DNA from: an uncultured Acidobacteriota bacterium
GTDB lineage: Bacteria; Acidobacteriota; Thermoanaerobaculia; Multivoradales; UBA5704
Direction: 5' to 3'
Assembly: GCA_963700145.1 (NCBI GenBank)
Contig: OY969474.1
Span: forward strand, 4,320,001-4,384,000
DNA length: 64,000 nucleotides
Position 1 is the first letter of the stretch; each line of letters starts with the position of its first letter. This document shows, piece after piece, positions 1-64,000 of this stretch. Position numbers and translations under genes: made by a program. The notes beneath the pieces are model-generated. The model saw only the letters and a program-made list of their open reading frames with translations, did no database searches and was not told the origin of the DNA.

Positions 1-405
1 GTAGCGCACGATCTGCTGCTTGATGGCGTGGCGGCCGCCGCCGAGGATGCGCACCTTGGTGGGGGTGCGGTAGCCGGGCCGGACCAGGATGCCGGCGGTC
101 TCGACCCCGAGCGCCTGGAGCGCCGCGACCAGCTCGCGGCCGGAGGCGTCGTCGCCGACGACTCCCAGCGGCAGCGGCCGTCCGCCGAGGGCGGCGACGT
201 TGGCCACCGCGTTGGCGCCGCCGCCCGGCGCCAGGCGTTCGCCCTCGTAGGAGAGGATGAGGACGGGCGCCTCGCGGCTGATCCGCTTCGGCGTGCCGGT
301 GATGAAGCGGTCGGCGACGAGGTCCACGACCATCGCCACCGGCCGCCCGGCCATGCCGTCGACGAGCGACAGCAAGCGGTCGGCAGAGGGGAGCGAGTTG
401 GCCAT
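1..405 (-). CDS. PfkB-family kinase resembling HldE/RfaE domain I (heptose 7-phosphate kinase), truncated by the window edge
   Basis: Not in the ORF track. Manual translation from ATG at 405: MANSLPSADRLL...DLVADRFITGTPKRISREAPVLIL...PGGGANAVANVAALGG...GVVGDD...TPTKVRI. RIS(R/P)EAPV and GGAN are RfaE domain I hallmarks. Confidence 0.85.
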   Translation of the reverse strand, partial: MANSLPSADRLLSLVDGMAGRPVAMVVDLVADRFITGTPKRISREAPVLILSYEGERLAPGGGANAVANVAALGGRPLPLGVVGDDASGRELVAALQALGVETAGILVRPGYRTPTKVRILGGGRHAIKQQIVRY

Positions 406-429
406 CGGAGCGCGCGCAAGCGTAGCAGG

Positions 430-475
430 GCTAGGAGCCCGTCGCGCTGGGCGCGCGACGGACGACGCTCCTAGC
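430..475. repeat. Intergenic inverted repeat (hairpin)
   Basis: gctaggagc...gctcctagc arms enclose an inner ccgtcgcgc/gcgcgacgg stem. Confidence 0.5.
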
Positions 476-483
476 AGTCATCC

Positions 484-507
484 GAGCCCGGCGCGAAAGC
501 CTTCGCG
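484..507 (+). repeat. 24-nt dispersed REP-like palindromic repeat, copy 1
   Basis: gagcccggcgcgaaagccttcgcg is the exact reverse complement of 54977..55000. Confidence 0.75.
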
Positions 508-530
508 CCTCAGCGGGTTAGAGTCGAACC

Positions 531-1586
531 GTGTCCGCCCCCGCCGAACGGCTGCGCGAGCGCATCCGATCCTCAGGCCCCATTCCTTTCGCGGCGTTCA
601 TGGAGGAAGCGCTGTACGGGGAGGGGGGGTACTACCGGCGCGACGAGCTGCCGATCGGGGAGGCGGAGGATTTCGTCACGGGATCTTCGCTCTCGCCGCT
701 GTTCGGGCGGGCGACGGGGCGGCTGCTGCGGCGGCTGGACGGCGAGCTGGGGCGGCGGGCGGAGCTGCTCGAGGCGGGGTACGGCGGCGGGGAGCACCTC
801 GCGGCGGTGGTTGGATTTCTGGGTGGGGAGAATGGAGTGGGGAGACGGATGCGGGCGTGGGATCGGGTGGCGCGGCCGCTGCCGGCGGGGGTGGAGCGGG
901 TCGCGGCGCTCGAGGAGGTCGGCGAGGGCGAGATCGGCGGGTTGGTTTTCTCCTACGAGCTCTTCGACGCGCTGCCCGTCCACCGCCTGATCGGCCGCGC
1001 GGACGGCGCGCTCGGGGAGCTGTGGGTGGAGCTGGACGGCGAGGGACGCTTCGCCTGGCGCGAGGGCGCGCTCTCCGATCCGGCGCTCGCCGCGCTCCTC
1101 GGCGACGCTGAACTCGCTCCCGGCCAGGTCGCCGACCTCTCGCCGCAGTCGGCGCCGCTCTACGCGGCCCTCGCTCGCCGCCTCGGGCGCGGGCTCCTCG
1201 TCACTTGCGACTACGGCTTCCCGCGCCCGCAGCTCCTCGACCCGCGCATCCGCCGCCACGGCACGCTCGCCTGCTACCGCCGCCAGACGGTCCACCGCGA
1301 TCCCTTCGCCGACGTTGGCGCCCAGGACTTGACGGCGCACGTCGATTTCACCGCCCTGATCGAGGCCGGCGAGGCCGCCGGGCTTAGGACCTTCGCCCTC
1401 ACCCGGCAGGCGCTCTGGCTCAGCGCCTGCGGCCTCTTCGAGGACCTCGCGGACGCCCCGGCCGCCATCCGGCAAGAGGCCATCGCGCTTCTCGACGGCG
1501 AGGGGATGGGGGAGGAGATCCGGGTGCTGGTCCAGGCCCGCGGCCTCGCGCCGGAGCGCGTCCTCGACGCGCGTTTCTTTCCTTGA
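531..1586 (+). CDS. MidA/NDUFAF7 (DUF185) family SAM-dependent methyltransferase
   Basis: Motifs [31 protein letters not shown] and QDLTAHVDF. Confidence 0.9.
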
Positions 1587-1616
1587 CGGCGGCCGCTCGC
1601 CTAGAATCGCCCCGCT

Positions 1617-1973
1617 TTGGCGAACTACCTGCCCATCCTGGTGTTCACGGTGATCGCCGCGCTCTTTCTCGTCGCCACGCTCCTCGCCGCCCGGCTCCTG
1701 CGCCGCGCCGCCAGCCCGACGACCAACCTCGACCCCTACGAGTGCGGCAACGAGCCCGAGACCTTCGCTCACGACCACCGCTTCTCGATCCGCTACTACC
1801 TCATCGCCGTCCTCTTCGTCATCTTCGACGTCGAGACCATCTTCCTCTACCCCTGGGCGATCCTCTTCGACCAGCTCGCTCTCTTCGGCTTCATCGAGAT
1901 GGTGGTCTTCCTCGCCATCCTGGTCGTCGGCTACGTCTACGTCTGGAACCGCGGAGCGCTCAATTGGGCCTGA
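1617..1973 (+). CDS. nuoA: NADH-quinone oxidoreductase subunit A
   Basis: [23 protein letters not shown] and three hydrophobic helices; TTG start. Confidence 0.97.
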
Positions 1974-2443
1974 CCGACAGCCCCAACGTCCTCACCACGA
2001 CCTACGACAAGGTCTTCAACTGGGCGCGGCGCTCGGCGATCTGGCCGATGCAGTTCGGCCTCGCCTGCTGCGCCATCGAGATGATGGCGGTGCTCGACCC
2101 GCGCCACGACATGTCGCGCTTCGGCGCCGAGGTCTTCCGCGCCACGCCGCGGCAGAGCGACCTGATGATCGTCGCCGGCACCGTCACCGAGAAGATGGCC
2201 CCCATCGTGCGCCGTCTCTGGGACCAGATGCCGGAGCCCAAGTGGGCGATGGCGATGGGCGCCTGCGCCACCTGCGGCGGGCCGTACCGCACCTACGCCG
2301 TGACCCAGGGGGTGGACCGGGTGATCCCGGTGGACGTCTACGTGCCCGGCTGTCCGCCGCGCCCGGAGGCGCTGATGTGGGGGCTCCTCCACCTGCAGCG
2401 CAAGATCGACCGCATGAGCGTGGCGAAGCGGGCGACGGCATGA
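1964..2443 (+). CDS. nuoB: NADH-quinone oxidoreductase subunit B
   Basis: [21 protein letters not shown] and [13 protein letters not shown]. Start set at TTG 1964 inside track ORF 1583..2443. Confidence 0.96.
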
Positions 2444-3237
2444 GCGAGCCGGAGCGCCCGCCGGGCGAAGCGCCCAAGAAGGCGCCGCTGACTCCCGAGG
2501 AGAAGGCGGCGCTGGTCGCCAAGGCGAAGGCGGCGAGGGAGGCCGCGGCGGCCGCCGGCGGCGCCGCCGCTCCCGGAGCCGCTCCCGCCGCCGCCGCCAA
2601 GAAGCCGGCGCACGAAGAGGACCCCAACAAGCCGGTCTGGGAGAAGGACCCGGTCGCTCCCGACTGGCAGGACGCGGCGGACGACCCGCTCGCTTCCGCC
2701 CTGCGCGAGGAATTCGGTGAGGCGATCCAGTCCGCGCGCCGCTTCGCCGGCGACCTGACGCTCGGCGTGGCCCGCGAGGCGGTGGCGCGCGTCGCCGCCT
2801 CGCTCAAGGCGAAGCACGGCTTCACCTATCTGGTGGACGTCTGCGGCGCCGACTTCCCGCAGCGCACGCCGCGCTTCGACGTCGTCTACCACCTCTACAG
2901 CTTCGAGGCGAACCGGCGGGTGCGCCTCAAGACCGGCGCCGGCGAAGGGGAGGAGGTCCCCAGCCTGACGACGGTCTTCCGCGCCGCCAACTGGCCGGAG
3001 CGGGAGGTCTACGACATGTACGGCGTGCGCTTCGCCGGCCACCCGGACATGACGCGCATCCTCCTCTGGGAGGGCTTCAACGGTTTCCCGCTGCGCAAGG
3101 ACTTCCCGGTCGAAGGGATCGACACCGGCTCGGCGATCTACCCCGAGTACTACGAGCCGAGCGCCGGCCCCGTGGCTGGTGCCGGCACCGGCTGGAAGCC
3201 CGGCAAGGCGCCGGAGCCGCCGAAGGCGGAGCCGTGA
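2440..3237 (+). CDS. nuoC: NADH-quinone oxidoreductase subunit C with an Ala/Lys-rich N-terminal extension
   Basis: [28 protein letters not shown] and PLRKDFP; ATGA overlap with nuoB. Confidence 0.95.
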
Positions 3238-4373
3238 CGGAGCCGGTTCGCTCTCTCTCTCCGGACGCCCTTTTCGCCGCCGGCGAGGAGATGGAGCTCA
3301 ACTTCGGGCCGCAGCACCCTTCGACCCACGGCGTCCTGCGCCTGAAGCTCAAGGTGGACGGCGAGCGGATCATCGACTGCTACCCGATCATCGGCTACCT
3401 CCACCGTGGCACCGAGAAGCTTTTCGAGCTCCACCCCTACTTCCAGAACGTGCCGCACACCGACCGCATGGACTACGTGGCGGCGGCCACCAACAACCTG
3501 GCCTACGTCGGCGCGGTGGAGAAGCTCGTCGGGCTGACGGTGCCGCCGCGGGCGCGCTACATCCGCACCATCCTGGCCGAGCTGCAGCGCATCTCGTCGC
3601 ACCTGCTCTGGCTGGCCACCCACGCCATCGACATCGGCGCCATGACGCCGTTCTTCTACTGCTTCCGCGAGCGCGAGCAGATCCTCGACCTCTTCGAGCT
3701 CTACTGCGGCGCGCGGCTGACCCTCAACTGCATGCGGCCCGGCGGCCTGCCGATGGACCTGCCGGTCGGCTGGACCGACCGCTGCCGCGCCTTCGTCGAG
3801 ATCTTCCCGGCCAAGGTGGACGAGTACGAGGGGCTGCTCACCGACAACCGGATCTGGAAGCGGCGAACGGTGGGGATCGGCGTCCTCGACGCCGAGACGG
3901 CGATCGACTACGGCATCACCGGCCCGATGCTGCGCGGCAGCGGCGTCGCCTGGGACCTGCGCAAGGCGATGCCCTACGAGGCCTACGGCGAGGTCGAGTT
4001 CGACGTGCCGACGGGGAAGAACGGCGACACCTACGACCGCTACCTCGTGCGCATGGAGGAGATGCGGCAGGCCAACCGCATCCTCGCGCAGTGCCTCGAC
4101 AAGCTCCCCGAGGGGCCGATCATGGCCAAGCGCCCGCGCGTGCTCAAGGCGGGCAAGGAGTCCGAGGTCTACCACGGCATCGAGGGGCCGAAAGGGGAGA
4201 TCGGCTTCTACTTCGTCGGCGACGGCACGCCGAACCCCTACCGCTGCCACGTCCGGCCGCCGTCGTTCGTCAACCTGGCGGTGCTGCCGGAGCTGACCAA
4301 GGGGCACCTGGTGGCCGACCTCGTGGCGCTGATCGGGACGACCGACATCGTGCTTGGCGAGGTGGACCGCTAG
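3234..4373 (+). CDS. nuoD: NADH-quinone oxidoreductase subunit D
   Basis: NFGPQHPSTHGVLRL, GYLHRGTEK and C-terminal DIVLGEVDR. Confidence 0.98.
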   Translation: MTEPVRSLSPDALFAAGEEMELNFGPQHPSTHGVLRLKLKVDGERIIDCYPIIGYLHRGTEKLFELHPYFQNVPHTDRMDYVAAATNNLAYVGAVEKLVGLTVPPRARYIRTILAELQRISSHLLWLATHAIDIGAMTPFFYCFREREQILDLFELYCGARLTLNCMRPGGLPMDLPVGWTDRCRAFVEIFPAKVDEYEGLLTDNRIWKRRTVGIGVLDAETAIDYGITGPMLRGSGVAWDLRKAMPYEAYGEVEFDVPTGKNGDTYDRYLVRMEEMRQANRILAQCLDKLPEGPIMAKRPRVLKAGKESEVYHGIEGPKGEIGFYFVGDGTPNPYRCHVRPPSFVNLAVLPELTKGHLVADLVALIGTTDIVLGEVDR

Positions 4374-5435
4374 ATGCCTTCCTGGCTCGAGTCGGTGCGC
4401 GAGTCGGTGGGGCCGACGCTCTTCGACTACGCGGTCTCGCCGGCGGTCAAGATCTTGGTGCTGATGTTCCTCGGCATCCTGCCGGTGATCACCTACCTGG
4501 TGCTCGCCGAGCGCAAGATCCTGGGCTTCATCCAGGCGCGCGTGGGGCCCAACCGGGTGGGGCCGTGGGGGCTGCTGCAGCCGATCGCCGACGTGCTCAA
4601 GCTCCTGGTCAAGGAGGACACGATGCCGCGGCAGGCGGTCAAGTGGGCGTTCGTCCTCGCCCCCTGCCTGGTCGTGGCGCCGGCGCTCATCATCTTCGCG
4701 GTGATCCCGATGGGGCCGCGCCCGGAGGGCGACGGCCTCGCCTGGTACATCACCGACGTGGACACCGGGGCGCTGCTGGTCATCGCCCTGGCCACGATCG
4801 GGGTCTACGGCCTGATCCTGGGCGGGTGGTCCTCGAACAACAAGTTCTCGCTGATGGGCGGGCTCCGCTCGGCGGCGCAGATGATCTCCTACGAGGTGCC
4901 GCAGGGGCTGGCGCTGGTGGGGCCGCTGATGCTCGCCGGGAGCCTGTCGCTCATCCAGATCGTCGAGAGCCAACGCGAGATGCGGCTCTGGTTCTTCGTG
5001 CCGCAAATCGTCGCCTTCTTCATCTACGTCGTCGCGGGGGTGGCGGAGTCGAACCGGAATCCGTTCGATCTACCCGAAGCCGAGTCCGAGTTGGTGGCCG
5101 GGTTCCACACGGAGTACAGCGGGATGCGGTTCGCGCTGTTTTTCTTGGGCGAGTACGCCAACATGATCGTCATCTCGGCGGTCGCCACGACGCTTTTTCT
5201 GGGCGGCTGGCTGCGGCCGTTCCCCAGCGTCGGGTGGCTGGGCTTCCTCGACGTCGTGCCGCCGGTCCTCTGGTTCGCGCTCAAGGTCTTCGCCTTCCTC
5301 TTCGTCTACATCTGGTTCCGCGGCACCTTCCCGCGCTACCGCTTCGACCAGCTCATGGACCTGGGCTGGAAGTGGATGATCCCCCTCGCCCTGGCCAACA
5401 TCCTGGTCACCGGGCTGCTCAAGCTCACTTTCTAG
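4374..5435 (+). CDS. nuoH: NADH-quinone oxidoreductase subunit H
   Basis: ERKILGFIQARVGPNRVG, PFDLPEAESELVAGFHTEYSG and PRYRFDQLM. Confidence 0.98.
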   Translation: MPSWLESVRESVGPTLFDYAVSPAVKILVLMFLGILPVITYLVLAERKILGFIQARVGPNRVGPWGLLQPIADVLKLLVKEDTMPRQAVKWAFVLAPCLVVAPALIIFAVIPMGPRPEGDGLAWYITDVDTGALLVIALATIGVYGLILGGWSSNNKFSLMGGLRSAAQMISYEVPQGLALVGPLMLAGSLSLIQIVESQREMRLWFFVPQIVAFFIYVVAGVAESNRNPFDLPEAESELVAGFHTEYSGMRFALFFLGEYANMIVISAVATTLFLGGWLRPFPSVGWLGFLDVVPPVLWFALKVFAFLFVYIWFRGTFPRYRFDQLMDLGWKWMIPLALANILVTGLLKLTF

Positions 5436-5447
5436 AGGCTGCCGACG

Positions 5448-5927
5448 ATGAGCGCCGTCAAGCGATTCCTCGACAAGGTCATGCTCCTCGACCTCTTCGC
5501 GGGGCTCGGCATCACCTTCAAGAACATGCTGCGCAAGAAGGTGACCGTGCAGTACCCGGAGGAGCGCTGGGAGCCGGCGCACCGCTTCCGCGGCATGTTC
5601 CGGCTCGACGAGGAGCGCTGCATCAGCTGCACCATCTGCGCCCGCGACTGCCCGATCGACATCATCTACATCGACTTCCACCAGGAGGTGAACCCGGAGA
5701 CCGGGAAGAAGGAGAAGAAGCTCGACCGCTTCGACATCGACGTGCAGCGCTGCATGTTCTGCGGCCTCTGCGAGGAGGGGTGCCCGACCGAGCCGAAATC
5801 GATCTGGCTGACCACCAAGACCTACGAGCTGGCCTCCTACGACCGTTGGTCGAACCTCTACGTCGACATGGATGAGCTGCAGGAGTGGCGGGTGCGCCCG
5901 GCCTACACCGACGAGGAGATCGCCTGA
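5448..5927 (+). CDS. nuoI: NADH-quinone oxidoreductase subunit I
   Basis: TVQYPEE and two CxxCxxCxxxCP [4Fe-4S] motifs. Confidence 0.97.
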   Translation: MSAVKRFLDKVMLLDLFAGLGITFKNMLRKKVTVQYPEERWEPAHRFRGMFRLDEERCISCTICARDCPIDIIYIDFHQEVNPETGKKEKKLDRFDIDVQRCMFCGLCEEGCPTEPKSIWLTTKTYELASYDRWSNLYVDMDELQEWRVRPAYTDEEIA

Positions 5928-5928
5928 G

Positions 5929-6447
5929 TTGAGCGGCGCGGACCTCCTCTTCTACGCCTTCGCGGCGATGGCGCTGCTGGGGGCGGTGCTGGTGGTGGCG
6001 TTGCGCAACCCGATGTACGGCGCTATCTCGCTGCTCGGCACCTTCCTGGCGGTGGCGGCGCTCTTCCTGCTGCGCCACGCCGAGTTCCTGGCCATCGTCC
6101 AGATCTTCGTCTACGGCGGCGGCATCATGGTGCTCTTCCTCTTCGTCATCATGCTGGTCAACCTCCACCGCCTGCGCGAGACGACGAAGTACGACCGGCA
6201 GACGCCGCTGGCGGCGGTCCTGGGGCTCATCCTGGTGGCGCTCTTCGTCACCGTCTTCGCGCTCGCCGGCTTCGGGCCGCCGCTGGCGCGGCCGGAGGTC
6301 TTCACCGCCGGCGCCCAGGGGATCAGCGGCAACTCGCAGGCCGTGGCCTGGCTGCTCTACCGCGACTACCTGCTGCCGTTCGAGATCGCCTCGATCTTCC
6401 TGCTCATCGCGATGATCGGCGCCGTGGTCCTGGGGAGGCGCGCGTGA
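5929..6447 (+). CDS. nuoJ: NADH-quinone oxidoreductase subunit J
   Basis: AEFLAIVQIFVYGGGIMVLFLFVIML and YLLPFE. TTG start inferred inside track ORF 5872..6447. Confidence 0.95.
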   Translation: MSGADLLFYAFAAMALLGAVLVVALRNPMYGAISLLGTFLAVAALFLLRHAEFLAIVQIFVYGGGIMVLFLFVIMLVNLHRLRETTKYDRQTPLAAVLGLILVALFVTVFALAGFGPPLARPEVFTAGAQGISGNSQAVAWLLYRDYLLPFEIASIFLLIAMIGAVVLGRRA

Positions 6448-6758
6448 TGACCGCGGAGGTCACGACCAACCACTACCTGGTCCTCTCCTTCCTGCTGTTC
6501 ACCATCGGCCTCTTCGGCATCCTGGCGCGGCGCAACCTGATCACCGTGCTGATGTCGATCGAGCTGGTGCTCAACTCGGTCAACCTCAACTTCATCGCCT
6601 TCTCCTACCAGCACTCCGACCTGACCGGCCAGATCTTCGCCGTCTTCACGATCACCGTGGCGGCGGGGGAGGCGGCGGTGGGGCTCGGGATCCTGATCGC
6701 CCTCTTCCGGCTGCGCGAGACGACGCAGCTCGACTCGGCGGCGGAGCTCAAGGGGTAG
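6444..6758 (+). CDS. nuoK: NADH-quinone oxidoreductase subunit K
   Basis: RRNLITVLMSIELVLN and VAAGEAAVGL. Confidence 0.97.
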   Translation: MMTAEVTTNHYLVLSFLLFTIGLFGILARRNLITVLMSIELVLNSVNLNFIAFSYQHSDLTGQIFAVFTITVAAGEAAVGLGILIALFRLRETTQLDSAAELKG

Positions 6759-6767
6759 CGGGGCAGA

Positions 6768-8843
6768 GTGCGCGCGCTCCTCTGGCTGGTGCCGGTGCTG
6801 CCGTTCGTGGGGGCGCTGCTCAACGGCGTCGTACTGCGCGGCCGCATCGGCAAGCGCGCCGTCGCCTGGATCGCCTGCGGCGTCGTGGCGCTCGCCGGGC
6901 TGCTGGGGCTCGCGATCATCGCCGAGCACTTCGGGGGGGGCGGCCACCACGAGGCCTACGAGCAGGAGCTCTACACCTGGATCCCGGCCGGGCCGCTCGC
7001 CTCGACGGTCGGCGGCGTGCGCGACCTCGAGATCGGCATGGGGTTCCTCCTCGACCCGCTCTCGGCGGTGATGCTCTTCGTCGTCACCTTCGTCGGCTTC
7101 TGGATCCACCTCTACTCGGTCGGCTACATGGCCCACGAGTCGGGGTTCCAGCGCTACTTCACCTACCTCAACCTCTTCATGGGGGCGATGCTGCTGCTCG
7201 TCCTCGGCGACAACTACCTGGTGACCTTCGTCGGCTGGGAGGGGGTGGGGCTCTGCTCCTACCTCCTGATCGGCTTCTACTACCAAGAGGAGTTCCCGCC
7301 CTACGCCGGGCGCAAGGCGTTCATCGTCAACCGCGTCGGCGACTTCGGCTTCCTGCTCGGCCTCTTCGCCCTGGCCTCGACCTTCGGCACGCTGCGCTAC
7401 AACGAGATCTTCGAGCGCCTGGCGACGAGCCCGGAGCTGGGGCGCGCGGCCTACGTCGGCGGGTTGTCGCTGGCCGGCTTCGTCGCCCTCTGCCTCTTCG
7501 TCGGCGCGATGGGGAAGAGCGCGCAGATCCCGCTCTATGTCTGGCTGCCCGACGCGATGGCCGGGCCGACGCCGGTCTCGGCGCTGATCCACGCCGCGAC
7601 GATGGTCACCGCCGGCGTCTACATGGTGGTGCGCTCGAACGTCCTCTACCAGCTCGCCCCGGAGGTGTCGCTGACCGTCGCGGTGATCGGCGCGGCGACG
7701 GCGCTGGTGGCGGCGACGATCGGCCTGGCGCAGACCGACATCAAGAAGGTGCTCGCCTACTCGACGGTCTCGCAGCTCGGCTACATGTTCCTGGCCGCCG
7801 GCGTCGGCGCCTACACCGCGGCGATCTTCCACTTGCTGACCCACGCCTTCTTCAAGGCCCTCCTCTTCCTCGGCTCGGGGTCGGTGATCCACGCCATGGG
7901 CGGCGAGCAGGACATGCGGCGAATGGGCGGGCTCAAGAAGTACCTGCCGGTGACCTACTGGACCTTCGTCGTCGGCGCGCTGGCGATCGCCGGGGTGCCC
8001 GGCTTCGCCGGCTTCTTCTCGAAGGACGAGATCCTCCACGCCGCGGCGGCGGAGGGGCAGTGGGTGCTCTGGGGCGTGGGGCTCGCCACGGCTCTCCTCA
8101 CCGCCTTCTACATGTTCCGCGCCGTGCACCTGACCTTCCACGGGGAGTTCCGCGGCAGCGAGGAGCAGCGGCACCACCTCCACGAGTCGCCGCGGATCAT
8201 GACCGTGCCGCTGGTGGTGCTGGCGGCGGGGGCGGTCCTCTCCGGCTTCATCGGCCTGCCGCCGCTCTTCACCGGCGGCAACGATTGGAACCTCTTCCAC
8301 CGCTTCCTGCACCCGGTCGTGGCGCAGCTCCCCGGCGGCGTCGGGGAGGGGCACGAGATGGGCGCGGCGCTGGAGTGGGGGCTGGTGGGGGTGGCGGTGC
8401 TGGTCGCCGGCCTCGGCATCTGGCTGGCGTGGGTCTTCTACGGACGGGACCGCGGGCTCGAGCGCGGCCGCGCCTGGGCGGCGCGCTTCCCGTGGGCCCA
8501 CCGCGTCCTGGTCAACAAGTACTACGTCGACGAGCTCTACGACGCCACCGTGGTGCGCGGCACCTGGGGGGCGGCGCACGGCCTCCACCGCTTCGACGCC
8601 GGCGTCATCGACGGCGTCGGCGTGCACGGCGCGCGCAACGTCACGGTCACCGGCGCGCTCCTCTCCGGCTTCTTCGACAAGTACCTGGTGGACGGGCTGG
8701 TGAATCTGGTGGGGGCCGTGCTCAACCTCTTCTCGCGCGGCTTCCGGCGCCTCCAGACCGGCTACGTCGGCAACTACGCGCTGGTGCTGGGGGCCGGCGT
8801 GCTGGTGCTGGTCTGCGCCTGGGCGCTGCTGCGGCGTTTCTGA
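6768..8843 (+). CDS. nuoL: NADH-quinone oxidoreductase subunit L
   Basis: GWEGVGLCSYLLIGF, GKSAQIPLYVWLPDAMAGPTPVSALIHAATMV and HAFFKALLFL. Confidence 0.98.
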   Translation: MRALLWLVPVLPFVGALLNGVVLRGRIGKRAVAWIACGVVALAGLLGLAIIAEHFGGGGHHEAYEQELYTWIPAGPLASTVGGVRDLEIGMGFLLDPLSAVMLFVVTFVGFWIHLYSVGYMAHESGFQRYFTYLNLFMGAMLLLVLGDNYLVTFVGWEGVGLCSYLLIGFYYQEEFPPYAGRKAFIVNRVGDFGFLLGLFALASTFGTLRYNEIFERLATSPELGRAAYVGGLSLAGFVALCLFVGAMGKSAQIPLYVWLPDAMAGPTPVSALIHAATMVTAGVYMVVRSNVLYQLAPEVSLTVAVIGAATALVAATIGLAQTDIKKVLAYSTVSQLGYMFLAAGVGAYTAAIFHLLTHAFFKALLFLGSGSVIHAMGGEQDMRRMGGLKKYLPVTYWTFVVGALAIAGVPGFAGFFSKDEILHAAAAEGQWVLWGVGLATALLTAFYMFRAVHLTFHGEFRGSEEQRHHLHESPRIMTVPLVVLAAGAVLSGFIGLPPLFTGGNDWNLFHRFLHPVVAQLPGGVGEGHEMGAALEWGLVGVAVLVAGLGIWLAWVFYGRDRGLERGRAWAARFPWAHRVLVNKYYVDELYDATVVRGTWGAAHGLHRFDAGVIDGVGVHGARNVTVTGALLSGFFDKYLVDGLVNLVGAVLNLFSRGFRRLQTGYVGNYALVLGAGVLVLVCAWALLRRF

Positions 8844-8870
8844 TGCGGTCGATCTTCCCGAGGGGGAGTC

Positions 8871-10430
<1,560 letters not shown>

Positions 10431-10433
10431 CGG

Positions 10434-11891
10434 GTGCCCTTCGACCCGCAGGAGTTCCTGCTCCTGGCGCCGGAGATCCTGCTCTCTCTCGCCGGCCTGC
10501 TGCTGCTCCTCGTCGGCACGATCGGGCGCGGCTTCGAGAACCGCGAGTCGGCCTTCGTCTCGCTGGCGGCGCTGGGGCTGACCGCCGCGGTGCTGATACG
10601 CCTCCACCTCCAGGTGCCGGGGCCGCTGCGCATCCTCGGCGGCATGTTCGTGCTCGACGGCTTCGCCTTCGTCTGGAAGCTGCTGGTGCTCCTGGCGACG
10701 GCGGTGACGGTACTGCTGTCGATCCGCTTCCTCGAGGAGGGGCGCTACCGGCCGGCCGAGTACTACTCGCTGCTGCTGCTCGCCACCGCCGGCATGCTCT
10801 TCATGGCCAGCGGCGCGACGCTCCTGGTCATCTGGATCTCGCTCGAGACGATGGCGCTCGCCAGCTACGTCCTGGCCGGCTACTTCAAGCGCGAGCTGCG
10901 CTCGACCGAGGCGGCGCTCAAGTACTTCATCCTCGGCGCCATGTCCTCGGGGGTGCTGCTCTACGGCATCTCGCTGCTCTACGGCGCGGCGGGGACGGTG
11001 GACCTCGGCGAGCTGTCGCAGCGGCTGGTGATCGCGAACGACGCCGGGAGCCTCCTGGTGCCGCTCGGCTGGCTGCTCCTCGCCGCCGGGCTCTTCTTCA
11101 AGGTGGCGGCGGTGCCCTTCCACGTCTGGACGCCGGACGTCTACGTCGGCGCCCCGACGCCGGTGACCGGCTGGCTGGCGGCGGCCTCGAAGGCGGCCTC
11201 GTTCGCCATCCTGGTGCGGATCTTCTACCAGGGGCTGATCACGCTGCAGGTCGAGTGGCAGTGGATCGTGGCCCTGGTCTCGGTCGCCTCGATGGTGTGG
11301 GGGAACCTGGCGGCGCTGACGCAGACGAACGTCAAGCGCATGCTCGCCTACAGCTCGATCGCCCACGCCGGGTACGTGCTGATCGGCGTCCTCGCGGTCT
11401 CGGAGATCGGGCTCTGGTCGGTGGTCTTCTACCTCCTGACCTACAGCTTCATCACCCTCGGTGCCTTCGGCACCGTGATCCTGCTCGAGCGGCGGGAGTA
11501 CGCGGGGGAGACGCTCGCCGACTACGCCGGGCTGGCGCGGCGCTCGCCGTTCCTCGCCGCCATGATGCTGCTCTTCCTGATCGCCCTGACCGGCATCCCG
11601 CCCACCGGCGGCTTCGTCGGCAAGGTCTACCTCTTCGCCTCGGCGGTCCAGTCCGGCTGGGCGTGGGTGGCGATCGTCGGTGTGGTGATGAGCGCCGTCT
11701 CGCTCTACTACTACTTCGGCGTCGTGGTCTCGATGTACCTCAAAGAGCCGACCGACACGACGCCGGCGCCGCTGCCCTCACGCAGCATCCGCTTCGCCGT
11801 CGCCTTCTGCGCCCTGGTGACCCTGGCCATGGGGATCTACCCGGGCCCCTTCATCGACTTCGCCAAGACCGCTCTCTTGCCGCTGCCGTAG
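10434..11891 (+). CDS. nuoN: NADH-quinone oxidoreductase subunit N
   Basis: EAALKYFILG, FKVAAVPFHVWTPDVYVGAPTP and KRMLAYSSIAHAGY. Confidence 0.98.
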   Translation: MPFDPQEFLLLAPEILLSLAGLLLLLVGTIGRGFENRESAFVSLAALGLTAAVLIRLHLQVPGPLRILGGMFVLDGFAFVWKLLVLLATAVTVLLSIRFLEEGRYRPAEYYSLLLLATAGMLFMASGATLLVIWISLETMALASYVLAGYFKRELRSTEAALKYFILGAMSSGVLLYGISLLYGAAGTVDLGELSQRLVIANDAGSLLVPLGWLLLAAGLFFKVAAVPFHVWTPDVYVGAPTPVTGWLAAASKAASFAILVRIFYQGLITLQVEWQWIVALVSVASMVWGNLAALTQTNVKRMLAYSSIAHAGYVLIGVLAVSEIGLWSVVFYLLTYSFITLGAFGTVILLERREYAGETLADYAGLARRSPFLAAMMLLFLIALTGIPPTGGFVGKVYLFASAVQSGWAWVAIVGVVMSAVSLYYYFGVVVSMYLKEPTDTTPAPLPSRSIRFAVAFCALVTLAMGIYPGPFIDFAKTALLPLP

Positions 11892-12050
11892 ATTGGCACG
11901 ACGCGGCGCCCTTTCGGCGTACTCCGGCCGTCCCCGGCGGAGGACGGAACGGCCAGCTCCCGGGCGCTGGTCCCGAGGAACGGGGCCGGTGACCCCTGGC
12001 ACCGCATGTGCGTATGCCATAGGCGGAGCCGACTGTCGGAAGGAGTCAGC

Positions 12051-12677
12051 ATGCTCAGCGAGGCAGCCGACCATCAGAAAGGTTGGGATTTCGAAGCGGC
12101 AGCGATGCCCTTCGTGGACGCGCTGTACAACACCGCCTACCGGATGACCCGCAATCCGGAGGACGCGGAGGACCTCGTCCAGGAGACCTACCTCAAGGCC
12201 TACCGCTACTACGACAAGTTCGAAGAGGGGACCAACTTCAAGGCGTGGCTCTTCAAGATTATGAAGAACACGTTCATCAACAACTACCGCAAGCGGCAGC
12301 AGTCCCCTGCCTTCTCGGACTTCGCCGACATCGAGGAGTCCTTCGAGAGCCAGGTCAACGAGGACAGCGTGCGGCAGATCAGGAACCCGGAGGAGGAGCT
12401 GCTGGAGAACGTCCTCGACCAGGACGTCCAGCTCGCCCTCGACCGACTGCCGCCCGACTACCGGATGGTCGTCGTCCTGGCCGACCTCGAAGGCTTCTCC
12501 TACAAGGAGATCGCCGACATCCTGGAGGTGCCGGTCGGCACCGTCATGAGCCGGCTGTACCGCGGGCGGCGCCTGCTGGAGGCGGCGATGCTGGAGTTCG
12601 CCCGCGACCACGGCTACCTGCGCGAGGGGGTCGAGCCGACCAAGATGCGCAGCCGCAAGGCGGCCGTCGCGGAGTGA
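12051..12677 (+). CDS. ECF sigma factor (SigH/SigR-like)
   Basis: [25 protein letters not shown] and [26 protein letters not shown]; AAGGAG SD before ATG 12051. Confidence 0.93.
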
Positions 12678-12780
12678 GGGGACGGCCGCGGAAATTTTCG
12701 CCTCGGGTCGGAGAGTTGATTCCCACGGCTGACAATGACGTCCCATCCAAAGGAACACCCCAGGCTCCGCGGAGGAGATG

Positions 12781-13023
12781 ATGGACTGTAAAGTGGTCGG
12801 AGACTCGATCTACCTGTTCTTCGACAACGAGCTGGACCAGGCGCTCCTCGCCCCGTTCCGCAGCCACGTGGACGGCTGCGGCACCTGCTCGCGGCAGGTC
12901 GACTACACCCGCAAGCTCCTCCTGTTGGTCCGCGAGAGCGTGCGCTGCAACGCCCCCGACCGCCTGCGCCTCCGCATCCTGACCGACATGCCCCACCGGG
13001 GCGGCCTCGAGCGCTCCGTCTAG
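12781..13023 (+). CDS. Zinc-binding (zf-HC2/ZAS) soluble anti-sigma factor, RshA/RsrA-like
   Basis: N-terminal Cys plus HVDGCGTC (HxxxCxxC) and APDRLRLRI; no TM segment; lies right after the ECF gene; GGAGG SD. Confidence 0.9.
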   Translation: MDCKVVGDSIYLFFDNELDQALLAPFRSHVDGCGTCSRQVDYTRKLLLLVRESVRCNAPDRLRLRILTDMPHRGGLERSV

Positions 13024-13037
13024 CGGAGAACCCCACC

Positions 13038-13520
13038 ATGCATCGTGCGACGACCTTCAACGGCCTTGGCCGCGGCGCAGCGGCCTGCGCGCTGGCGCTG
13101 GCGGCGCTCCTGGCCGCCGCGCCTCCGGCCGCGGCGCAGGGCGTGCGGCTCACCGGGCTGGGCGGCGAGCGGCTCTCCGACGCCGACCTCGCGCAGGGGA
13201 CGACCATCGTCGTCGTCTGGGCGTCGTGGTCCCCCAAGTCTCGCGACATCGTCGCTCGGGTCAACCCCATCGCCCAGCGCTGGGGCGGCCAGGCGCGCGT
13301 CGTCACGGTCAACTTCCAGGAGGACCGCGCGGCGGTCGAGGGCTTCCTCGCCGGCAAGCAGCTGGCGGTGCCGACCTACCTCGACCAGGACGGCGCCTTC
13401 TCGAAGCAGTACACGGTGGCCACCCTCCCCGGTCTGCTGATCCTCAAGAACGGCCAGGTGGCCTTCCGCGGCAAGCTGCCCGACGACCCGGACAGCGTCA
13501 TCGCCGGCGCTCTTCAGTAG
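13038..13520 (+). CDS. Secreted TlpA-like thioredoxin-fold protein with SxxS in place of CxxC
   Basis: Signal peptide; VVVWASWSPKS, VVTVN, D.DGAFSKQYTVATLP. Confidence 0.85.
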   Translation: MHRATTFNGLGRGAAACALALAALLAAAPPAAAQGVRLTGLGGERLSDADLAQGTTIVVVWASWSPKSRDIVARVNPIAQRWGGQARVVTVNFQEDRAAVEGFLAGKQLAVPTYLDQDGAFSKQYTVATLPGLLILKNGQVAFRGKLPDDPDSVIAGALQ

Positions 13521-13689
13521 GGCGCGTAACGCGTCGCAGTAGGCGCCGCGGTCCCGCCTGCGCGCCCCCTCAAGCCTGCGGCAACCCTCAACCCCTGAGG
13601 GTTGTGGGGCTTAACCCTCCTGTGCTAGCTTCCGCCGGTCAACACCTAGGTCTTCGCTTCGGGTCACATACTGGGGGAGGTTGCGCCGC

Positions 13690-15075
13690 ATGCTGCAACG
13701 GAAGGTCAAGCTCGGCTCCCGCGCCCTGCGCCTCGCCTGTCCCGCGGTCCTGGCGCTCCTGGCGGCGGGCCTGGCACTGACCACCGAGAGCCTCGAGGCC
13801 TACAGCCGCTCCCCCTTCCCCCTCCTCCCCGCCCCCCGCTTCAACGAGATCCTGGCCGAGAGCGTGACGCTGCCCGACGCGGCGAGCCCGCTGCTCGACC
13901 GCGCGCGGGTGCCGGTGGAGTTCACGCTGCTGCGCGGGGAGACGGTCTCGGAGGTGTTCGCGAAGCTCGGGCTGGAGACGGCCGAGGCCCGCCACGCCAC
14001 CAACGCCCTGGCCGCCCACGTCGACCTCCGGCAGCTGCGCGCCGGCAACCGCTACTCCGCCTTCTTCAACCCCGATTCGAGCCTCGCCTCCTTCGAGCTG
14101 ACGCTCGAGGGGAGCGGGCGCGTGGGGATGAGCCGGGCGGCGCAGGGGTGGAGCTCGTACTGGCAGCCGTTCAAGCGGACGATGGAGCTGCGCGCCCTCT
14201 CCGGCAAGCTGCACGGCTCGCTCGACGCCTCGATCCGCGCCGCCGGCGGCCCCGCCGAGCTGGCGTACAAGATGGCCGACATCCTGCAGTGGGACCTCGA
14301 CTTCACGCGCGACCTGCGCGCCGGCGATGGCTTCGAGGTGCTCTACGAGGAGATCCGCCTCGAAGGCGAGGTCGACTCGATCGGCACCGTCTACGCCGTC
14401 GCCCTGGAGAGCCGCGGCCGCCGCCACGAGGCCTACCGCTGGAACGAGGGCGGCGTCTTCTACGACGGCGAGGGACGGCCGCTCAAGAAGATGTTCCTGC
14501 GCTCGCCGATGCGCTACTCCAACATCACCTCCCGCTTCTCCCACCGCCGCTTCCACCCCGTCCTCAAGCAGTACCGGCCGCACTACGGCGTCGACTACGG
14601 CGCGCCGACGGGGACGCCGGCGCGGGTGACCGCCAACGGCGTGGTCGCCTCGGCGGGCTGGGACCGCGGCGGCGGCAAAGTCGTCAAGGTGCGGCACGCC
14701 CAGGGTTACCTGACGGCCTACCTCCACCTCTCGCGTTTCGCCAAGGGGATCCGCGCCGGGGCGCGGGTGCGGCAGGGGGACGTCATCGGCTACGTCGGCT
14801 CGACCGGCCTCGCCACCGGCCCGCACCTCGACTACCGGGTGCAGCATCACAACCGCTGGATCGACCCGCTGTCGCTCAAGAGCGTGCGCGACGAGCCGAT
14901 CCCCTCGGCCAAGCTCGCCTCCTTCCGCGCCTACCGCGACGAGCTGCGCGAGGCGATGGCGAGCGGCGTGGCGCCGCGGCTCCTCCCCGACCCGGCCGGC
15001 GATCGCGGCTACGCGCTCGCCGCGGCGGCGCCGGCCGAGAGCGCGCCGGCGCCGGCGACCCGCAAGGCCCGCTGA
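13690..15075 (+). CDS. M23 family metallopeptidase (MepM/OapA-like murein endopeptidase)
   Basis: PHYGVDYGAP.GTP, TAYLHLSRF, VIGYVGSTGLATGPHLDY; N-terminal membrane anchor. Confidence 0.92.
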   Translation: MLQRKVKLGSRALRLACPAVLALLAAGLALTTESLEAYSRSPFPLLPAPRFNEILAESVTLPDAASPLLDRARVPVEFTLLRGETVSEVFAKLGLETAEARHATNALAAHVDLRQLRAGNRYSAFFNPDSSLASFELTLEGSGRVGMSRAAQGWSSYWQPFKRTMELRALSGKLHGSLDASIRAAGGPAELAYKMADILQWDLDFTRDLRAGDGFEVLYEEIRLEGEVDSIGTVYAVALESRGRRHEAYRWNEGGVFYDGEGRPLKKMFLRSPMRYSNITSRFSHRRFHPVLKQYRPHYGVDYGAPTGTPARVTANGVVASAGWDRGGGKVVKVRHAQGYLTAYLHLSRFAKGIRAGARVRQGDVIGYVGSTGLATGPHLDYRVQHHNRWIDPLSLKSVRDEPIPSAKLASFRAYRDELREAMASGVAPRLLPDPAGDRGYALAAAAPAESAPAPATRKAR

Positions 15076-15121
15076 GCCGGCCGGGCGGGCGCCGCCGACC
15101 CGTCCATCCTCGCCTGCCGCG

Positions 15122-16099
15122 ATGCCGACCGTCCGCGCCTGGTGCCGCGTCGACCTGGCCGGCGGCACGCTCGACATCTGGCCGCTCGGCCTCCTGCACC
15201 CCGGGGCGCGCACCGTCAACCTGGCGATCGACCTCGCCGCCACCGTGGCGCTGGCGCCGGGCGCCGGCAGCTACCGCGTGCGCCAGGGCGACGAGGTCGT
15301 GGAGACCGCGACCGCCGCCGAGCTGGCGCGCTCGCCCGCGGCGCTGGCCGGCGTCGTCGCCGAGGCGCTCGAGCTGCCGCCTTTCGCCGCGGAGCTCGCC
15401 AGCGACTCGCCGCGCGGCGCCGGCCTCGGCGCCAGCTCGGCCCTGGCGGTCGGGCTGATCACCGCGGCCGAGGTCTGGCTCGGGCGCCCGCGGTCCGCCC
15501 CGGCCGCCGTGGCGGCGCTGGCGCGCGACCTCGAAGCGCGCTTGATGGGGCTCCCCACCGGCGTCCAGGACCACTACCCGGCTCTCCTCGGCGGCGCGCT
15601 GGAGATCGAGCCCGTCCCCGGCGGCGAGCGGGTGCGGGCGCTGGCCGCCGATCTCGACGCGCTCGGCGAGAGTCTCCTCGTCGTCTACTCCGGCGTCAGC
15701 CACTTCTCGGCCGGCCAGAACTGGCAGGTGGTGCGCCGCCGCCTCGACGGCGAGCCGGAGATGATCGGGCTCTTCGCCGGCATCGCGGCGGCGGCGGCGG
15801 AGGTGCCGGCGGCGCTGGAGGCGGGGGACCTGCCGCGGGTGGGGGAGCTGATGACGCGCGAGTGGAGCTACCGCCGCCACCTGGCCGACGGCGTCTCGAC
15901 GCCCGAGCTGGAGAGCCTGCTCGCGCTCGCCGCGTCGCTCGGCGCCTGGGGCGGCAAGGCCTGCGGCGCCGGCGGCGGCGGCTCGGTCGCCCTGCTCTGC
16001 CCGCCGGAGCGGCGGCAGGCGATCGCGGCGGCGCTCGAAAGCGCCGGCGGCCGGGTGCTGCCGGCGCGGCCGGCGCTCGGGCCGCTCGCGGTGGAATGA
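15122..16099 (+). CDS. GHMP kinase resembling HddA (D-glycero-alpha-D-manno-heptose 7-phosphate kinase)
   Basis: RVDLAGGTLD, PRGAGLGASS, GVQDH and GGKACGAGGGG. Confidence 0.85.
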   Translation: MPTVRAWCRVDLAGGTLDIWPLGLLHPGARTVNLAIDLAATVALAPGAGSYRVRQGDEVVETATAAELARSPAALAGVVAEALELPPFAAELASDSPRGAGLGASSALAVGLITAAEVWLGRPRSAPAAVAALARDLEARLMGLPTGVQDHYPALLGGALEIEPVPGGERVRALAADLDALGESLLVVYSGVSHFSAGQNWQVVRRRLDGEPEMIGLFAGIAAAAAEVPAALEAGDLPRVGELMTREWSYRRHLADGVSTPELESLLALAASLGAWGGKACGAGGGGSVALLCPPERRQAIAAALESAGGRVLPARPALGPLAVE

Positions 16100-16115
16100 C
16101 CGGAGGTGGCTGAGA

Positions 16116-17513
16116 TCAGCGGGACTGGATGCGGCGCTCGAGGACTTTCCAGGCCTGGTCGAAGCCGAACGCCTCGCTGGTGACCAGCCGACGGATCGGG
16201 CTCCAGCCCGTCCCCTGCGTCTCGATGTAGCGGATCTCCGGCCCCATCACCCAGGCGATCAGGCTGGCGCGCCCGTCCACCGAGGAGTAGATCGTCGTCG
16301 GCGCGGCGCCGGTGTGCGGCGCGGGGCGGTCGGCGAGGACGCGGAGCTGCAGCAGCGGCACGGGGCCGGCCGTCGCGGTCTCCCCTTCCTGGGCCAGCTC
16401 CTCGATCCGCTCGGCCGCCGGCTCGCCGGCGGTGGCGGCCGCGGTGGCCGCCTGCACGCCGTGCTCCAGCACGCCGGCGCCGGCCTCGATGACGCGGGCG
16501 CGCACCGCTGCGGCGAGGGTGCTCTTGGCGCCGACGGCGAACTTCTTGCCGCCGCCGATGATGTGGGCGCGGAGGTCGTCGCCGAGGAAGGTGAGGAGGC
16601 CGCGGTGCAGGCGGTAGCCGCCGCCGATGATGTGCGCCCGCAGCACGTCCGCCAGCGCGGTGACGTCGGAGCCGGCAGTGATCGCGAACCCGCCGCCGAT
16701 GATGTGGGCGCGAAGACCGTCGGCCAGGGCGCTCAGCTCGCCGGCCAGCAGGCTCGCCTCGACGACCAGCAGCCGCCCGGTCGCCGGGTTGGCGAAGGAG
16801 ACGACGACGCTGTGGTCGTTGCGCCCGGCCTGGACGCGCGGCGCCTGGAGGAGCTGCTCGGTCACCCCGCCGATCGTCGCCTCGACGGCCGGCCGGTCGA
16901 GCCCGCCCAGGGAGTAGATCGGGTTCCAGCCCACGTAGGCGCCGTTGAGGAGCAGGATGGGCGCGTAGTTGACCTTGTCGCCGTCCCCGCCGGCCTCCCA
17001 CCAGACGAGGTGGAGGACGGTCCGCCGCACGCTGCGCTCGACCCCGTCCCCGCCGGCGAACCGGAACTCGTCGCGGGTGACCGCGAGCTGCGGCGCGCTC
17101 TTGGCCGCGAAGGGGTTGCCGACGACCTCGATGACCTCGCCCCATTCGCCGTCCTTGAAGCTGGCGAGGTAGAGCACCGGGTGGATCTGGTTGACGATGC
17201 TGCGCCAGACCAGGAAGAGGGAATCGGAGGCTGCCTCGTAGACCAGCGCGGGCGAGTCCTCGACCTCGCCGCCGGCGGTCTTCGGCACCAGCAGCCGCTC
17301 GATCGCCGCGTCCGGCCGCGCCACGTCGAGCGCCAGGACGGTGTCGTCCGCAGCCGCCGCGGCGCCGCCGGTGAAGAGCGCGCCGTAGCTGCCGGCGGCC
17401 ACCGTGTAGACCTCGCCGCCGCCGCCCAGGGCGGCCTGCCGCTCGGCGGCCGCGGCGCTGCCGGCGAGGAGCAGGCCGGCGGCGGCGAGGAGGGCAGTGG
17501 AGCGGGCGGGCAT
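16116..17513 (-). CDS. Secreted hypothetical protein with three LRAHIIGGG repeats
   Basis: Sec-type signal peptide (LLAAAGLLLAGSAAAA); starts 4 nt after the TPR gene stop; codon usage fits the genome. Confidence 0.8.
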   Translation of the reverse strand: MPARSTALLAAAGLLLAGSAAAAERQAALGGGGEVYTVAAGSYGALFTGGAAAAADDTVLALDVARPDAAIERLLVPKTAGGEVEDSPALVYEAASDSLFLVWRSIVNQIHPVLYLASFKDGEWGEVIEVVGNPFAAKSAPQLAVTRDEFRFAGGDGVERSVRRTVLHLVWWEAGGDGDKVNYAPILLLNGAYVGWNPIYSLGGLDRPAVEATIGGVTEQLLQAPRVQAGRNDHSVVVSFANPATGRLLVVEASLLAGELSALADGLRAHIIGGGFAITAGSDVTALADVLRAHIIGGGYRLHRGLLTFLGDDLRAHIIGGGKKFAVGAKSTLAAAVRARVIEAGAGVLEHGVQAATAAATAGEPAAERIEELAQEGETATAGPVPLLQLRVLADRPAPHTGAAPTTIYSSVDGRASLIAWVMGPEIRYIETQGTGWSPIRRLVTSEAFGFDQAWKVLERRIQSR

Positions 17514-17517
17514 CGGA

Positions 17518-18414
17518 TCAGGCCTTGAGGTTGATCATCTTGCGGACGTCGATCGCCATCAGGAACTGCGGCAGATAGCCGGCGTCCGGGTAGAAGCGCC
17601 GCTGCAGGCGGCCGAAGTAGTCGCCCGCGAGGTCGTGCTCGCCGGCCAGGTTCGCGGCCTCACCGAGCAGGAAGAGAGCGTTCTTGATCGCCTCGGAGTA
17701 CTGCGCCGCCTCGGCCGCCGCCAGCGCCTGCAGGCCGTACTTGACGGCGCTGCGAAGACGGCCGACCTCGAGGTGGGCGTAGCAGAGGTCGAGGCAGGGA
17801 TAAACCTTGTAGGCGCCGTGGTGGTGGAGGACGCGCAGGCTCGCGTACAGCAACCGGAAGCCTTCCTGCAGCCGTCCCTGGACCACGTGGGCGTAACCCA
17901 GGTTGTCCTGGATGAAGGCGCGCCAGACCGGGGACGCCGCCGGCGCGAGCCGCAGGGCCTCCTCGTACTGCTCGCAGGCCTGATCGAAGAAGCTCTCCGC
18001 CAGCAGGAGGTTGGCGCGCAGGTTTTTCGACCACGCGAGCCACTCCGGCCGTTCCACCTGCTCGGCGCGGTCGTGGGCGATGCGGGCGTAGAAGGCGGCC
18101 TTCTTGTGCTCCTTCTTGAGCTCGTAGGAGCGGGCGATGTTGTAGGCGGCGCGGTAGCAGCTCTCGTCGTCGGCGCTGCGCATCAGGATCTGGCGCAGCT
18201 CCGGCACGCGGGCGTCCCCGCGTCCGAGCTCGATCTCCACCGCGGCGTGGTGGCAGAAGGCGCGATCGATCGCCGGTGCGTCCCCCGCTGCCTGCGCCAG
18301 CCCGAGCAGGCGCTCGAACTGCGCCTCGGCCTCGTCCAGCCGGCCGGCCTCGAGGCTGCTCCGCGCTTCCGCGCTCAGCCGCTCGAGCTCCGCCACGTTC
18401 CCCGCTCCGCTCAT
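17518..18414 (-). CDS. Cytoplasmic tetratricopeptide-repeat protein
   Basis: TPR-like helices (YNIARSY, NLRANLLL..A..QYEEALRL, DNLGYAHV.QGR); no signal peptide. Confidence 0.85.
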   Translation of the reverse strand: MSGAGNVAELERLSAEARSSLEAGRLDEAEAQFERLLGLAQAAGDAPAIDRAFCHHAAVEIELGRGDARVPELRQILMRSADDESCYRAAYNIARSYELKKEHKKAAFYARIAHDRAEQVERPEWLAWSKNLRANLLLAESFFDQACEQYEEALRLAPAASPVWRAFIQDNLGYAHVVQGRLQEGFRLLYASLRVLHHHGAYKVYPCLDLCYAHLEVGRLRSAVKYGLQALAAAEAAQYSEAIKNALFLLGEAANLAGEHDLAGDYFGRLQRRFYPDAGYLPQFLMAIDVRKMINLKA

Positions 18415-18438
18415 CCGACGCGCGCCTTCACCCGGTCC

Positions 18439-18798
18439 CTAGTTCTCGTCCTGCCGGAGATGCTGCAGCCGCTTGAAGGTGATGAAGTCTTCGACCTCGC
18501 GCTGCGCCTCGTCGGGGAGGGCCTTGAAGTCCTGGACGACGCGGGCGTCGCGGGGAGTGAACGTCTCGCTCGCCAGCTCGTCGAAGAACTCGCCCATGCT
18601 CAGCTGGAACTCGGCCAGGATGCGGAAGAGAGTGTCGAGGCTGACCCGGTACTCCCCCTTCTCCATGCGCGAGAGGTCCGACTGCTGGATGCCCAGACGC
18701 GCCGACAGCTCGGTCTGGGTGAGCTTGTGCTCCTTTCGCAGCTTGCGGATCTTCTGACCGACGAGCTGCACCTGCCGGATCTTGTGCACGGTGGCCAT
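18439..18798 (-). CDS. XRE-family helix-turn-helix transcriptional regulator
   Basis: VGQKIRKLRKEHKLTQTELSARLGIQQSDLSRMEKG. Confidence 0.93.
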   Translation of the reverse strand: MATVHKIRQVQLVGQKIRKLRKEHKLTQTELSARLGIQQSDLSRMEKGEYRVSLDTLFRILAEFQLSMGEFFDELASETFTPRDARVVQDFKALPDEAQREVEDFITFKRLQHLRQDEN

Positions 18799-18808
18799 GA
18801 ATCGTGTG

Positions 18809-18839
18809 ATTATGGCATAACGGGATTCCGGAATGTCAA
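18809..18839 (-). promoter_or_regulatory. Putative promoter of the XRE gene with two overlapping palindromes
   Basis: Minus strand reads TTGACA (18839-18834) and extended -10 TGcCATAAT, with a long 19-nt spacer. Palindromes TTATG-G-CATAA at 18810-18820 and ATTCCGGAAT at 18825-18834. Confidence 0.55.
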
Positions 18840-19603
18840 GGCACCTTTTCCTCCTGCGTGAGCTGGTCCGGCGGGACTTCGCCGCCCGCTACGCCGGGTC
18901 CTCCCTGGGCTGGCTCTGGTCGTTCCTGCAGCCGCTGTGGATGCTGGCCCTCTTCTCGTTCGTCTTCTCGGCGGTGCTGAAGACGCCGCTCCTCGGGCAG
19001 CGCACCGGCAACTTCGGGGTCTTCCTCTTCTGCGGCCTGCTCCCCTGGCTGGCGGTCCACGAGGGACTGGTGCGGGCGACCACCGCGATCACCGACAACG
19101 GCCACCTGATCAAGAAGCTGCGTTTCCCGCCGGAGATCCTGGTGCTGGCGGTGGTGGTCACCTCCCTGCTGCAGCAGCTCATCACCTCGGCGCTCTTCAT
19201 CGCCATCTTGGCGTGGCTGGGGGAGCTGTCGCTGCCCACCCTGCCGCTGCTGCTGGTGGCCCTGCCCGTGCAGCTCGGGCTGATGGTGGGCCTGGGCTCG
19301 CTTTTCGCCGCGGTCCACGTCTTCCTGCGCGACACCTCGCAGCTGCTGGGGCTGGTGCTGCAGACCTGGTTCTACCTGACCCCGATCGTCTATCCGCTGG
19401 AGGCGGTGCCGGAGCCCTACCGCGACTGGCTGCGCCTCAACCCGCTCGTCGCCCTGGTGGAGCTCTACCGGCAGGCGTTCCTGGGCCCGGGCTTCAGCCG
19501 GGTGGAGGGGCTGGGCTGGCTCGCGGCCTTCACCGTGGCCGCGGCCTGCGCCGGCACCCTCCTCTTCCGCCGCCTCAAGCCGGTCTTCGTCGACGAGATC
19601 TAG
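18833..19603 (+). CDS. wzm: ABC-2 type polysaccharide export permease
   Basis: LVRRDFAARYAGSSLGWLWSFLQPL, LIKKLRFP, FYLTPIVYP, LNPL and C-terminal FVDEI. Confidence 0.92.
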   Translation: MSRHLFLLRELVRRDFAARYAGSSLGWLWSFLQPLWMLALFSFVFSAVLKTPLLGQRTGNFGVFLFCGLLPWLAVHEGLVRATTAITDNGHLIKKLRFPPEILVLAVVVTSLLQQLITSALFIAILAWLGELSLPTLPLLLVALPVQLGLMVGLGSLFAAVHVFLRDTSQLLGLVLQTWFYLTPIVYPLEAVPEPYRDWLRLNPLVALVELYRQAFLGPGFSRVEGLGWLAAFTVAAACAGTLLFRRLKPVFVDEI

Positions 19604-20713
19604 CTAAGCGCCGTTCTTCTCGGCGGTCTGGCGGACCAGGGTGCCGGCGAAATCGACGGTCAGCGCCGGGACCTTCGGGCTGTCGGTCTTGAGGTGCAGT
19701 TTCCCGGCGAAGGGCCCCTCCCTCATCGCCGCCGGGTCGAGCACGAGGACGACCTTGTACTTCCGGCCCTGCTCGACCGGCTGGACCTGGGCGGAGATCC
19801 CCGGCACGTCGGTCTCGGCGCCGGTGAGGGCGATCGCCTCCGTGGCGAAGTTGCGGACCTGGAAGACGGCGTGCCGCGGCCCGCTCAGGTTGAGCGTCCC
19901 GAAGTCGGCGCGGTCGGGGTCGACGAAGAGGGTGGGGCGGACGAAGCCGGAGACCGGGATCTGGAGCAGCTTCTGGCGCGGGTGCGTCGTGGTGACATCG
20001 ATGAAACCGGTGATCGCGCCGACCGGCGCCGTGGTGGAGAGAGTCGGCTCGACCCGCCACTGGCGGCCCGCGAAGCCCTCGACGCGCTCCTCGGGCTTGG
20101 CCTCGCGGAAGCTGACCGTGATGGCGGGCATCGGGGACTCGACCGAAAGGACCTGGAAGTCGGCGCCGTCGCCGGCGTAGACGGTCTGGCCGATGGAGCC
20201 CTGCGGCTCGTGCTGCACGTAGATCCACCGCGCATAACCGGGCTTGGCGAGCAGCTTCGAGACGACGTTGAACTTGAGCGCCAGCACCGCCGCGGGGGGG
20301 GTATGTCCCTTCACATAGACCTCGGTGGTGACCGAGCCCGGGCCGTTGAGGGTCATAGTGTCGAGATCGACGTGCACCTTCCCTTCGCCGCCGGGCGGGA
20401 TGGTCTTGTCGAACTCCGCCACTGTGCAGCCGCAGGACGGAGCGACGCGCTCGATCGTCAGCGGCTCCTTGCCGGTGTTCTTGAGCACGAAGCTGTGAAT
20501 GACAGTGTCGCCCTTGACCAGCGTTCCGAGGTCGAACGTGGGCTCGACCGCAGTGAGGGGGACGGCGCTCGCTGGCGGCGCGGCCGTGGCAGGCGGCGTC
20601 GCGGTCTCGCCGGCGGCGAGCGGTCCGGCCACCGCCAGAACGACGAGCAGGAGCGTCAAGATGGCGCCGCGCTGACGGCGGTGGGGATGAACGGGAGTGT
20701 CGATCACGGGCAT
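19604..20713 (-). CDS. Secreted DUF1573-like Ig-fold protein
   Basis: FVLKNTGKEPLTIERVAPSCGCT..IPPGGEG; signal peptide; GAGGA SD before ATG 20713. Confidence 0.82.
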   Translation of the reverse strand: MPVIDTPVHPHRRQRGAILTLLLVVLAVAGPLAAGETATPPATAAPPASAVPLTAVEPTFDLGTLVKGDTVIHSFVLKNTGKEPLTIERVAPSCGCTVAEFDKTIPPGGEGKVHVDLDTMTLNGPGSVTTEVYVKGHTPPAAVLALKFNVVSKLLAKPGYARWIYVQHEPQGSIGQTVYAGDGADFQVLSVESPMPAITVSFREAKPEERVEGFAGRQWRVEPTLSTTAPVGAITGFIDVTTTHPRQKLLQIPVSGFVRPTLFVDPDRADFGTLNLSGPRHAVFQVRNFATEAIALTGAETDVPGISAQVQPVEQGRKYKVVLVLDPAAMREGPFAGKLHLKTDSPKVPALTVDFAGTLVRQTAEKNGA

Positions 20714-20825
20714 GGTTTCCTCACGGCGCATTCGTCGTTCCAGGTTCTTACGCGGCATCGCTCTTGCACACTTTGGCACGGTCTTGTTCTGCAGGTTCCG
20801 TACCACCATCAAGGAGACGCCACCG

Positions 20826-22517
20826 ATGACGATGTCATTCCGCCTCCGGGCTCTGAACAGCGCGGCGTCGCGCGCCATTCCGCAGCTCCTGGGGATCGCG
20901 CTGCTGGCCGCCGCCTGCGCCTCGCAGCCTCCCCCCGCCGCGCCGGCCAAGGCGGAAAAACCCGACCCGCAGCAGCTCTTCGCCCCCGGCGGCGGCAAGA
21001 TCGTCCTCTCCCCCGAGGGGGACTGGTTCACGGACGAGAAGGGCGAGTACTACCTGGTGGAGGTGCAGCGCAAGCCGACCTTCAAGATCGCCGGCGACCG
21101 GGTGATGCTGCCGCCGGGCGCCGCGTTCGAGCTGGTCGAGGAGCGCGGAGATATTCTGGTCGTGAAGATCTACAACCCCGAGTCGCTCCCCGAGAACCCG
21201 TTGCGCGCGCCGGCCTCGGCGCCGGCGGCCCTGCTCGCCGATCTGGCGGAGCTCAAGGTCGGCGCCAGCGACCGCCTCCGGTTGGTGCCGTTCAACCGCG
21301 GGCTGCCGGGCCGCGGCCAGTGGCGCCAGGGGTTCGAGCTGGTGGACATCAACGGCGACGGCAACCTGGACATCGTCCACGGGCCGCCGCGCAAGAGCGA
21401 CGGCAAGCCGAGGATCTTCCTCGGCGACGGCGCCGGCGGATGGCGCCTCTGGCAGGAGGCGCGCTTCGAGGGCCTGCCATTGGATTACGGCGACGTCGCG
21501 GTGGCGGACTTCGACGGCGACGGCGCGCTCGACCTGGCGGTGGCGGTGCACCTGCGAGGCCTGCAGGTGCTGCGCGGCGACGGCCAGGGAACCTTCCGGC
21601 AGTGGGGCGAGGGACTGCCCTATTGGGCGCCCGGCATGGTCGGGGAGGTCCCCGAGTACTCGTCGCGCGCGGTCGAAGTGGTGGACTGGAACCGGGACGG
21701 GCGTCCCGATCTCTTGACCCTCGGCGAAGGCCCGCGGATCGTCCGCCAACCGGCCGCAACGCACCCGGGCTTCCGCCATGGCGCCCGCGGCGCGATCCTG
21801 TTCCTCAATGGTGGCGGCGGCAAGTGGGAACGCTACGACCAGGGGACCGGACGCGATCGCCTCTTCGGCGACGGTCTGGCGGTGGGCGACTTCAACGGCG
21901 ACGGACTCGCCGATTTCGCCATCGCCTCGCGGGTCAAGGGCGCGACCAAGATCGTGCAGCTCGGCAAGGCGGACGGGAGCTGGGAGGAGGTCTCGCTGGG
22001 CGACCTCGCCCGGCCGGGGGTCTACGCCGCCGTTCACGCGGCGGACCTCGACGGTGACGGCCGCGACGAGCTCCTCCTCGGCTACGTCGCCAGCGGCGGC
22101 GGCAGCAAGGAGTCCTGGACGGGGATCGACCTCGTCGAGCACGAAAACGGGAGCTGGCGCCGGACGGCCGTGGCGGCGGAGAAGGGGTACCTCGGGGGGG
22201 TCACGGCGCTCACCGCCGGCGACATCGACGGGGACGGCCGGCAGGACCTGGTGGCGCTGACCAGCTCGGGGGAGCGCTGGGTCCTGCTCGGCACCGCCAA
22301 CGGCGCCTTCGTGCGTGAAGCGAGCGCCGAGCTCGCGCCCACCGAGCCGCAGTGCCAGGGATACGAGGTGGGAGTGGCGAGCCTCGGCGGCGGGCGCGCG
22401 TTCGTGGTCATGGGCTTCGCCGGCGAGCCGGGGAGCGAGCAGATCTTCGACGTCGCGGCGGCAAAGACCTGCCCGAGCGAGGGGTCGCTGGAGGCCTGGA
22501 CGGCCGCGGCGAAATGA
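20826..22517 (+). CDS. FG-GAP/VCBS repeat beta-propeller lipoprotein
   Basis: Lipobox LLAAAC; repeated DxNGDGxxD / DFDGDG / DLDGDGRD motifs; AAGGAG SD. Confidence 0.88.
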   Translation: MTMSFRLRALNSAASRAIPQLLGIALLAAACASQPPPAAPAKAEKPDPQQLFAPGGGKIVLSPEGDWFTDEKGEYYLVEVQRKPTFKIAGDRVMLPPGAAFELVEERGDILVVKIYNPESLPENPLRAPASAPAALLADLAELKVGASDRLRLVPFNRGLPGRGQWRQGFELVDINGDGNLDIVHGPPRKSDGKPRIFLGDGAGGWRLWQEARFEGLPLDYGDVAVADFDGDGALDLAVAVHLRGLQVLRGDGQGTFRQWGEGLPYWAPGMVGEVPEYSSRAVEVVDWNRDGRPDLLTLGEGPRIVRQPAATHPGFRHGARGAILFLNGGGGKWERYDQGTGRDRLFGDGLAVGDFNGDGLADFAIASRVKGATKIVQLGKADGSWEEVSLGDLARPGVYAAVHAADLDGDGRDELLLGYVASGGGSKESWTGIDLVEHENGSWRRTAVAAEKGYLGGVTALTAGDIDGDGRQDLVALTSSGERWVLLGTANGAFVREASAELAPTEPQCQGYEVGVASLGGGRAFVVMGFAGEPGSEQIFDVAAAKTCPSEGSLEAWTAAAK

Positions 22518-22617
22518 ATTGTCGACAGGGCGCGGCGCTGCATCGATTGTCGTCTATACTCCCCCGTCCACGTGACCGCGGCTCCGATGGGAGTCGAATA
22601 AAGGGGGAGAGCATCTA

Positions 22618-23955
22618 ATGAAGAAGATTGCCGTCTGTCTGGCGCTGCTGAGCGCACTGGCCCTGGGGGGAGCGGCGCACGCCGAGATCTGCACGATCGA
22701 CGACGTGCCCGCGGCGACCCTGCTGTTGCCGTACTTCGAAGTCGACTTGAACAGCACCAACGGCGTCACCACGCTGTTTTCGGTCAACAACGCGTCGGCG
22801 TCGGCGGCGGTCGCCCACGTCACGGTGTGGACCGACCTGTCGGTGCCGGTGCTCGACTTCGACATCTATCTCACCGGCTTCGACGTCCAGACGATGAACA
22901 TGCGCGACATCGTCAACGGCATCCTGCCGTTCACCGCCGATAACGGCGCCGATATTCAGGACGGCCAAGACGACGACAGCCCGCAGGGTCCCCTGTCGCA
23001 GGACATCAACTTCCCGAATACGACGGGTCCCTGCCTGGACTCGGCGGGAGGAGCGTACGGACCGCTCAGCGCCTCCTTCGTCGAGGGCCACTTGAAGCCG
23101 GCCCTGACGGGCCACGCCTCGTCTCTGAGCAACTGCGTCGGCGTCGACTACGGCGACAACATCGCCCGCGGCTACGTCACGGTGGACACGGTGACGACGT
23201 GCAACCTCGACTTCCCGTCGCTGGGCGTCCCCTACTTCACCGGCGTCGCCGACTTCCGCAACTTGCTCTGGGGCGACTACTTCTACGTCGAGCCGGGCGA
23301 GAACTTCGCCCAGGGCGAGACGCTGGTCCACATCGAGGCCTGCTCGGGCGGGGCTCCCCCCTACATCGGCTTCGTCGGCAACGGCGCCGGCCACTGCCCG
23401 TTCGGGCCCGGCGACTTCACCTTCTACTCGCGCTACGTGTCGAACCTCGGCACCGACCAGCGCGAGGGCCTGGCCTCGCAGTTTGCGGTCCGCTACATCA
23501 CGGGCGGCCTGTTCGACGGCGGCACCGACTACATCGTCTGGCGCGACTCGCGCTCGACCGACATCATCGGTGGCTCGTGCCCGGCGGAGAACGACTTCGC
23601 CTGGTACCCGTTGAACCAGGACCTGGTGGTGGCCTTCGACGAGGAGGAGAACTCGGAGGAGCTGTGCTTCCTCGAGTCCGACGTCTCGCCGCCGACGGGT
23701 GGTCAGCAGACCTGCTTCCCGATCGAGACCGGCCGCTACAACGTCGAGGTCTCGGCGGTGCCGGGGAGCCAGAGCCTGGATCCGAGCTTCGACTTCGGCT
23801 GGATGTTCCTGGACCTGGACCTGACCTCGGCGCCGACCGGGGAGTCGCAGGCTTGGGTGACGGCGATCATGAGCGCCGAGGGCCGGTACTCGGTCGGCTT
23901 CGACGCCGTCCAGCTCGACAGCGTCTGCGAGAGCCTCGGTTTGTTGGTGCAGTAG
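22618..23955 (+). CDS. Secreted acidic Cys-rich protein, paralog 1 of 3 (candidate S-layer/surface protein)
   Basis: Signal peptide ending AHA; mature start EICTIDDVPAATLLLPYFEVDL; 10 conserved Cys; strongly biased codons. Confidence 0.85.
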   Translation: MKKIAVCLALLSALALGGAAHAEICTIDDVPAATLLLPYFEVDLNSTNGVTTLFSVNNASASAAVAHVTVWTDLSVPVLDFDIYLTGFDVQTMNMRDIVNGILPFTADNGADIQDGQDDDSPQGPLSQDINFPNTTGPCLDSAGGAYGPLSASFVEGHLKPALTGHASSLSNCVGVDYGDNIARGYVTVDTVTTCNLDFPSLGVPYFTGVADFRNLLWGDYFYVEPGENFAQGETLVHIEACSGGAPPYIGFVGNGAGHCPFGPGDFTFYSRYVSNLGTDQREGLASQFAVRYITGGLFDGGTDYIVWRDSRSTDIIGGSCPAENDFAWYPLNQDLVVAFDEEENSEELCFLESDVSPPTGGQQTCFPIETGRYNVEVSAVPGSQSLDPSFDFGWMFLDLDLTSAPTGESQAWVTAIMSAEGRYSVGFDAVQLDSVCESLGLLVQ

Positions 23956-23983
23956 GCAGCCACGAGCGGGGACGTTGAATCGC

Positions 23984-24025
23984 GGGGGCGGGTCGGCCGT
24001 GCGCCGGCCCGCCCCTTCGCGTTTT
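23984..24025 (+). terminator. Intrinsic terminator-like hairpin after paralog 1
   Basis: ggggcgggtcggc-loop-gccggcccgcccc followed by ttcgcgtttt. Confidence 0.7.
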
Positions 24026-24037
24026 GGCGGCCGTCGC

Positions 24038-24066
24038 TTGACAGCGCGCGACCGGGCAAGTAGGTT
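24038..24066 (+). promoter_or_regulatory. Sigma70-type promoter for paralog 2
   Basis: TTGACA-N17-TAGGTT. Confidence 0.7.
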
Positions 24067-24136
24067 GCGCCGGCTTTACCGAGACCGAACGCTAGGTGCT
24101 GTTCTCGGTCCATTCGGACCAAGGGAGATCGTCCAA

Positions 24137-25471
24137 ATGCTGAAGAAGATTGCCGTCTGTCTGGCGTTGCTGAGCGCGCTGGTCCTGGGGGGAACGGCGA
24201 ACGCCGAGATCTGCACGATCGACGACGTGCCCGCCGCGACCCTGTTGCTGCCGTACTTCGAAGTGGACTTGAACAGCACCAACGGCGTCACCACGCTGTT
24301 CTCGGTCAACAACGCGTCGGCAACGGCGATATTGGCCCACGTCACGGTGTGGACCGACCTGTCGGTGCCGGTGCTCGACTTCGACATCTACCTCACCGGC
24401 TTCGACGTGCAGACGATGAACATGCGCGACATCGTCAACGGCATCCTGCCGTTCACCGCCGACAGCGGCGCTGATAACTTCGTCGCGCCGCCAGATGACG
24501 TGAGCCCGAAGGGTCCCCTTTCGCAGGACATCAACTTCCCGGGCACCACGGGTCCCTGCCTGGACGCGCTGGGGGGGGCGTACGCGCCGCTCAGCGGCTC
24601 CTTCGTCAACGGTCACCTGAAGCCGGCCCTCACCGGCAACGCGTCGTCGCTGAGCAACTGCGTCGGCGTCGACTACGGCGACAACATTGCCCGCGGCTAC
24701 GTCACGGTGGACACGGTGTCGACATGCAACCTCGACTTCCCGTCGCTGGGCGTCCCCTACTTCACCGGCGTCGCCACCTTCCAGAACGTCCTCTGGGGCG
24801 ACTACTTCTATGTCGAGCCGGGCGAGAACTTCGCCCAGGGGGAGACGCTGGTCCACATCGAGGCCTGCCAGCCGGGCAACGGCTACATCGGCTTCGTCGG
24901 CAACGGCGCCGGCCACTGTCCGTTCGGGCCCGGCGACTTCACCTTCTACTCACGCTACGTCTCGAACCTCGGCACCGACCAGCGAGAGGGCCTGGCCTCG
25001 CAGTTCGCGGTGCGCTACATCACGGGCGGCCTGTTCGACGGCGGCACCGACTACATCGTCTGGCGCGACTCGCGTTCGACCGACATCATCGGCGGCGCGT
25101 GCCCGGCGGAGAACGACTTTGCCTGGTATCCGTTGAACCAGGACCTGGTGGTGGCCTTCGACGAGGAGGAGAACTCCGAGGAGCTGTGCTTCCTGGAATC
25201 CGACGTCTCGCCGCCGACGGGCGGACAGCAGACCTGCTTCCCGATCGAGACGGGCCGCTACAACGTCGAGGTCTCGGCGGTTCCGGGGAGCCAGAGCCTG
25301 GATCCGAGCTTCGACTTCGGTTGGATGTTCCTGGACCTGGACCTGACGTCGGTGGTGGAGTCGCAGGCTTGGGTGACGGCGGTGATGAGCGCCGAGGGCC
25401 GCTACAGCGTCGGCTTCGACGCCGTGCAGCTCGACAGCGTCTGCGAGGACCTCATCCTACTGGAGGACTAA
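24137..25471 (+). CDS. Secreted acidic Cys-rich protein, paralog 2 of 3
   Basis: Nearly identical to paralog 1; AAGGGAG SD before ATG 24137. Confidence 0.85.
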   Translation: MLKKIAVCLALLSALVLGGTANAEICTIDDVPAATLLLPYFEVDLNSTNGVTTLFSVNNASATAILAHVTVWTDLSVPVLDFDIYLTGFDVQTMNMRDIVNGILPFTADSGADNFVAPPDDVSPKGPLSQDINFPGTTGPCLDALGGAYAPLSGSFVNGHLKPALTGNASSLSNCVGVDYGDNIARGYVTVDTVSTCNLDFPSLGVPYFTGVATFQNVLWGDYFYVEPGENFAQGETLVHIEACQPGNGYIGFVGNGAGHCPFGPGDFTFYSRYVSNLGTDQREGLASQFAVRYITGGLFDGGTDYIVWRDSRSTDIIGGACPAENDFAWYPLNQDLVVAFDEEENSEELCFLESDVSPPTGGQQTCFPIETGRYNVEVSAVPGSQSLDPSFDFGWMFLDLDLTSVVESQAWVTAVMSAEGRYSVGFDAVQLDSVCEDLILLED

Positions 25472-25500
25472 GGGCGTCGAGGGAGCAGGTCGGAGCAAGG

Positions 25501-25540
25501 GGGTGGGTCGGCGGCGGGCCGGCCCGCCCTTTGCCGTTTT
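25501..25540 (+). terminator. Intrinsic terminator-like hairpin after paralog 2
   Basis: gggtgggtcggc-loop-gccggcccgccc followed by tttgccgtttt. Confidence 0.7.
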
Positions 25541-25549
25541 GGCCACCCC

Positions 25550-25579
25550 TTGACAGCACGAAGCGGGGGACAGTAGGCT
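25550..25579 (+). promoter_or_regulatory. Sigma70-type promoter for paralog 3
   Basis: TTGACA-N18-TAGGCT. Confidence 0.65.
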
Positions 25580-25812
25580 GCGCAAGCATATTCTGATGCG
25601 ACTAGGCGGTTCGGCGTTGCCGATCCGTGGAACGAAACTCTGGCAGTCCCTAAAACTTTGAACGGGAGGTGATGTTCTCGGTCGACTGGGTCGACTAACT
25701 GTGAGGAGGGGCAGGCGCAAGCCTGCGATTGGAGTCCGAGGGATGCAAATTCGTGCCTCCGGCATGCCAGAGGCAACACTGAACCGCGAATCCGAGTAAG
25801 GAGACAGTCTCC

Positions 25813-27219
25813 ATGTCCAAAAAGATCGTTACGTGTCTCGCCCTCGTGAGCCTGCTGGCTCTGGGCGGGCAGGCGGTCGCCGAGATCTGCACGATCGATG
25901 ACGTGCCGGCGGCGACCCTGCTGCTACCGTACTTCGAGGTCGACCTCAACAGCCCGAACGGCGTCACCACGCTGTTCTCCGTCAACAACGCGTCGGCGGC
26001 CCCCGCCATCGCGCACGTCACCGTGTGGACCGACCTGTCGGTGCCGGTGCTCGACTTCGACGTTTACCTCACCGGCTACGACGTCCAGACGATGAACATG
26101 CGCGACATCGTCAACGGCATCCTGCCGCAGACGCAGACCGAGCCGGGCGAGCCTGGAGGCTCGACGCCCGCCGATCCCTTCAGCCCCAATGGTGACCCGA
26201 CAGGCACGGTCCTCGGTGATCCTCTGGATCCGCCATTGCCATGGCCGCCCGCGCCGGCAGCCCCGATTCTAAGCCCGAGCGCATTCGGCCCCTGCGCCGG
26301 GGTCTACGGCCCGCTGAGCTCCGCCTTCGTCAACGGCCATCTGAAGCCGGCGCTCACCGGCCACGCCTCGTCGTTGGCCAACTGCGTCGGCGTCGATTAC
26401 GGCGACAACATCGCCCGCGGCTACGTGACGGTGGACTCGGTGAGCATCTGCAACCTCGACTTCCCGACGCGGGGCGTCCCCTACTTCACCGACGTGGTCG
26501 ACTTCCGCAACATCCTCTGGGGCGACTACTTCTACGTCGAGCCGGGTGAGAACTTCGCCCAGGGCGAGACGCTGGTCCACATCGAAGCCTGCACCCCGGG
26601 CAACGGCTACGACGGCTACGTCGGCAACGGCGCCGGCCACTGCCCGTTCACCGGCCAGGCCAGTCCCTTCACCTTCTACTCGCGCTACGTGACCGCATCA
26701 CCCGGCGTGGACGAGCGTGAGGGTCTCGCTTCGCAGTTCGCGGTGCGCTACATCACGGGCGGCCTGTTCGACGGCGGCACCGACTACATCGTCTGGCGCG
26801 ACTCGCGCTCGACGGACATCGTCGGCGGCGCGTGCCCGGCGGAGAACGACTTTGCCTGGTATCCGCTGAACCAGGACCTGGTGGTGGCCTTCGACGAGGA
26901 GGAGAACTCCGAGGAGCTGTGCTTCCTGGAGTCCGACGTCTCGCCGCCGACGGGTGGTCAGCAGACCTGCTTCCCGATCGAGACGGGCCGCTACAACGTC
27001 GAGGTCTCGGCGGTTCCGGGGAGCCAGAGCCTGGATCCGAGCTTCGACTTCGGCTGGATGTTCCTGGACCTGGACCTGACGTCGGCGCCGAGCGGAGAGT
27101 CGCAGGCCTGGGTGACGGCGGTCATGAGCGCCGAGGGCCGGTACAGCGTCGGCTTCGACGCCGTGCAGCTCGACAGCGTCTGCGAGGACGACCTCGCCAC
27201 CATCCTGCCGCCGGGTTAA
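25813..27219 (+). CDS. Secreted acidic Cys-rich protein, paralog 3 of 3, with a Pro-rich variable insertion
   Basis: Same conserved blocks as paralogs 1 and 2; TAAGGAG SD. Confidence 0.85.
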   Translation: MSKKIVTCLALVSLLALGGQAVAEICTIDDVPAATLLLPYFEVDLNSPNGVTTLFSVNNASAAPAIAHVTVWTDLSVPVLDFDVYLTGYDVQTMNMRDIVNGILPQTQTEPGEPGGSTPADPFSPNGDPTGTVLGDPLDPPLPWPPAPAAPILSPSAFGPCAGVYGPLSSAFVNGHLKPALTGHASSLANCVGVDYGDNIARGYVTVDSVSICNLDFPTRGVPYFTDVVDFRNILWGDYFYVEPGENFAQGETLVHIEACTPGNGYDGYVGNGAGHCPFTGQASPFTFYSRYVTASPGVDEREGLASQFAVRYITGGLFDGGTDYIVWRDSRSTDIVGGACPAENDFAWYPLNQDLVVAFDEEENSEELCFLESDVSPPTGGQQTCFPIETGRYNVEVSAVPGSQSLDPSFDFGWMFLDLDLTSAPSGESQAWVTAVMSAEGRYSVGFDAVQLDSVCEDDLATILPPG

Positions 27220-27308
27220 CCGTCGGCGACGTCAAGTAGTTCTCAAGTCGTTCTGTCGTCATGATCCCGGTCGGGGCCTTCGGGGCCTCGGCCGGGAGGA
27301 TGCGGAGA

Positions 27309-27347
27309 GGGTGGGTCGGCCACGGCCGGCCCACCCCTTCGCGTTTT
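27309..27347 (+). terminator. Intrinsic terminator-like hairpin after paralog 3
   Basis: gggtgggtcggc-cacg-gccggcccaccc followed by cttcgcgtttt; a cUUCGg hairpin lies just upstream at about 27266-27296. Confidence 0.7.
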
Positions 27348-27457
27348 CTGGGGGCTGCATTGCGCGGCATGTTGGTGTAGCATAGCGGCCCGGAACAGAC
27401 GGACACAGCTTCTGGTTGACCCGCCCGATGAGGCACAGACGTAGGGAGGAGCTTCCT

Positions 27458-30400
27458 TTGGTCAGCAGAAATCACTTCTCGAGCAGCCTCCTGGTGAGCC
27501 TTTGCGCCCTCGGGTTCGCCACCGTCGGCATCCCCGCGGCCCAGGCCGCCTGCCCCGCGAACACCGGAGCGGTCGGCGTTCCCGCCCCGTTCTGGGGGAG
27601 GCTGCAGCCCACCGATGTTGTAAGCGTCCCCGGCGATCGGGACACCACGGAGTACGTCGGCGGCAACCAGACCACCGACTGGAAGCACCCGCTCTTCTCG
27701 TCGCTCGACGTCGAAGGGGGATACGTCTTCACCTCCTACGCCTTCGGCCTCCACGTCTGGGACGCCACCGGCGAGAACGCCGCCGACCCCAAGCTGCGCG
27801 CCACCCGGGACCAGGGGAAAGGGGAGTTCCTCGAGAACATCGGCTACCAGGAGCAGCGCTGGCTGATGTGGGACATCGACGCGCCGCCGGGCAATTCGAA
27901 CCTCGTGGCCCTGTCCGGGATCGCGCCCTTCGGCCTGGCCGTCTGGGACACCACCAACAAGTCGGCCCCGAAGATCCTCTACCAGGACACCGGGCGCACC
28001 GCCTACGGGGTCTTCTCCACCACCCTGGGCGGCCGCCACTACGCCTTCGCCGCCTCCAATGGCGTCGGGGCGCCCCAGCAGGGGCTCCTGATGTACGACC
28101 TCAGCGCCGCCAAGGAGCGCTACGGCTCCGCCGCCGGCTGCAAGGAGGACAGCTCCGCCAGCACCTCGTGCGGCGTCTTCAAACAGCGCCTCGGCCCCGC
28201 GGACGGGTTCCAGTTCGTGGACGGCTTCACCACCGCCGCCGGCCGCACCTTCGTCGTGGCCACCGGCGGCTTCGGCTACTCGGCGGGAGTGAAGCTGTGG
28301 GAGGTGACCAACCCAAGCTCGCCAGTCGACCTTGGCCGCGTCTTCTCGACCCAGGCCTTGCACGGCGTCGCCGCGTGGGAGCAGGGAGGGCGGCAGTTCC
28401 TCGCCGTCCAACAGGTCAACGGCAACGCGCGCATCCACGAGATCACCGGCTGCCTCGACGGGGGCTGCTCGAACCCTCCCCAGCTCTGGGCTTCCGCCTG
28501 GCCCGCTACGCTCAAGCCGTTCGTGCGCTGGCTCACCTATTCGCAGGGCGGCGACGGCACGGGCTACCTGTACGTCGGCACCGAGCACGGGTGCATCGAA
28601 GAGGTGCAGGGCGAGTGGATCTACGACCTTTCGCACCTCACCAGCGGCGGCCCCGAGGAGATCACCCCGCCCCACACCGAGGTGATCGGCGGCAAGCAGG
28701 TCGGCTACTGGAGCCACTACTACCCGACGCGCAGCACGGGCTTCAACCGGGTCCACCCGCGCGTCGGCAAGGTCAACGGCACGCACTTCTACCGCGCCGC
28801 GTGGACGCTGTTCGACGTCCACCAATTGACGGACGTCGACCCGACGATCACGGTCACCGGGCCGGCCAACGGGTACCTCGACACCGCGGCCGCCTTCACG
28901 GCCACCGCGCTCGCCTGCACGCCGGACCCCGGCGGCTGGGGCTGGAGCACGGACGGGGGCACGGGCGCCGGCCTTTCGGCCACGGCGAACCTCACCTGGA
29001 GCGCCCTCGGGACCAAGACGGTGAGCGCCACCAACACGGGCTGCCCCGGCGCCACGGTGGTGCCGGCAGCGATCCAGGTCCTCGACCCGGCGCCGGCGCT
29101 GGCGAATGTTTCGGCCTCGCCGAACCCGGTCCTGGTCTGCCAGACCGTCACCCTGACGGCGAACACCGTCACCGGCAAGCCGCCGCTGACCTATGCGTGG
29201 ACGGTGACAGGACCCGATCCGACACCGGGCTTCACGTCGGCGAACACCAACCCGATCGCCTGGAACATCCCCTCCGACACGCTGCCCGGGACCTACACCG
29301 CGGCGGTCACCATCACCGGCACCGGGCCGCCCGCGGGTGACGACGTCACCGTCGAGGTCCTGGGGCTGCCTGACCTCCAGTTCACCGGCGACGCGAAGCC
29401 GACGGAGCAGAGCGTCGACCACGGCTCCGTCCAACTGACGATCGCCGGCAAGGAGCAGGGCGCGACCGAGTGGATCTGGGACTTCGGTGACGCCGGCGCC
29501 GGCGACTGCGGGGCCGGCTTCACGGAGATCGCTGGCGGCCGTTGCAGCTCGACCAACCCGGCTGTCGGACCGGTCGGGAAGTACGTCTACAAGGCGACCG
29601 GCACCTACGACGTGACCGTCACGATCGACAACTGTGTCGAGGAGCCGATCACCAGCAACGCCGAGCCGGTCATCATCACGCAGGTCGCGCCGCTCCTGAT
29701 CGTCACCTTCCAGGCGGCAGGGGCGAACTGCGTCGGCGGCGCCTGTCTCGTCGACAAGGGGCAGCCGGTCCCCTTCACCGTCGTGACCAGTGGCAATCCG
29801 ACGAGCTGGAGCGTGGTGTGGGGAGACGGCTCGACCAGCTCGGGGCCCGGCTCGCCCGTGGGACTTACCCACACCTACAACACCGTGAGCACGTTCACGC
29901 CCACTCTGACGATCACCCGCGGCAGCGAGTCGAAGGACAAGACGCACCCGAACATCGTGGTCGCCAACCCGTCGCCCCCCTCGATCAACGTCGCGGGGCC
30001 AGCGTCCGGGCAGCCCAACCAGTCCATGACCTTCACCGCCTCGGCCTCCAACTGCTCGGTGGCGGCGAATGGTTGGAGCTGGTCGGTGACCGGAGTGAGC
30101 GTGGCGGACACCGACAACCAGATCAGCGTCTCGTTCCCTTCGGTGGGGAGCAAGACGGTCACGGCGCAGAACAGCGCCTGCGGCAGCACCCAGGGGAGCA
30201 GGAGCGTCTCGATCAGCGAGCCTGGTGGTGGCGGTGGTGGCGGCGGTGGCAGCACCTTGAAAGCCAACTTCACCTTCAGCCCGGCGGCGCCCGCACCGGG
30301 GACGCCGGTGACCTTCGACGCCGGCCCCTCGACGGGTGCGAACCTGGCCTACTACTGGGAGCTCCCGGGCAAGACCGCGATCGAGAAGGTGGTCACGCAC

Positions 30401-32209
30401 ACCTTCACCCAGCCGGGCACCTACCCGGTCAAGCTGAGCGTGTCGCAGCTCGGATGTCTCTCCGCGAGCTGCCCGAGCGACACGATCACGAAGAACGTGA
30501 CCGTTGCCGGTCCGAGCTTCCTGGCCACGTTCAGCACCAGCGTTTCGTGCACCGAGGAGTTCGGGATCGTCTACTGCCCGGTCCAGACGGGCCAGAAGGT
30601 GGACTTCACGGGCACCACCGCGGGAGCCACGCAGCACACGTGGGACTTCGGCGACGGCACCACGGGGACGGGGGCCGCCGTCTCCCATGCCTGGACCGCC
30701 CCGGGGCCGTTCACGATGACCTACACGGCCTCGAACGGTACGACCACCGCGGCGGTCACTCGCAGCATCGTGGTCACCGGCGCCCCGATCCCGAAGAAGA
30801 AGTCCGTCGTCCTGCCCTGGATCGCACAGACGCGCGGCGTCCTCGTGCAGTCGAGCGACCTCTATTTGCACAACCCGGGCGAGGCCGACCTGCCGGTCGT
30901 GGTCACGCTCCGCGAGCGCGGCACCCCGAGCCCCAACCCGGCGACCGCGGCGCTCACCATCAAGCCGCACGAGACGCTGTTCTACGGCGACGTGATCAGC
31001 GAGCTCTTCCACAAGGAGAACGTCACCGGCTTCATCACCGTGGTCACCGAAGGGGACGGCCCGGCGCCGATCATCACCTCCTTCAACAGCACCACCCAGG
31101 ACGGCGGCAAGTTCGGCCAGGCCGTTTCCGGATCCACGGTGAGCGCCGCTACCGAGGCCGCGACTCTGGGCGAGAGGCTCGACCACCTGGTGGGGCTCAA
31201 CGCCACCACCGAGAAGCTGGCCTACGTCGGCGTGAGCAATCCAAACGACGCCCCGGCGACCTACAGGCTGAGGTTCTTCGACAAGCTGGGGCAGAAGGTG
31301 GGCGAGACCGAGGACATCGTGCTGGCGCGCTTCGGCCAGCAGCAGTTCCAGTCCAAGGCGCTCGCCGCCAACTGGGGGATCAACGACCTCGACGACTACC
31401 GCGTCGAGGTGCAGACGGTCGCCGGCGCCCAGCTCTTCCCGTATGGCGCCAACGTGCGCGTGCAGTCTGCCGACCCGTCGTACGTCGGCGGCGCCAAGGC
31501 GAACCAGCCGTTGGTGCACCTGGTGGGCGTCTTCGGCACCAAGGGGCTCAACAACAGCGTCTGGCAGACCGACGTCGTGTTGGGCAACAGCAGCGACCAG
31601 GTGGTGATCACCGACGTCACCTTCCGCGCTGTCGGCACTACGCCGCCGGCCTACGACACGGTACCCGTCACCCTGCAGCCGCGGGAGACCAAGCGGATCG
31701 AGAACGTGCTGCAGACGCTCTGGGGGCTCAGCAATACGGTCGGCGTCCTGACCTTCGAGAGCGACAGCCCGAGCGGGGTCTATCCGACGATCCTCGCCGA
31801 GGTCTACGACAACGCCAACCCCGGCAAGCGGTTCGGCCAGTCGATGGCCGCCCGGGCGCTCGAGGCCGGGGCCGCGGCGGGCCAGTCGCAGCACCTGATC
31901 GGGCTGCGGCAGGAGAGCGGCCAGTACCGCTCGACGGTGTCGCTCTTCAACGCGGGCACCGACTTCGCGCTCTACGACCTGGTCTATCGCGAGCTGGACG
32001 GCGATACGATCCAGACCATCGCCAACCTGCAGCTCGGCCCGGGCAAGCTGCGGCAGATCAACCCCGGCGCCCACCCGCTGCCGGCCGGCGGCCTGGCCAA
32101 CGGGTTCAGCGTCGAGGTCAAGGTGAAGGCGGGGAAGATCCTGGCCGGCGCCCAGGTGATCAACGACTCGACCAACGACCCGGCCTACATCCTCGGCGAG
32201 ACGCGCTGA
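27458..32209 (+). CDS. Large secreted multi-PKD-domain surface protein
   Basis: Signal peptide; N-terminal propeller-like region; several WDFGD/WGDG and HTF..PGTY PKD motifs; 9-Gly linker; duplicated C-terminal module (SDLYLHNP / TDVVLGN). TTG start inferred after GGAGGA. Confidence 0.88.
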   Translation: MVSRNHFSSSLLVSLCALGFATVGIPAAQAACPANTGAVGVPAPFWGRLQPTDVVSVPGDRDTTEYVGGNQTTDWKHPLFSSLDVEGGYVFTSYAFGLHVWDATGENAADPKLRATRDQGKGEFLENIGYQEQRWLMWDIDAPPGNSNLVALSGIAPFGLAVWDTTNKSAPKILYQDTGRTAYGVFSTTLGGRHYAFAASNGVGAPQQGLLMYDLSAAKERYGSAAGCKEDSSASTSCGVFKQRLGPADGFQFVDGFTTAAGRTFVVATGGFGYSAGVKLWEVTNPSSPVDLGRVFSTQALHGVAAWEQGGRQFLAVQQVNGNARIHEITGCLDGGCSNPPQLWASAWPATLKPFVRWLTYSQGGDGTGYLYVGTEHGCIEEVQGEWIYDLSHLTSGGPEEITPPHTEVIGGKQVGYWSHYYPTRSTGFNRVHPRVGKVNGTHFYRAAWTLFDVHQLTDVDPTITVTGPANGYLDTAAAFTATALACTPDPGGWGWSTDGGTGAGLSATANLTWSALGTKTVSATNTGCPGATVVPAAIQVLDPAPALANVSASPNPVLVCQTVTLTANTVTGKPPLTYAWTVTGPDPTPGFTSANTNPIAWNIPSDTLPGTYTAAVTITGTGPPAGDDVTVEVLGLPDLQFTGDAKPTEQSVDHGSVQLTIAGKEQGATEWIWDFGDAGAGDCGAGFTEIAGGRCSSTNPAVGPVGKYVYKATGTYDVTVTIDNCVEEPITSNAEPVIITQVAPLLIVTFQAAGANCVGGACLVDKGQPVPFTVVTSGNPTSWSVVWGDGSTSSGPGSPVGLTHTYNTVSTFTPTLTITRGSESKDKTHPNIVVANPSPPSINVAGPASGQPNQSMTFTASASNCSVAANGWSWSVTGVSVADTDNQISVSFPSVGSKTVTAQNSACGSTQGSRSVSISEPGGGGGGGGGSTLKANFTFSPAAPAPGTPVTFDAGPSTGANLAYYWELPGKTAIEKVVTHTFTQPGTYPVKLSVSQLGCLSASCPSDTITKNVTVAGPSFLATFSTSVSCTEEFGIVYCPVQTGQKVDFTGTTAGATQHTWDFGDGTTGTGAAVSHAWTAPGPFTMTYTASNGTTTAAVTRSIVVTGAPIPKKKSVVLPWIAQTRGVLVQSSDLYLHNPGEADLPVVVTLRERGTPSPNPATAALTIKPHETLFYGDVISELFHKENVTGFITVVTEGDGPAPIITSFNSTTQDGGKFGQAVSGSTVSAATEAATLGERLDHLVGLNATTEKLAYVGVSNPNDAPATYRLRFFDKLGQKVGETEDIVLARFGQQQFQSKALAANWGINDLDDYRVEVQTVAGAQLFPYGANVRVQSADPSYVGGAKANQPLVHLVGVFGTKGLNNSVWQTDVVLGNSSDQVVITDVTFRAVGTTPPAYDTVPVTLQPRETKRIENVLQTLWGLSNTVGVLTFESDSPSGVYPTILAEVYDNANPGKRFGQSMAARALEAGAAAGQSQHLIGLRQESGQYRSTVSLFNAGTDFALYDLVYRELDGDTIQTIANLQLGPGKLRQINPGAHPLPAGGLANGFSVEVKVKAGKILAGAQVINDSTNDPAYILGETR

Positions 32210-32232
32210 TCCTCGTCCCCGCCGTCCGCGAT

Positions 32233-32271
32233 CGGGCCGCCGGACCACCCTCCGGCGGCCCGTCGCGCTTT
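32233..32271 (+). terminator. Hairpin terminator after the PKD gene
   Basis: cgggccgccgga / tccggcggcccg stem followed by a short T run. Confidence 0.55.
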
Positions 32272-32327
32272 CAGCGGCCTCTCGCCCCCAACGCCGCCCC
32301 GGGTCCGGGCCGTACAATCAACGTCCG

Positions 32328-33560
<1,233 letters not shown>

Positions 33561-33567
33561 TCCCGAC

Positions 33568-34707
33568 ATGAGCACCGACCTCCTGCCGGTCCTGGCTCCC
33601 CGCGAGGCGCGCGCCGCGGCGCGCGGGACCGCCGGGCTGTGCCTCAACCCCTTCCTTCACCTCGGCCCCGAGCGGATCTACGACCCGCTCACCGACCGCA
33701 TGCTGACGAGCGGCGAGGCCGGCTTCGCTGCGCTGGCGCGGCTCGTCGCCGGCGGCGCCGAGCTCGCCGAGCTGCCGGCGGGGGAGCGCGAGCTCCTCGC
33801 CGCCGGCGGTTGGCTGTTGCCGGCCGCCGAGGACCCCTCCAGCCGCTTCCTCTTGAAGTACGTCTCGCTCGAAGCGCACACGGTCTGCAACCAGACCTGC
33901 TACTTCTGCCCGGTGTCGGTCGCGCCGCGCGAGGACTACTTCATGCCGACCGAGCTGTACGAGCGGATCGTGGGGGAGCTGGCGGCCTTCCGCGAGACGA
34001 TCGACGGCGTCTTCATGATCAACTACAACGAGCCCACCCTCGACAAGCGGTTCGTCGAGCAGGTGCGGACCATCAAGGAGGCCGGGCTGCCGCCGGCCGT
34101 GCTCACCAACGCCACCGGGCTGACGCCGCGGCGCGTGGACGCGATCGTCGCTATGGGGGGCCTGCGCTATCTCTCGGTCAACCTCTCGACCGTCGACCGC
34201 GACCGTTATCGCGACGACCGGGGAGGCGACCACCTGAAGCTGGTGCTCACGAACCTGGAGTACATGCGGGACCGCCCGGTGGCCGAGCGGATGGACATGG
34301 TGGTCCTCGGCACGGGCGACGCGAATCACCGCCGCGACTACGAGGAGATCCGCGAGCGCTTCGCGGGCAGCCGCTTCGACGTCAAGTCCTACGAGGTCAT
34401 GGACCGCGCCGGCTACATGCAGATCGGCGCCCGGCCGGCGCGCGACGGCCGCCGCCTCTGCGGCTGCGACAACATCGGCTCGCGGCCGCTGCAGCACCTG
34501 CACATCACGCCGCGCGGCCAGTGCGTCCTCTGCTGCGAGGACTACGACGAGCGCTACGTCGTCGGCGACCTGACGCAGAGCAGCGTCGCCGAGGTGCTGC
34601 GCGGCCCGGAGATGGCGCGGCTCCGCCGTTGGGTCTACGGCCTGGAGGAGGCGCCCCAGGACTTCATCTGCCGCGGCTGCACCTTCGCTCTCACCCGGCC
34701 GGCCTGA
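33568..34707 (+). CDS. Radical SAM protein with C-terminal twitch/SPASM-type domain
   Basis: CNQTCYFC (CxxxCxxC), NEPTLD and LTNAT; C-terminal C...CCED...CRGC. Confidence 0.9.
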   Translation: MSTDLLPVLAPREARAAARGTAGLCLNPFLHLGPERIYDPLTDRMLTSGEAGFAALARLVAGGAELAELPAGERELLAAGGWLLPAAEDPSSRFLLKYVSLEAHTVCNQTCYFCPVSVAPREDYFMPTELYERIVGELAAFRETIDGVFMINYNEPTLDKRFVEQVRTIKEAGLPPAVLTNATGLTPRRVDAIVAMGGLRYLSVNLSTVDRDRYRDDRGGDHLKLVLTNLEYMRDRPVAERMDMVVLGTGDANHRRDYEEIRERFAGSRFDVKSYEVMDRAGYMQIGARPARDGRRLCGCDNIGSRPLQHLHITPRGQCVLCCEDYDERYVVGDLTQSSVAEVLRGPEMARLRRWVYGLEEAPQDFICRGCTFALTRPA

Positions 34708-34747
34708 GAGCTCGGCCGCCGGGCGGGCCCGCCCTCGATCCCCGTCC

Positions 34748-35800
34748 ATGCGCCTCGCCGTCGTCCTCGTCCACTACCACGCGGCGGAGCTGGCCCGCGC
34801 CGCGGTGGCGGCGCTGCGCGCCGACCTGGCGGGGACCGGCGTCGAGACCGAGTGGCTGCTGGTGGACAACGGCAGCGACGCCGGCGAGCGCGAGCTGCTC
34901 GCCGGTCTCGGGGTCGAGCGCCTCGACCCGGGCGAGAACCTGGGCTACGCCGGCGGCGTCAATCTGGGCGTGGCGCGGGCGCGCGCGGACGCCTTGCTGC
35001 TGATGAACCCGGACGTGCTGGCGCTCCCCGGCTGCGTGCCGGCACTGCTGGCGCGGCTGCACGCCGGAGCGGCGATCGCCGGACCGCGCTTTTTCTGGGA
35101 CCGCGGGCGGCGGCTGTTGCTGCCGCCGGCCGAGCCGCGCCGGCGCCGCGACGAGCTGTGGGCGATGCTCGCGGCGCGCGGCCAGCGCTGGGCGGCGCGG
35201 GCGCGGCGGCGCTGGCGGCGGCACGCGCGCCGCCACTGGCTGGCGCGGGACCCCTTGCCGAGCCACGCGCTCTCCGGGAGCCTCCTCGCCGTGCGCCGGG
35301 ACGCCTGGGAGCGGACGGGGCCATTCGATCCCGCTTTCCGCCTCTACTTCGAGGAGACGGACTGGCTGTTGCGTGCCGCCCGCCTGGGCCTGCGCGCCGA
35401 GCACGTGCCGGCGGCCGAGGCCGTCCACCTCGTCGGGCGGAGCGCCGCGCGCGAGCCGCGCGCCGGCGCCTGGTTCGAGGAGTCGGCGCGCCGCTTCCGC
35501 CGCCGCCATTACGGCGCCCCGTTCGCCTGGACGCTCGCGGCGCTCGACCGCCGCCTGCCGCGCGGCGCGCCGGCCGTCCCAGCCGCGGCGCCGCCGGGCG
35601 GGCTGCCGCAGCCCTGCTGGGTCGAGGTCTCTCCCAACCCGGCCGGCTTCCCGGCCGCCGCCGAGCGGCTGGCCGCCTGGCACACCGGCTGGACGCTGCC
35701 GGCGGAAGTGCGCGAGCGCGCGGCCGGCGAGCCGCTGGTCGCTCAGCTCACCGACGACGCCGGGCGCGAGCTCGCCCGCTGGTCCGTCGAGGACGCCTGA
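34748..35800 (+). CDS. Glycosyltransferase family 2
   Basis: VDNGSD, NLGYAGGVNLG, LLMNPD and FRLYFEETDW. Confidence 0.9.
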   Translation: MRLAVVLVHYHAAELARAAVAALRADLAGTGVETEWLLVDNGSDAGERELLAGLGVERLDPGENLGYAGGVNLGVARARADALLLMNPDVLALPGCVPALLARLHAGAAIAGPRFFWDRGRRLLLPPAEPRRRRDELWAMLAARGQRWAARARRRWRRHARRHWLARDPLPSHALSGSLLAVRRDAWERTGPFDPAFRLYFEETDWLLRAARLGLRAEHVPAAEAVHLVGRSAAREPRAGAWFEESARRFRRRHYGAPFAWTLAALDRRLPRGAPAVPAAAPPGGLPQPCWVEVSPNPAGFPAAAERLAAWHTGWTLPAEVRERAAGEPLVAQLTDDAGRELARWSVEDA

Positions 35801-36823
35801 GTGCGCATCGCCTACGTCCTGCCGTTTCCCGAGCTCAACGGCGGCAACAAGGTCGTCTTCCAGCACGCGGCGCTGCTGCGCGAGCACGGGCACGAGCTGT
35901 CGGTGCTGGCCCACGGCCCCCGACCGGACTGGATCGAGATCGACGCCGCCTATCAGGACACCTCGGCGGCGCCGCCGCGCCTGGCGGCGCAGGACCTGGT
36001 GATTGCCACCTACTGGACGACGGTCGCGGAGGCGCGCGCCCTCGACGTCGGCCCCGTCGCCCACTTCTGCCAGGGCTACGAAGGGGGGCTCGAGCACTTG
36101 GCCGCGCACCGCGCGGCGATCGAGGCGGTCTACGCGCTGCCGCTCCCCACCCTCACGGTCTCGCCTCACCTCCAGGAGCTCCTCGCCGCCCGCTTCGGAC
36201 GCGAGAGCGTCGTGGTGCCGCCGCCGCTCGACCCGCTCTTCCGCCCCGCCTGGCGCCGCCGGCCGCGCCGCCGCCGCCCCTGGGTCGCGCTGCCGGGGAT
36301 CTTCGGCGCCGCGGTCAAAGGGGTGGCGACGGGCTTGGCGGCGGTCGAACGGCTGCGGCGGGACGGGCACGACTGCCGGCTGCTCCGGCTCTCGGTGCTG
36401 CCGTTCGCGGCGGAGGAGCGGCGGCTCTTCCCCGCCGACCGCTACCTCGCCGGCGTGCCGCCGCGGGCGGTGGCGGAGGCGCTGCGCGGCTGCGACCTCC
36501 TCCTCCTGCCGTCGCGCGCCGAGGAGGGGTTCGGTCTGCCGCTGCTGGAAGCGATGAGCGCCGGCGTGCCGGCGGTCGCCTCGCGCATCCCCTCGACCGT
36601 CCACCTCGCCGACGGCGCCGTGCCGCTGGTGCCGCCGGAGGACGCGGCGGCCTTCGCGGCGGCCGCCGCCGCGCTCCTGGCCGACCCGGCGGCCTGGCGC
36701 CGCGCCCGCCGGGCGGGGACGGAGCGGGCGCGGGCCTATGCGCCGGCGGCCGTGGCGCCGCTCCTCGACCGCGCCGTCCGCTGGGCCGCGGCCGTCAGCC
36801 GCCGTGACGGGCGATCGCCCTGA
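35801..36823 (+). CDS. Glycosyltransferase family 4
   Basis: GGNKVV near the N-terminus; EEGFGLPLLEAMSAGVP. Confidence 0.9.
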   Translation: MRIAYVLPFPELNGGNKVVFQHAALLREHGHELSVLAHGPRPDWIEIDAAYQDTSAAPPRLAAQDLVIATYWTTVAEARALDVGPVAHFCQGYEGGLEHLAAHRAAIEAVYALPLPTLTVSPHLQELLAARFGRESVVVPPPLDPLFRPAWRRRPRRRRPWVALPGIFGAAVKGVATGLAAVERLRRDGHDCRLLRLSVLPFAAEERRLFPADRYLAGVPPRAVAEALRGCDLLLLPSRAEEGFGLPLLEAMSAGVPAVASRIPSTVHLADGAVPLVPPEDAAAFAAAAAALLADPAAWRRARRAGTERARAYAPAAVAPLLDRAVRWAAAVSRRDGRSP

Positions 36824-37823
36824 AGGGATAGAAGAGCTGCTCGAAGAGAGCGCCGAGGGCGCCGAAGCGGCCCGCCTCCTGCTCGGCGGGGAACGTCGGG
36901 TCGTCGATCCCGGTCTCGGGGTACTCGTCGTAGCCGCGGTACTGGGTGCCGAAGAGGTGGTCCCAGATGCTGAAGGTGAGCCCGAAGTTCCGGTCGCGAT
37001 GGCGCGGCTCGATCGAGTGATGGACGCGGTGGGACTGCGGGGTCACCAGCACGTAGCGCAGGACGCCGAAGTTGGAGCGGATGTTCGAGTGGTAGAGCCG
37101 GGTGTGCCAGTGGCGGATCCAGACGATGGCCACGATGCTGGCGAAGGAGTGCTCGACCATGAAGATGGGGATGAAGCCGATGGTGTAGATGAAGAGGTCG
37201 TCCACGGGGTGGACGCGGTACTCGGTGAAGAAGTTGAGCTCCCGTTGCGAGTGGTGCACGGCATGGAAGTACCAGAGGAAGGAGACCCGGTGGCGCACCA
37301 CGTGCGTGAACCAGAACACCAGGTCGCCGAACAGCAGCGCCAGCGCGAAGCGGGCGAGCCAGGGCCACTCGGCGGCGGCCTGGATGGTGAGGAAATCGAG
37401 ATGGCGGTCGTAGAAGAAGCGGAGCGCCACGACGTAGAGCGGCAGGACGGCGGCGTGCGCCCCCAGCTTGAGCAGGGTCCAGCCCAGGTCGAAGCGGGTG
37501 CCGCGCGCGAAGAGCGATTGGGCCGGCCGGGCTGGGATCAGCCGCTCCAGCAGCAGGACCAGCGCGAACACCAGGTAGAACCAGGGGTTGAGTAGAATCT
37601 CGGCGACGAGCGTGCGGTAGAGCGTCTCGTACGACTGTCCGAAGCGGTTCTCGATCGCCGTCTGCAGCCCCTCCTGCGGATAGAGCAAAGCGAGCGCGAG
37701 AGCGATCAGGACGAAGGTCAGGACCAGCCCCACGAGCGCCGTGGGCCGGCTGCGCCGCTGCTGCGGATTCAGCTCGCCGGGCGTGGAAGGGGAAGGAGAG
37801 GACGCGGGGAGACTCGACTGCAT
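36795..37823 (-). CDS. Sterol desaturase / fatty acid hydroxylase family protein
   Basis: His boxes THVVRH, FHAVHHS, YHSN and HRVHHS; NFG..FSIWDHLFGT. Confidence 0.9.
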   Translation of the reverse strand: MQSSLPASSPSPSTPGELNPQQRRSRPTALVGLVLTFVLIALALALLYPQEGLQTAIENRFGQSYETLYRTLVAEILLNPWFYLVFALVLLLERLIPARPAQSLFARGTRFDLGWTLLKLGAHAAVLPLYVVALRFFYDRHLDFLTIQAAAEWPWLARFALALLFGDLVFWFTHVVRHRVSFLWYFHAVHHSQRELNFFTEYRVHPVDDLFIYTIGFIPIFMVEHSFASIVAIVWIRHWHTRLYHSNIRSNFGVLRYVLVTPQSHRVHHSIEPRHRDRNFGLTFSIWDHLFGTQYRGYDEYPETGIDDPTFPAEQEAGRFGALGALFEQLFYPFRAIARHGG

Positions 37824-37846
37824 GATACGGACGAAAGTATAGCCGA

Positions 37847-38560
37847 ATGGCTACCCCCGCCTGGCGCCTCGCCGCCGACCCGCAGCAGCTCCGGGAGCAG
37901 TACCGGACGGCGCGGCCGTTCCCGCACATCGTGCTCGACGGGCTCTTCCCCGACACGCTCCTCGAAGGGGTGTTGGACGAGTTCCCCAAGCCGGGGGAGA
38001 TCCCCTGGCAGCACTTCGACAGCCCGACCGAAAAGAAGCTCGGCTACACCTACGGCGCGCCGCTCGGGCCGCGCCTGCAGAGCTTCCTCTGGCAGATGAG
38101 CGCGCCGCCGGTGCTGCAGTTCCTGGAGGCGCTGACCGGCATCGAGGGGCTGATCCCCGACCCCTACTTCGGCGGTGCCGGCCCGCACCAGATCGAGCCT
38201 GGCGGCTTCCTGAAGATCCACGCCGACTTCAACTGGCACCCGCTGCTGAAGCTCGACCGCCGGCTCAACCTGATCGTCTACCTGAACCGCGAGTGGCGCG
38301 AGGAGTACGGCGGCCACATCGAGCTGTGGGACCGGGAGATGACGCGCCGCGAGCGGAAAGTGCTGCCGGTCTGGAACCGCACCGTCGTCTTCAACACCAC
38401 CGACTTCTCCTACCACGGCCACCCCGAACCGCTGGCCTCGCCGCCGGGGACCAACCGCAAATCGGTCTCCTTCTACTACTACTCGAACGGCCGGCCGGCC
38501 GAAGAGCGCTCGGCGCCGCACGACACGGTCTTCCGCAAGACGCACGAGCGGGACTGGTAG
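37847..38560 (+). CDS. 2OG-Fe(II) oxygenase
   Basis: PFPHIVLD, IHADFN (HxD), RRLNLIVYLN, SYHG and RKS. Confidence 0.9.
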   Translation: MATPAWRLAADPQQLREQYRTARPFPHIVLDGLFPDTLLEGVLDEFPKPGEIPWQHFDSPTEKKLGYTYGAPLGPRLQSFLWQMSAPPVLQFLEALTGIEGLIPDPYFGGAGPHQIEPGGFLKIHADFNWHPLLKLDRRLNLIVYLNREWREEYGGHIELWDREMTRRERKVLPVWNRTVVFNTTDFSYHGHPEPLASPPGTNRKSVSFYYYSNGRPAEERSAPHDTVFRKTHERDW

Positions 38561-38586
38561 GACCGGCGGCGCCGAGGCGCGAACGC

Positions 38587-39720
38587 TCAGCGCTCGACGA
38601 CCACGTAAAAGCCTTTGGTGCCGAGGCTCTCGCGGTCCACCTCGAACGGCGCTGGGAGCTGCGCGAAGCGCGCCGGCAGCTCCGTGCGCTGCGGGTGGAG
38701 GGTGAAGCGCTCGAGGCCGGAGCGCCGCAGCCAGTCCTCCAAGGTGCGGCGGGTAAAGAAGCGGTAGTGGGTGTAGCAGAGGAGGCCGATCGGCAGGTAG
38801 TCCCAGCGGCCGGCGAGGAGGTCCTCGACGACGGCGTAGTGGCCGACGTTGGGGATCGAGAAGACGGCGCGGCCGCCGGGGGCGAGGAGGCGCGGCAGGC
38901 GGCCGAGGAAGGCTTCGCTCTCGACGAGGTGCTCGACCAGCTCGAGGGCGAGGACGAGGTCGAACGGGCCCTCGAGCTCCAGCTCCTCGACGTCCCCTTG
39001 GATCACCCGGTGGAGGTGCCGCGCCGCCTCGCGCGCGGCGAGCGGGTTGAGCTCGACCCCGGTCACCCGGCAACCCAGCCGTTCCTGGAGGAGGCGCCCC
39101 GTGGCGCCGCGGCCGCACCCCACCTCCAGCACTTCGCGGGCCCCGGGCGGGACGAAGGATAGGATGTCGTCGCGCACCTCGCCGTAGTAATCGATGAACT
39201 CGTGGCAGAGGCCGGCGCGGGCGGCGCCTGGCCGCTCGGCGAAGAGCGCGGGATCGCCCGCGAGCTCCGCCGCCGGCCGGCTGCCGGCGAGGCGCTCCCA
39301 CGCTTCCCAGGAGAGGAGAGTGACCGGGGGCGGCGGCGCCGGTGTCCGCCCTGGGGAGGCCGCGCCGGGGTCGTCGAGGAACAGCCATTCCAGCCGCTCG
39401 TAGCCGCGCAGGGTGTAGACGGGACGATCGGCGGCGAGCCCGATGTCGGCCAGCCGCTCGGGACGGACCTCGGCGGCGCCGGCGGCGAGTGCTGCGCGCA
39501 TCGCGGCGAGGCTGCGACGGCCGATCAGCACGTTCGCGCCGCCGACCAGGAGGACGGCGTCGCGGCGGCCGGCGGGGAGTGGCGTCTCGCCGGCGACCAC
39601 CGCGTCGACCGCGTCGAAGGCGGCGCGCGCCTCGAGCAGGGTGTGCGACCAGAGGTAGCGGAACTCGGGGGACTGGGCGCTTTCCGGGTCGAAGAGCTTG
39701 AACAGGAGGAGGTCGGTCAA
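38587..39720 (-). CDS. Class I SAM-dependent methyltransferase with N-terminal extension
   Basis: VLEVGCGRG, FDLVLALELVEHL, SIPNV and THYRFFT. Confidence 0.85.
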   Translation of the reverse strand: MTDLLLFKLFDPESAQSPEFRYLWSHTLLEARAAFDAVDAVVAGETPLPAGRRDAVLLVGGANVLIGRRSLAAMRAALAAGAAEVRPERLADIGLAADRPVYTLRGYERLEWLFLDDPGAASPGRTPAPPPPVTLLSWEAWERLAGSRPAAELAGDPALFAERPGAARAGLCHEFIDYYGEVRDDILSFVPPGAREVLEVGCGRGATGRLLQERLGCRVTGVELNPLAAREAARHLHRVIQGDVEELELEGPFDLVLALELVEHLVESEAFLGRLPRLLAPGGRAVFSIPNVGHYAVVEDLLAGRWDYLPIGLLCYTHYRFFTRRTLEDWLRRSGLERFTLHPQRTELPARFAQLPAPFEVDRESLGTKGFYVVVER

Positions 39721-39743
39721 CGGGCGTGCATACTATCGCGCCG

Positions 39744-40451
39744 ATGTGCGAGCTGACGGTCGTCGTCCCCGCCTACAATGAGGCGCAGCGGCTGGGGTCC
39801 ACCCTGCGCCGGACGGTGGACTACCTGGCGGGGCGCAGCCTCGCCTACGAGCTGCTGGTGGTGGACGACGGCAGCCGCGACGCGACGGTCGAGGTGGCCG
39901 AGGAGTTCGCCGGCGAAGGCGTGCGGGTGCTGCGCCACGGGCGGAACCGCGGTAAGGGAGCGGCGGTCAAGACCGGCGTCCTCGCCAGCCGCGGCGCGCG
40001 CGTCCTCCTCTCCGACGCCGACGCCTCGACGCCGATCGAGGAGCTGCCGAAGCTGGAGGCGCGCCTCCCCGAGGCGCCGCTCGTCCTCGGTAGCCGCGCC
40101 GCCGCCGGCGCCGACATCCGCCGCCACCAGCCGATCTACCGCGAGCTGATGGGGAAGGTCTTCAATCTCATCATCCGCCTGCTCGGCGTGCGCGGCGTGC
40201 GCGACACGCAGTGCGGCTTCAAGCTCCTCGACGGCGCGGTGGGGCGCGACCTCTGCGCCGACCTCACGGTCGAGGGGTTCGCCTACGACGTCGAGCTGGT
40301 GCTCCTGGCGCGGCGGCGCGGGCACCGCGTGGTGGAGGTCGGTGTGGTCTGGGAGGACTCGCCCGACTCGCGCGTCGACCCCCTGCGCTCGTCCTTCGCC
40401 ATGCTGCGCGACGTGGCGCGCCTCCGCTTCCGCCGGGCGGGGCGCCGTTGA
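39744..40451 (+). CDS. Polyprenol-phosphate glycosyltransferase (GT2, Alg5/DPM-like)
   Basis: VVPAYNE, VDDGSRD, NRGKGAAV, DADAS, DTQCGFK and FAYDVE. Confidence 0.9.
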   Translation: MCELTVVVPAYNEAQRLGSTLRRTVDYLAGRSLAYELLVVDDGSRDATVEVAEEFAGEGVRVLRHGRNRGKGAAVKTGVLASRGARVLLSDADASTPIEELPKLEARLPEAPLVLGSRAAAGADIRRHQPIYRELMGKVFNLIIRLLGVRGVRDTQCGFKLLDGAVGRDLCADLTVEGFAYDVELVLLARRRGHRVVEVGVVWEDSPDSRVDPLRSSFAMLRDVARLRFRRAGRR

Positions 40452-42691
40452 GGCTCAACCCCGCGCTGCCGCTCCTCGCCCTGGCGGCGGCGGGCCCGCT
40501 GCTCGTGCGCTTGCGGCGCTCTCCCGCGCCGCTCGCCGGCCTGGCGATCGCCTGGGCGCTCGTCGGGGTGGCGGGGATCGCGCTCCTGGCGCCGGCGCTG
40601 TCGCTGCCGGACGGCATCCCCAGCCCGGCGGCGAGCCTCGCCCACCTCCCCCCCTGGCAGGGGACCGGCGACCCCGCCGGCGGCAACCCGCACCTGCGCG
40701 ACGTCACCTTCCAGATCCAGCCCTGGCTGCTCCACCTGCGGCGGGAGCTGCGCGCCGGTCGCCTCCCCTTCTGGAACCCGCACCAGTCCGCCGGCGCGCC
40801 GTTCTGGGCCAACGGCCAGTCGGCGCCCCTCTTCCCGCTCCACCTGCTGTTCGCGGCGCTGCCGCTGCAGCTCGGCTTCGTCCTGCTGCCCTGGCTGCGG
40901 GTCGTGGTCGGCGGCTGCGGCGCTTGGCTGCTCGGGCGAGAGCTGGGGCTGTCGCGGCCGGCGGCGCTGCTGGCGGCGCTCGTCTTCCCGCTCTCGGGGA
41001 TGCTGGTGAGCTTCGTCCTCTTCCCGATGGGCAACGCGCTGGCGCTCGTGCCCTGGGTGCTCTGGACGGTCGAGCGGATCGCGGCGGGGCGGGGGGGCGC
41101 GGCGGCTCTCGCCCTCGCCGCCGGCCTCCAGCTCCTCGGCGGCCATCCGGAGACCTCGCTGCACACGGCGCTCCTGTCCGCGGTCTACCTCGCGGTGCGC
41201 GGTGCGGCGCGGCCGGGCGCCGCCTGGCTGCGCTGGGCCGGCGGCTGGCTCCTCGCCGCCGCCCTCGCCGCCGTCCAGCTCCTGCCGCTCGCCCTCACCC
41301 TGCCGGAGACCGCCCGCTGGCAGGCGGCGGCAGCCGCCGCGGCCGCGGAGGTGCCTTCCTTTGCGCTCCTCCTCGTCCAGCCGCTGCGGCTGGTCCTACC
41401 GCAGCTCTACGGCCATCCGGCGGCGAGTACTTGGTGGGGACCGTTCAACTACTCGGCGACCGCGGTCTACGCCGGCGCTGTCGCCCTGCCGCTGGCGGCG
41501 GCGGGGCTGGCGCGGACCCGCGGCGACCGCCGCTGGCGCGCGGTGGCGGTCCTCCTCGCCTTCTCCTTCGTCGCCGCCTACCACTGGCCGGGGGTGCGCG
41601 ACGTGCTGGCTGCGTTGCCCGTCCTCGGCCGCGCCGCCCAGCACCGCCTCCTCTTCGGCGTCGAGCTGGCGCTCGCTCTCCTTGCCGGCGCCGGCTGCGA
41701 CCGCTGGCTCGAGGGCCGCGGGCGCGGTCTGCTCGCCGGGAGCGCGGCGGTCGCCGCTCTCCTCGCCGCCTCCTGGCTGGTCTTCGCCGGCGACTGGGCG
41801 GCCCGCGGTCTCACCGGCGAGCAGCTCGCCTGGACGGCCGGTGCCGGCGCCGTGGCGCTGGCGCTAGTCCTCTCCCTGCGGCTGCCAGCGTCCCGCCGCT
41901 GGGCGGTCTGGCCGCTCCTGCCCGTGGTCGTCCTGGTCGACCTCCTTCTCGCCCACGGCGCGATCCCCGGCGCTCTGCCGCTCCCCCGGCTCTACCCGGA
42001 GACCGGCGCCGTCCGCTTCCTCCGCGGGCGCGAGGGCAGGGTCGCCGGCACCGGCGAGGCGCTGCGTCCGAACGCGGCCATGGTCTACGGGCTCTACGAC
42101 CCGCGCGGCGACGACCCGGTGAAGCTCGTCCGCTATGCGGCCGTCTACCAGACCTTCGCGCCGGCCGACCCGGTCTACGCGCGGCCGATCGAGCGCTGGG
42201 AGGCCCCTTGGCTCGACCGTCTCGGCCTGCGCTGGGTGCTGAGCGGCCCGGCGGAGGAGGCGGCGCGTCCCGGCTGGCGGTTGGCCTACCGGGGAGCGGA
42301 CGCGCGGGTGTGGGAACGCCCCGGGGCGCTGCCGCTGGTGCGGTGGGAGGGAGGGGCGGCGGCGGGAGCGACGGCGGGGTGGCGGGCGGAGCCGTCGCCG
42401 CGGCTGCCCGGGTGGTGGCGGATCGCCTGGCGTGCGCCGCGGCGCGCTCTGCTCGTGGTGGCCGAAACGGCGGCGCCGGGTTGGTCGGCGCACGCCGGCG
42501 GCGAACCGCTGCCGATCGAGGCCGCCGGCGGCGCCCTCCTCGGCGTGCGGCTGGGGCCGGGGGAGGGCGTGCTCGATCTGCGCTACCGTCCGCCCGGCTG
42601 GCGCGCCGGCCTGCTGCTGAGCGCCGCCGGCGCCCTCGGTCTCGCCGCTCTCGCCTGGCGGGAGAAACCTGGTTTCCGGATGGCCGCATGA
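40448..42691 (+). CDS. YfhO-like polytopic membrane protein (GT-C-type glycosyltransferase candidate)
   Basis: GRLPFWNPHQSAGAPFWAN...LFPL, GGHPE, many TM segments and C-terminal PGW.A...LRYRP; TTG start inferred. Confidence 0.8.
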   Translation: MRLNPALPLLALAAAGPLLVRLRRSPAPLAGLAIAWALVGVAGIALLAPALSLPDGIPSPAASLAHLPPWQGTGDPAGGNPHLRDVTFQIQPWLLHLRRELRAGRLPFWNPHQSAGAPFWANGQSAPLFPLHLLFAALPLQLGFVLLPWLRVVVGGCGAWLLGRELGLSRPAALLAALVFPLSGMLVSFVLFPMGNALALVPWVLWTVERIAAGRGGAAALALAAGLQLLGGHPETSLHTALLSAVYLAVRGAARPGAAWLRWAGGWLLAAALAAVQLLPLALTLPETARWQAAAAAAAAEVPSFALLLVQPLRLVLPQLYGHPAASTWWGPFNYSATAVYAGAVALPLAAAGLARTRGDRRWRAVAVLLAFSFVAAYHWPGVRDVLAALPVLGRAAQHRLLFGVELALALLAGAGCDRWLEGRGRGLLAGSAAVAALLAASWLVFAGDWAARGLTGEQLAWTAGAGAVALALVLSLRLPASRRWAVWPLLPVVVLVDLLLAHGAIPGALPLPRLYPETGAVRFLRGREGRVAGTGEALRPNAAMVYGLYDPRGDDPVKLVRYAAVYQTFAPADPVYARPIERWEAPWLDRLGLRWVLSGPAEEAARPGWRLAYRGADARVWERPGALPLVRWEGGAAAGATAGWRAEPSPRLPGWWRIAWRAPRRALLVVAETAAPGWSAHAGGEPLPIEAAGGALLGVRLGPGEGVLDLRYRPPGWRAGLLLSAAGALGLAALAWREKPGFRMAA

Positions 42692-43611
42692 CCGACCTTC
42701 GCCCCACCCGCCCCGAGGACCTGCCCTTGCTCTCCGCCCTCTTCGCGGAGCGCTTCGGCCACCCGCTGCCCGCCGACGAGTGGGCGTGGAAGTACCGCCA
42801 GCTCCCCGGCGAGGGCCGCAGCTGGGTCGCGCTGCGCGGCGGCACGGTGGTGGCTCACGCCGGCGCCCTCCGCCTTCCCGCGCGCTGGCGCGGCGGCGAG
42901 GGGGGCATCTGGCAGCTCGCCGACTTCGTGGGCGGCGTTGGCGCGAGCGCCCTGCGGCCGGCGCTGGTCGAGCTCGGCCAGGCGCTGCTCGCCGACCTGC
43001 CCGGAGAGGGCGACGCGCCCTGGATCTTCGGCTTCCCGAGCGAGCGCCACTTCCGGCTCGGCGAGCGGGTCTTCGGCTACCAGCCGCTGGCGGACTTCGA
43101 GGACCTGGCGGGGGAGCTGCCGGAGGACGCGGGGCCGCCCGCGGCGCTGCGCGACGTCAGCGACGTCTGCGGCCCGTGGGCGGAGGCGGTCTGGGAGCGC
43201 TGCGGCTTCGCGGGCGTGCGGCGCTCGGTCCCCTTCCTTCTCTGGCGCTACTGGGCGCGCCCGCGCCGCTACTACCGCTTCTACCGGCTCGCCGCCGGCA
43301 AGCTGGAAGGGCTCGCGGTCTTCGCCTTCGTGGAGGACGAGGCGTGGGCGGCCGAGGTCTGGCTGCCGCCCGGCGGCGACTGGCGCAACGCGCTCCTCGC
43401 CGCCGCCGCCGACCTGCGCGCCGCGGGCCTGCGCCGCTGGCGCTTCTGGCCGCCGCCAGCGCCGGAGCACGCGGCGCTGTACGAGTCGCTCGGCTTGCGC
43501 AAGGCGGGAGTGCGCCGCTTCGTCGGCTGCCGCGGCAAGCCGGGCGAGCTCGACCTGATCGCCGCGGCCGAGGGCTTCACTTATTCGATGGGCGACTATG
43601 ACCTGGTCTAG
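42688..43611 (+). CDS. GNAT-family acyltransferase-like protein
   Basis: C-terminal part of track ORF 40342..43611; ATGA coupling; WAWKY, VVAHAG, IFGFP, RRS..FL.WRY and terminal MGDYD. Confidence 0.7.
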   Translation: MTDLRPTRPEDLPLLSALFAERFGHPLPADEWAWKYRQLPGEGRSWVALRGGTVVAHAGALRLPARWRGGEGGIWQLADFVGGVGASALRPALVELGQALLADLPGEGDAPWIFGFPSERHFRLGERVFGYQPLADFEDLAGELPEDAGPPAALRDVSDVCGPWAEAVWERCGFAGVRRSVPFLLWRYWARPRRYYRFYRLAAGKLEGLAVFAFVEDEAWAAEVWLPPGGDWRNALLAAAADLRAAGLRRWRFWPPPAPEHAALYESLGLRKAGVRRFVGCRGKPGELDLIAAAEGFTYSMGDYDLV

Positions 43612-45856
43612 GCGCGTAGCGGCGCTCTGCGTCCTCCTCGCCGCGGCGTTCTTCGCCGCCTGCGGCGGCGCCGAGTCGGAAGGCTTCCTGCTCCCGGCGG
43701 ACCTCGGCGCCGAAAGCTTCTCCTTCCCCAGCCCGCAGCGCCGGGCCGAGATCGAGATCGACCAGGAGCGCCGCCCCGCCCTGCTCACGCCGCCGTCCGG
43801 CTTCCGCTGGCGCGGGCGGGTGCCGGAGGGGGCGCGCCTGGTGGCCGGCTACGGCGTGCCCCCGGCCGCCTGGCGCCGCGGCGCCGGCCTCGAAGTGCTG
43901 GTGGAGATCGACGACGGCTCCGGGCGCGAGCTGGTCGAGGTGGCGCGCAGCGCCGGCGGCCTGCCGCAGCGCTGGTCGGCGCTCACCGCCGACCTCTCGC
44001 GCTGGGGGGGGCGCGAGGCGACGCTGGCGGTGCGCGCCCGCTGGACCGGCCGGCGGCGCGGCGGCGGCGAGGGCCTGATCGCCTGGGCGCCGGTGGCGCT
44101 CACCGCCGCGCCGCGCCGGGCGCCGGCGCATCCCAACGTCGTCCTCATCCTGATCGACACCCTGCGCCGCGACCGCCTCACCCCCTACGGCTACCGCCGC
44201 GACACCTCGCCCGAGATCCAGCGCCGCCTCGCCGCCCGCGGCACGGTGGTGGAGGAGGCCTACGCCCAGGCGCCGTGGACCCTGCCGTCGCTGATGGCGG
44301 TGATGGCCGGGCGCTATCCCGGCGAGATGGTGCGCGAGGACCGCCCCGGCTTCGCCTTCTCGCTGCCGGCCGGCATCCCGACGCTCGCCGAGCGGCTGCG
44401 CGGGCTCGGCTACCGCACCGCCGGCTTCTACGCCAACCCCACCCTCCACGCCGGCAACGGCTTCGCGCGCGGCTTCGAGACCTTCTACACGCCGCCGCCG
44501 ACCCTGGAGTCGATGCGGCGCCACGCCGACGACGTCACCGGCCGCGCCCTCCCCTGGCTCGCCGCCCACCGCGATCGGCCGTTCTTCCTCTACGTCCACT
44601 ACATCGACCCGCACGACCCCTACGACAACCCGGACGTGGTGGGCGGGCGCTCGCCCTTCGACCCCGGCTACTCCGGCGTCGTCGGCGGCGACTGGATCCA
44701 CGGCTTCTACACCGGGCAGCTCCGGCTCCCGGACCCGGCGCGCGACCTCGTCCACATCAACGCCCTGTACGACAGCGAGGTCCGCTACGTAGACCGCTTC
44801 GTCGGGCGCTTGCTGGAAGGCCTCGGACCGGCGCTCGGCGAGACCCTCGTCGTTCTCACCGCCGACCACGGCGAGGAGCTGCTCGACCACGGCGGCTGGA
44901 AGCACGGGCAGACCCTCTATGACGAGCAGATCCGCGTGCCGCTGATCGTGCGCTGGGACGGCCGCGTGCCGGCGGGCAAGCGGCTGCGCGGCACGGTGCG
45001 CCTCCTCGACCTGCTGCCGACGCTCGTCGGCGCCGCCGGCGGGAAAGTGGAACGGGAAAGCGACGGCGTGGACCTGCTGCCAGCCCTGACCGGCCGCGGC
45101 CGGCTGCCGCGCCGTCCGGCCTTCGCCCAGCACCTGTCGAGCGGCCCGTGGCGCGCGGCGGCGGTGCTGGAGGGCGAGAAGGCGATCTTCTTCAACGCCG
45201 CCCAGCCCTTCGCGCCCGCCGACGACGTGCAAGCCCACTTCTGGCGCATGGACCTCGCCCGCTTCGACCGCGCCGAGCTCTACGACCTGGCGCGCGATCC
45301 GAAGGAGCGGGGCAACCTCGCCGCCGCCCAACCGGCGCGGGTCGCCGCGCTGGCGCCGGTCGTCCATCGCCAGCTCGTCCATCAGACCGCGGGCGTGTGG
45401 CTCTGGCTGCCGGCGGCCGGCGCCCTCCCGGCCGGCGCGCGCCTCGGTGGTAGCATTCGCTTCGAGCGCCCCCCCGAGGGCTGGGCCCCCTACCTCCTGG
45501 CGCCGCAGGACCGGGTGGAGATCGCGGGCGACACGCTCCGCTTCGACCTCGCTGTGGAAAGCCTCGCCAAAGGACTGCTGGTGCGCGGCACGCCCGGCGG
45601 CCTGCGTGCCGCCACGCTGGCGCTCGCCGGCCGGCCGTTGCCGCCGGCGCGGCTCCACCTCGGCCCCGGACGCCCCTGGCGCGGCGGCCCGGCGCCGGCC
45701 GCCGCGCTCGATGCGGCCGGCTGGCCGCCCGGCGACGCGCCCGGCGCCGGCGGCGCGGCGCTCCACCTCTGGCGCTCCCGCGGCGCGCAGGCCCCGCGCG
45801 GCGCCCACGACCCGGAGACCGAGCGCCGGCTGCGCGCCCTGGGCTACATCCAATGA
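43598..45856 (+). CDS. Sulfatase-like alkaline-phosphatase-superfamily lipoprotein (Thr at the nucleophile position)
   Basis: PNVVLILIDTLRRD, APWTLPS, DPHDPY, TADHGE and C-terminal LRALGYI; lipobox FAAC. Confidence 0.88.
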   Translation: MTWSRRVAALCVLLAAAFFAACGGAESEGFLLPADLGAESFSFPSPQRRAEIEIDQERRPALLTPPSGFRWRGRVPEGARLVAGYGVPPAAWRRGAGLEVLVEIDDGSGRELVEVARSAGGLPQRWSALTADLSRWGGREATLAVRARWTGRRRGGGEGLIAWAPVALTAAPRRAPAHPNVVLILIDTLRRDRLTPYGYRRDTSPEIQRRLAARGTVVEEAYAQAPWTLPSLMAVMAGRYPGEMVREDRPGFAFSLPAGIPTLAERLRGLGYRTAGFYANPTLHAGNGFARGFETFYTPPPTLESMRRHADDVTGRALPWLAAHRDRPFFLYVHYIDPHDPYDNPDVVGGRSPFDPGYSGVVGGDWIHGFYTGQLRLPDPARDLVHINALYDSEVRYVDRFVGRLLEGLGPALGETLVVLTADHGEELLDHGGWKHGQTLYDEQIRVPLIVRWDGRVPAGKRLRGTVRLLDLLPTLVGAAGGKVERESDGVDLLPALTGRGRLPRRPAFAQHLSSGPWRAAAVLEGEKAIFFNAAQPFAPADDVQAHFWRMDLARFDRAELYDLARDPKERGNLAAAQPARVAALAPVVHRQLVHQTAGVWLWLPAAGALPAGARLGGSIRFERPPEGWAPYLLAPQDRVEIAGDTLRFDLAVESLAKGLLVRGTPGGLRAATLALAGRPLPPARLHLGPGRPWRGGPAPAAALDAAGWPPGDAPGAGGAALHLWRSRGAQAPRGAHDPETERRLRALGYIQ

Positions 45857-47748
45857 GCGAGAGCCTCCTCCTGCCCCCCGGCCGGACCGAGCGCGTCGCC
45901 GCCCGGAGCGCGCTGATCCTGGCGCCCCATTACGACGACGAGGTGCTCGGCTGCGGCGGCCTCGTGGCGCAGCTCACCGCGGCGGGGGCGGTGGTGCGCG
46001 TCCTCTTCCTGACCGACGGCGGCGGCGGCAGCCAGGCGGCGGCGGAGCGCGAGAAGTACCGGCGGCGCCGGCGGGAGGAGGCTGCCTGCGCCTGTCGCAT
46101 CCTCGGGCTCGCCGGCTGCGACGACCTCGGGCTCCCCGACGGCGAGCTCCACTTGCGGCTGGAGGAGGCCGAGCGCGGCATTCGCCGGGCGCTCCTGACC
46201 CAGCGTCCCGAGCTCCTCCTCGCCCCCTCGCCGCTGGAGGTCACCGCCGACCACCGCGCCGCCTTCGCCGCCCTCCACCGGGTGCTGGCGCCGCTGCGCG
46301 ACGGCGAGCTGGGCGAGCCGCGGGTCCTCCTCTACGAGGTCAACCACCCCGCCTACCCCGACCTCCTGGTCGACGTCACCGCCGAGGAGGGGAAGCTGGC
46401 GGAGGCGATGGGCTGCTACGCCAGCCAGCAGGAGCGGCACGACTACCTGGCCGCCGCGCTCGGGCTCCGCCGTTACCGCACGCTCACCCTCGGGCCCGAG
46501 GTCCGGCTCGCCGAGGGCTACCGCCGCCTCGCGCTGGCTGACTTCACGACTCGCAGCCAGGCGCAGCTCGTGCGCCACCTCGGCGGCTTGCCGGAGCTCC
46601 TGGAGGTGCGCGAGGGGCCGCGCCTCTCGGTCGTGGTGCGGACCAAGGACCGGCCTGCGCTCCTCGCGGAAGCTCTGGCCAGCCTCGCCGCCAGCCCGTA
46701 TCGCCGCACCGAGGTGGTGCTGGTCAACGACGGCGGCGCCGCGCCGGAGCTGCCGGGCGACTTTCCGCACCCGGTCCTGCGCGTCGATCTGGCGGCGAGC
46801 CGCGGGCGCGCCGCGGCGGCCGAGGCCGGGGTCGCGGCGGCGACCGGCGACTTCGTCACCTTCCTCGACGACGACGACCTCGCCGCCCCCGAGCATCTGC
46901 CGAGCCTGGCCGCCCTGGCGGGCGCGCCCGGCGTGCGCGTCGCCTACACCGACGCCGCGGTCGCGGTCTACGAGCTGGGCCCGGAAGGCTGGCGCTGCGC
47001 CGAGCGCCGCCTCCCCTACAGCCGCGACTTCGATCCCGACCTCCTGCTGCTCGACAACTACATCCCGTTCAACACCGTCGCCATCGAGCGCGCGCTCTTC
47101 GCCGAGGTCGGCCCCTTCGACGCCGAGCTGCCGTTCTTCGAGGACTGGGACTTCCTGATCCGCCTCGCAGCGCTCGCCCCCTTCCACCACCTGGCGCGCG
47201 TCACCTGCGAGTACCGCCACTTCCGCGGCGGCGGCCACCAGGTCTTCGGCGAGCGGCCGCGCGAGCGCCCCGACTTCCTGGCGGTCAAGGCGCGGGTGCT
47301 GGCCAAGCACGCTGCCCGCCTCACTCCGGAGAGGCTGGCGCGCGCGGTGGACACCCTGCGCTTCGAGCGGGTGGCGGCGCTCGAGGACGCCGGCAAGCTG
47401 GAGCGCGAGCTGGGCACGACGCGCGAGGAGCTGTGGGCGCGCAACGGCGAGGTGGCGGCGGTGCGCGAGGGGTACGACCTCCTGGCCGCCGAACGGGGCG
47501 CGCTGGAGGACCGCTACTGGGCCCTCAACGGCGAGCTCGAAGCGCTGCGGGCGGAGCACGGGCAGGTGACCGTCGAGACGCAGCGGCTGTACGACGTCGT
47601 CGAAGACCAGACCGGGCACCTCGGCCGCACCTACGCCGAGATCGAGCGCTTGAACGGGGAGCTGTCCCGCACCGGCGCGCGCCTGCGGGAAGTGGAAGGG
47701 ATGCTGCCCGTGCGCCTCCGGTCCTGGTGGGTCCGCCGCTTCTCATGA
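45853..47748 (+). CDS. PIG-L deacetylase / GT2 / coiled-coil fusion protein
   Basis: APHYDDEVLGCGG and TADH; then VVRTKDR, VNDGG, FLDDDD and EDWDFLIR; heptad-rich C-terminus. Confidence 0.88.
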   Translation: MSESLLLPPGRTERVAARSALILAPHYDDEVLGCGGLVAQLTAAGAVVRVLFLTDGGGGSQAAAEREKYRRRRREEAACACRILGLAGCDDLGLPDGELHLRLEEAERGIRRALLTQRPELLLAPSPLEVTADHRAAFAALHRVLAPLRDGELGEPRVLLYEVNHPAYPDLLVDVTAEEGKLAEAMGCYASQQERHDYLAAALGLRRYRTLTLGPEVRLAEGYRRLALADFTTRSQAQLVRHLGGLPELLEVREGPRLSVVVRTKDRPALLAEALASLAASPYRRTEVVLVNDGGAAPELPGDFPHPVLRVDLAASRGRAAAAEAGVAAATGDFVTFLDDDDLAAPEHLPSLAALAGAPGVRVAYTDAAVAVYELGPEGWRCAERRLPYSRDFDPDLLLLDNYIPFNTVAIERALFAEVGPFDAELPFFEDWDFLIRLAALAPFHHLARVTCEYRHFRGGGHQVFGERPRERPDFLAVKARVLAKHAARLTPERLARAVDTLRFERVAALEDAGKLERELGTTREELWARNGEVAAVREGYDLLAAERGALEDRYWALNGELEALRAEHGQVTVETQRLYDVVEDQTGHLGRTYAEIERLNGELSRTGARLREVEGMLPVRLRSWWVRRFS

Positions 47749-49019
47749 CCTCGATCGCCCTGGTCTCGTCCGAGCCCATCCGGCCGCGGATGGCGGGGAT
47801 CGGCATCCGCTACCTGGAGCTGGCGCGGCGGCTGCCGGCGTACGGCTTCGAGGTCCTCCTCCTCTCGCCCGCCGATCCCGCCGAGGCCGCGACGTTGGGC
47901 CTCGAGGGCACCCGTGCCGCCCGCTTCGAGCCCGGCCGCGCCGCCGCTCTCCTCGCCGGCCGCGACGCCGTGGTGGCGCAGGGGCAGCTCGCCAACGACG
48001 TCCTCCTCGAGTGCTCCGAGCTGCCGGCGGCGATCGACCTCTACGACCCCTGGCTGATCGAGAACCTCGCCTACGCGCCGGAGCTGGGCTTCGAGCCCTT
48101 CCGCAACGACCACGCCACCTGGTCGCTGCAGCTCGGGCGCGGCGACTTCTTCCTCTGCTCCTCGGAGGAGCAGCGGAGCTACTACCTCGGCTTCCTGACC
48201 GCGCTCGGCCGCGTCAACCCCGAGGCGGTGGCGGGCGACCCCGACCTCGAGCGGCTGATCGCGCCGGTCCCCTTCGGCATCCCCGAGGAGCTGCCGCCGC
48301 ACCGGCCGCTGCTGCCGCCGCGCGCGGCGGGGGAGCGGCGCCTCCTCTTCGGCGGCCTCTACGACTGGTACGACCCCTGGACGCTGCTCGACGCGCTCGC
48401 GCGCCTCGACCGCCCGGAGTGGACGCTCTACCTCGTCCGCAACCCCAACCCGGAGAGCACGCCGCAGCGCCTGATGGGCGAGGTCGAGAAGCGTTGCCGC
48501 GCGCGCGGCTGGTGGGGGACGCGGGTGCGGGCGCTCGACTGGGTTGCCGCCGACCGCCGCTTCGACCTGCTGCGCGACGTGGACGTCCTGGCGGCGCCGC
48601 ACCGGCCGAGCCTCGAGACGCGGCTGTCGCTGCGCACCCGCTTCCTCGACGCCCTCGCCGCCGGCTGCCCGGTGGTGACCAGCGAAGGCGGCGCGATGAG
48701 CCGCCTGCTCGCCGAGCACCGGGCGGGGTGGATCGCGCCGCCCGGCGACGCCGCGGCGCTCGCGCGGTGTCTCGAGGAGGCGCTGGGCGGCGGCGAGGAG
48801 GCCGCGGCGCGCCGGCGCGGCGCCGCGCGGCTCGCCGCCGAGCTCGGCTGGGAGCGGGCGCTGGCACCGCTCGTCCGCTTCTGCCGCGCGCCGCGCGTCG
48901 ATCCGACGAAGGAGCGCTTCGCCTGGCGCCCGCCGACCGTGGCGCCGCCGGACCCGCTGCCGCTGCGCGTCCGCCGCGGGCTGCGCCGCCGGCTGCGCGC
49001 GGTCACGGGTCGGGCGTGA
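47745..49019 (+). CDS. GT-B fold glycosyltransferase (GT4-like)
   Basis: MAGIGIRYLE, DLYDP, FGGLYDWYDP and ETRLSLRTRFLDAL.AG.PV; ATGA coupling. Confidence 0.78.
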   Translation: MTSIALVSSEPIRPRMAGIGIRYLELARRLPAYGFEVLLLSPADPAEAATLGLEGTRAARFEPGRAAALLAGRDAVVAQGQLANDVLLECSELPAAIDLYDPWLIENLAYAPELGFEPFRNDHATWSLQLGRGDFFLCSSEEQRSYYLGFLTALGRVNPEAVAGDPDLERLIAPVPFGIPEELPPHRPLLPPRAAGERRLLFGGLYDWYDPWTLLDALARLDRPEWTLYLVRNPNPESTPQRLMGEVEKRCRARGWWGTRVRALDWVAADRRFDLLRDVDVLAAPHRPSLETRLSLRTRFLDALAAGCPVVTSEGGAMSRLLAEHRAGWIAPPGDAAALARCLEEALGGGEEAAARRRGAARLAAELGWERALAPLVRFCRAPRVDPTKERFAWRPPTVAPPDPLPLRVRRGLRRRLRAVTGRA

Positions 49020-50344
49020 GCGCCGGCGCGACGCCGCGGCGCCTCTCGGTCGCCGTCGTCTCCTGGAACGGCCTCGAGCACCTCAAGACCTGCCTCGCGG
49101 CGCTCGCCGGGCAGGAGGACCCGGGGCTGCCCTGGGAGCTGCTGCTCCTCGACAACGGCTCGCGCGACGGCACCGCCGCCTGGGTGCGCGCCCGTCACCC
49201 GGCGGTGCGCCTGATCGAGAGCCCGGTCAACCTCGGCTTCTGTGCCGGCAACAACCGGCTGGTCGAAGCGGCCACCGGCGACGCCGTCGCCTTCCTCAAC
49301 AACGACACCCGCCCCGAGCCGGGGTGGCTGCACGGGCTGACCGAGGCGTTGCGCGAGGCGCCGCCGGACGTGGCCGCAGTCTCGGGCCAGATCGTCGATT
49401 GGGACGCCGAGCGGCTGGACTTCGCGCGCGGCGTCATGACCTTCGACGGCCACGCCTTCCAGCTCGACTTCCGCCGTCCGCTCGCCGCCGCCCGCGTCCC
49501 CGCCGCCGGCGCCGAGCTCCCCTTCGCCTGCGGCGGCAACATGCTGGTGCGGCGCGCTTCGTTCCTCGCCGCCGGCGGCTTCGACCCCGACTACTTCGCC
49601 TACCTCGAGGACGTGGACCTCGGCTGGCGGCTCTGGGCCGGCGGCGAGCGGGTGACCTTCGCGCCGGCGGCGGTGGTGCGCCACCGCTCGAGCGCCACGA
49701 GCGACCTCCTCGGCCTCTTCAACCGCGGCTTCCTCTTCGAGCGCAACGCCTTCCTCACCGCCTGCAAGAACTACGAGGAGGGGCTTTGGCAGAAGGTGAT
49801 GCCGGCGGTGCTGATGACGCTGCTCGCACGCACCCAGGCGCTCCTCGCCGAGAACAACCCGGGCGGCGACTCGCTGCGCGTCGATCCCTACGCCGGCTGG
49901 ATCGCCGACACGGCGCCGGCGTGCGATGTGCCCGCCGGCGAAGACGCGCCGCGGCTCACCCCGGGCCGCATCGCCGACCGCCTCGCCGAGCTGGGGCCGC
50001 GCGAGGCGCTGCGCCGCGCCTGGAAGAAGCTCGCGGCCGCCGCGCGCGGGCGCGAGGAGGAGCCGTCCGCTCCGACCCTCACCGACGAGCGGACGGTGGC
50101 GCAGCTGCGCGCCGTCAATTACCTCGTCGGCCACCTCGACGCCGCGGCGGCGAAGCGGCGCGCGGTGCAGGCCCGCCGCCGCCGCTCCGACCGCGAGTAC
50201 TTCGAGCGCTTCCCCGCCTACCTGGTGCCCACCTACCCCGGCGACGAGCACCTCTTCGCCCGCCCCGGCTTCCGCGCCTGGCTGCCGCCCGAGCTGCCGC
50301 TGGTCGAGGCGCGGCTGGAGGAGGTGATGGAGCGGGAGGGGTGA
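49016..50344 (+). CDS. Glycosyltransferase family 2
   Basis: VVSWNG, LDNGSRDGT, NLGFCAGNN, FLNNDT and YLEDVDLGWR; GTG start. Confidence 0.9.
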   Translation: MSAGATPRRLSVAVVSWNGLEHLKTCLAALAGQEDPGLPWELLLLDNGSRDGTAAWVRARHPAVRLIESPVNLGFCAGNNRLVEAATGDAVAFLNNDTRPEPGWLHGLTEALREAPPDVAAVSGQIVDWDAERLDFARGVMTFDGHAFQLDFRRPLAAARVPAAGAELPFACGGNMLVRRASFLAAGGFDPDYFAYLEDVDLGWRLWAGGERVTFAPAAVVRHRSSATSDLLGLFNRGFLFERNAFLTACKNYEEGLWQKVMPAVLMTLLARTQALLAENNPGGDSLRVDPYAGWIADTAPACDVPAGEDAPRLTPGRIADRLAELGPREALRRAWKKLAAAARGREEEPSAPTLTDERTVAQLRAVNYLVGHLDAAAAKRRAVQARRRRSDREYFERFPAYLVPTYPGDEHLFARPGFRAWLPPELPLVEARLEEVMEREG

Positions 50345-52203
50345 AGAGGAGCGCCGTCCTCGCGCTTCTCGCGGGTGCCCTCGGCGCCCAGGCCGGTTGC
50401 CGCGGCGAAGACGTCGCCTGGCAGCGCCACGGGATCTGCGAGCACCTCCGCGAGGCGCGCGTGACCGGCAAGGCCGCCCGCCCCGCGTGCACGACGTCCT
50501 GGCTCGGAGCGCGCGAGGTGCGCGACCCGCAGGTGCTGGCCACCCGCCCGCAGCGCGCCGTCGAGCGTCTCTCGGCCGGCGAGGTGCGGGCGCTGGCGCA
50601 GGCGGCGGGGTCCCGGGTCGCGCTGCGCGTCGCGCTCGGCGCCCAGCCCTACCTGAGCTTCGTGCCGCTGCGCGCGGAAGGCACTCCGTACTTCCGCTTC
50701 CGCGTGTCGGTGCGCCGGGAGGGGGAGCGGGCCGAGGTCGTCCACGCCGCCCCGGCGCCGCCGCCCGGCGGTCCGGCGCCGCCCGCGGTCGCGGTGGACC
50801 TCGGCCGCTGGGCGGGCGAGGAGGTGGAGCTGCTGCTCGACGTCGGCGCCCCCGGCGGCGCGGCGTCCGGCGCGCGGGCGCTTTGGGGGAGCCCGGCGGT
50901 CTACTCGCGCCGCGGCCCGCCGTCGCGCCCGAGCTCCCGCGCGGCGGAGAGGCCCAGCGTCCTTCTCCTGGGGATCGACACGCTGCGCGCCGACGCCCTC
51001 GGCGCCTACGGGCGGAAGCCCTCGGTGACGCCGGCGCTGGACCGCCTGGCGGCTGAGAGCGACCTCTTCCTCGACGCCTTCTCCTGCTTCAACGTCACCA
51101 ACCCGAGCTTCGCCTCGCTGCTGACCGGTCTCTACGGCAAGCACCACGGCGTCTACGACTTCGACACCGCGCTGCCGGCGGCACATACGACGCTGGCCGA
51201 GGTCTTCGCCGCCGCCGGCTACCGCACCGGCGCGGTGGTCTCGATCGACCACCTCGCGCCGCGCCGCTCCGGCCTCGGCCAGGGGTTCGCGGCGGTCGAG
51301 GCGACGCGCGGGCAGTTCGCCGCCGAGCGGGGGGTGGACTGGGCGATGGACTGGCTCGCGACGCCCGCGGCGTCCGGCGAGGCGGCGCGCCCCTTCTTCC
51401 TCTGGCTCCACCTCTTCGACCCACACACGCCGCACACGCCGCCGGCGCCGTTCGCCGTCGGGCGGCGCGCCGCGGCGCCGAGCGGGCTGGCGCCGCCGGC
51501 GGGCTGGACGCCCTTTCGCCCGCTCGGCCCGCGCGCCTTCCGCAACGGCGTCCTCGGCGGCCACCCCGACCTCTACGCTGGCGAGGTGGCGTATCTCGAC
51601 CGCCAGGTCGACCGCCTGCTCGGCTTCCTCGAAAGCCGCGGGTTGCTGGAGACGACGATCGTCGCCTTCGTCTCGGACCACGGCGAGAACCTGGAGGAGC
51701 ACGGCATCGAGTACCGGCACGCCGGCCTCTGGGACTCGACGACGCACGTGCCGCTCTTCGTCCGCTGGCCGGGGGCGGACGGAAGGGGGCGGCGGGTGTC
51801 GGGGCTGGTGCAGAACGTGGACCTCTTCCCGACGTTGCTGGCCGCCGCCAAGTTGGAGGTGCCGCCGCAGGACGGCATCGATTTGCGGCGGCTCGCCGGG
51901 CGCGGGCGGCGCGCCGTCTTCGCGGAGCACACGGGGCGTCTCGGGGCGATGGTGCGGACGCGGGAGCACAAGTACTGGGTCTCGCGCGGTAACCGCTTCG
52001 TAGCGGACGGGACGTACCTCTACGACCTCCGCCGCGACCCCCGTGAGCTCACCAACCTCGCCGGCCGCAACCTCCCCGTGGAGCGCCCCCTCGCTGCGCT
52101 GCTGGACCGCTGGCTCAAACAGCGTCGCAAAACGCCTGGGTCCACCCCTCGCGACCTCGCCCCCGAAGAGCGCGAACGACTGAAGGCTCTGGGGTACATC
52201 TAA
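50341..52203 (+). CDS. Second sulfatase-like alkaline-phosphatase-superfamily protein (Thr at the nucleophile position)
   Basis: GIDTLRAD, NVTNPSFASLLTG, DPHTP, SDHGE and C-terminal LKALGYI. Confidence 0.88.
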   Translation: MKRSAVLALLAGALGAQAGCRGEDVAWQRHGICEHLREARVTGKAARPACTTSWLGAREVRDPQVLATRPQRAVERLSAGEVRALAQAAGSRVALRVALGAQPYLSFVPLRAEGTPYFRFRVSVRREGERAEVVHAAPAPPPGGPAPPAVAVDLGRWAGEEVELLLDVGAPGGAASGARALWGSPAVYSRRGPPSRPSSRAAERPSVLLLGIDTLRADALGAYGRKPSVTPALDRLAAESDLFLDAFSCFNVTNPSFASLLTGLYGKHHGVYDFDTALPAAHTTLAEVFAAAGYRTGAVVSIDHLAPRRSGLGQGFAAVEATRGQFAAERGVDWAMDWLATPAASGEAARPFFLWLHLFDPHTPHTPPAPFAVGRRAAAPSGLAPPAGWTPFRPLGPRAFRNGVLGGHPDLYAGEVAYLDRQVDRLLGFLESRGLLETTIVAFVSDHGENLEEHGIEYRHAGLWDSTTHVPLFVRWPGADGRGRRVSGLVQNVDLFPTLLAAAKLEVPPQDGIDLRRLAGRGRRAVFAEHTGRLGAMVRTREHKYWVSRGNRFVADGTYLYDLRRDPRELTNLAGRNLPVERPLAALLDRWLKQRRKTPGSTPRDLAPEERERLKALGYI

Positions 52204-52456
52204 GATTCCCGCGCGGGACGGATAGTGCCGCGTGAGATGCCGGGCCACCCGGCCCGCGAAGAGGCGCGCCCGCTTCGCGGGTTCCTGGTTGGAAGAGGAA
52301 GTGGCGGATGAGTCAGGTCGGCTTCGTTCGCGTACGGCGGTGGCTCCCTCACCCGAACGCACCGCTTCGCGGGCCTCTGGCCCGGCACATCACGCGGCGC
52401 CATGACTCGGAACTCTGAAGTGACGTCGCCCCCGCCCACAAGCAACGACGCCTCCT

Positions 52457-52562
52457 TGTCATCCTGAGCGAGAGCGAAGGATCTGGGCGGGGGGCGGCGC
52501 GATGCTGGTGGGTTGTACCGCCACCCTGCCCCCCAGATCCCTCGCTCACGCTCGGGATGACA
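52457..52562. repeat. REP-like palindromic element
   Basis: TGTCATCCTGAGCG..GCGAAGGATCTGG ... CCAGATCCCTCGC..CGCTCGGGATGACA inverted arms, resembling widespread GTCATCC...GGATGAC repeats. Confidence 0.8.
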
Positions 52563-52829
52563 TAGGCAGGGGCTCCACCGCCGGTTCTAGGGCCCGCAGG
52601 TCTCTGGAGCGCCGGGCGGTCCGTCCGCTCCCCATGGCAGGCCACCGTGCGAGGCGACGAAGGCAAGAACGTGTTTGCCAGCAAGGAGCCCCTGTACCAG
52701 CACGCGAAGCGCGGACACAAAGGAGCGCCCGGCGCGGAGGAGAGCCTTCGGGACCCAACACCGGAACGATCGCAGCAAATAGGGGTGGGGGGAAGTTGGG
52801 CGCAGCGAGAGGTATAAGCTTCAGGGACC

Positions 52830-53807
52830 ATGCAGGTGGAAGTGTCGGTCGTCGTCCCGACGTACAACCGGCTGGACGTTCTCCCGGAGGTCCTCGCGGC
52901 GCTGGAGGCGCAGGCGGGGGGGCCTTCGTTCGAGGTGGTGGTGGTGGACGACGGCTCGACCGACGGCACCGGCGATTTCCTCGCGGCACGCCGGTTCCGG
53001 ATGCCGGCGCGGGTGCTGCGGCAGGAGAACCGCGGGCCCGCCGTGGCGCGCAACACCGGCGTCGCCGTCGCGCGCGGCCGCTGGGTGGCCTTCCTGGGGG
53101 ACGACACCGTCCCCGAGAGCGGCTGGCTCGCCGCCCATCGCGCTGCCCACCGCGCCCGCGGCGACGCCCCCAACCTCGCCGTCATCGGCTACACCGCCTG
53201 GCACCCGCGCCTCCGCCTCAACCTCTTCCTGCGCTACATCAACGACCACGGCCTCCAGTTCGGCTACGCCTTGATCGACCGCCCCGAAGCCGTGCCCTTC
53301 AACTTCTTCTACACCTCCAACCTCTCCCTGCCGCGCGACCTCCTCCTCGCCGAGCCCTTCGACACCCGCTTCCCCTACCCGGCGTGGGAGGACATCGAGT
53401 GCGCCTACCGCTTGCAGCGGCGGGGGTTGCGGCTGGTCTACGAGCCGCGCGCCGTGGTCGCGCACGACCATCCCACCGACCTCGCCCGCTTCGCCGAGCG
53501 GCAGGAGAAGGCCGGCTACTGCGCCGTCGTCTTCCACGCCCTCCATCCCGAGCTCGGCGGCTTCCTCGGCCTCGGGCCGGACGGGCCGCCGCCGCTCCCC
53601 CCCGCCGGCCGCCAGCGGCTGGTGGAAACCCTGGTGCGCAGCTTGCAGAATTGGCCAATCAAGCTCCCGCGACTCTGGGACGAAATGCTCCGCTACCACT
53701 ACATCCGCGGCCTCCGCCGCGGGTGGTCCGAGCGGGCGGGCGACCGAGCCGGTGAGCGAAAGGAGGCATTCCATGCGTCACCCACGACGAGCGCCGCGGC
53801 CTCGTAG
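52830..53807 (+). CDS. Glycosyltransferase family 2
   Basis: VSVVVPTYNR, VDDGSTDGT, GPAVARN.G, FLGDD and WEDIE. Confidence 0.9.
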   Translation: MQVEVSVVVPTYNRLDVLPEVLAALEAQAGGPSFEVVVVDDGSTDGTGDFLAARRFRMPARVLRQENRGPAVARNTGVAVARGRWVAFLGDDTVPESGWLAAHRAAHRARGDAPNLAVIGYTAWHPRLRLNLFLRYINDHGLQFGYALIDRPEAVPFNFFYTSNLSLPRDLLLAEPFDTRFPYPAWEDIECAYRLQRRGLRLVYEPRAVVAHDHPTDLARFAERQEKAGYCAVVFHALHPELGGFLGLGPDGPPPLPPAGRQRLVETLVRSLQNWPIKLPRLWDEMLRYHYIRGLRRGWSERAGDRAGERKEAFHASPTTSAAAS

Positions 53808-54975
53808 CGCCGCCGCGGTCGCGCCGATCCTGTTCGTCTCCCTGCTCCTGCCGGCGGCGGCGGTCGCCGCCGACCGCGAGACCCCGCGCGCCATCTCGCG
53901 CGAAGGCAGCCCCGCCGCGCGCTCCTCCTCCGGCGACCGCTCCCCGACCCGCTCGGCGCCGTCGCAGCCGGTCGCCCGCAGCGGCGACCGCACGCCGAGC
54001 GGCGGCTCCGGCGGCAGCTCCGCCGCGCGCGTCCCCGACGATCGCCGCGGCGACCGCCGCGACCGCGCCGAGGCGCGCCACCGCTGGGGCGGCGGCGGCC
54101 GGCACCACGGCTACTACCCCTACTACGGCGGTTGGTACGGCAGCGGCTGGTACGGCGGCTTCTGGACCAGCCTCCTGTTCGACTTCTACGGGCCCTGGTC
54201 CTACCACGCGCCCTACGGCTACGGCCATGGCTACGGCCATGGCGGCTACCGCAGCGGCCGCGCCTGGGACGGCGAGGACTGGGGCGCTCTCGACCTCGAC
54301 GTCTCGCCGGCCAAGACCGAGGTCTTCCTCGACGGCCAGTACCTCGGCCGCGTCGACGCCTTCGACGGCTTCCCGCAGTACCTCTGGCTGGAAGAGGGCA
54401 CCTACGACCTGGTCCTCTACAGGGACGGCTACAAGACGATCGCGCGCCAGGTCACCGTGCTGCCCGGGGTGGTCATCGAGGTGGACCACAACCTCGAGCC
54501 CGGAGAGTCGGTGCGACCCGAAAACCTGGCCTCCACGTCCCACGAGCGCCGCGACCGGCGGCTGCGCTACGAGCGCGAGGCGCGCGAGCGGGTGCGCGAG
54601 ATGGAGGGCGAGGACATGGAGGGTGAGGACGAGGACGAAGAGGAGATGGACGGCGGCGACACCCAGGTCGAGATGGAAGCCGAGGCCGAGGCCGACGAAG
54701 GCGACACGCGGTTCGAGCGACGGCGAGAGCGCGACCGCGCCGAAGTCGGGCGGGTGCGGCTCGAGGTCGAGCCGGACGACGCTTCGGTCTACCTCGACGG
54801 ACGCTTCCTCGGCACCGGCGCCGAGATCGGGCGCCTCCACGCCGGCCTCATCCTCGACCACGGCGCGCACAAGATCTCGGTGGTGCGTCCCGGCTACCGG
54901 GCGCGCGAGCTGAGCTTCGACGTCAAGGAAGGGGAGGAGCTGGAGCTCGAGGTCAGTCTGGAGCCGGGGAACTAG
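53773..54975 (+). CDS. Secreted protein with two PEGA domains
   Basis: AGGAGG SD; signal peptide; Gly/Tyr/His-rich tract; VSP.KTEVFLDGQYLG and VEPDDASVYLDGRFLG separated by an acidic linker. Confidence 0.85.
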   Translation: MRHPRRAPRPRSAAAVAPILFVSLLLPAAAVAADRETPRAISREGSPAARSSSGDRSPTRSAPSQPVARSGDRTPSGGSGGSSAARVPDDRRGDRRDRAEARHRWGGGGRHHGYYPYYGGWYGSGWYGGFWTSLLFDFYGPWSYHAPYGYGHGYGHGGYRSGRAWDGEDWGALDLDVSPAKTEVFLDGQYLGRVDAFDGFPQYLWLEEGTYDLVLYRDGYKTIARQVTVLPGVVIEVDHNLEPGESVRPENLASTSHERRDRRLRYEREARERVREMEGEDMEGEDEDEEEMDGGDTQVEMEAEAEADEGDTRFERRRERDRAEVGRVRLEVEPDDASVYLDGRFLGTGAEIGRLHAGLILDHGAHKISVVRPGYRARELSFDVKEGEELELEVSLEPGN

Positions 54976-54976
54976 A

Positions 54977-55000
54977 CGCGAAGGCTTTCGCGCCGGGCTC
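54977..55000 (-). repeat. 24-nt dispersed REP-like palindromic repeat, copy 2
   Basis: Exact reverse complement of 484..507; lies between convergent genes. Confidence 0.75.
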
Positions 55001-55029
55001 CGAAAAACTCGGCGGGCAGGGGCGCGGCG

Positions 55030-55584
55030 TCACTCGACGCTCAGCCCCTGCTCCTCCATCTTCAACAGCCAGACCTTCTTCCGCGTGCCGCCGACGTAGC
55101 TGCCGACGCCGGCGCGGTTGGTCACCACGCGGTGGCAAGGGACGATGATCGGCAGCGGGTTCTCCGACAGCACCGCCAGCACCTGGCGGTAGGCCTCGGG
55201 GCGCCCGGCCCCTTCCGCCACCATCCGGTACGTGCGCGTCTTGCCGTAGGGGATCTTCGCCGTCTCGCGCAGCACCCGCCGCGCGAACGGCTCGAGGCCG
55301 CAGGCGGCGAGGTCGAACTCCACGTCCAGCTTGCGCCGCGCGCCCGCGAAGTACTCGGCGAAGCGGCCGCAGACCTCCTCCAGGAAGTCGGCGCCGTCCA
55401 CCTTGCCGAGCTTCTGCAGGGGGGTGAAGGCGCGCCGCTCGGCGGCCGGCGGATCGATGCGGACGCGGGTCAAGGCCTGGCCGGCGAGCTCGAGGCCGAG
55501 CAGCCCGACCGGCGAAGGCATCAGGACGCGCGCGGTGGGCGGCGGGACCGCCTCCGGCGCCTCGGCCTCGTGGACCTCGGGCAT
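55030..55584 (-). CDS. ogt: Methylated-DNA--protein-cysteine methyltransferase
   Basis: IPYGKTRTY and NPLPIIVPCHRVV active-site motif. Confidence 0.93.
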   Translation of the reverse strand: MPEVHEAEAPEAVPPPTARVLMPSPVGLLGLELAGQALTRVRIDPPAAERRAFTPLQKLGKVDGADFLEEVCGRFAEYFAGARRKLDVEFDLAACGLEPFARRVLRETAKIPYGKTRTYRMVAEGAGRPEAYRQVLAVLSENPLPIIVPCHRVVTNRAGVGSYVGGTRKKVWLLKMEEQGLSVE

Positions 55585-55660
55585 GGGGTGAGGTTATGCA
55601 CAAGGCCGCGCCGGGCGCAACCCGAGAGGGATCGGCGCCCGGCAGGGCCCCGGGGGGAGG

Positions 55661-55930
55661 CTAGCTGCGCTTGGAGGAGCGGCCCTTGGCGCCGCCCGAC
55701 GTGCCGCCCGATCTCTTGGGCGACGACTTCTTGCTCGCGCTGCTCTTGCTCGCCGCCGCCGACTTCTTCTTCGCCTTCGAGCGTTTGCGCGCCGCGGCCG
55801 CCACGGCGAGCCCCGCCGCCGCCAACCCTGCCGCTGCCGCGGCCGCCGTGGCGACCTTCTTGGCGCCCGAGCGCTTCTTGCCGGCGCTGCTCTTGGCGGT
55901 CCCTCCAGCCGAGGATTTCTTCGTCGCCAC
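55661..55930 (-). CDS. Small Lys/Ser/Ala-rich basic protein with a central hydrophobic segment
   Basis: AGGAGG SD 7 nt before GTG 55930; ATKKSS...AAAAAAGLAAAGLAVAAAA RKRSKAKKK. Confidence 0.7.
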   Translation of the reverse strand: MATKKSSAGGTAKSSAGKKRSGAKKVATAAAAAAGLAAAGLAVAAAARKRSKAKKKSAAASKSSASKKSSPKRSGGTSGGAKGRSSKRS

Positions 55931-56100
55931 TCTCACACCTCCTTTTCGGTCATTGGAGCTGGTCGTTCGCGCGAGCGCCGCGCGGCGTGAACGACATCCG
56001 CTAGCGCTCGGCGAGATCGCGCGTCAAAAACAGCAAGAAGCGTGCCTCGCGCGCTTTCGCACGCGGGCACGCCGAGGTGTCGCGAGCGGGGTGAAGCGGA

Positions 56101-56670
56101 TTACCAGCGGCCGCGCAGGCCGAGGTAGATCTTCCCTTGGATGTCGTCGGTGGCGTCCTGCACGAGGTCGAAGCGCCCGGTGCCGAACGCGCTCCAGCTG
56201 TCGCTGACGTAGAGGTCGATGCCGAACTGCGCGTTGGCGCCGAACTTCGTCTCGGTGTCGTCGCCGGGCAGCCCGAGCAGCTCGGCGTCGATCCAGTGGA
56301 TGCCGGCGCCGACGCCGAAGAAGCTGTCGACGGCGCCGAGCGGCAGCACACCGACCAGGTTCACGCCGGCGAGCAGGTCGCTGGCGCCGCTGTCGCCGTC
56401 CTCCCAGTAGCCGACCTCGGGCTCGAGGTAGCCGTCGATGCCCCCGGCCTGCCTGCCGCGACCCTCGTCGCGGCCGGCCGCGAAGCGCAGCGCCGCCGTG
56501 AAGTAGGTCTCGACGTCGTCGGCCGGCTCCACCAGCCCGACCCCGATCGCCAGCGCGAAGTCGTCGCGGTCGTCGTCGTATTCGTCGTCGTCATCCTGGG
56601 CGAACGCGGGGGCTCCCGCCAGCAACATGGTCACCGCGAGCGCGGCGGTCAACGTGGTCCAGCGCTTCAT
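56101..56670 (-). CDS. Small outer-membrane beta-barrel protein
   Basis: Signal peptide ending AFA; amphipathic strands (FFGVGAGIH, AQFGIDL, YLGLRGRW); C-terminal aromatic residue. Confidence 0.8.
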   Translation of the reverse strand: MKRWTTLTAALAVTMLLAGAPAFAQDDDDEYDDDRDDFALAIGVGLVEPADDVETYFTAALRFAAGRDEGRGRQAGGIDGYLEPEVGYWEDGDSGASDLLAGVNLVGVLPLGAVDSFFGVGAGIHWIDAELLGLPGDDTETKFGANAQFGIDLYVSDSWSAFGTGRFDLVQDATDDIQGKIYLGLRGRW

Positions 56671-56793
56671 GTTTTCCCTCCTTCCACGGAACGACCCCGG
56701 ACGCCCGCACGGCCCCGCCGATGCGTGTTCCGAAGGCTCATTTGGCGATCAACGACGCAATGTTATCACGCCAGCGGAGGAACCCTCCGCGTG

Positions 56794-57768
56794 TCATGCC
56801 GCGGCCGCTTCTAGGTCGGCCAGGATCGCCTCCCGCACGCGCGGCAGGTGCTCGAGACCGTCGGGATAGGTCAGGCGCTTGACCGGCACCGCGACGGCCA
56901 GTCGCGCGAGGACGTCGAAGCGCCGGGGCTGCCAGCCGGCGGCCTCGACGAGCGCGCCGACGAACGAGTGGCGGACGAGCTCGATCAGCGCGGCGCGCGG
57001 CGCCAGGGCCTCCACCTCGACGCCCCCGGCCGCGCCGGGACGCCGGACGGGCAGGTAGAAGCCGGACAGGGGCCGCTCGGCCGCCTCGAAGGCGCCGAAG
57101 CCGCCGGCGCCGACGGGCACGCGCAGCTTCGGGGAATCGCGGTGCACGCGCGGCAAGCGCGCCGCCGGACCGCAGAAGCGCTCCGCCGCCGCCGGCCAGA
57201 GGCGCATCTGGGGGTAGCCGTGGCGGCCGGAGAAGCCGCCGGGGCCCGGCTCGACGGCGAGGACGTCGTCGGTCAGCAGCGGCAGGCCCCCGTCCATCAT
57301 CGCCGCGGCGAGCGAGCTCTTGCCGCCACCGTTGCGGGAGAGGAAGCCGACCGTCCGCCCGCCGGCCGCCACCACCGCCGCGGCATGGAGGCTGGGCACC
57401 CCGGCGCGCTCGAGCCAGCAGGACAGGACCGTGCCGAGCAGGTGGACCTCCACCGGCCCGAGGTCGTCCGGGTCGGCGGTGTGGCAGACGATCCCGTCGG
57501 CGCCGAGGTGGAAGTCGCCGACGCCCGGGAAGCGCAGGAGGTCGCCCGCCGCGAGCCGGTAGAACGAGCAGTTGCTCTCGCCCCGCGCGGTGCGGAAGCG
57601 GCTGGCGTAGACCGGCGCCGGCAGCTCGTCCGGGGCCGGCGGCGCGCCGGCGCAGGTGAAGGTCAGGTCGGGCGGGCCGGCGCCCGCCGGCAGGCAGCTG
57701 GCGAAGGGGAAATCGCTCGCCAGGACGAGACCGAAGAGGCGGTACGTCCGCCAGGGTCGCTCGCTCAT
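56794..57768 (-). CDS. HPr-kinase-like (PadeK-like) kinase
   Basis: C-terminal 324 aa of track ORF 56794..58293: YRLFGL, LHAAAV, Walker A SRNGGGKSSL, LTDD; ATGA coupling to the upstream cyclase. Confidence 0.85.
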   Translation of the reverse strand: MSERPWRTYRLFGLVLASDFPFASCLPAGAGPPDLTFTCAGAPPAPDELPAPVYASRFRTARGESNCSFYRLAAGDLLRFPGVGDFHLGADGIVCHTADPDDLGPVEVHLLGTVLSCWLERAGVPSLHAAAVVAAGGRTVGFLSRNGGGKSSLAAAMMDGGLPLLTDDVLAVEPGPGGFSGRHGYPQMRLWPAAAERFCGPAARLPRVHRDSPKLRVPVGAGGFGAFEAAERPLSGFYLPVRRPGAAGGVEVEALAPRAALIELVRHSFVGALVEAAGWQPRRFDVLARLAVAVPVKRLTYPDGLEHLPRVREAILADLEAAAA

Positions 57769-59462
57769 GCCGCGTACCGCCGCAGCCAGGCCTCCAGGGT
57801 GAGCGTGTGCCAGAAGCGGGCGCTGCGGCTGCGCCCGGCCAGGTAGTCGCCGTAGGCCTCGCGCAGCCGGCGCTCGTCGACGAAGCCCATCCTCGCCGCG
57901 CGCATGCCGGTCATCAGCGCCCAGGCCTTCGCCCGCTCGCGCTCGCGCAGGCCGCGCCGGAAGATGGCTTCGGGATAGGTCTTGCCCCGGCGGTCGAGCA
58001 CCGCGTCGGGAAGACGGCCGCGCATCGCGCGGCGCACGATCTCTTTCCGCCGGCCGGCGGCGAAGGACTGATCGGTGGGGAGGGCGGCGGCGAAATCGAA
58101 CAGCCGGTGGTCGAGCAGCGGATGGCGGAAGTCGATGCCGTACTCCGCCGCCTGCCGGGTGACCTGTGCGGCGACGACCGGCAGCAGCGGGTCGCGCAGC
58201 TGCCGCAGCCGCTCGCGGCGCCCGGGGAGGAGCCGCCGCGGCAGCGGCGGAGGCTCCGCCGGCGCCTCCCGCCGCAACCGCTCGCCCAGCCACGGCACCG
58301 GCGGCGATCGCCGGCGCTCGCGCGCCGGGATGTAGGCGTTGGCGATCGGCGCAAGCGTCATCCAGCGCACGAGCTGGAGCGCCGTCAGCTCCGAGTGCCG
58401 CGCCTGGTCCCGGACCTCGGCGGCGAGCCGCCGCCAGCGGCCGGTCAGCAGGAGGTCGGGGTAGGAGAAGACCTCCCCCCCGAAGAGCGTGTCGCCGCTC
58501 AAGCCCGAGAAGAGGACGCTCACCCCGTGCTCACGCACGCTGTGGAAGGTCGCCTCCCAGAGTCCGGCGTAGGAGTTGGCGAGCGGCGTGGCCGGCTCGG
58601 GGCGGATGCCGGGGTCGCCGCGCAGCGGCCAGTGCTGATCGCCGGCGATGGTGACGCTGCGGCAGCCCAGCCGCGCGCAGACGGCCGCGATCGCCGCGCT
58701 CTCGTCGGCCTCCGGCAGCTCCGGCGCGATCCAGGAGAAGGCGGTGCAGACGGCGGCCGGCGCGGCCTCGCGGATCGCCGCAGCGATGGTCGGGGAGTCC
58801 AGCCCGCCGCTCAGGGTCACTCCCACTTCGCCGGGCGGCGTGTACTCGGCGGCGATCGGCAGCAAGAGATCGCGGAAGGCTTCGGCGTAGGCGGCGTCGT
58901 CGCGCAGGCGGAGGGCCGGCCGCGGCCCGGGCCGCCAGTAGACCTCGCTCGCGATGCGGTCGCGCGTCGCCGTGAGCAGCCCGCCGGGCTCGACGGCGGA
59001 GATCCCGCGATAGAAGGTCTCGCCCGGCGCCGGGGCCCGCCCGTGGAGCTGCGCCAGCACCGCGCGTGGATTGACCTCCGGCCGCGCCACCGCGAGGAGG
59101 GGCTCGACGCCGCCGGCCAGCTGCAGCGTGCCGTCCGCCTCGCGGTAGCAGAGCTCGTGCACCCCCAGGCGGTCGCGCACGGCGAGCAGCCGCCCGCGGT
59201 CGCCGTCCCAGAGGACCCAGGCGAACGGCCCGTAGACGAGACGGGGAGCCTCGCTCCCGTAGCGCTCGTAGAGGGCGACCGCTAGCTTGAGGTCGGAGAG
59301 CGCGGCCGGCGCGCCGAGCCGCGCCAGCAGCTCGCGCCGGTTGGCGATGAACCCCGCCGACCAGAGGCCGCTCAGCCCGGCCGGCGCGGGCGCGCCGCGC
59401 TCCCACGAGATCAGGGACGGCGGTGCGGCGCGGCTCGCGGCGAGCGGAGCGCTGGTCGGCAT
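57765..59462 (-). CDS. Asparagine-synthetase-like lasso cyclase homolog (downstream copy)
   Basis: GPFAWVLWD..RDRLG, PP-loop LSGGLDS, SGDTLF and HPLLDHRL; no N-terminal Cys. Confidence 0.88.
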   Translation of the reverse strand: MPTSAPLAASRAAPPSLISWERGAPAPAGLSGLWSAGFIANRRELLARLGAPAALSDLKLAVALYERYGSEAPRLVYGPFAWVLWDGDRGRLLAVRDRLGVHELCYREADGTLQLAGGVEPLLAVARPEVNPRAVLAQLHGRAPAPGETFYRGISAVEPGGLLTATRDRIASEVYWRPGPRPALRLRDDAAYAEAFRDLLLPIAAEYTPPGEVGVTLSGGLDSPTIAAAIREAAPAAVCTAFSWIAPELPEADESAAIAAVCARLGCRSVTIAGDQHWPLRGDPGIRPEPATPLANSYAGLWEATFHSVREHGVSVLFSGLSGDTLFGGEVFSYPDLLLTGRWRRLAAEVRDQARHSELTALQLVRWMTLAPIANAYIPARERRRSPPVPWLGERLRREAPAEPPPLPRRLLPGRRERLRQLRDPLLPVVAAQVTRQAAEYGIDFRHPLLDHRLFDFAAALPTDQSFAAGRRKEIVRRAMRGRLPDAVLDRRGKTYPEAIFRRGLRERERAKAWALMTGMRAARMGFVDERRLREAYGDYLAGRSRSARFWHTLTLEAWLRRYAA

Positions 59463-59468
59463 CGGCCG

Positions 59469-59657
59469 TCAGCCGGTCTGGGTGCTCCCGCCGACGATCG
59501 AGTCGGCGGGCGGGTCGTTGGCGCCGGAGAGCGTGAGCTCGCGCAGGCTGCCGTAGATCACCAGCTCCGGCGGCAGGTACGGCTTGCGCGGTCGTCCACC
59601 GGCTGCCGTGCGCGCCGCGGTCTCGTCCCTGGGGTGCCGATCGTCGGGTGCGGTCAT
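59469..59657 (-). CDS. Lasso-type RiPP precursor peptide (62 aa)
   Basis: MTAPDDRHPRDETAARTAAGGRPRKPYLPPELVIYGSLRELTL-SGANDPPADSIVGGSTQTG; YxxPxL..G....T(-2) leader motif; Asp at core position 9; ATGA overlap with the upstream cyclase. Confidence 0.88.
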   Translation of the reverse strand: MTAPDDRHPRDETAARTAAGGRPRKPYLPPELVIYGSLRELTLSGANDPPADSIVGGSTQTG

Positions 59658-61453
59658 CGCGGGATCTCGGAGGAAGAGGCCAGCCTGCCGCTCGCCAGCA
59701 GCCAGCCTTCGGCGGTGAGGAGTTGCCAGAGCCGCGGCGGGAGGGTCTCCGGCGATGCGCTCTGGCGATAGTCGGCGAGGAGCCGGGCGCCGTCGACCAG
59801 GCCGAGCTCCGCGAGGCGCGAGCCGGTGAGGAGCCGCTCGACGGTCGGCCGGGCGCCGGCGAGCAAGCCGCGCGTCCGCAGCGTCGAGCGGCCGCGGCGC
59901 TTCGCCGCCCTGGCGGCGAGGATCGGGGCCGGCAGCTGCCCCGCCATCGCCGCCCGCAGCAGCGGCTTGGCGGGGTGCGCCGCCGCCAGCGCGCGGTCGG
60001 GCAGGGCGAGCACCAGCGCGGCGAGCTCGGGGTCGTGCCAGGGGGCCTCGATGCGCACCCCGCAGCGCCGGCTCAGGCGATCGAAGCGCTCGAGGGCGGC
60101 GGTGTTCGCCGGGCTGGCGAGGGCCGTGCGGCGGAAGCGGTCGCGCGAGGCGAAGACCCGCCAGGAGGCGGCCGGGCGGTCGAAGCCGGCCTCCGCCGCC
60201 AGCCGCCTGCCGGCCGGCGTCAGCCAGTCGGGCCAGCGCGGCCGCCGCACCAGCGTGCGGACCTCGCGCAGCAGCCCCGCGTGGCGCGGTCCGACCTTGC
60301 GCCAGCGGCGCCAGAGCGCGTCGAAGCGGCCGCGTAGGAGGAGCGCCAGCTCCGGCGCCAGCCAGCCGGCCACCGGGTCGCCGCCGATGCCGTTCATCAG
60401 CACGCTGACCCCTTCCTGCCGGGCGGCCTCGAGCGTCGCCAGCAGGAGGTCGGGGAAGGCGTTGGTCTCGGGGTCGCTGGGGTCGGCGTAGGCCTCCGGG
60501 TAGCGGCTGAGCGGCCAGAGCGCGTCCGCCTCGACGGCGTGCTCGACCATGTTGGCGCGGCTGCGGACGAGGGTGCGGCTGAGCGGCGTCTCGTCGATGC
60601 CGTCGCCGCTCGGCGAGGTCCAGGTGAAGGCATAGAGCCGCCGCCCGCGCCGCTCCAGGGCGCCGGCCGCCTGCGCCGCGACGCTCGTCGAATCGAGACC
60701 GCCGGAGAGGAGCACGCCGGTCTCGCCCTGCCGGGCCAGCCGGCGCTCCACGGCCTCGCCGAGCCGGCGGGCGAGCTCCGGCGCCGCGTCCGCGCCGTTC
60801 CAGCTCGCGGCCTCGACGGTCGTCCAGTCCCAGTAGCGGTCGAGCTCGATCCCCTCCGCGGTCACTTTCACCTGGCAGCCCTCGGGGACCCGGTGCACCT
60901 GCGCGAAGTAGCTCCAGGTGGGCTCGGCCGGCGCGCCGAGGAGGTAGGCGAGGAGGCGCGCCCGGTGCGGCTCGCCGCCGATCCGGCCGGAGGCGACCAG
61001 CTGCGCCGGCTCGGAGGCGAACAGGAAGCCCTCGCCGGTGTCGCACCAGTAGAGGCCGCGCTCGCCGCTGCGGTCGCGCAGCAGCAGGAGCTTGCGCGCC
61101 GCCCGATCGTAGAGGGCGGCGGCGTAGGCGCCGCGCAGGTGGCGGTGCCACCGCTCGCCCCAGCGCCCGTAGGCCGCGGCCATCAGGCGCTCGTCGCTCG
61201 TCGTCGCGTCGAGAGCGAGGGCGCGGAGGAGCTCGTCGCGGTTGTCGAGGCGGGCGTCGGCGGCGAGGAGGACCGCTCCGGGGCCGCGCCCGGCGGTCGG
61301 GCCGGCCGGCGCGAGCGTAGCGAAGGCCGCGCCCTCCGCCGTCTCCGTCCGCACCGCCGACCGGTCCATGCGGTCCAGCCCCATCATGCGGTCGAGCACC
61401 GCGGCGGCGACCGGCGCCCCCGCGAAGCTGACCAGGCCGCAGAGGGCGCTCAA
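59654..61453 (-). CDS. Asparagine-synthetase-like lasso cyclase homolog (upstream copy)
   Basis: DARLDNRDEL, RDRSGER.LY, FLFASE, LLSGGLDSTSV and GIGGD. Start taken as TTG 61453 (MSALCG); the track uses ATG 61495. Confidence 0.88.
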   Translation of the reverse strand: MSALCGLVSFAGAPVAAAVLDRMMGLDRMDRSAVRTETAEGAAFATLAPAGPTAGRGPGAVLLAADARLDNRDELLRALALDATTSDERLMAAAYGRWGERWHRHLRGAYAAALYDRAARKLLLLRDRSGERGLYWCDTGEGFLFASEPAQLVASGRIGGEPHRARLLAYLLGAPAEPTWSYFAQVHRVPEGCQVKVTAEGIELDRYWDWTTVEAASWNGADAAPELARRLGEAVERRLARQGETGVLLSGGLDSTSVAAQAAGALERRGRRLYAFTWTSPSGDGIDETPLSRTLVRSRANMVEHAVEADALWPLSRYPEAYADPSDPETNAFPDLLLATLEAARQEGVSVLMNGIGGDPVAGWLAPELALLLRGRFDALWRRWRKVGPRHAGLLREVRTLVRRPRWPDWLTPAGRRLAAEAGFDRPAASWRVFASRDRFRRTALASPANTAALERFDRLSRRCGVRIEAPWHDPELAALVLALPDRALAAAHPAKPLLRAAMAGQLPAPILAARAAKRRGRSTLRTRGLLAGARPTVERLLTGSRLAELGLVDGARLLADYRQSASPETLPPRLWQLLTAEGWLLASGRLASSSEIPR

Positions 61454-61463
61454 CCGGGGGCGG

Positions 61464-63482
61464 TCACCCTCGAGACGGAGCGCAGAGCTGGCCATTGTTG
61501 TACCTGTCGAGTGTCGTCGCCAGCGGTCCGCCGATCGCCCACGCCGCGCTGCTCGCCTTGACGTTGGCGCCCACCGGCCCGTAGGTCGCCATCCACAGGT
61601 CGGCCGCCGCGATCGTGCCGTTAATGCAGCTCGCGTCGTTGCCGGCGAGGACGTTGAGCTTGGCCGCGACGAGCTGCTCGAACATGTTGTAGGTCTTGTC
61701 GGTCTTGGTGGCCCTCTTCATCAGGGCGATCGCCTGCGCCTTGGTGTAGGTGACGCCGCCGATGGTGATCGTCTGGACCGGCCAGGCCTCCGGGTGGTTC
61801 TTCCAGTAGCCGGGGGTGCCCGTGCCCGGGCCCGCGGTGCGCCGGTAGCCGAAGTCGTAGGTGAGGACGTTCTCGTCGTCCAGGCTGTCGGTCTGCGTCT
61901 CGCCGCCGGTCGTCGAAGTCATTCCCGCCAGAGCGCCGCCGGGCGCGAAGTTGCTGGCGGCGACGCGCACGATGTAGGTGCCCGGCTCGTCGGTGCCGAA
62001 GCAGTAGAGCCCCTGCTCGTCGAGGCCGGTGTTGGCGGCCACGCAGGCGGCCCAGTTAGGCGACGAGGAGTCGCCGGTCGTCACCGTCTCGACGGGGGGC
62101 GAGCCGATGTCGGTCAGCAGCTCGAGCACCACGCCGGCGATCCCGCTCTCGCCGGGGTCCTGGATGCCGTCGCCGTCCGTGTCGAGCCAGACCGTGTCGC
62201 CGAGCAACAGGGGATCCGGCTCCGGGCAGAAGGCGGCGCCGTCGCCGGTCGTCGAGCAGGTGTCCGCGAACCAGAAGTTGAGGTTCGACATGTCGAGCCC
62301 GTAGATCCGCACCCTCCAGGTGCCGGCCGGCAGCGCCACGTCGTTGACGACGTAGTCCGCGTTGTTGGGGTCGGGGGCCGACAGCGTCGAGATCCGGAAC
62401 TGCTCCCACTCCATGTTGCCGGAGGGGTTGTCGTCGCGGTAGATCACCCCGTTCGGGTCGATCACCTCGTAGCGCACGCACCCCACCCGTCCCGGGTCCC
62501 CCGGCTCGCCGCGCCGGAAGATGTCGAAGGTCGAGTCGTCCGGCGGGTTGGGCGGCAGCAGGCCGCCCTCGGGGGTGACGCCCGTGGTGTCGAACGGGAA
62601 ACCGGCGTAGCTCGCCGGCGTGTCCGGGTCGTCGAGGTCGGCGCAGGGAGCGAGGACCGTCCCCGAGGGGGCGCCGACCAGGCCGGTGGTGCCGTGGTCG
62701 AAGTCGCCGTTGAAGAGCTTCAGCTCGGGCACGTCGCCGGGCAGGAGGAAGGTGAAGGTGAAGGTGCCGTCGTAGGTGGTCGGCGCGTTGACGAAGTCGA
62801 GGCCCGGCGGCGGGAACGTCGGCCCCGGATAGATGATCGGGCCGTCGTTGGCGAAGACGCGCAGGCCGGCCTCCAGCCCGAAGGCCGGGATGAGGAAGGA
62901 CATCGGGCTGGTCGAGGCCACCTTGATGTTGCTGGCCAGCACCTCGCCGGCGCCGCAGGCGCCGTCCGACCCGATCGTCAGGTTGTAGAAGTAGTTGCCG
63001 CTCGGCGCCTGGGCCGCCGGCGAGGTGGCGACGGTGACGCCCCACCAGGCGTTGTCGAGCATGCTGGCGCCGGTGGCCGTCCACAGCGGACCGCTCGTCG
63101 GGTTGGGGTCGTTGCCCGTCCAGGCGCCGATCAGGTCCGCCGGCGCCGTGCTCCCTTCGCGCAGCGGGTCGGCGTACAGGCGGTAGACGAGCTGCCGCGT
63201 GCCGACATCCCAGTGGGCCTTGCCGCCGCCGTCGGTCTTGCCGGTCTCGCCGTCGAAGAAGCTGAGCGTGAACGAGGTCTGGCCGGCGGGCGCGGCGAGA
63301 CCGATCGAGAGCCCGAGCTCGAAGGTCGCGGTCCCCGGGCAGCCGAAGGCGAGGAAGCGGCCGTCGGTCGCGTCCTGGGTGGGGAACGAGGAGAACGGCC
63401 CGGGGCCGATCTGCGCCGCCGCCGAGCCGGCGGCGAGGAGCAACAGGGTCGAGAGAAGGACGGTCCGGCGGAGGGGGCTCAT
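61464..63482 (-). CDS. Secreted protein with an SdrD B-like domain and a C-terminal TPGYWKNH domain
   Basis: Signal peptide; LGDTVWLDTDGDGIQDPGESGIAGVVLEL...YDFGY; GTGTPGYWKNHPEAWP. Confidence 0.85.
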   Translation of the reverse strand: MSPLRRTVLLSTLLLLAAGSAAAQIGPGPFSSFPTQDATDGRFLAFGCPGTATFELGLSIGLAAPAGQTSFTLSFFDGETGKTDGGGKAHWDVGTRQLVYRLYADPLREGSTAPADLIGAWTGNDPNPTSGPLWTATGASMLDNAWWGVTVATSPAAQAPSGNYFYNLTIGSDGACGAGEVLASNIKVASTSPMSFLIPAFGLEAGLRVFANDGPIIYPGPTFPPPGLDFVNAPTTYDGTFTFTFLLPGDVPELKLFNGDFDHGTTGLVGAPSGTVLAPCADLDDPDTPASYAGFPFDTTGVTPEGGLLPPNPPDDSTFDIFRRGEPGDPGRVGCVRYEVIDPNGVIYRDDNPSGNMEWEQFRISTLSAPDPNNADYVVNDVALPAGTWRVRIYGLDMSNLNFWFADTCSTTGDGAAFCPEPDPLLLGDTVWLDTDGDGIQDPGESGIAGVVLELLTDIGSPPVETVTTGDSSSPNWAACVAANTGLDEQGLYCFGTDEPGTYIVRVAASNFAPGGALAGMTSTTGGETQTDSLDDENVLTYDFGYRRTAGPGTGTPGYWKNHPEAWPVQTITIGGVTYTKAQAIALMKRATKTDKTYNMFEQLVAAKLNVLAGNDASCINGTIAAADLWMATYGPVGANVKASSAAWAIGGPLATTLDRYNNGQLCAPSRG

Positions 63483-63652
63483 CGTTGTGTCCCTTCTTTG
63501 GGGGAGACCTCTCAGTGTGGTCATCCTTCGTCAGGAGATCGTCAGCGTCGGCTCGCCAATCGGCCGCGATGGGGTTATCCTGGAAGGGCGACGCGAGGCG
63601 TCGAGTGAAACATGTGCAAACTGCTCTGTGTGTACGAGTTGGAGAGCTGCGC

Positions 63653-64000
63653 GTGAGCGCGCTCCGCGTCCGTCTGCTCGGCGGCTTCGAGGTCTGGCAT
63701 GGCGAGCGCCTGGTCGCCGGGTTCGAGTCACAAAAAGCCCGTGCGCTTCTCGCCTATTTGATTTCACAGCGCGGTCGGTCGTTCAGCCGCGACCACCTGG
63801 CCGCCCTGCTCTGGCCGGAGAGCGGTCCGGAGGCGGCGCGCCACGCTCTGCGCCAGGCGGTCTACAGCCTGCGCTCGCTGCTCCCCGCCGGCGAGGCGGC
63901 GCCGCCGCTCCTCGCCGACCACCGCGAGGTCCGCTTCAACCCCGCCGGCGAGCACTGGCTCGACGTCGCCGCCTTCGAGGAGGCGCTGCGCCGCGGCGGC
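63653..64000 (+). CDS. SARP/AfsR-like (OmpR-type wHTH + BTAD) transcriptional regulator, truncated by the window edge
   Basis: Not in the ORF track. Manual translation: VSALRVRLLGGFEV...SQKARALLAYL...SRDHLAALLWPE...ARHALRQAVYSLR...WLDVAAFE; GGAG SD. Confidence 0.9.
   Translation, partial: MSALRVRLLGGFEVWHGERLVAGFESQKARALLAYLISQRGRSFSRDHLAALLWPESGPEAARHALRQAVYSLRSLLPAGEAAPPLLADHREVRFNPAGEHWLDVAAFEEALRRGG

Follow-up and report, generated by a model that had tools for sequence, protein, structure and literature searches.

An apparently undescribed, conserved family of lasso peptide gene clusters with two cyclase-type genes around one precursor

Introduction

Lasso peptides are valued as antibiotics and as scaffolds of high stability, and a single cyclase per cluster is generally taken to account for their chemistry. 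The locus described here, which lies in a 64-kb stretch of DNA from an acidobacterial genome (the window), raises the question of what a second cyclase-type gene may contribute to such a cluster and of how the precursor could be processed by an operon that carries neither a B1 nor a B2 gene.

Results

Organization of the operon

The following genes make up the locus:

61464..63524, minus strand, secreted SdrD_B-repeat protein, 686 aa (Pfam SdrD_B, 46.6 bits)
59654..61453, minus strand, CycA, putative accessory lasso-cyclase-like AsnB homologue, 599 aa from TTG 61453
59469..59657, minus strand, precursor peptide, 62 aa (NF033521)
57765..59462, minus strand, CycB, probable macrolactam-forming lasso cyclase, 565 aa
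56794..57768, minus strand, HPrK/PEPCK-fold peptide kinase, 324 aa
56101..56670, minus strand, small OMP-like beta-barrel protein, 189 aa
63485..64000, plus strand, 5' part of the gene for a divergent SARP/AfsR-type regulator (Trans_reg_C, BTAD, AAA_16)

The genes for the SdrD_B protein, CycA, the precursor, CycB and the kinase follow each other in this order and are translationally coupled. Coordinates, overlaps and Pfam matches confirm a preliminary description of the region as five coupled minus-strand genes next to a divergent SARP regulator, and its classification as a lasso-type RiPP operon, in which two homologues of AsnB-type cyclases flank one precursor and are accompanied by an HPrK-like kinase, is likewise supported. 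ATGA overlaps connect the precursor gene with that for CycA and the CycB gene with that for the kinase, while 6 nt lie between the precursor and CycB genes. The TTG start codon assigned to CycA (61453) is located 10 nt past the SdrD_B stop codon, and CycA homologues begin at the equivalent position (MSxICG...). An in-frame ATG at 61495 is an alternative start, which would overlap the SdrD_B gene by 32 nt and yield a protein of 613 aa. The conserved unit reaches beyond the five genes, with the OMP-like gene after the kinase gene as its sixth member. A scan of positions 56000-64000 yielded no promoter-like sites and one terminator-like site, 3' of the OMP gene, a number within chance expectation.

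Besides its signal peptide, the SdrD_B protein has an N-terminal domain of all-beta type, some 400 aa long, a single SdrD_B repeat and a C-terminal domain of roughly 120 aa. The N- and C-terminal domains are conserved and neither part has a match in Pfam; domain searches revealed no peptidase domain in the protein. An AF2 model of the N-terminal domain from six sequences (pLDDT 48.3) was too poor for a fold search, and atlas look-ups led to unnamed clusters only (0.89-0.91). Homologues are encoded immediately upstream of the cluster in ten further loci (L036, L039, L041, L042, L044, L014, L013, L056, L057, L058). The OMP-like protein has a signal peptide, a C-terminal aromatic residue and a weak match to Pfam OMP_b-brl (17.3 bits, under the cut-off), and a tblastn search of 16 loci placed homologues (44-92% identity) next to the cluster in nine of them. 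The regulator ORF comprises 766 aa and reaches window-equivalent position 65785, with a true start possibly later than 63485; its three domains were located on L046:485-2785, and an orthologue in L014 is also divergent and resides beside the SdrD_B gene.

Purifying selection seems to act on all five operon genes. Comparison with locus L036 (87-91% identical) revealed no stop codons and dN/dS values of 0.20-0.48, which are rough at a genome GC3 of about 95%; the highest value, 0.48, is that of CycA.

CycA and CycB are related to lasso cyclases

Both proteins match Pfam Asn_synthase and GATase_7, and for both the lasso cyclase model NF033535 is the top NCBIfam match (179 bits for CycA and 215 bits for CycB, under the cut-off of 525 bits). 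As noted in the preliminary description, both carry the PP-loop SGGLDS and lack the N-terminal Cys of a glutaminase, no nucleophile Cys following the start codon. Ser2 of CycA occupies the alignment position held by Cys in a true amidotransferase paralogue from the same genome, and the N-terminal domain of CycB is shorter. The NGEIYN-type motif is the glutamine site of AsnB; where it would be expected, CycA has DARLDNR, as in other cyclases. The two proteins were rejected as glutamine-dependent asparagine synthetases on the basis of their TIGR01536 scores (135.7 bits for CycA and 129.5 bits for CycB, cut-off 267.1) and of position 2, which is not Cys. A true glutamine amidotransferase was also dismissed for CycA: its conserved N-terminal 'LCG' resembles the MCG of class II enzymes, but Cys5 aligns with a non-nucleophile position and is replaced by Phe in three and by Gly in one of 26 family members. 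A third AsnB-like gene (G000:C1:4408158-4410200) encodes an ordinary amidotransferase, which starts with V-C-G-I and is the outgroup in the tree described below, and stands outside the system. In a PDB sequence search the hydroxyamidotransferase 7ylz was the best match for CycA as well as for CycB, and no solved lasso cyclase relative was among the matches. Of 26 CycA family members, 22 have the exact PP-loop, and in the other four it varies conservatively. Given this conservation and the dN/dS of 0.48, CycA looks active.

Two cyclases around one precursor are shared across the family

In a tree of 59 rows with the product of the third AsnB-like gene as the outgroup, the two cyclases occupy different clades, CycA a separate one with an SH-aLRT support of 100 and a long stem branch (0.83), CycB one with a support of 99. 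The CycA clade is rare: it comprises 18 representatives after clustering at 50% identity, all scoring at least 477 bits, and the next match drops to 364 bits. Among 401 genomes of the class, two contain a CycA-type match (E <= 1e-80) and eight a CycB-type match (E <= 1e-70).

Eleven distinct CycA loci could be read, i.e., the window, L036 (with the near-identical L012 counted once), L035 and L037-L044. All 11 have the order CycA, precursor, CycB, with the precursor ORF kept between the two cyclase genes, and the kinase gene comes next in all eight with enough flank. Conservation of the cyclase-precursor-cyclase-kinase order, which the preliminary description had proposed to examine, is thus borne out. 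Being conserved across the family, the two-cyclase layout is a real variant, as had been surmised. In the article texts searched, no two-cyclase lasso cluster is described; a phrase for it is absent from a 2026 review (PMC13352647), and the sole match for paired asparagine synthetases concerns primary metabolism. The family is conserved and apparently undescribed.

Seven clusters (L013, L014, L045, L055-L058) contain a CycB-type enzyme as their sole cyclase and no CycA. These cyclases are orthologous to CycB, with which they share 41-53% identity, and one of the clusters (L045 in genome G189) is sister to the CycA-bearing L035 of genome G329 (support 100/99). As the CycB clade also supplies the only cyclase in these seven sister clusters, CycB is likely the ring-closing enzyme and CycA an accessory one. 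Alternatively, both proteins could form one heteromeric cyclase, or CycA could be a non-catalytic scaffold or chaperone for CycB, so that a single ligation would take place. The translational coupling of both genes on either side of the precursor gene in all 11 loci would suit such an arrangement, and the long CycA stem branch fits a changed role. However, CycB-type enzymes manage without CycA in seven clusters, even in the sister of a CycA-bearing one, a pure scaffold would have no need of the PP-loop that is kept throughout the CycA family, and CycA accompanies a specific core motif (see below). We therefore consider a heterodimeric cyclase, one of the options in the preliminary description, to be disfavoured and this whole set of explanations to be unlikely.

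CycA presence tracks a motif in the core peptide

The precursor passes the lasso leader model NF033521 (lasso_leader_L3) with 21.3 bits at a cut-off of 19, and its leader has all canonical recognition positions for RRE and peptidase, Y-17, P-14, L-12 and T-2 (motif as quoted in the text of PMC12070363). With Thr at -2, the core in the window reads SGANDPPADSIVGGSTQTG and contains Asp5 and Asp9, the latter at a position suitable for a macrolactam acceptor (Asp/Glu at core position 7-9). Among the hallmarks of a lasso cluster, leader motif, core Asp and AsnB-like cyclase are thus present in the window, and B1 and B2 are absent from the cluster.

The outer Asp is found at core position 8 or 9 in all 11 CycA loci, and the inner Asp, preceded by Asn, at position 4, 5 or 6 depending on the family member. 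In the sequences compared, the presence of CycA is tracked by the motif N-D-x2-3-D plus a penultimate Thr: it occurs in 11 of 11 CycA cores and in none of the seven single-cyclase cores, and it is absent from a second lasso cluster of the same genome (locus 2, see below). Note that these counts represent related clusters and not independent events, with only two well-separated contrasts, G329 versus G189 and the window group versus G269. Glu5 in G189 and Asp5 in G041 occur without CycA, and an acidic position 5 alone therefore does not need this enzyme. G-S is common to all 18 family cores read.

Two invariant Asp residues, two cyclase-type enzymes and one free core amine could also mean that the cyclases compete for the N-terminal amine and form either a lasso with a nine-residue ring (Asp9) or a five-residue head-to-side-chain ring (Asp5). 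We regard this as very improbable. The Asp of N-D varies between positions 4, 5 and 6 while the outer one is always at 8 or 9, a ring of four to six residues falls outside the range of seven to nine that, to our knowledge, lasso cyclases form, and the CycA-specific penultimate Thr would be left unexplained. The accessory role of CycA remains the reading adopted below.

The kinase resembles HPrK and PEPCK

The initial basis for an HPrK-like kinase, a weak match to TIGR04352 (22.5 bits), is now backed by fold and motif. The AF2 model (pLDDT 91.5) resembles PEPCK across its whole length (Z about 16) and the HPrK/P catalytic domain 1kkl_A over 138 residues (Z 14.2, rmsd 2.9 A). Searched against the PDB, a kinase profile found 1ko7_A (E 8.4e-4) and the single sequence P-loop matches only. 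The P-loop of the window kinase reads GGGKS. Across 11 kinases compared, H128, G149, K150, D167 and D168 never vary, and conservation of S151 reaches 90% or more. The catalytic motif given for BsfK in the text of PMC10368454 is His ... G-x-G-K-S ... Asp-Asp (H148, K169, S170, D186, D187), and the spacing agrees by comparison of residue numbers with those published. Phosphorylation of a C-terminal Ser, the paeninodin type of acceptor, is impossible here because the core ends in Gly; Ser is the last residue in four of the 11 CycA-family cores.

B1 and B2 reside in a second lasso cluster

A profile search detected neither PqqD nor Transglut_core3 within the 64-kb window. Genome-wide, a single Transglut_core3 match exceeds the cut-off (4437229-4437561, 87.9 bits), and it is adjoined by a lasso-type B1 gene (G000:C1:4436946) 53 kb from the two-cyclase operon. 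This only B1/B2 pair of the genome belongs to a complete canonical lasso cluster with the order C-A-kinase-B1-B2, locus 2; the genome-wide search recommended in the preliminary description thus places the genes well beyond the window edge. Another PqqD match (1155713) follows a HemW-like radical-SAM gene and was rejected as a lasso B1. A protein with a C25-peptidase domain also belongs to locus 2.

The statement that the operon has no B1 and B2 genes holds for the window but not for the family, since five of eight relatives with enough flank carry both next to the kinase gene. Judged from these relatives, the missing genes are a lineage-specific loss. L036 and L042 share the layout without B1/B2, and in L042 the kinase gene is directly followed by that for the OMP. 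In the G269 genome, B2 genes sit on contigs other than that of the cluster.

The leaders of locus 1, the two-cyclase operon, and locus 2 share Y-17/P-14/L-12/G-8/T-2. A complex prediction for the locus-2 B1 with the window precursor passed weakly, with an ipSAE of 0.57 (best of three controls 0.01), a range in which only seven of 80 solved complexes but both passing mismatches lie (ipSAE <=0.60), and the score may reflect likeness only, because RRE-leader complexes have already been solved. Of the 80 solved complexes 58 attain the pass mark, as do 2 of 110 mismatched pairs; at least 89% of contacts agreed over three runs, with a partner pLDDT of at least 53. While B1 and B2 of locus 2 serve their own cluster, they are probably used by locus 1 as well. 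Borrowing from locus 2 would be a case of B1/B2 supply in trans, the best supported of the options put forward in the preliminary description.

The absence of RRE and leader peptidase within 53 kb, together with the local B1/B2 genes in five of eight relatives, would also be expected of a decaying remnant that no longer yields a mature peptide and whose genes are not yet broken. This appears quite improbable: the five ORFs are intact with dN/dS of 0.20-0.48 relative to L036, which itself has no B1/B2, the same passage from kinase to OMP gene is found in the more distant L042, and the leader recognition motif is intact. A self-sufficient cluster in which a protease other than B2, be it a housekeeping peptidase or the secreted and outer-membrane partners, cuts the leader could be imagined on the grounds that two conserved components of the clusters, the SdrD_B and the OMP-like protein, have no assigned function and that three loci have no local B1/B2. 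We deem it most improbable, as the same partners occur in the B1/B2-bearing clusters L039, L041, L043, L057 and L058, the leader retains the exact positions for recognition by B1/B2 and the SdrD_B protein has no detected peptidase domain. Use of the locus-2 pair thus remains our preferred explanation.

Discussion

On the whole, we consider it rather probable that the operon is functional and belongs to a conserved two-cyclase lasso family, consisting of SdrD_B protein, CycA, precursor, CycB, kinase, usually B1/B2, and OMP, and that it works by the pathway outlined here with B1/B2 from locus 2. From gene content, conservation, cyclase clades, motif covariation and B1/B2 location, all of them observed, we infer each of the enzymatic steps. 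The RRE protein (B1) would bind the precursor leader via Y-17, P-14, L-12 and T-2. The kinase would then phosphorylate a core Ser or Thr on the leader-bearing peptide, with G-S as the best candidate, before B2 would cleave after the residue that follows Thr-2. For B1 and B2, the local genes would have been lost in this lineage and the genome's only pair, 53 kb away, would be used instead. CycB would adenylate Asp9 and close a nine-residue macrolactam onto the new N-terminus. Finally, CycA, an accessory tailoring enzyme from a different cyclase lineage, would use ATP to activate a second carboxylate, most likely that of the invariant N-D Asp within the ring. Formation of an amide with ammonia or some other amine is one conceivable outcome, a bond to the conserved C-terminal Q-T-[G/S] another.

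Two ATP-dependent ligations, among the options of the preliminary description, remain a candidate that is made more plausible by the N-D...D motif specific to cores with CycA. Nitrogen nucleophiles are used in all AsnB-superfamily reactions known to us, and a single free amine is all that the mature core offers, so that a second ligation is without an obvious partner. It is only a tentative and rather doubtful suggestion that CycA defines a new lasso class, characterized by an additional AsnB-type enzyme that forms a second, ATP-dependent covalent link from the in-ring N-D Asp either to an amine from outside or to the Q-T-[G/S] tail. Were it correct, the product could be a doubly closed, covalently locked lasso built wholly by cyclase-family enzymes, and this would be the first lasso cyclase lineage recruited beyond ring closure between N-terminus and Asp/Glu.

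A conserved family that combines two cyclase-type enzymes, with a core motif that goes along with one of them, points to a second enzyme-made linkage or modification new to the lasso class, and the CycA question is directly testable on naturally occurring pairs with and without the enzyme, such as G329 and G189. A lasso cluster that has no RRE and peptidase of its own and yet appears to be under selection implies that B1/B2 may be shared between clusters, and this matters for genome mining because tools demand four genes in one place. The recurring partners, a secreted SdrD_B protein and an OMP-like protein, along with the C25-peptidase protein at locus 2, suggest an extracellular side to the system in diderm Acidobacteriota-like bacteria.

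Among known systems, the paeninodin (Pade) cluster and the bsf cluster of Bradymonas sediminis, as presented in the texts of PMC10368454 and PMC8498205, likewise comprise a leader-bearing precursor, an AsnB-type cyclase and an HPrK-like kinase (His...GKS...Asp-Asp), and they share split B1 and B2 with relatives of the window cluster. The bsf kinase requires B1 and targets an internal Ser, which fits those cores of the window family that do not end in Ser. In contrast to these clusters, the window operon has a second cyclase-type gene, misses B1/B2 locally and has an SdrD_B protein and a small OMP instead of an ABC exporter or nucleotidyltransferase. Non-canonical clusters of the triculamin type are also devoid of B1/B2 but, as far as set out in PMC12070363, encode a follower peptide and no leader and a macrocyclase without the N-terminal domain, whereas the window leader is canonical, a GATase-like N-domain is present in CycA and CycB, and relatives carry B1/B2. 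In the class V lasso peptides lariocidin B and gelatinamin A, a second covalent closure follows the first ring, the type of product that a second ligase could give here. According to the relevant parts of PMC13178200, this ring connects a Lys side chain with the C-terminus and is formed extracellularly by the clostripain-like transpeptidase GelP, which is not of AsnB type, whereas the cores of the present system, that of the window among them, lack Lys and the operon a peptidase gene.

A five-gene operon with two cyclase-like proteins

Inspection of the ORFs and of the sequence at each junction revealed five minus-strand genes with almost zero spacing, accompanied by a divergent regulator gene and a gene for an OMP-like protein:

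63524-61464, minus: SdrD_B protein with one SdrD_B repeat (Pfam)
61453 (TTG start) to 59654 (stop), minus: CycA, an AsnB-type lasso-cyclase-like protein; 10 nt separate the SdrD_B stop from the TTG
59657-59469, minus: precursor, 62 codons; start codon and CycA stop codon overlap in the sequence ATGA
59462-57765, minus: CycB, the second AsnB-type lasso-cyclase-like protein, after a 6-nt gap
57768-56794, minus: kinase, 324 aa, with an ATGA overlap with CycB
56101-56670, minus: OMP-like beta-barrel protein, 189 aa, with an acidic N-terminus, conserved beside lasso clusters
window edge, divergent: regulator, 766 aa, with domain matches to Trans_reg_C, BTAD and AAA_16

An alternative ATG for CycA at 61495 would create a 32-nt overlap with the SdrD_B gene. 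With the lasso leader model NF033521, the precursor scores 21.3 bits, above the cut-off of 19. Gene order, coupling and family matches all agree with the lasso-like operon of the preliminary description. The five operon genes listed there stand, but the list omitted the OMP-like gene, which adjoins the cluster in nine of 16 loci searched, in addition to the window. Export, uptake or immunity may be considered as candidate roles for its product.

The C-terminal ~120 residues of the SdrD_B protein (61464-61829, minus; G-Y-W-K-N-H-P...Y-N-N-G-x-L-C) form a domain without a Pfam family. Homologues of this domain occur in loci L013, L014, L039, L041, L042, L057 and L058 with 54-62% identity. This holds even for L013, a contig labelled Candidatus Aquidulcis, so the secreted protein accompanies the cluster from one genome to another over large phylogenetic distances. 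One metagenome locus, L044, carries two tandem SdrD_B-protein genes (3438-5015 and 6017-7549) upstream of CycA.

Identity of the cyclases and the kinase

CycA and CycB both match Asn_synthase and GATase_7 (Pfam). Their best NCBIfam family is the lasso cyclase NF033535, with 179 and 215 bits, respectively, against a curated cut-off of 525, while asparagine synthase TIGR01536 scores lower (136 and 130 bits, cut-off 267). Among 26 full-length CycA family members aligned (35 close matches less nine partial sequences), the PP-loop reads exactly SGGLDS in 22 and shows conservative variants in four. CycA and its relatives start M-S-x-I-C-G-I-V, which resembles the MCG start of amidotransferases but is not equivalent to it: the cysteine is residue 5, it is variable (Cys in 22, Phe in three and Gly in one of the 26), and the nucleophile cysteine of an AsnB paralogue from the same genome aligns with CycA Ser2 instead. 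Neither CycA nor CycB possesses the glutaminase nucleophile, in agreement with the preliminary description.

For the kinase, the sequence alone yielded a weak match to TIGR04352 (22.5 bits) and P-loop matches in the PDB. A profile built from 11 orthologues reaches HPr kinase/phosphatase 1ko7 (E 8.4e-4). In the AF2 model (pLDDT 91.5), PEP carboxykinases match over the whole length (Z about 16), and residues 123-324 superimpose on the HPrK/P catalytic domain 1kkl_A with Z 14.2 and an rmsd of 2.9 A over 138 aligned residues. H128, G149, K150, D167 and D168 are invariant in the 11 kinases. Their spacing equals that of H148...K169-S170...D186-D187, the motif required in the lasso kinase BsfK according to PMC10368454. 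Profile, fold and catalytic motif together support the assignment as an HPrK-like kinase.

Distribution of the two-cyclase layout

CycA has 35 close relatives with at least 44% identity, followed by a sharp drop to 34%. In a search of 1.84 billion representatives (18,837 matches at E <= 1e-30), 18 reached at least 477 bits, the next score being 364 bits. We read 11 distinct CycA loci, namely the window, nine metagenome contigs and that of genome G329 (L035); the MAG contig L012, almost the same as L036, was counted together with it. CycA is followed by the precursor and a CycB-type gene in all 11, and the kinase comes next in all eight with enough flank. Of eight loci in which at least part of the upstream region was available, six encode an SdrD_B protein before CycA; L037, one of the other two, has only 970 nt there. 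Two cyclases around one precursor are characteristic of this family. Compared with L036, which has the same layout without B1 (PqqD-like RRE protein) and B2 (Transglut_core3 leader peptidase), all five genes of the window are intact, with 87-91% protein identity and dN/dS values of 0.30 (SdrD_B), 0.48 (CycA), 0.27 (precursor), 0.20 (CycB) and 0.30 (kinase).

In a 59-row tree, the two cyclases fall into separate clades. CycA forms one clade (SH-aLRT 100, stem length 0.83) that groups with full-length cyclases, among them the one from a second lasso cluster in the same genome, locus 2 (support 94). CycB belongs to another clade (99), whose further members include the only cyclases of clusters lacking CycA. 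A third AsnB-like gene of the genome (L011, G000:C1:4408158-4410200) starts V-C-G-I and retains the nucleophile cysteine; its position as outgroup to every cyclase marks it as a genuine amidotransferase.

Seven single-cyclase clusters were read (L013, L014 of genome G269, L045 of genome G189, and L055-L058). G189 shows the order B1-B2-precursor-CycB-(PRT-like/PqqD fusion)-kinase, and in its congener G329 this order is repeated except that CycA is inserted between B2 and the precursor. The CycB proteins of the two are sisters (support 100/99). Among 401 sampled genomes of the class, including four flagged as unpublished and used in the tallies only, CycB-type proteins (E <= 1e-70) occur in eight and CycA-type proteins (E <= 1e-80) in two. 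CycA is therefore likely an add-on and CycB the resident cyclase.

The fusion protein of 320 aa lies between CycB and kinase in relatives (L035:6438-7400, L014:11681-12640 and L045:7331-8260, minus) and is absent from the window. It combines a C-terminal PqqD/RRE domain (45.7 bits) with an N-terminal domain without family match, whose VDDCALSG motif we take to be phosphoribosyltransferase-like. In the single-cyclase cluster L014, about 20 tandem copies of the 20-bp unit AACCTTACGGCGGCCCTCAG (12660-13075) separate the PRT-like/PqqD gene from one that is TPR-like.

A core motif that accompanies CycA

Each locus yielded exactly one precursor in a regular-expression scan. In all 11 cores from CycA loci, N-D is followed after two to three residues by an Asp, which occupies position 8 or 9; the penultimate residue is Thr, and most cores end Q-T-G/S. 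This combination of N-D...Asp and penultimate Thr is found in none of the seven single-cyclase cores nor in locus 2; as the counts span related clusters, they overstate independence. Two clean contrasts are provided by G329 with CycA (FSGNDGLDAVFSGTSVTT) versus G189 without it (GGGNEGPIDAIFAGSSVGT), and by the window (SGANDPPADSIVGGSTQTG) versus G269 without CycA (EQNVFEGFDGIFGSIVGT). In both, absence of CycA coincides with replacement of the inner Asp by Glu and of the penultimate Thr by Gly. CycA and single-cyclase cores have in common a G-S pair in the tail, a natural candidate site for the shared kinase.

B1 and B2 in a second cluster

Genome-wide, only one Transglut_core3 match exceeds the cut-off (87.9 bits, at 4437229), adjoined by PqqD (55.9 bits, at 4436946). 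This B1/B2 pair lies 53 kb past the window end, within a second complete cluster:

G000:C1:4430134-4437591 (46-53 kb past the end of the window): locus 2 (L009), canonical lasso cluster

Its genes encode, in order, a 1254-aa secreted protein with a C-terminal Peptidase_C25 domain (E 1e-61), a cyclase, a precursor (70 aa, core GGTPGVGDSGDPVNFDPPQP), a kinase, B1 and B2. A tblastn search of the genome found no further B1, B2, kinase or precursor. Another PqqD match was rejected as B1; it sits after a HemW-like radical-SAM gene.

The claim that B1 and B2 are lacking holds for the operon itself but not for the family: both are local in five of eight loci (L035, L037, L039, L041 and L043) and absent locally from the window, L036 and L042. 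In G269, of the same family, two B2 genes reside on contigs other than that of the cluster. The missing genes are a local loss, probably accounted for by the second cluster. The precursors of both loci carry Y-17, P-14, L-12, G-8 and T-2, positions read by B1/B2 as quoted in PMC12070363. Prediction of a complex between locus-2 B1, with an alignment built in this analysis, and the precursor from the window gave a weak pass with an ipSAE of 0.57 (best control 0.01), where 58 of 80 solved complexes and two of 110 mismatched pairs attain the pass mark and values <=0.60 comprise only seven of those 80 together with both passing mismatches. Contacts agree to at least 89% across runs, with a partner pLDDT of at least 53. 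Since RRE-leader complexes have already been solved, this pass may reflect likeness only.

Proposed pathway

The most likely course, each step of which we infer, would begin with B1, supplied in trans from elsewhere in the genome, binding the precursor leader. The kinase would then phosphorylate a core Ser or Thr while the leader is still attached; BsfK phosphorylates an internal Ser in a B1-dependent manner (PMC10368454). After removal of the leader by B2, CycB would join Ser1 to Asp9, and CycA would catalyze a second adenylation-type reaction at the Asp of N-D and possibly also at the tail Thr. For this last reaction, the mature core offers no second amine.

Comparison with known lasso systems

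A two-cyclase lasso cluster was found neither in full-text searches of the main texts of papers nor in a 2026 review. The locus is a real, conserved variant of lasso-peptide biosynthesis and, as first suggested, apparently an undescribed one. It most closely resembles the kinase-bearing lasso clusters (paeninodin, bsf), in which a single cyclase is accompanied by an exporter and, in many cases, a nucleotidyltransferase. In class V lasso peptides a second ring is also added, but it is formed by a clostripain-like transpeptidase (PMC13178200). Triculamin clusters likewise lack B1/B2, but their precursors have a follower peptide and their cyclase is truncated (PMC12070363). What remains new compared with these systems is the second, accessory cyclase, which comes with a core motif of its own.
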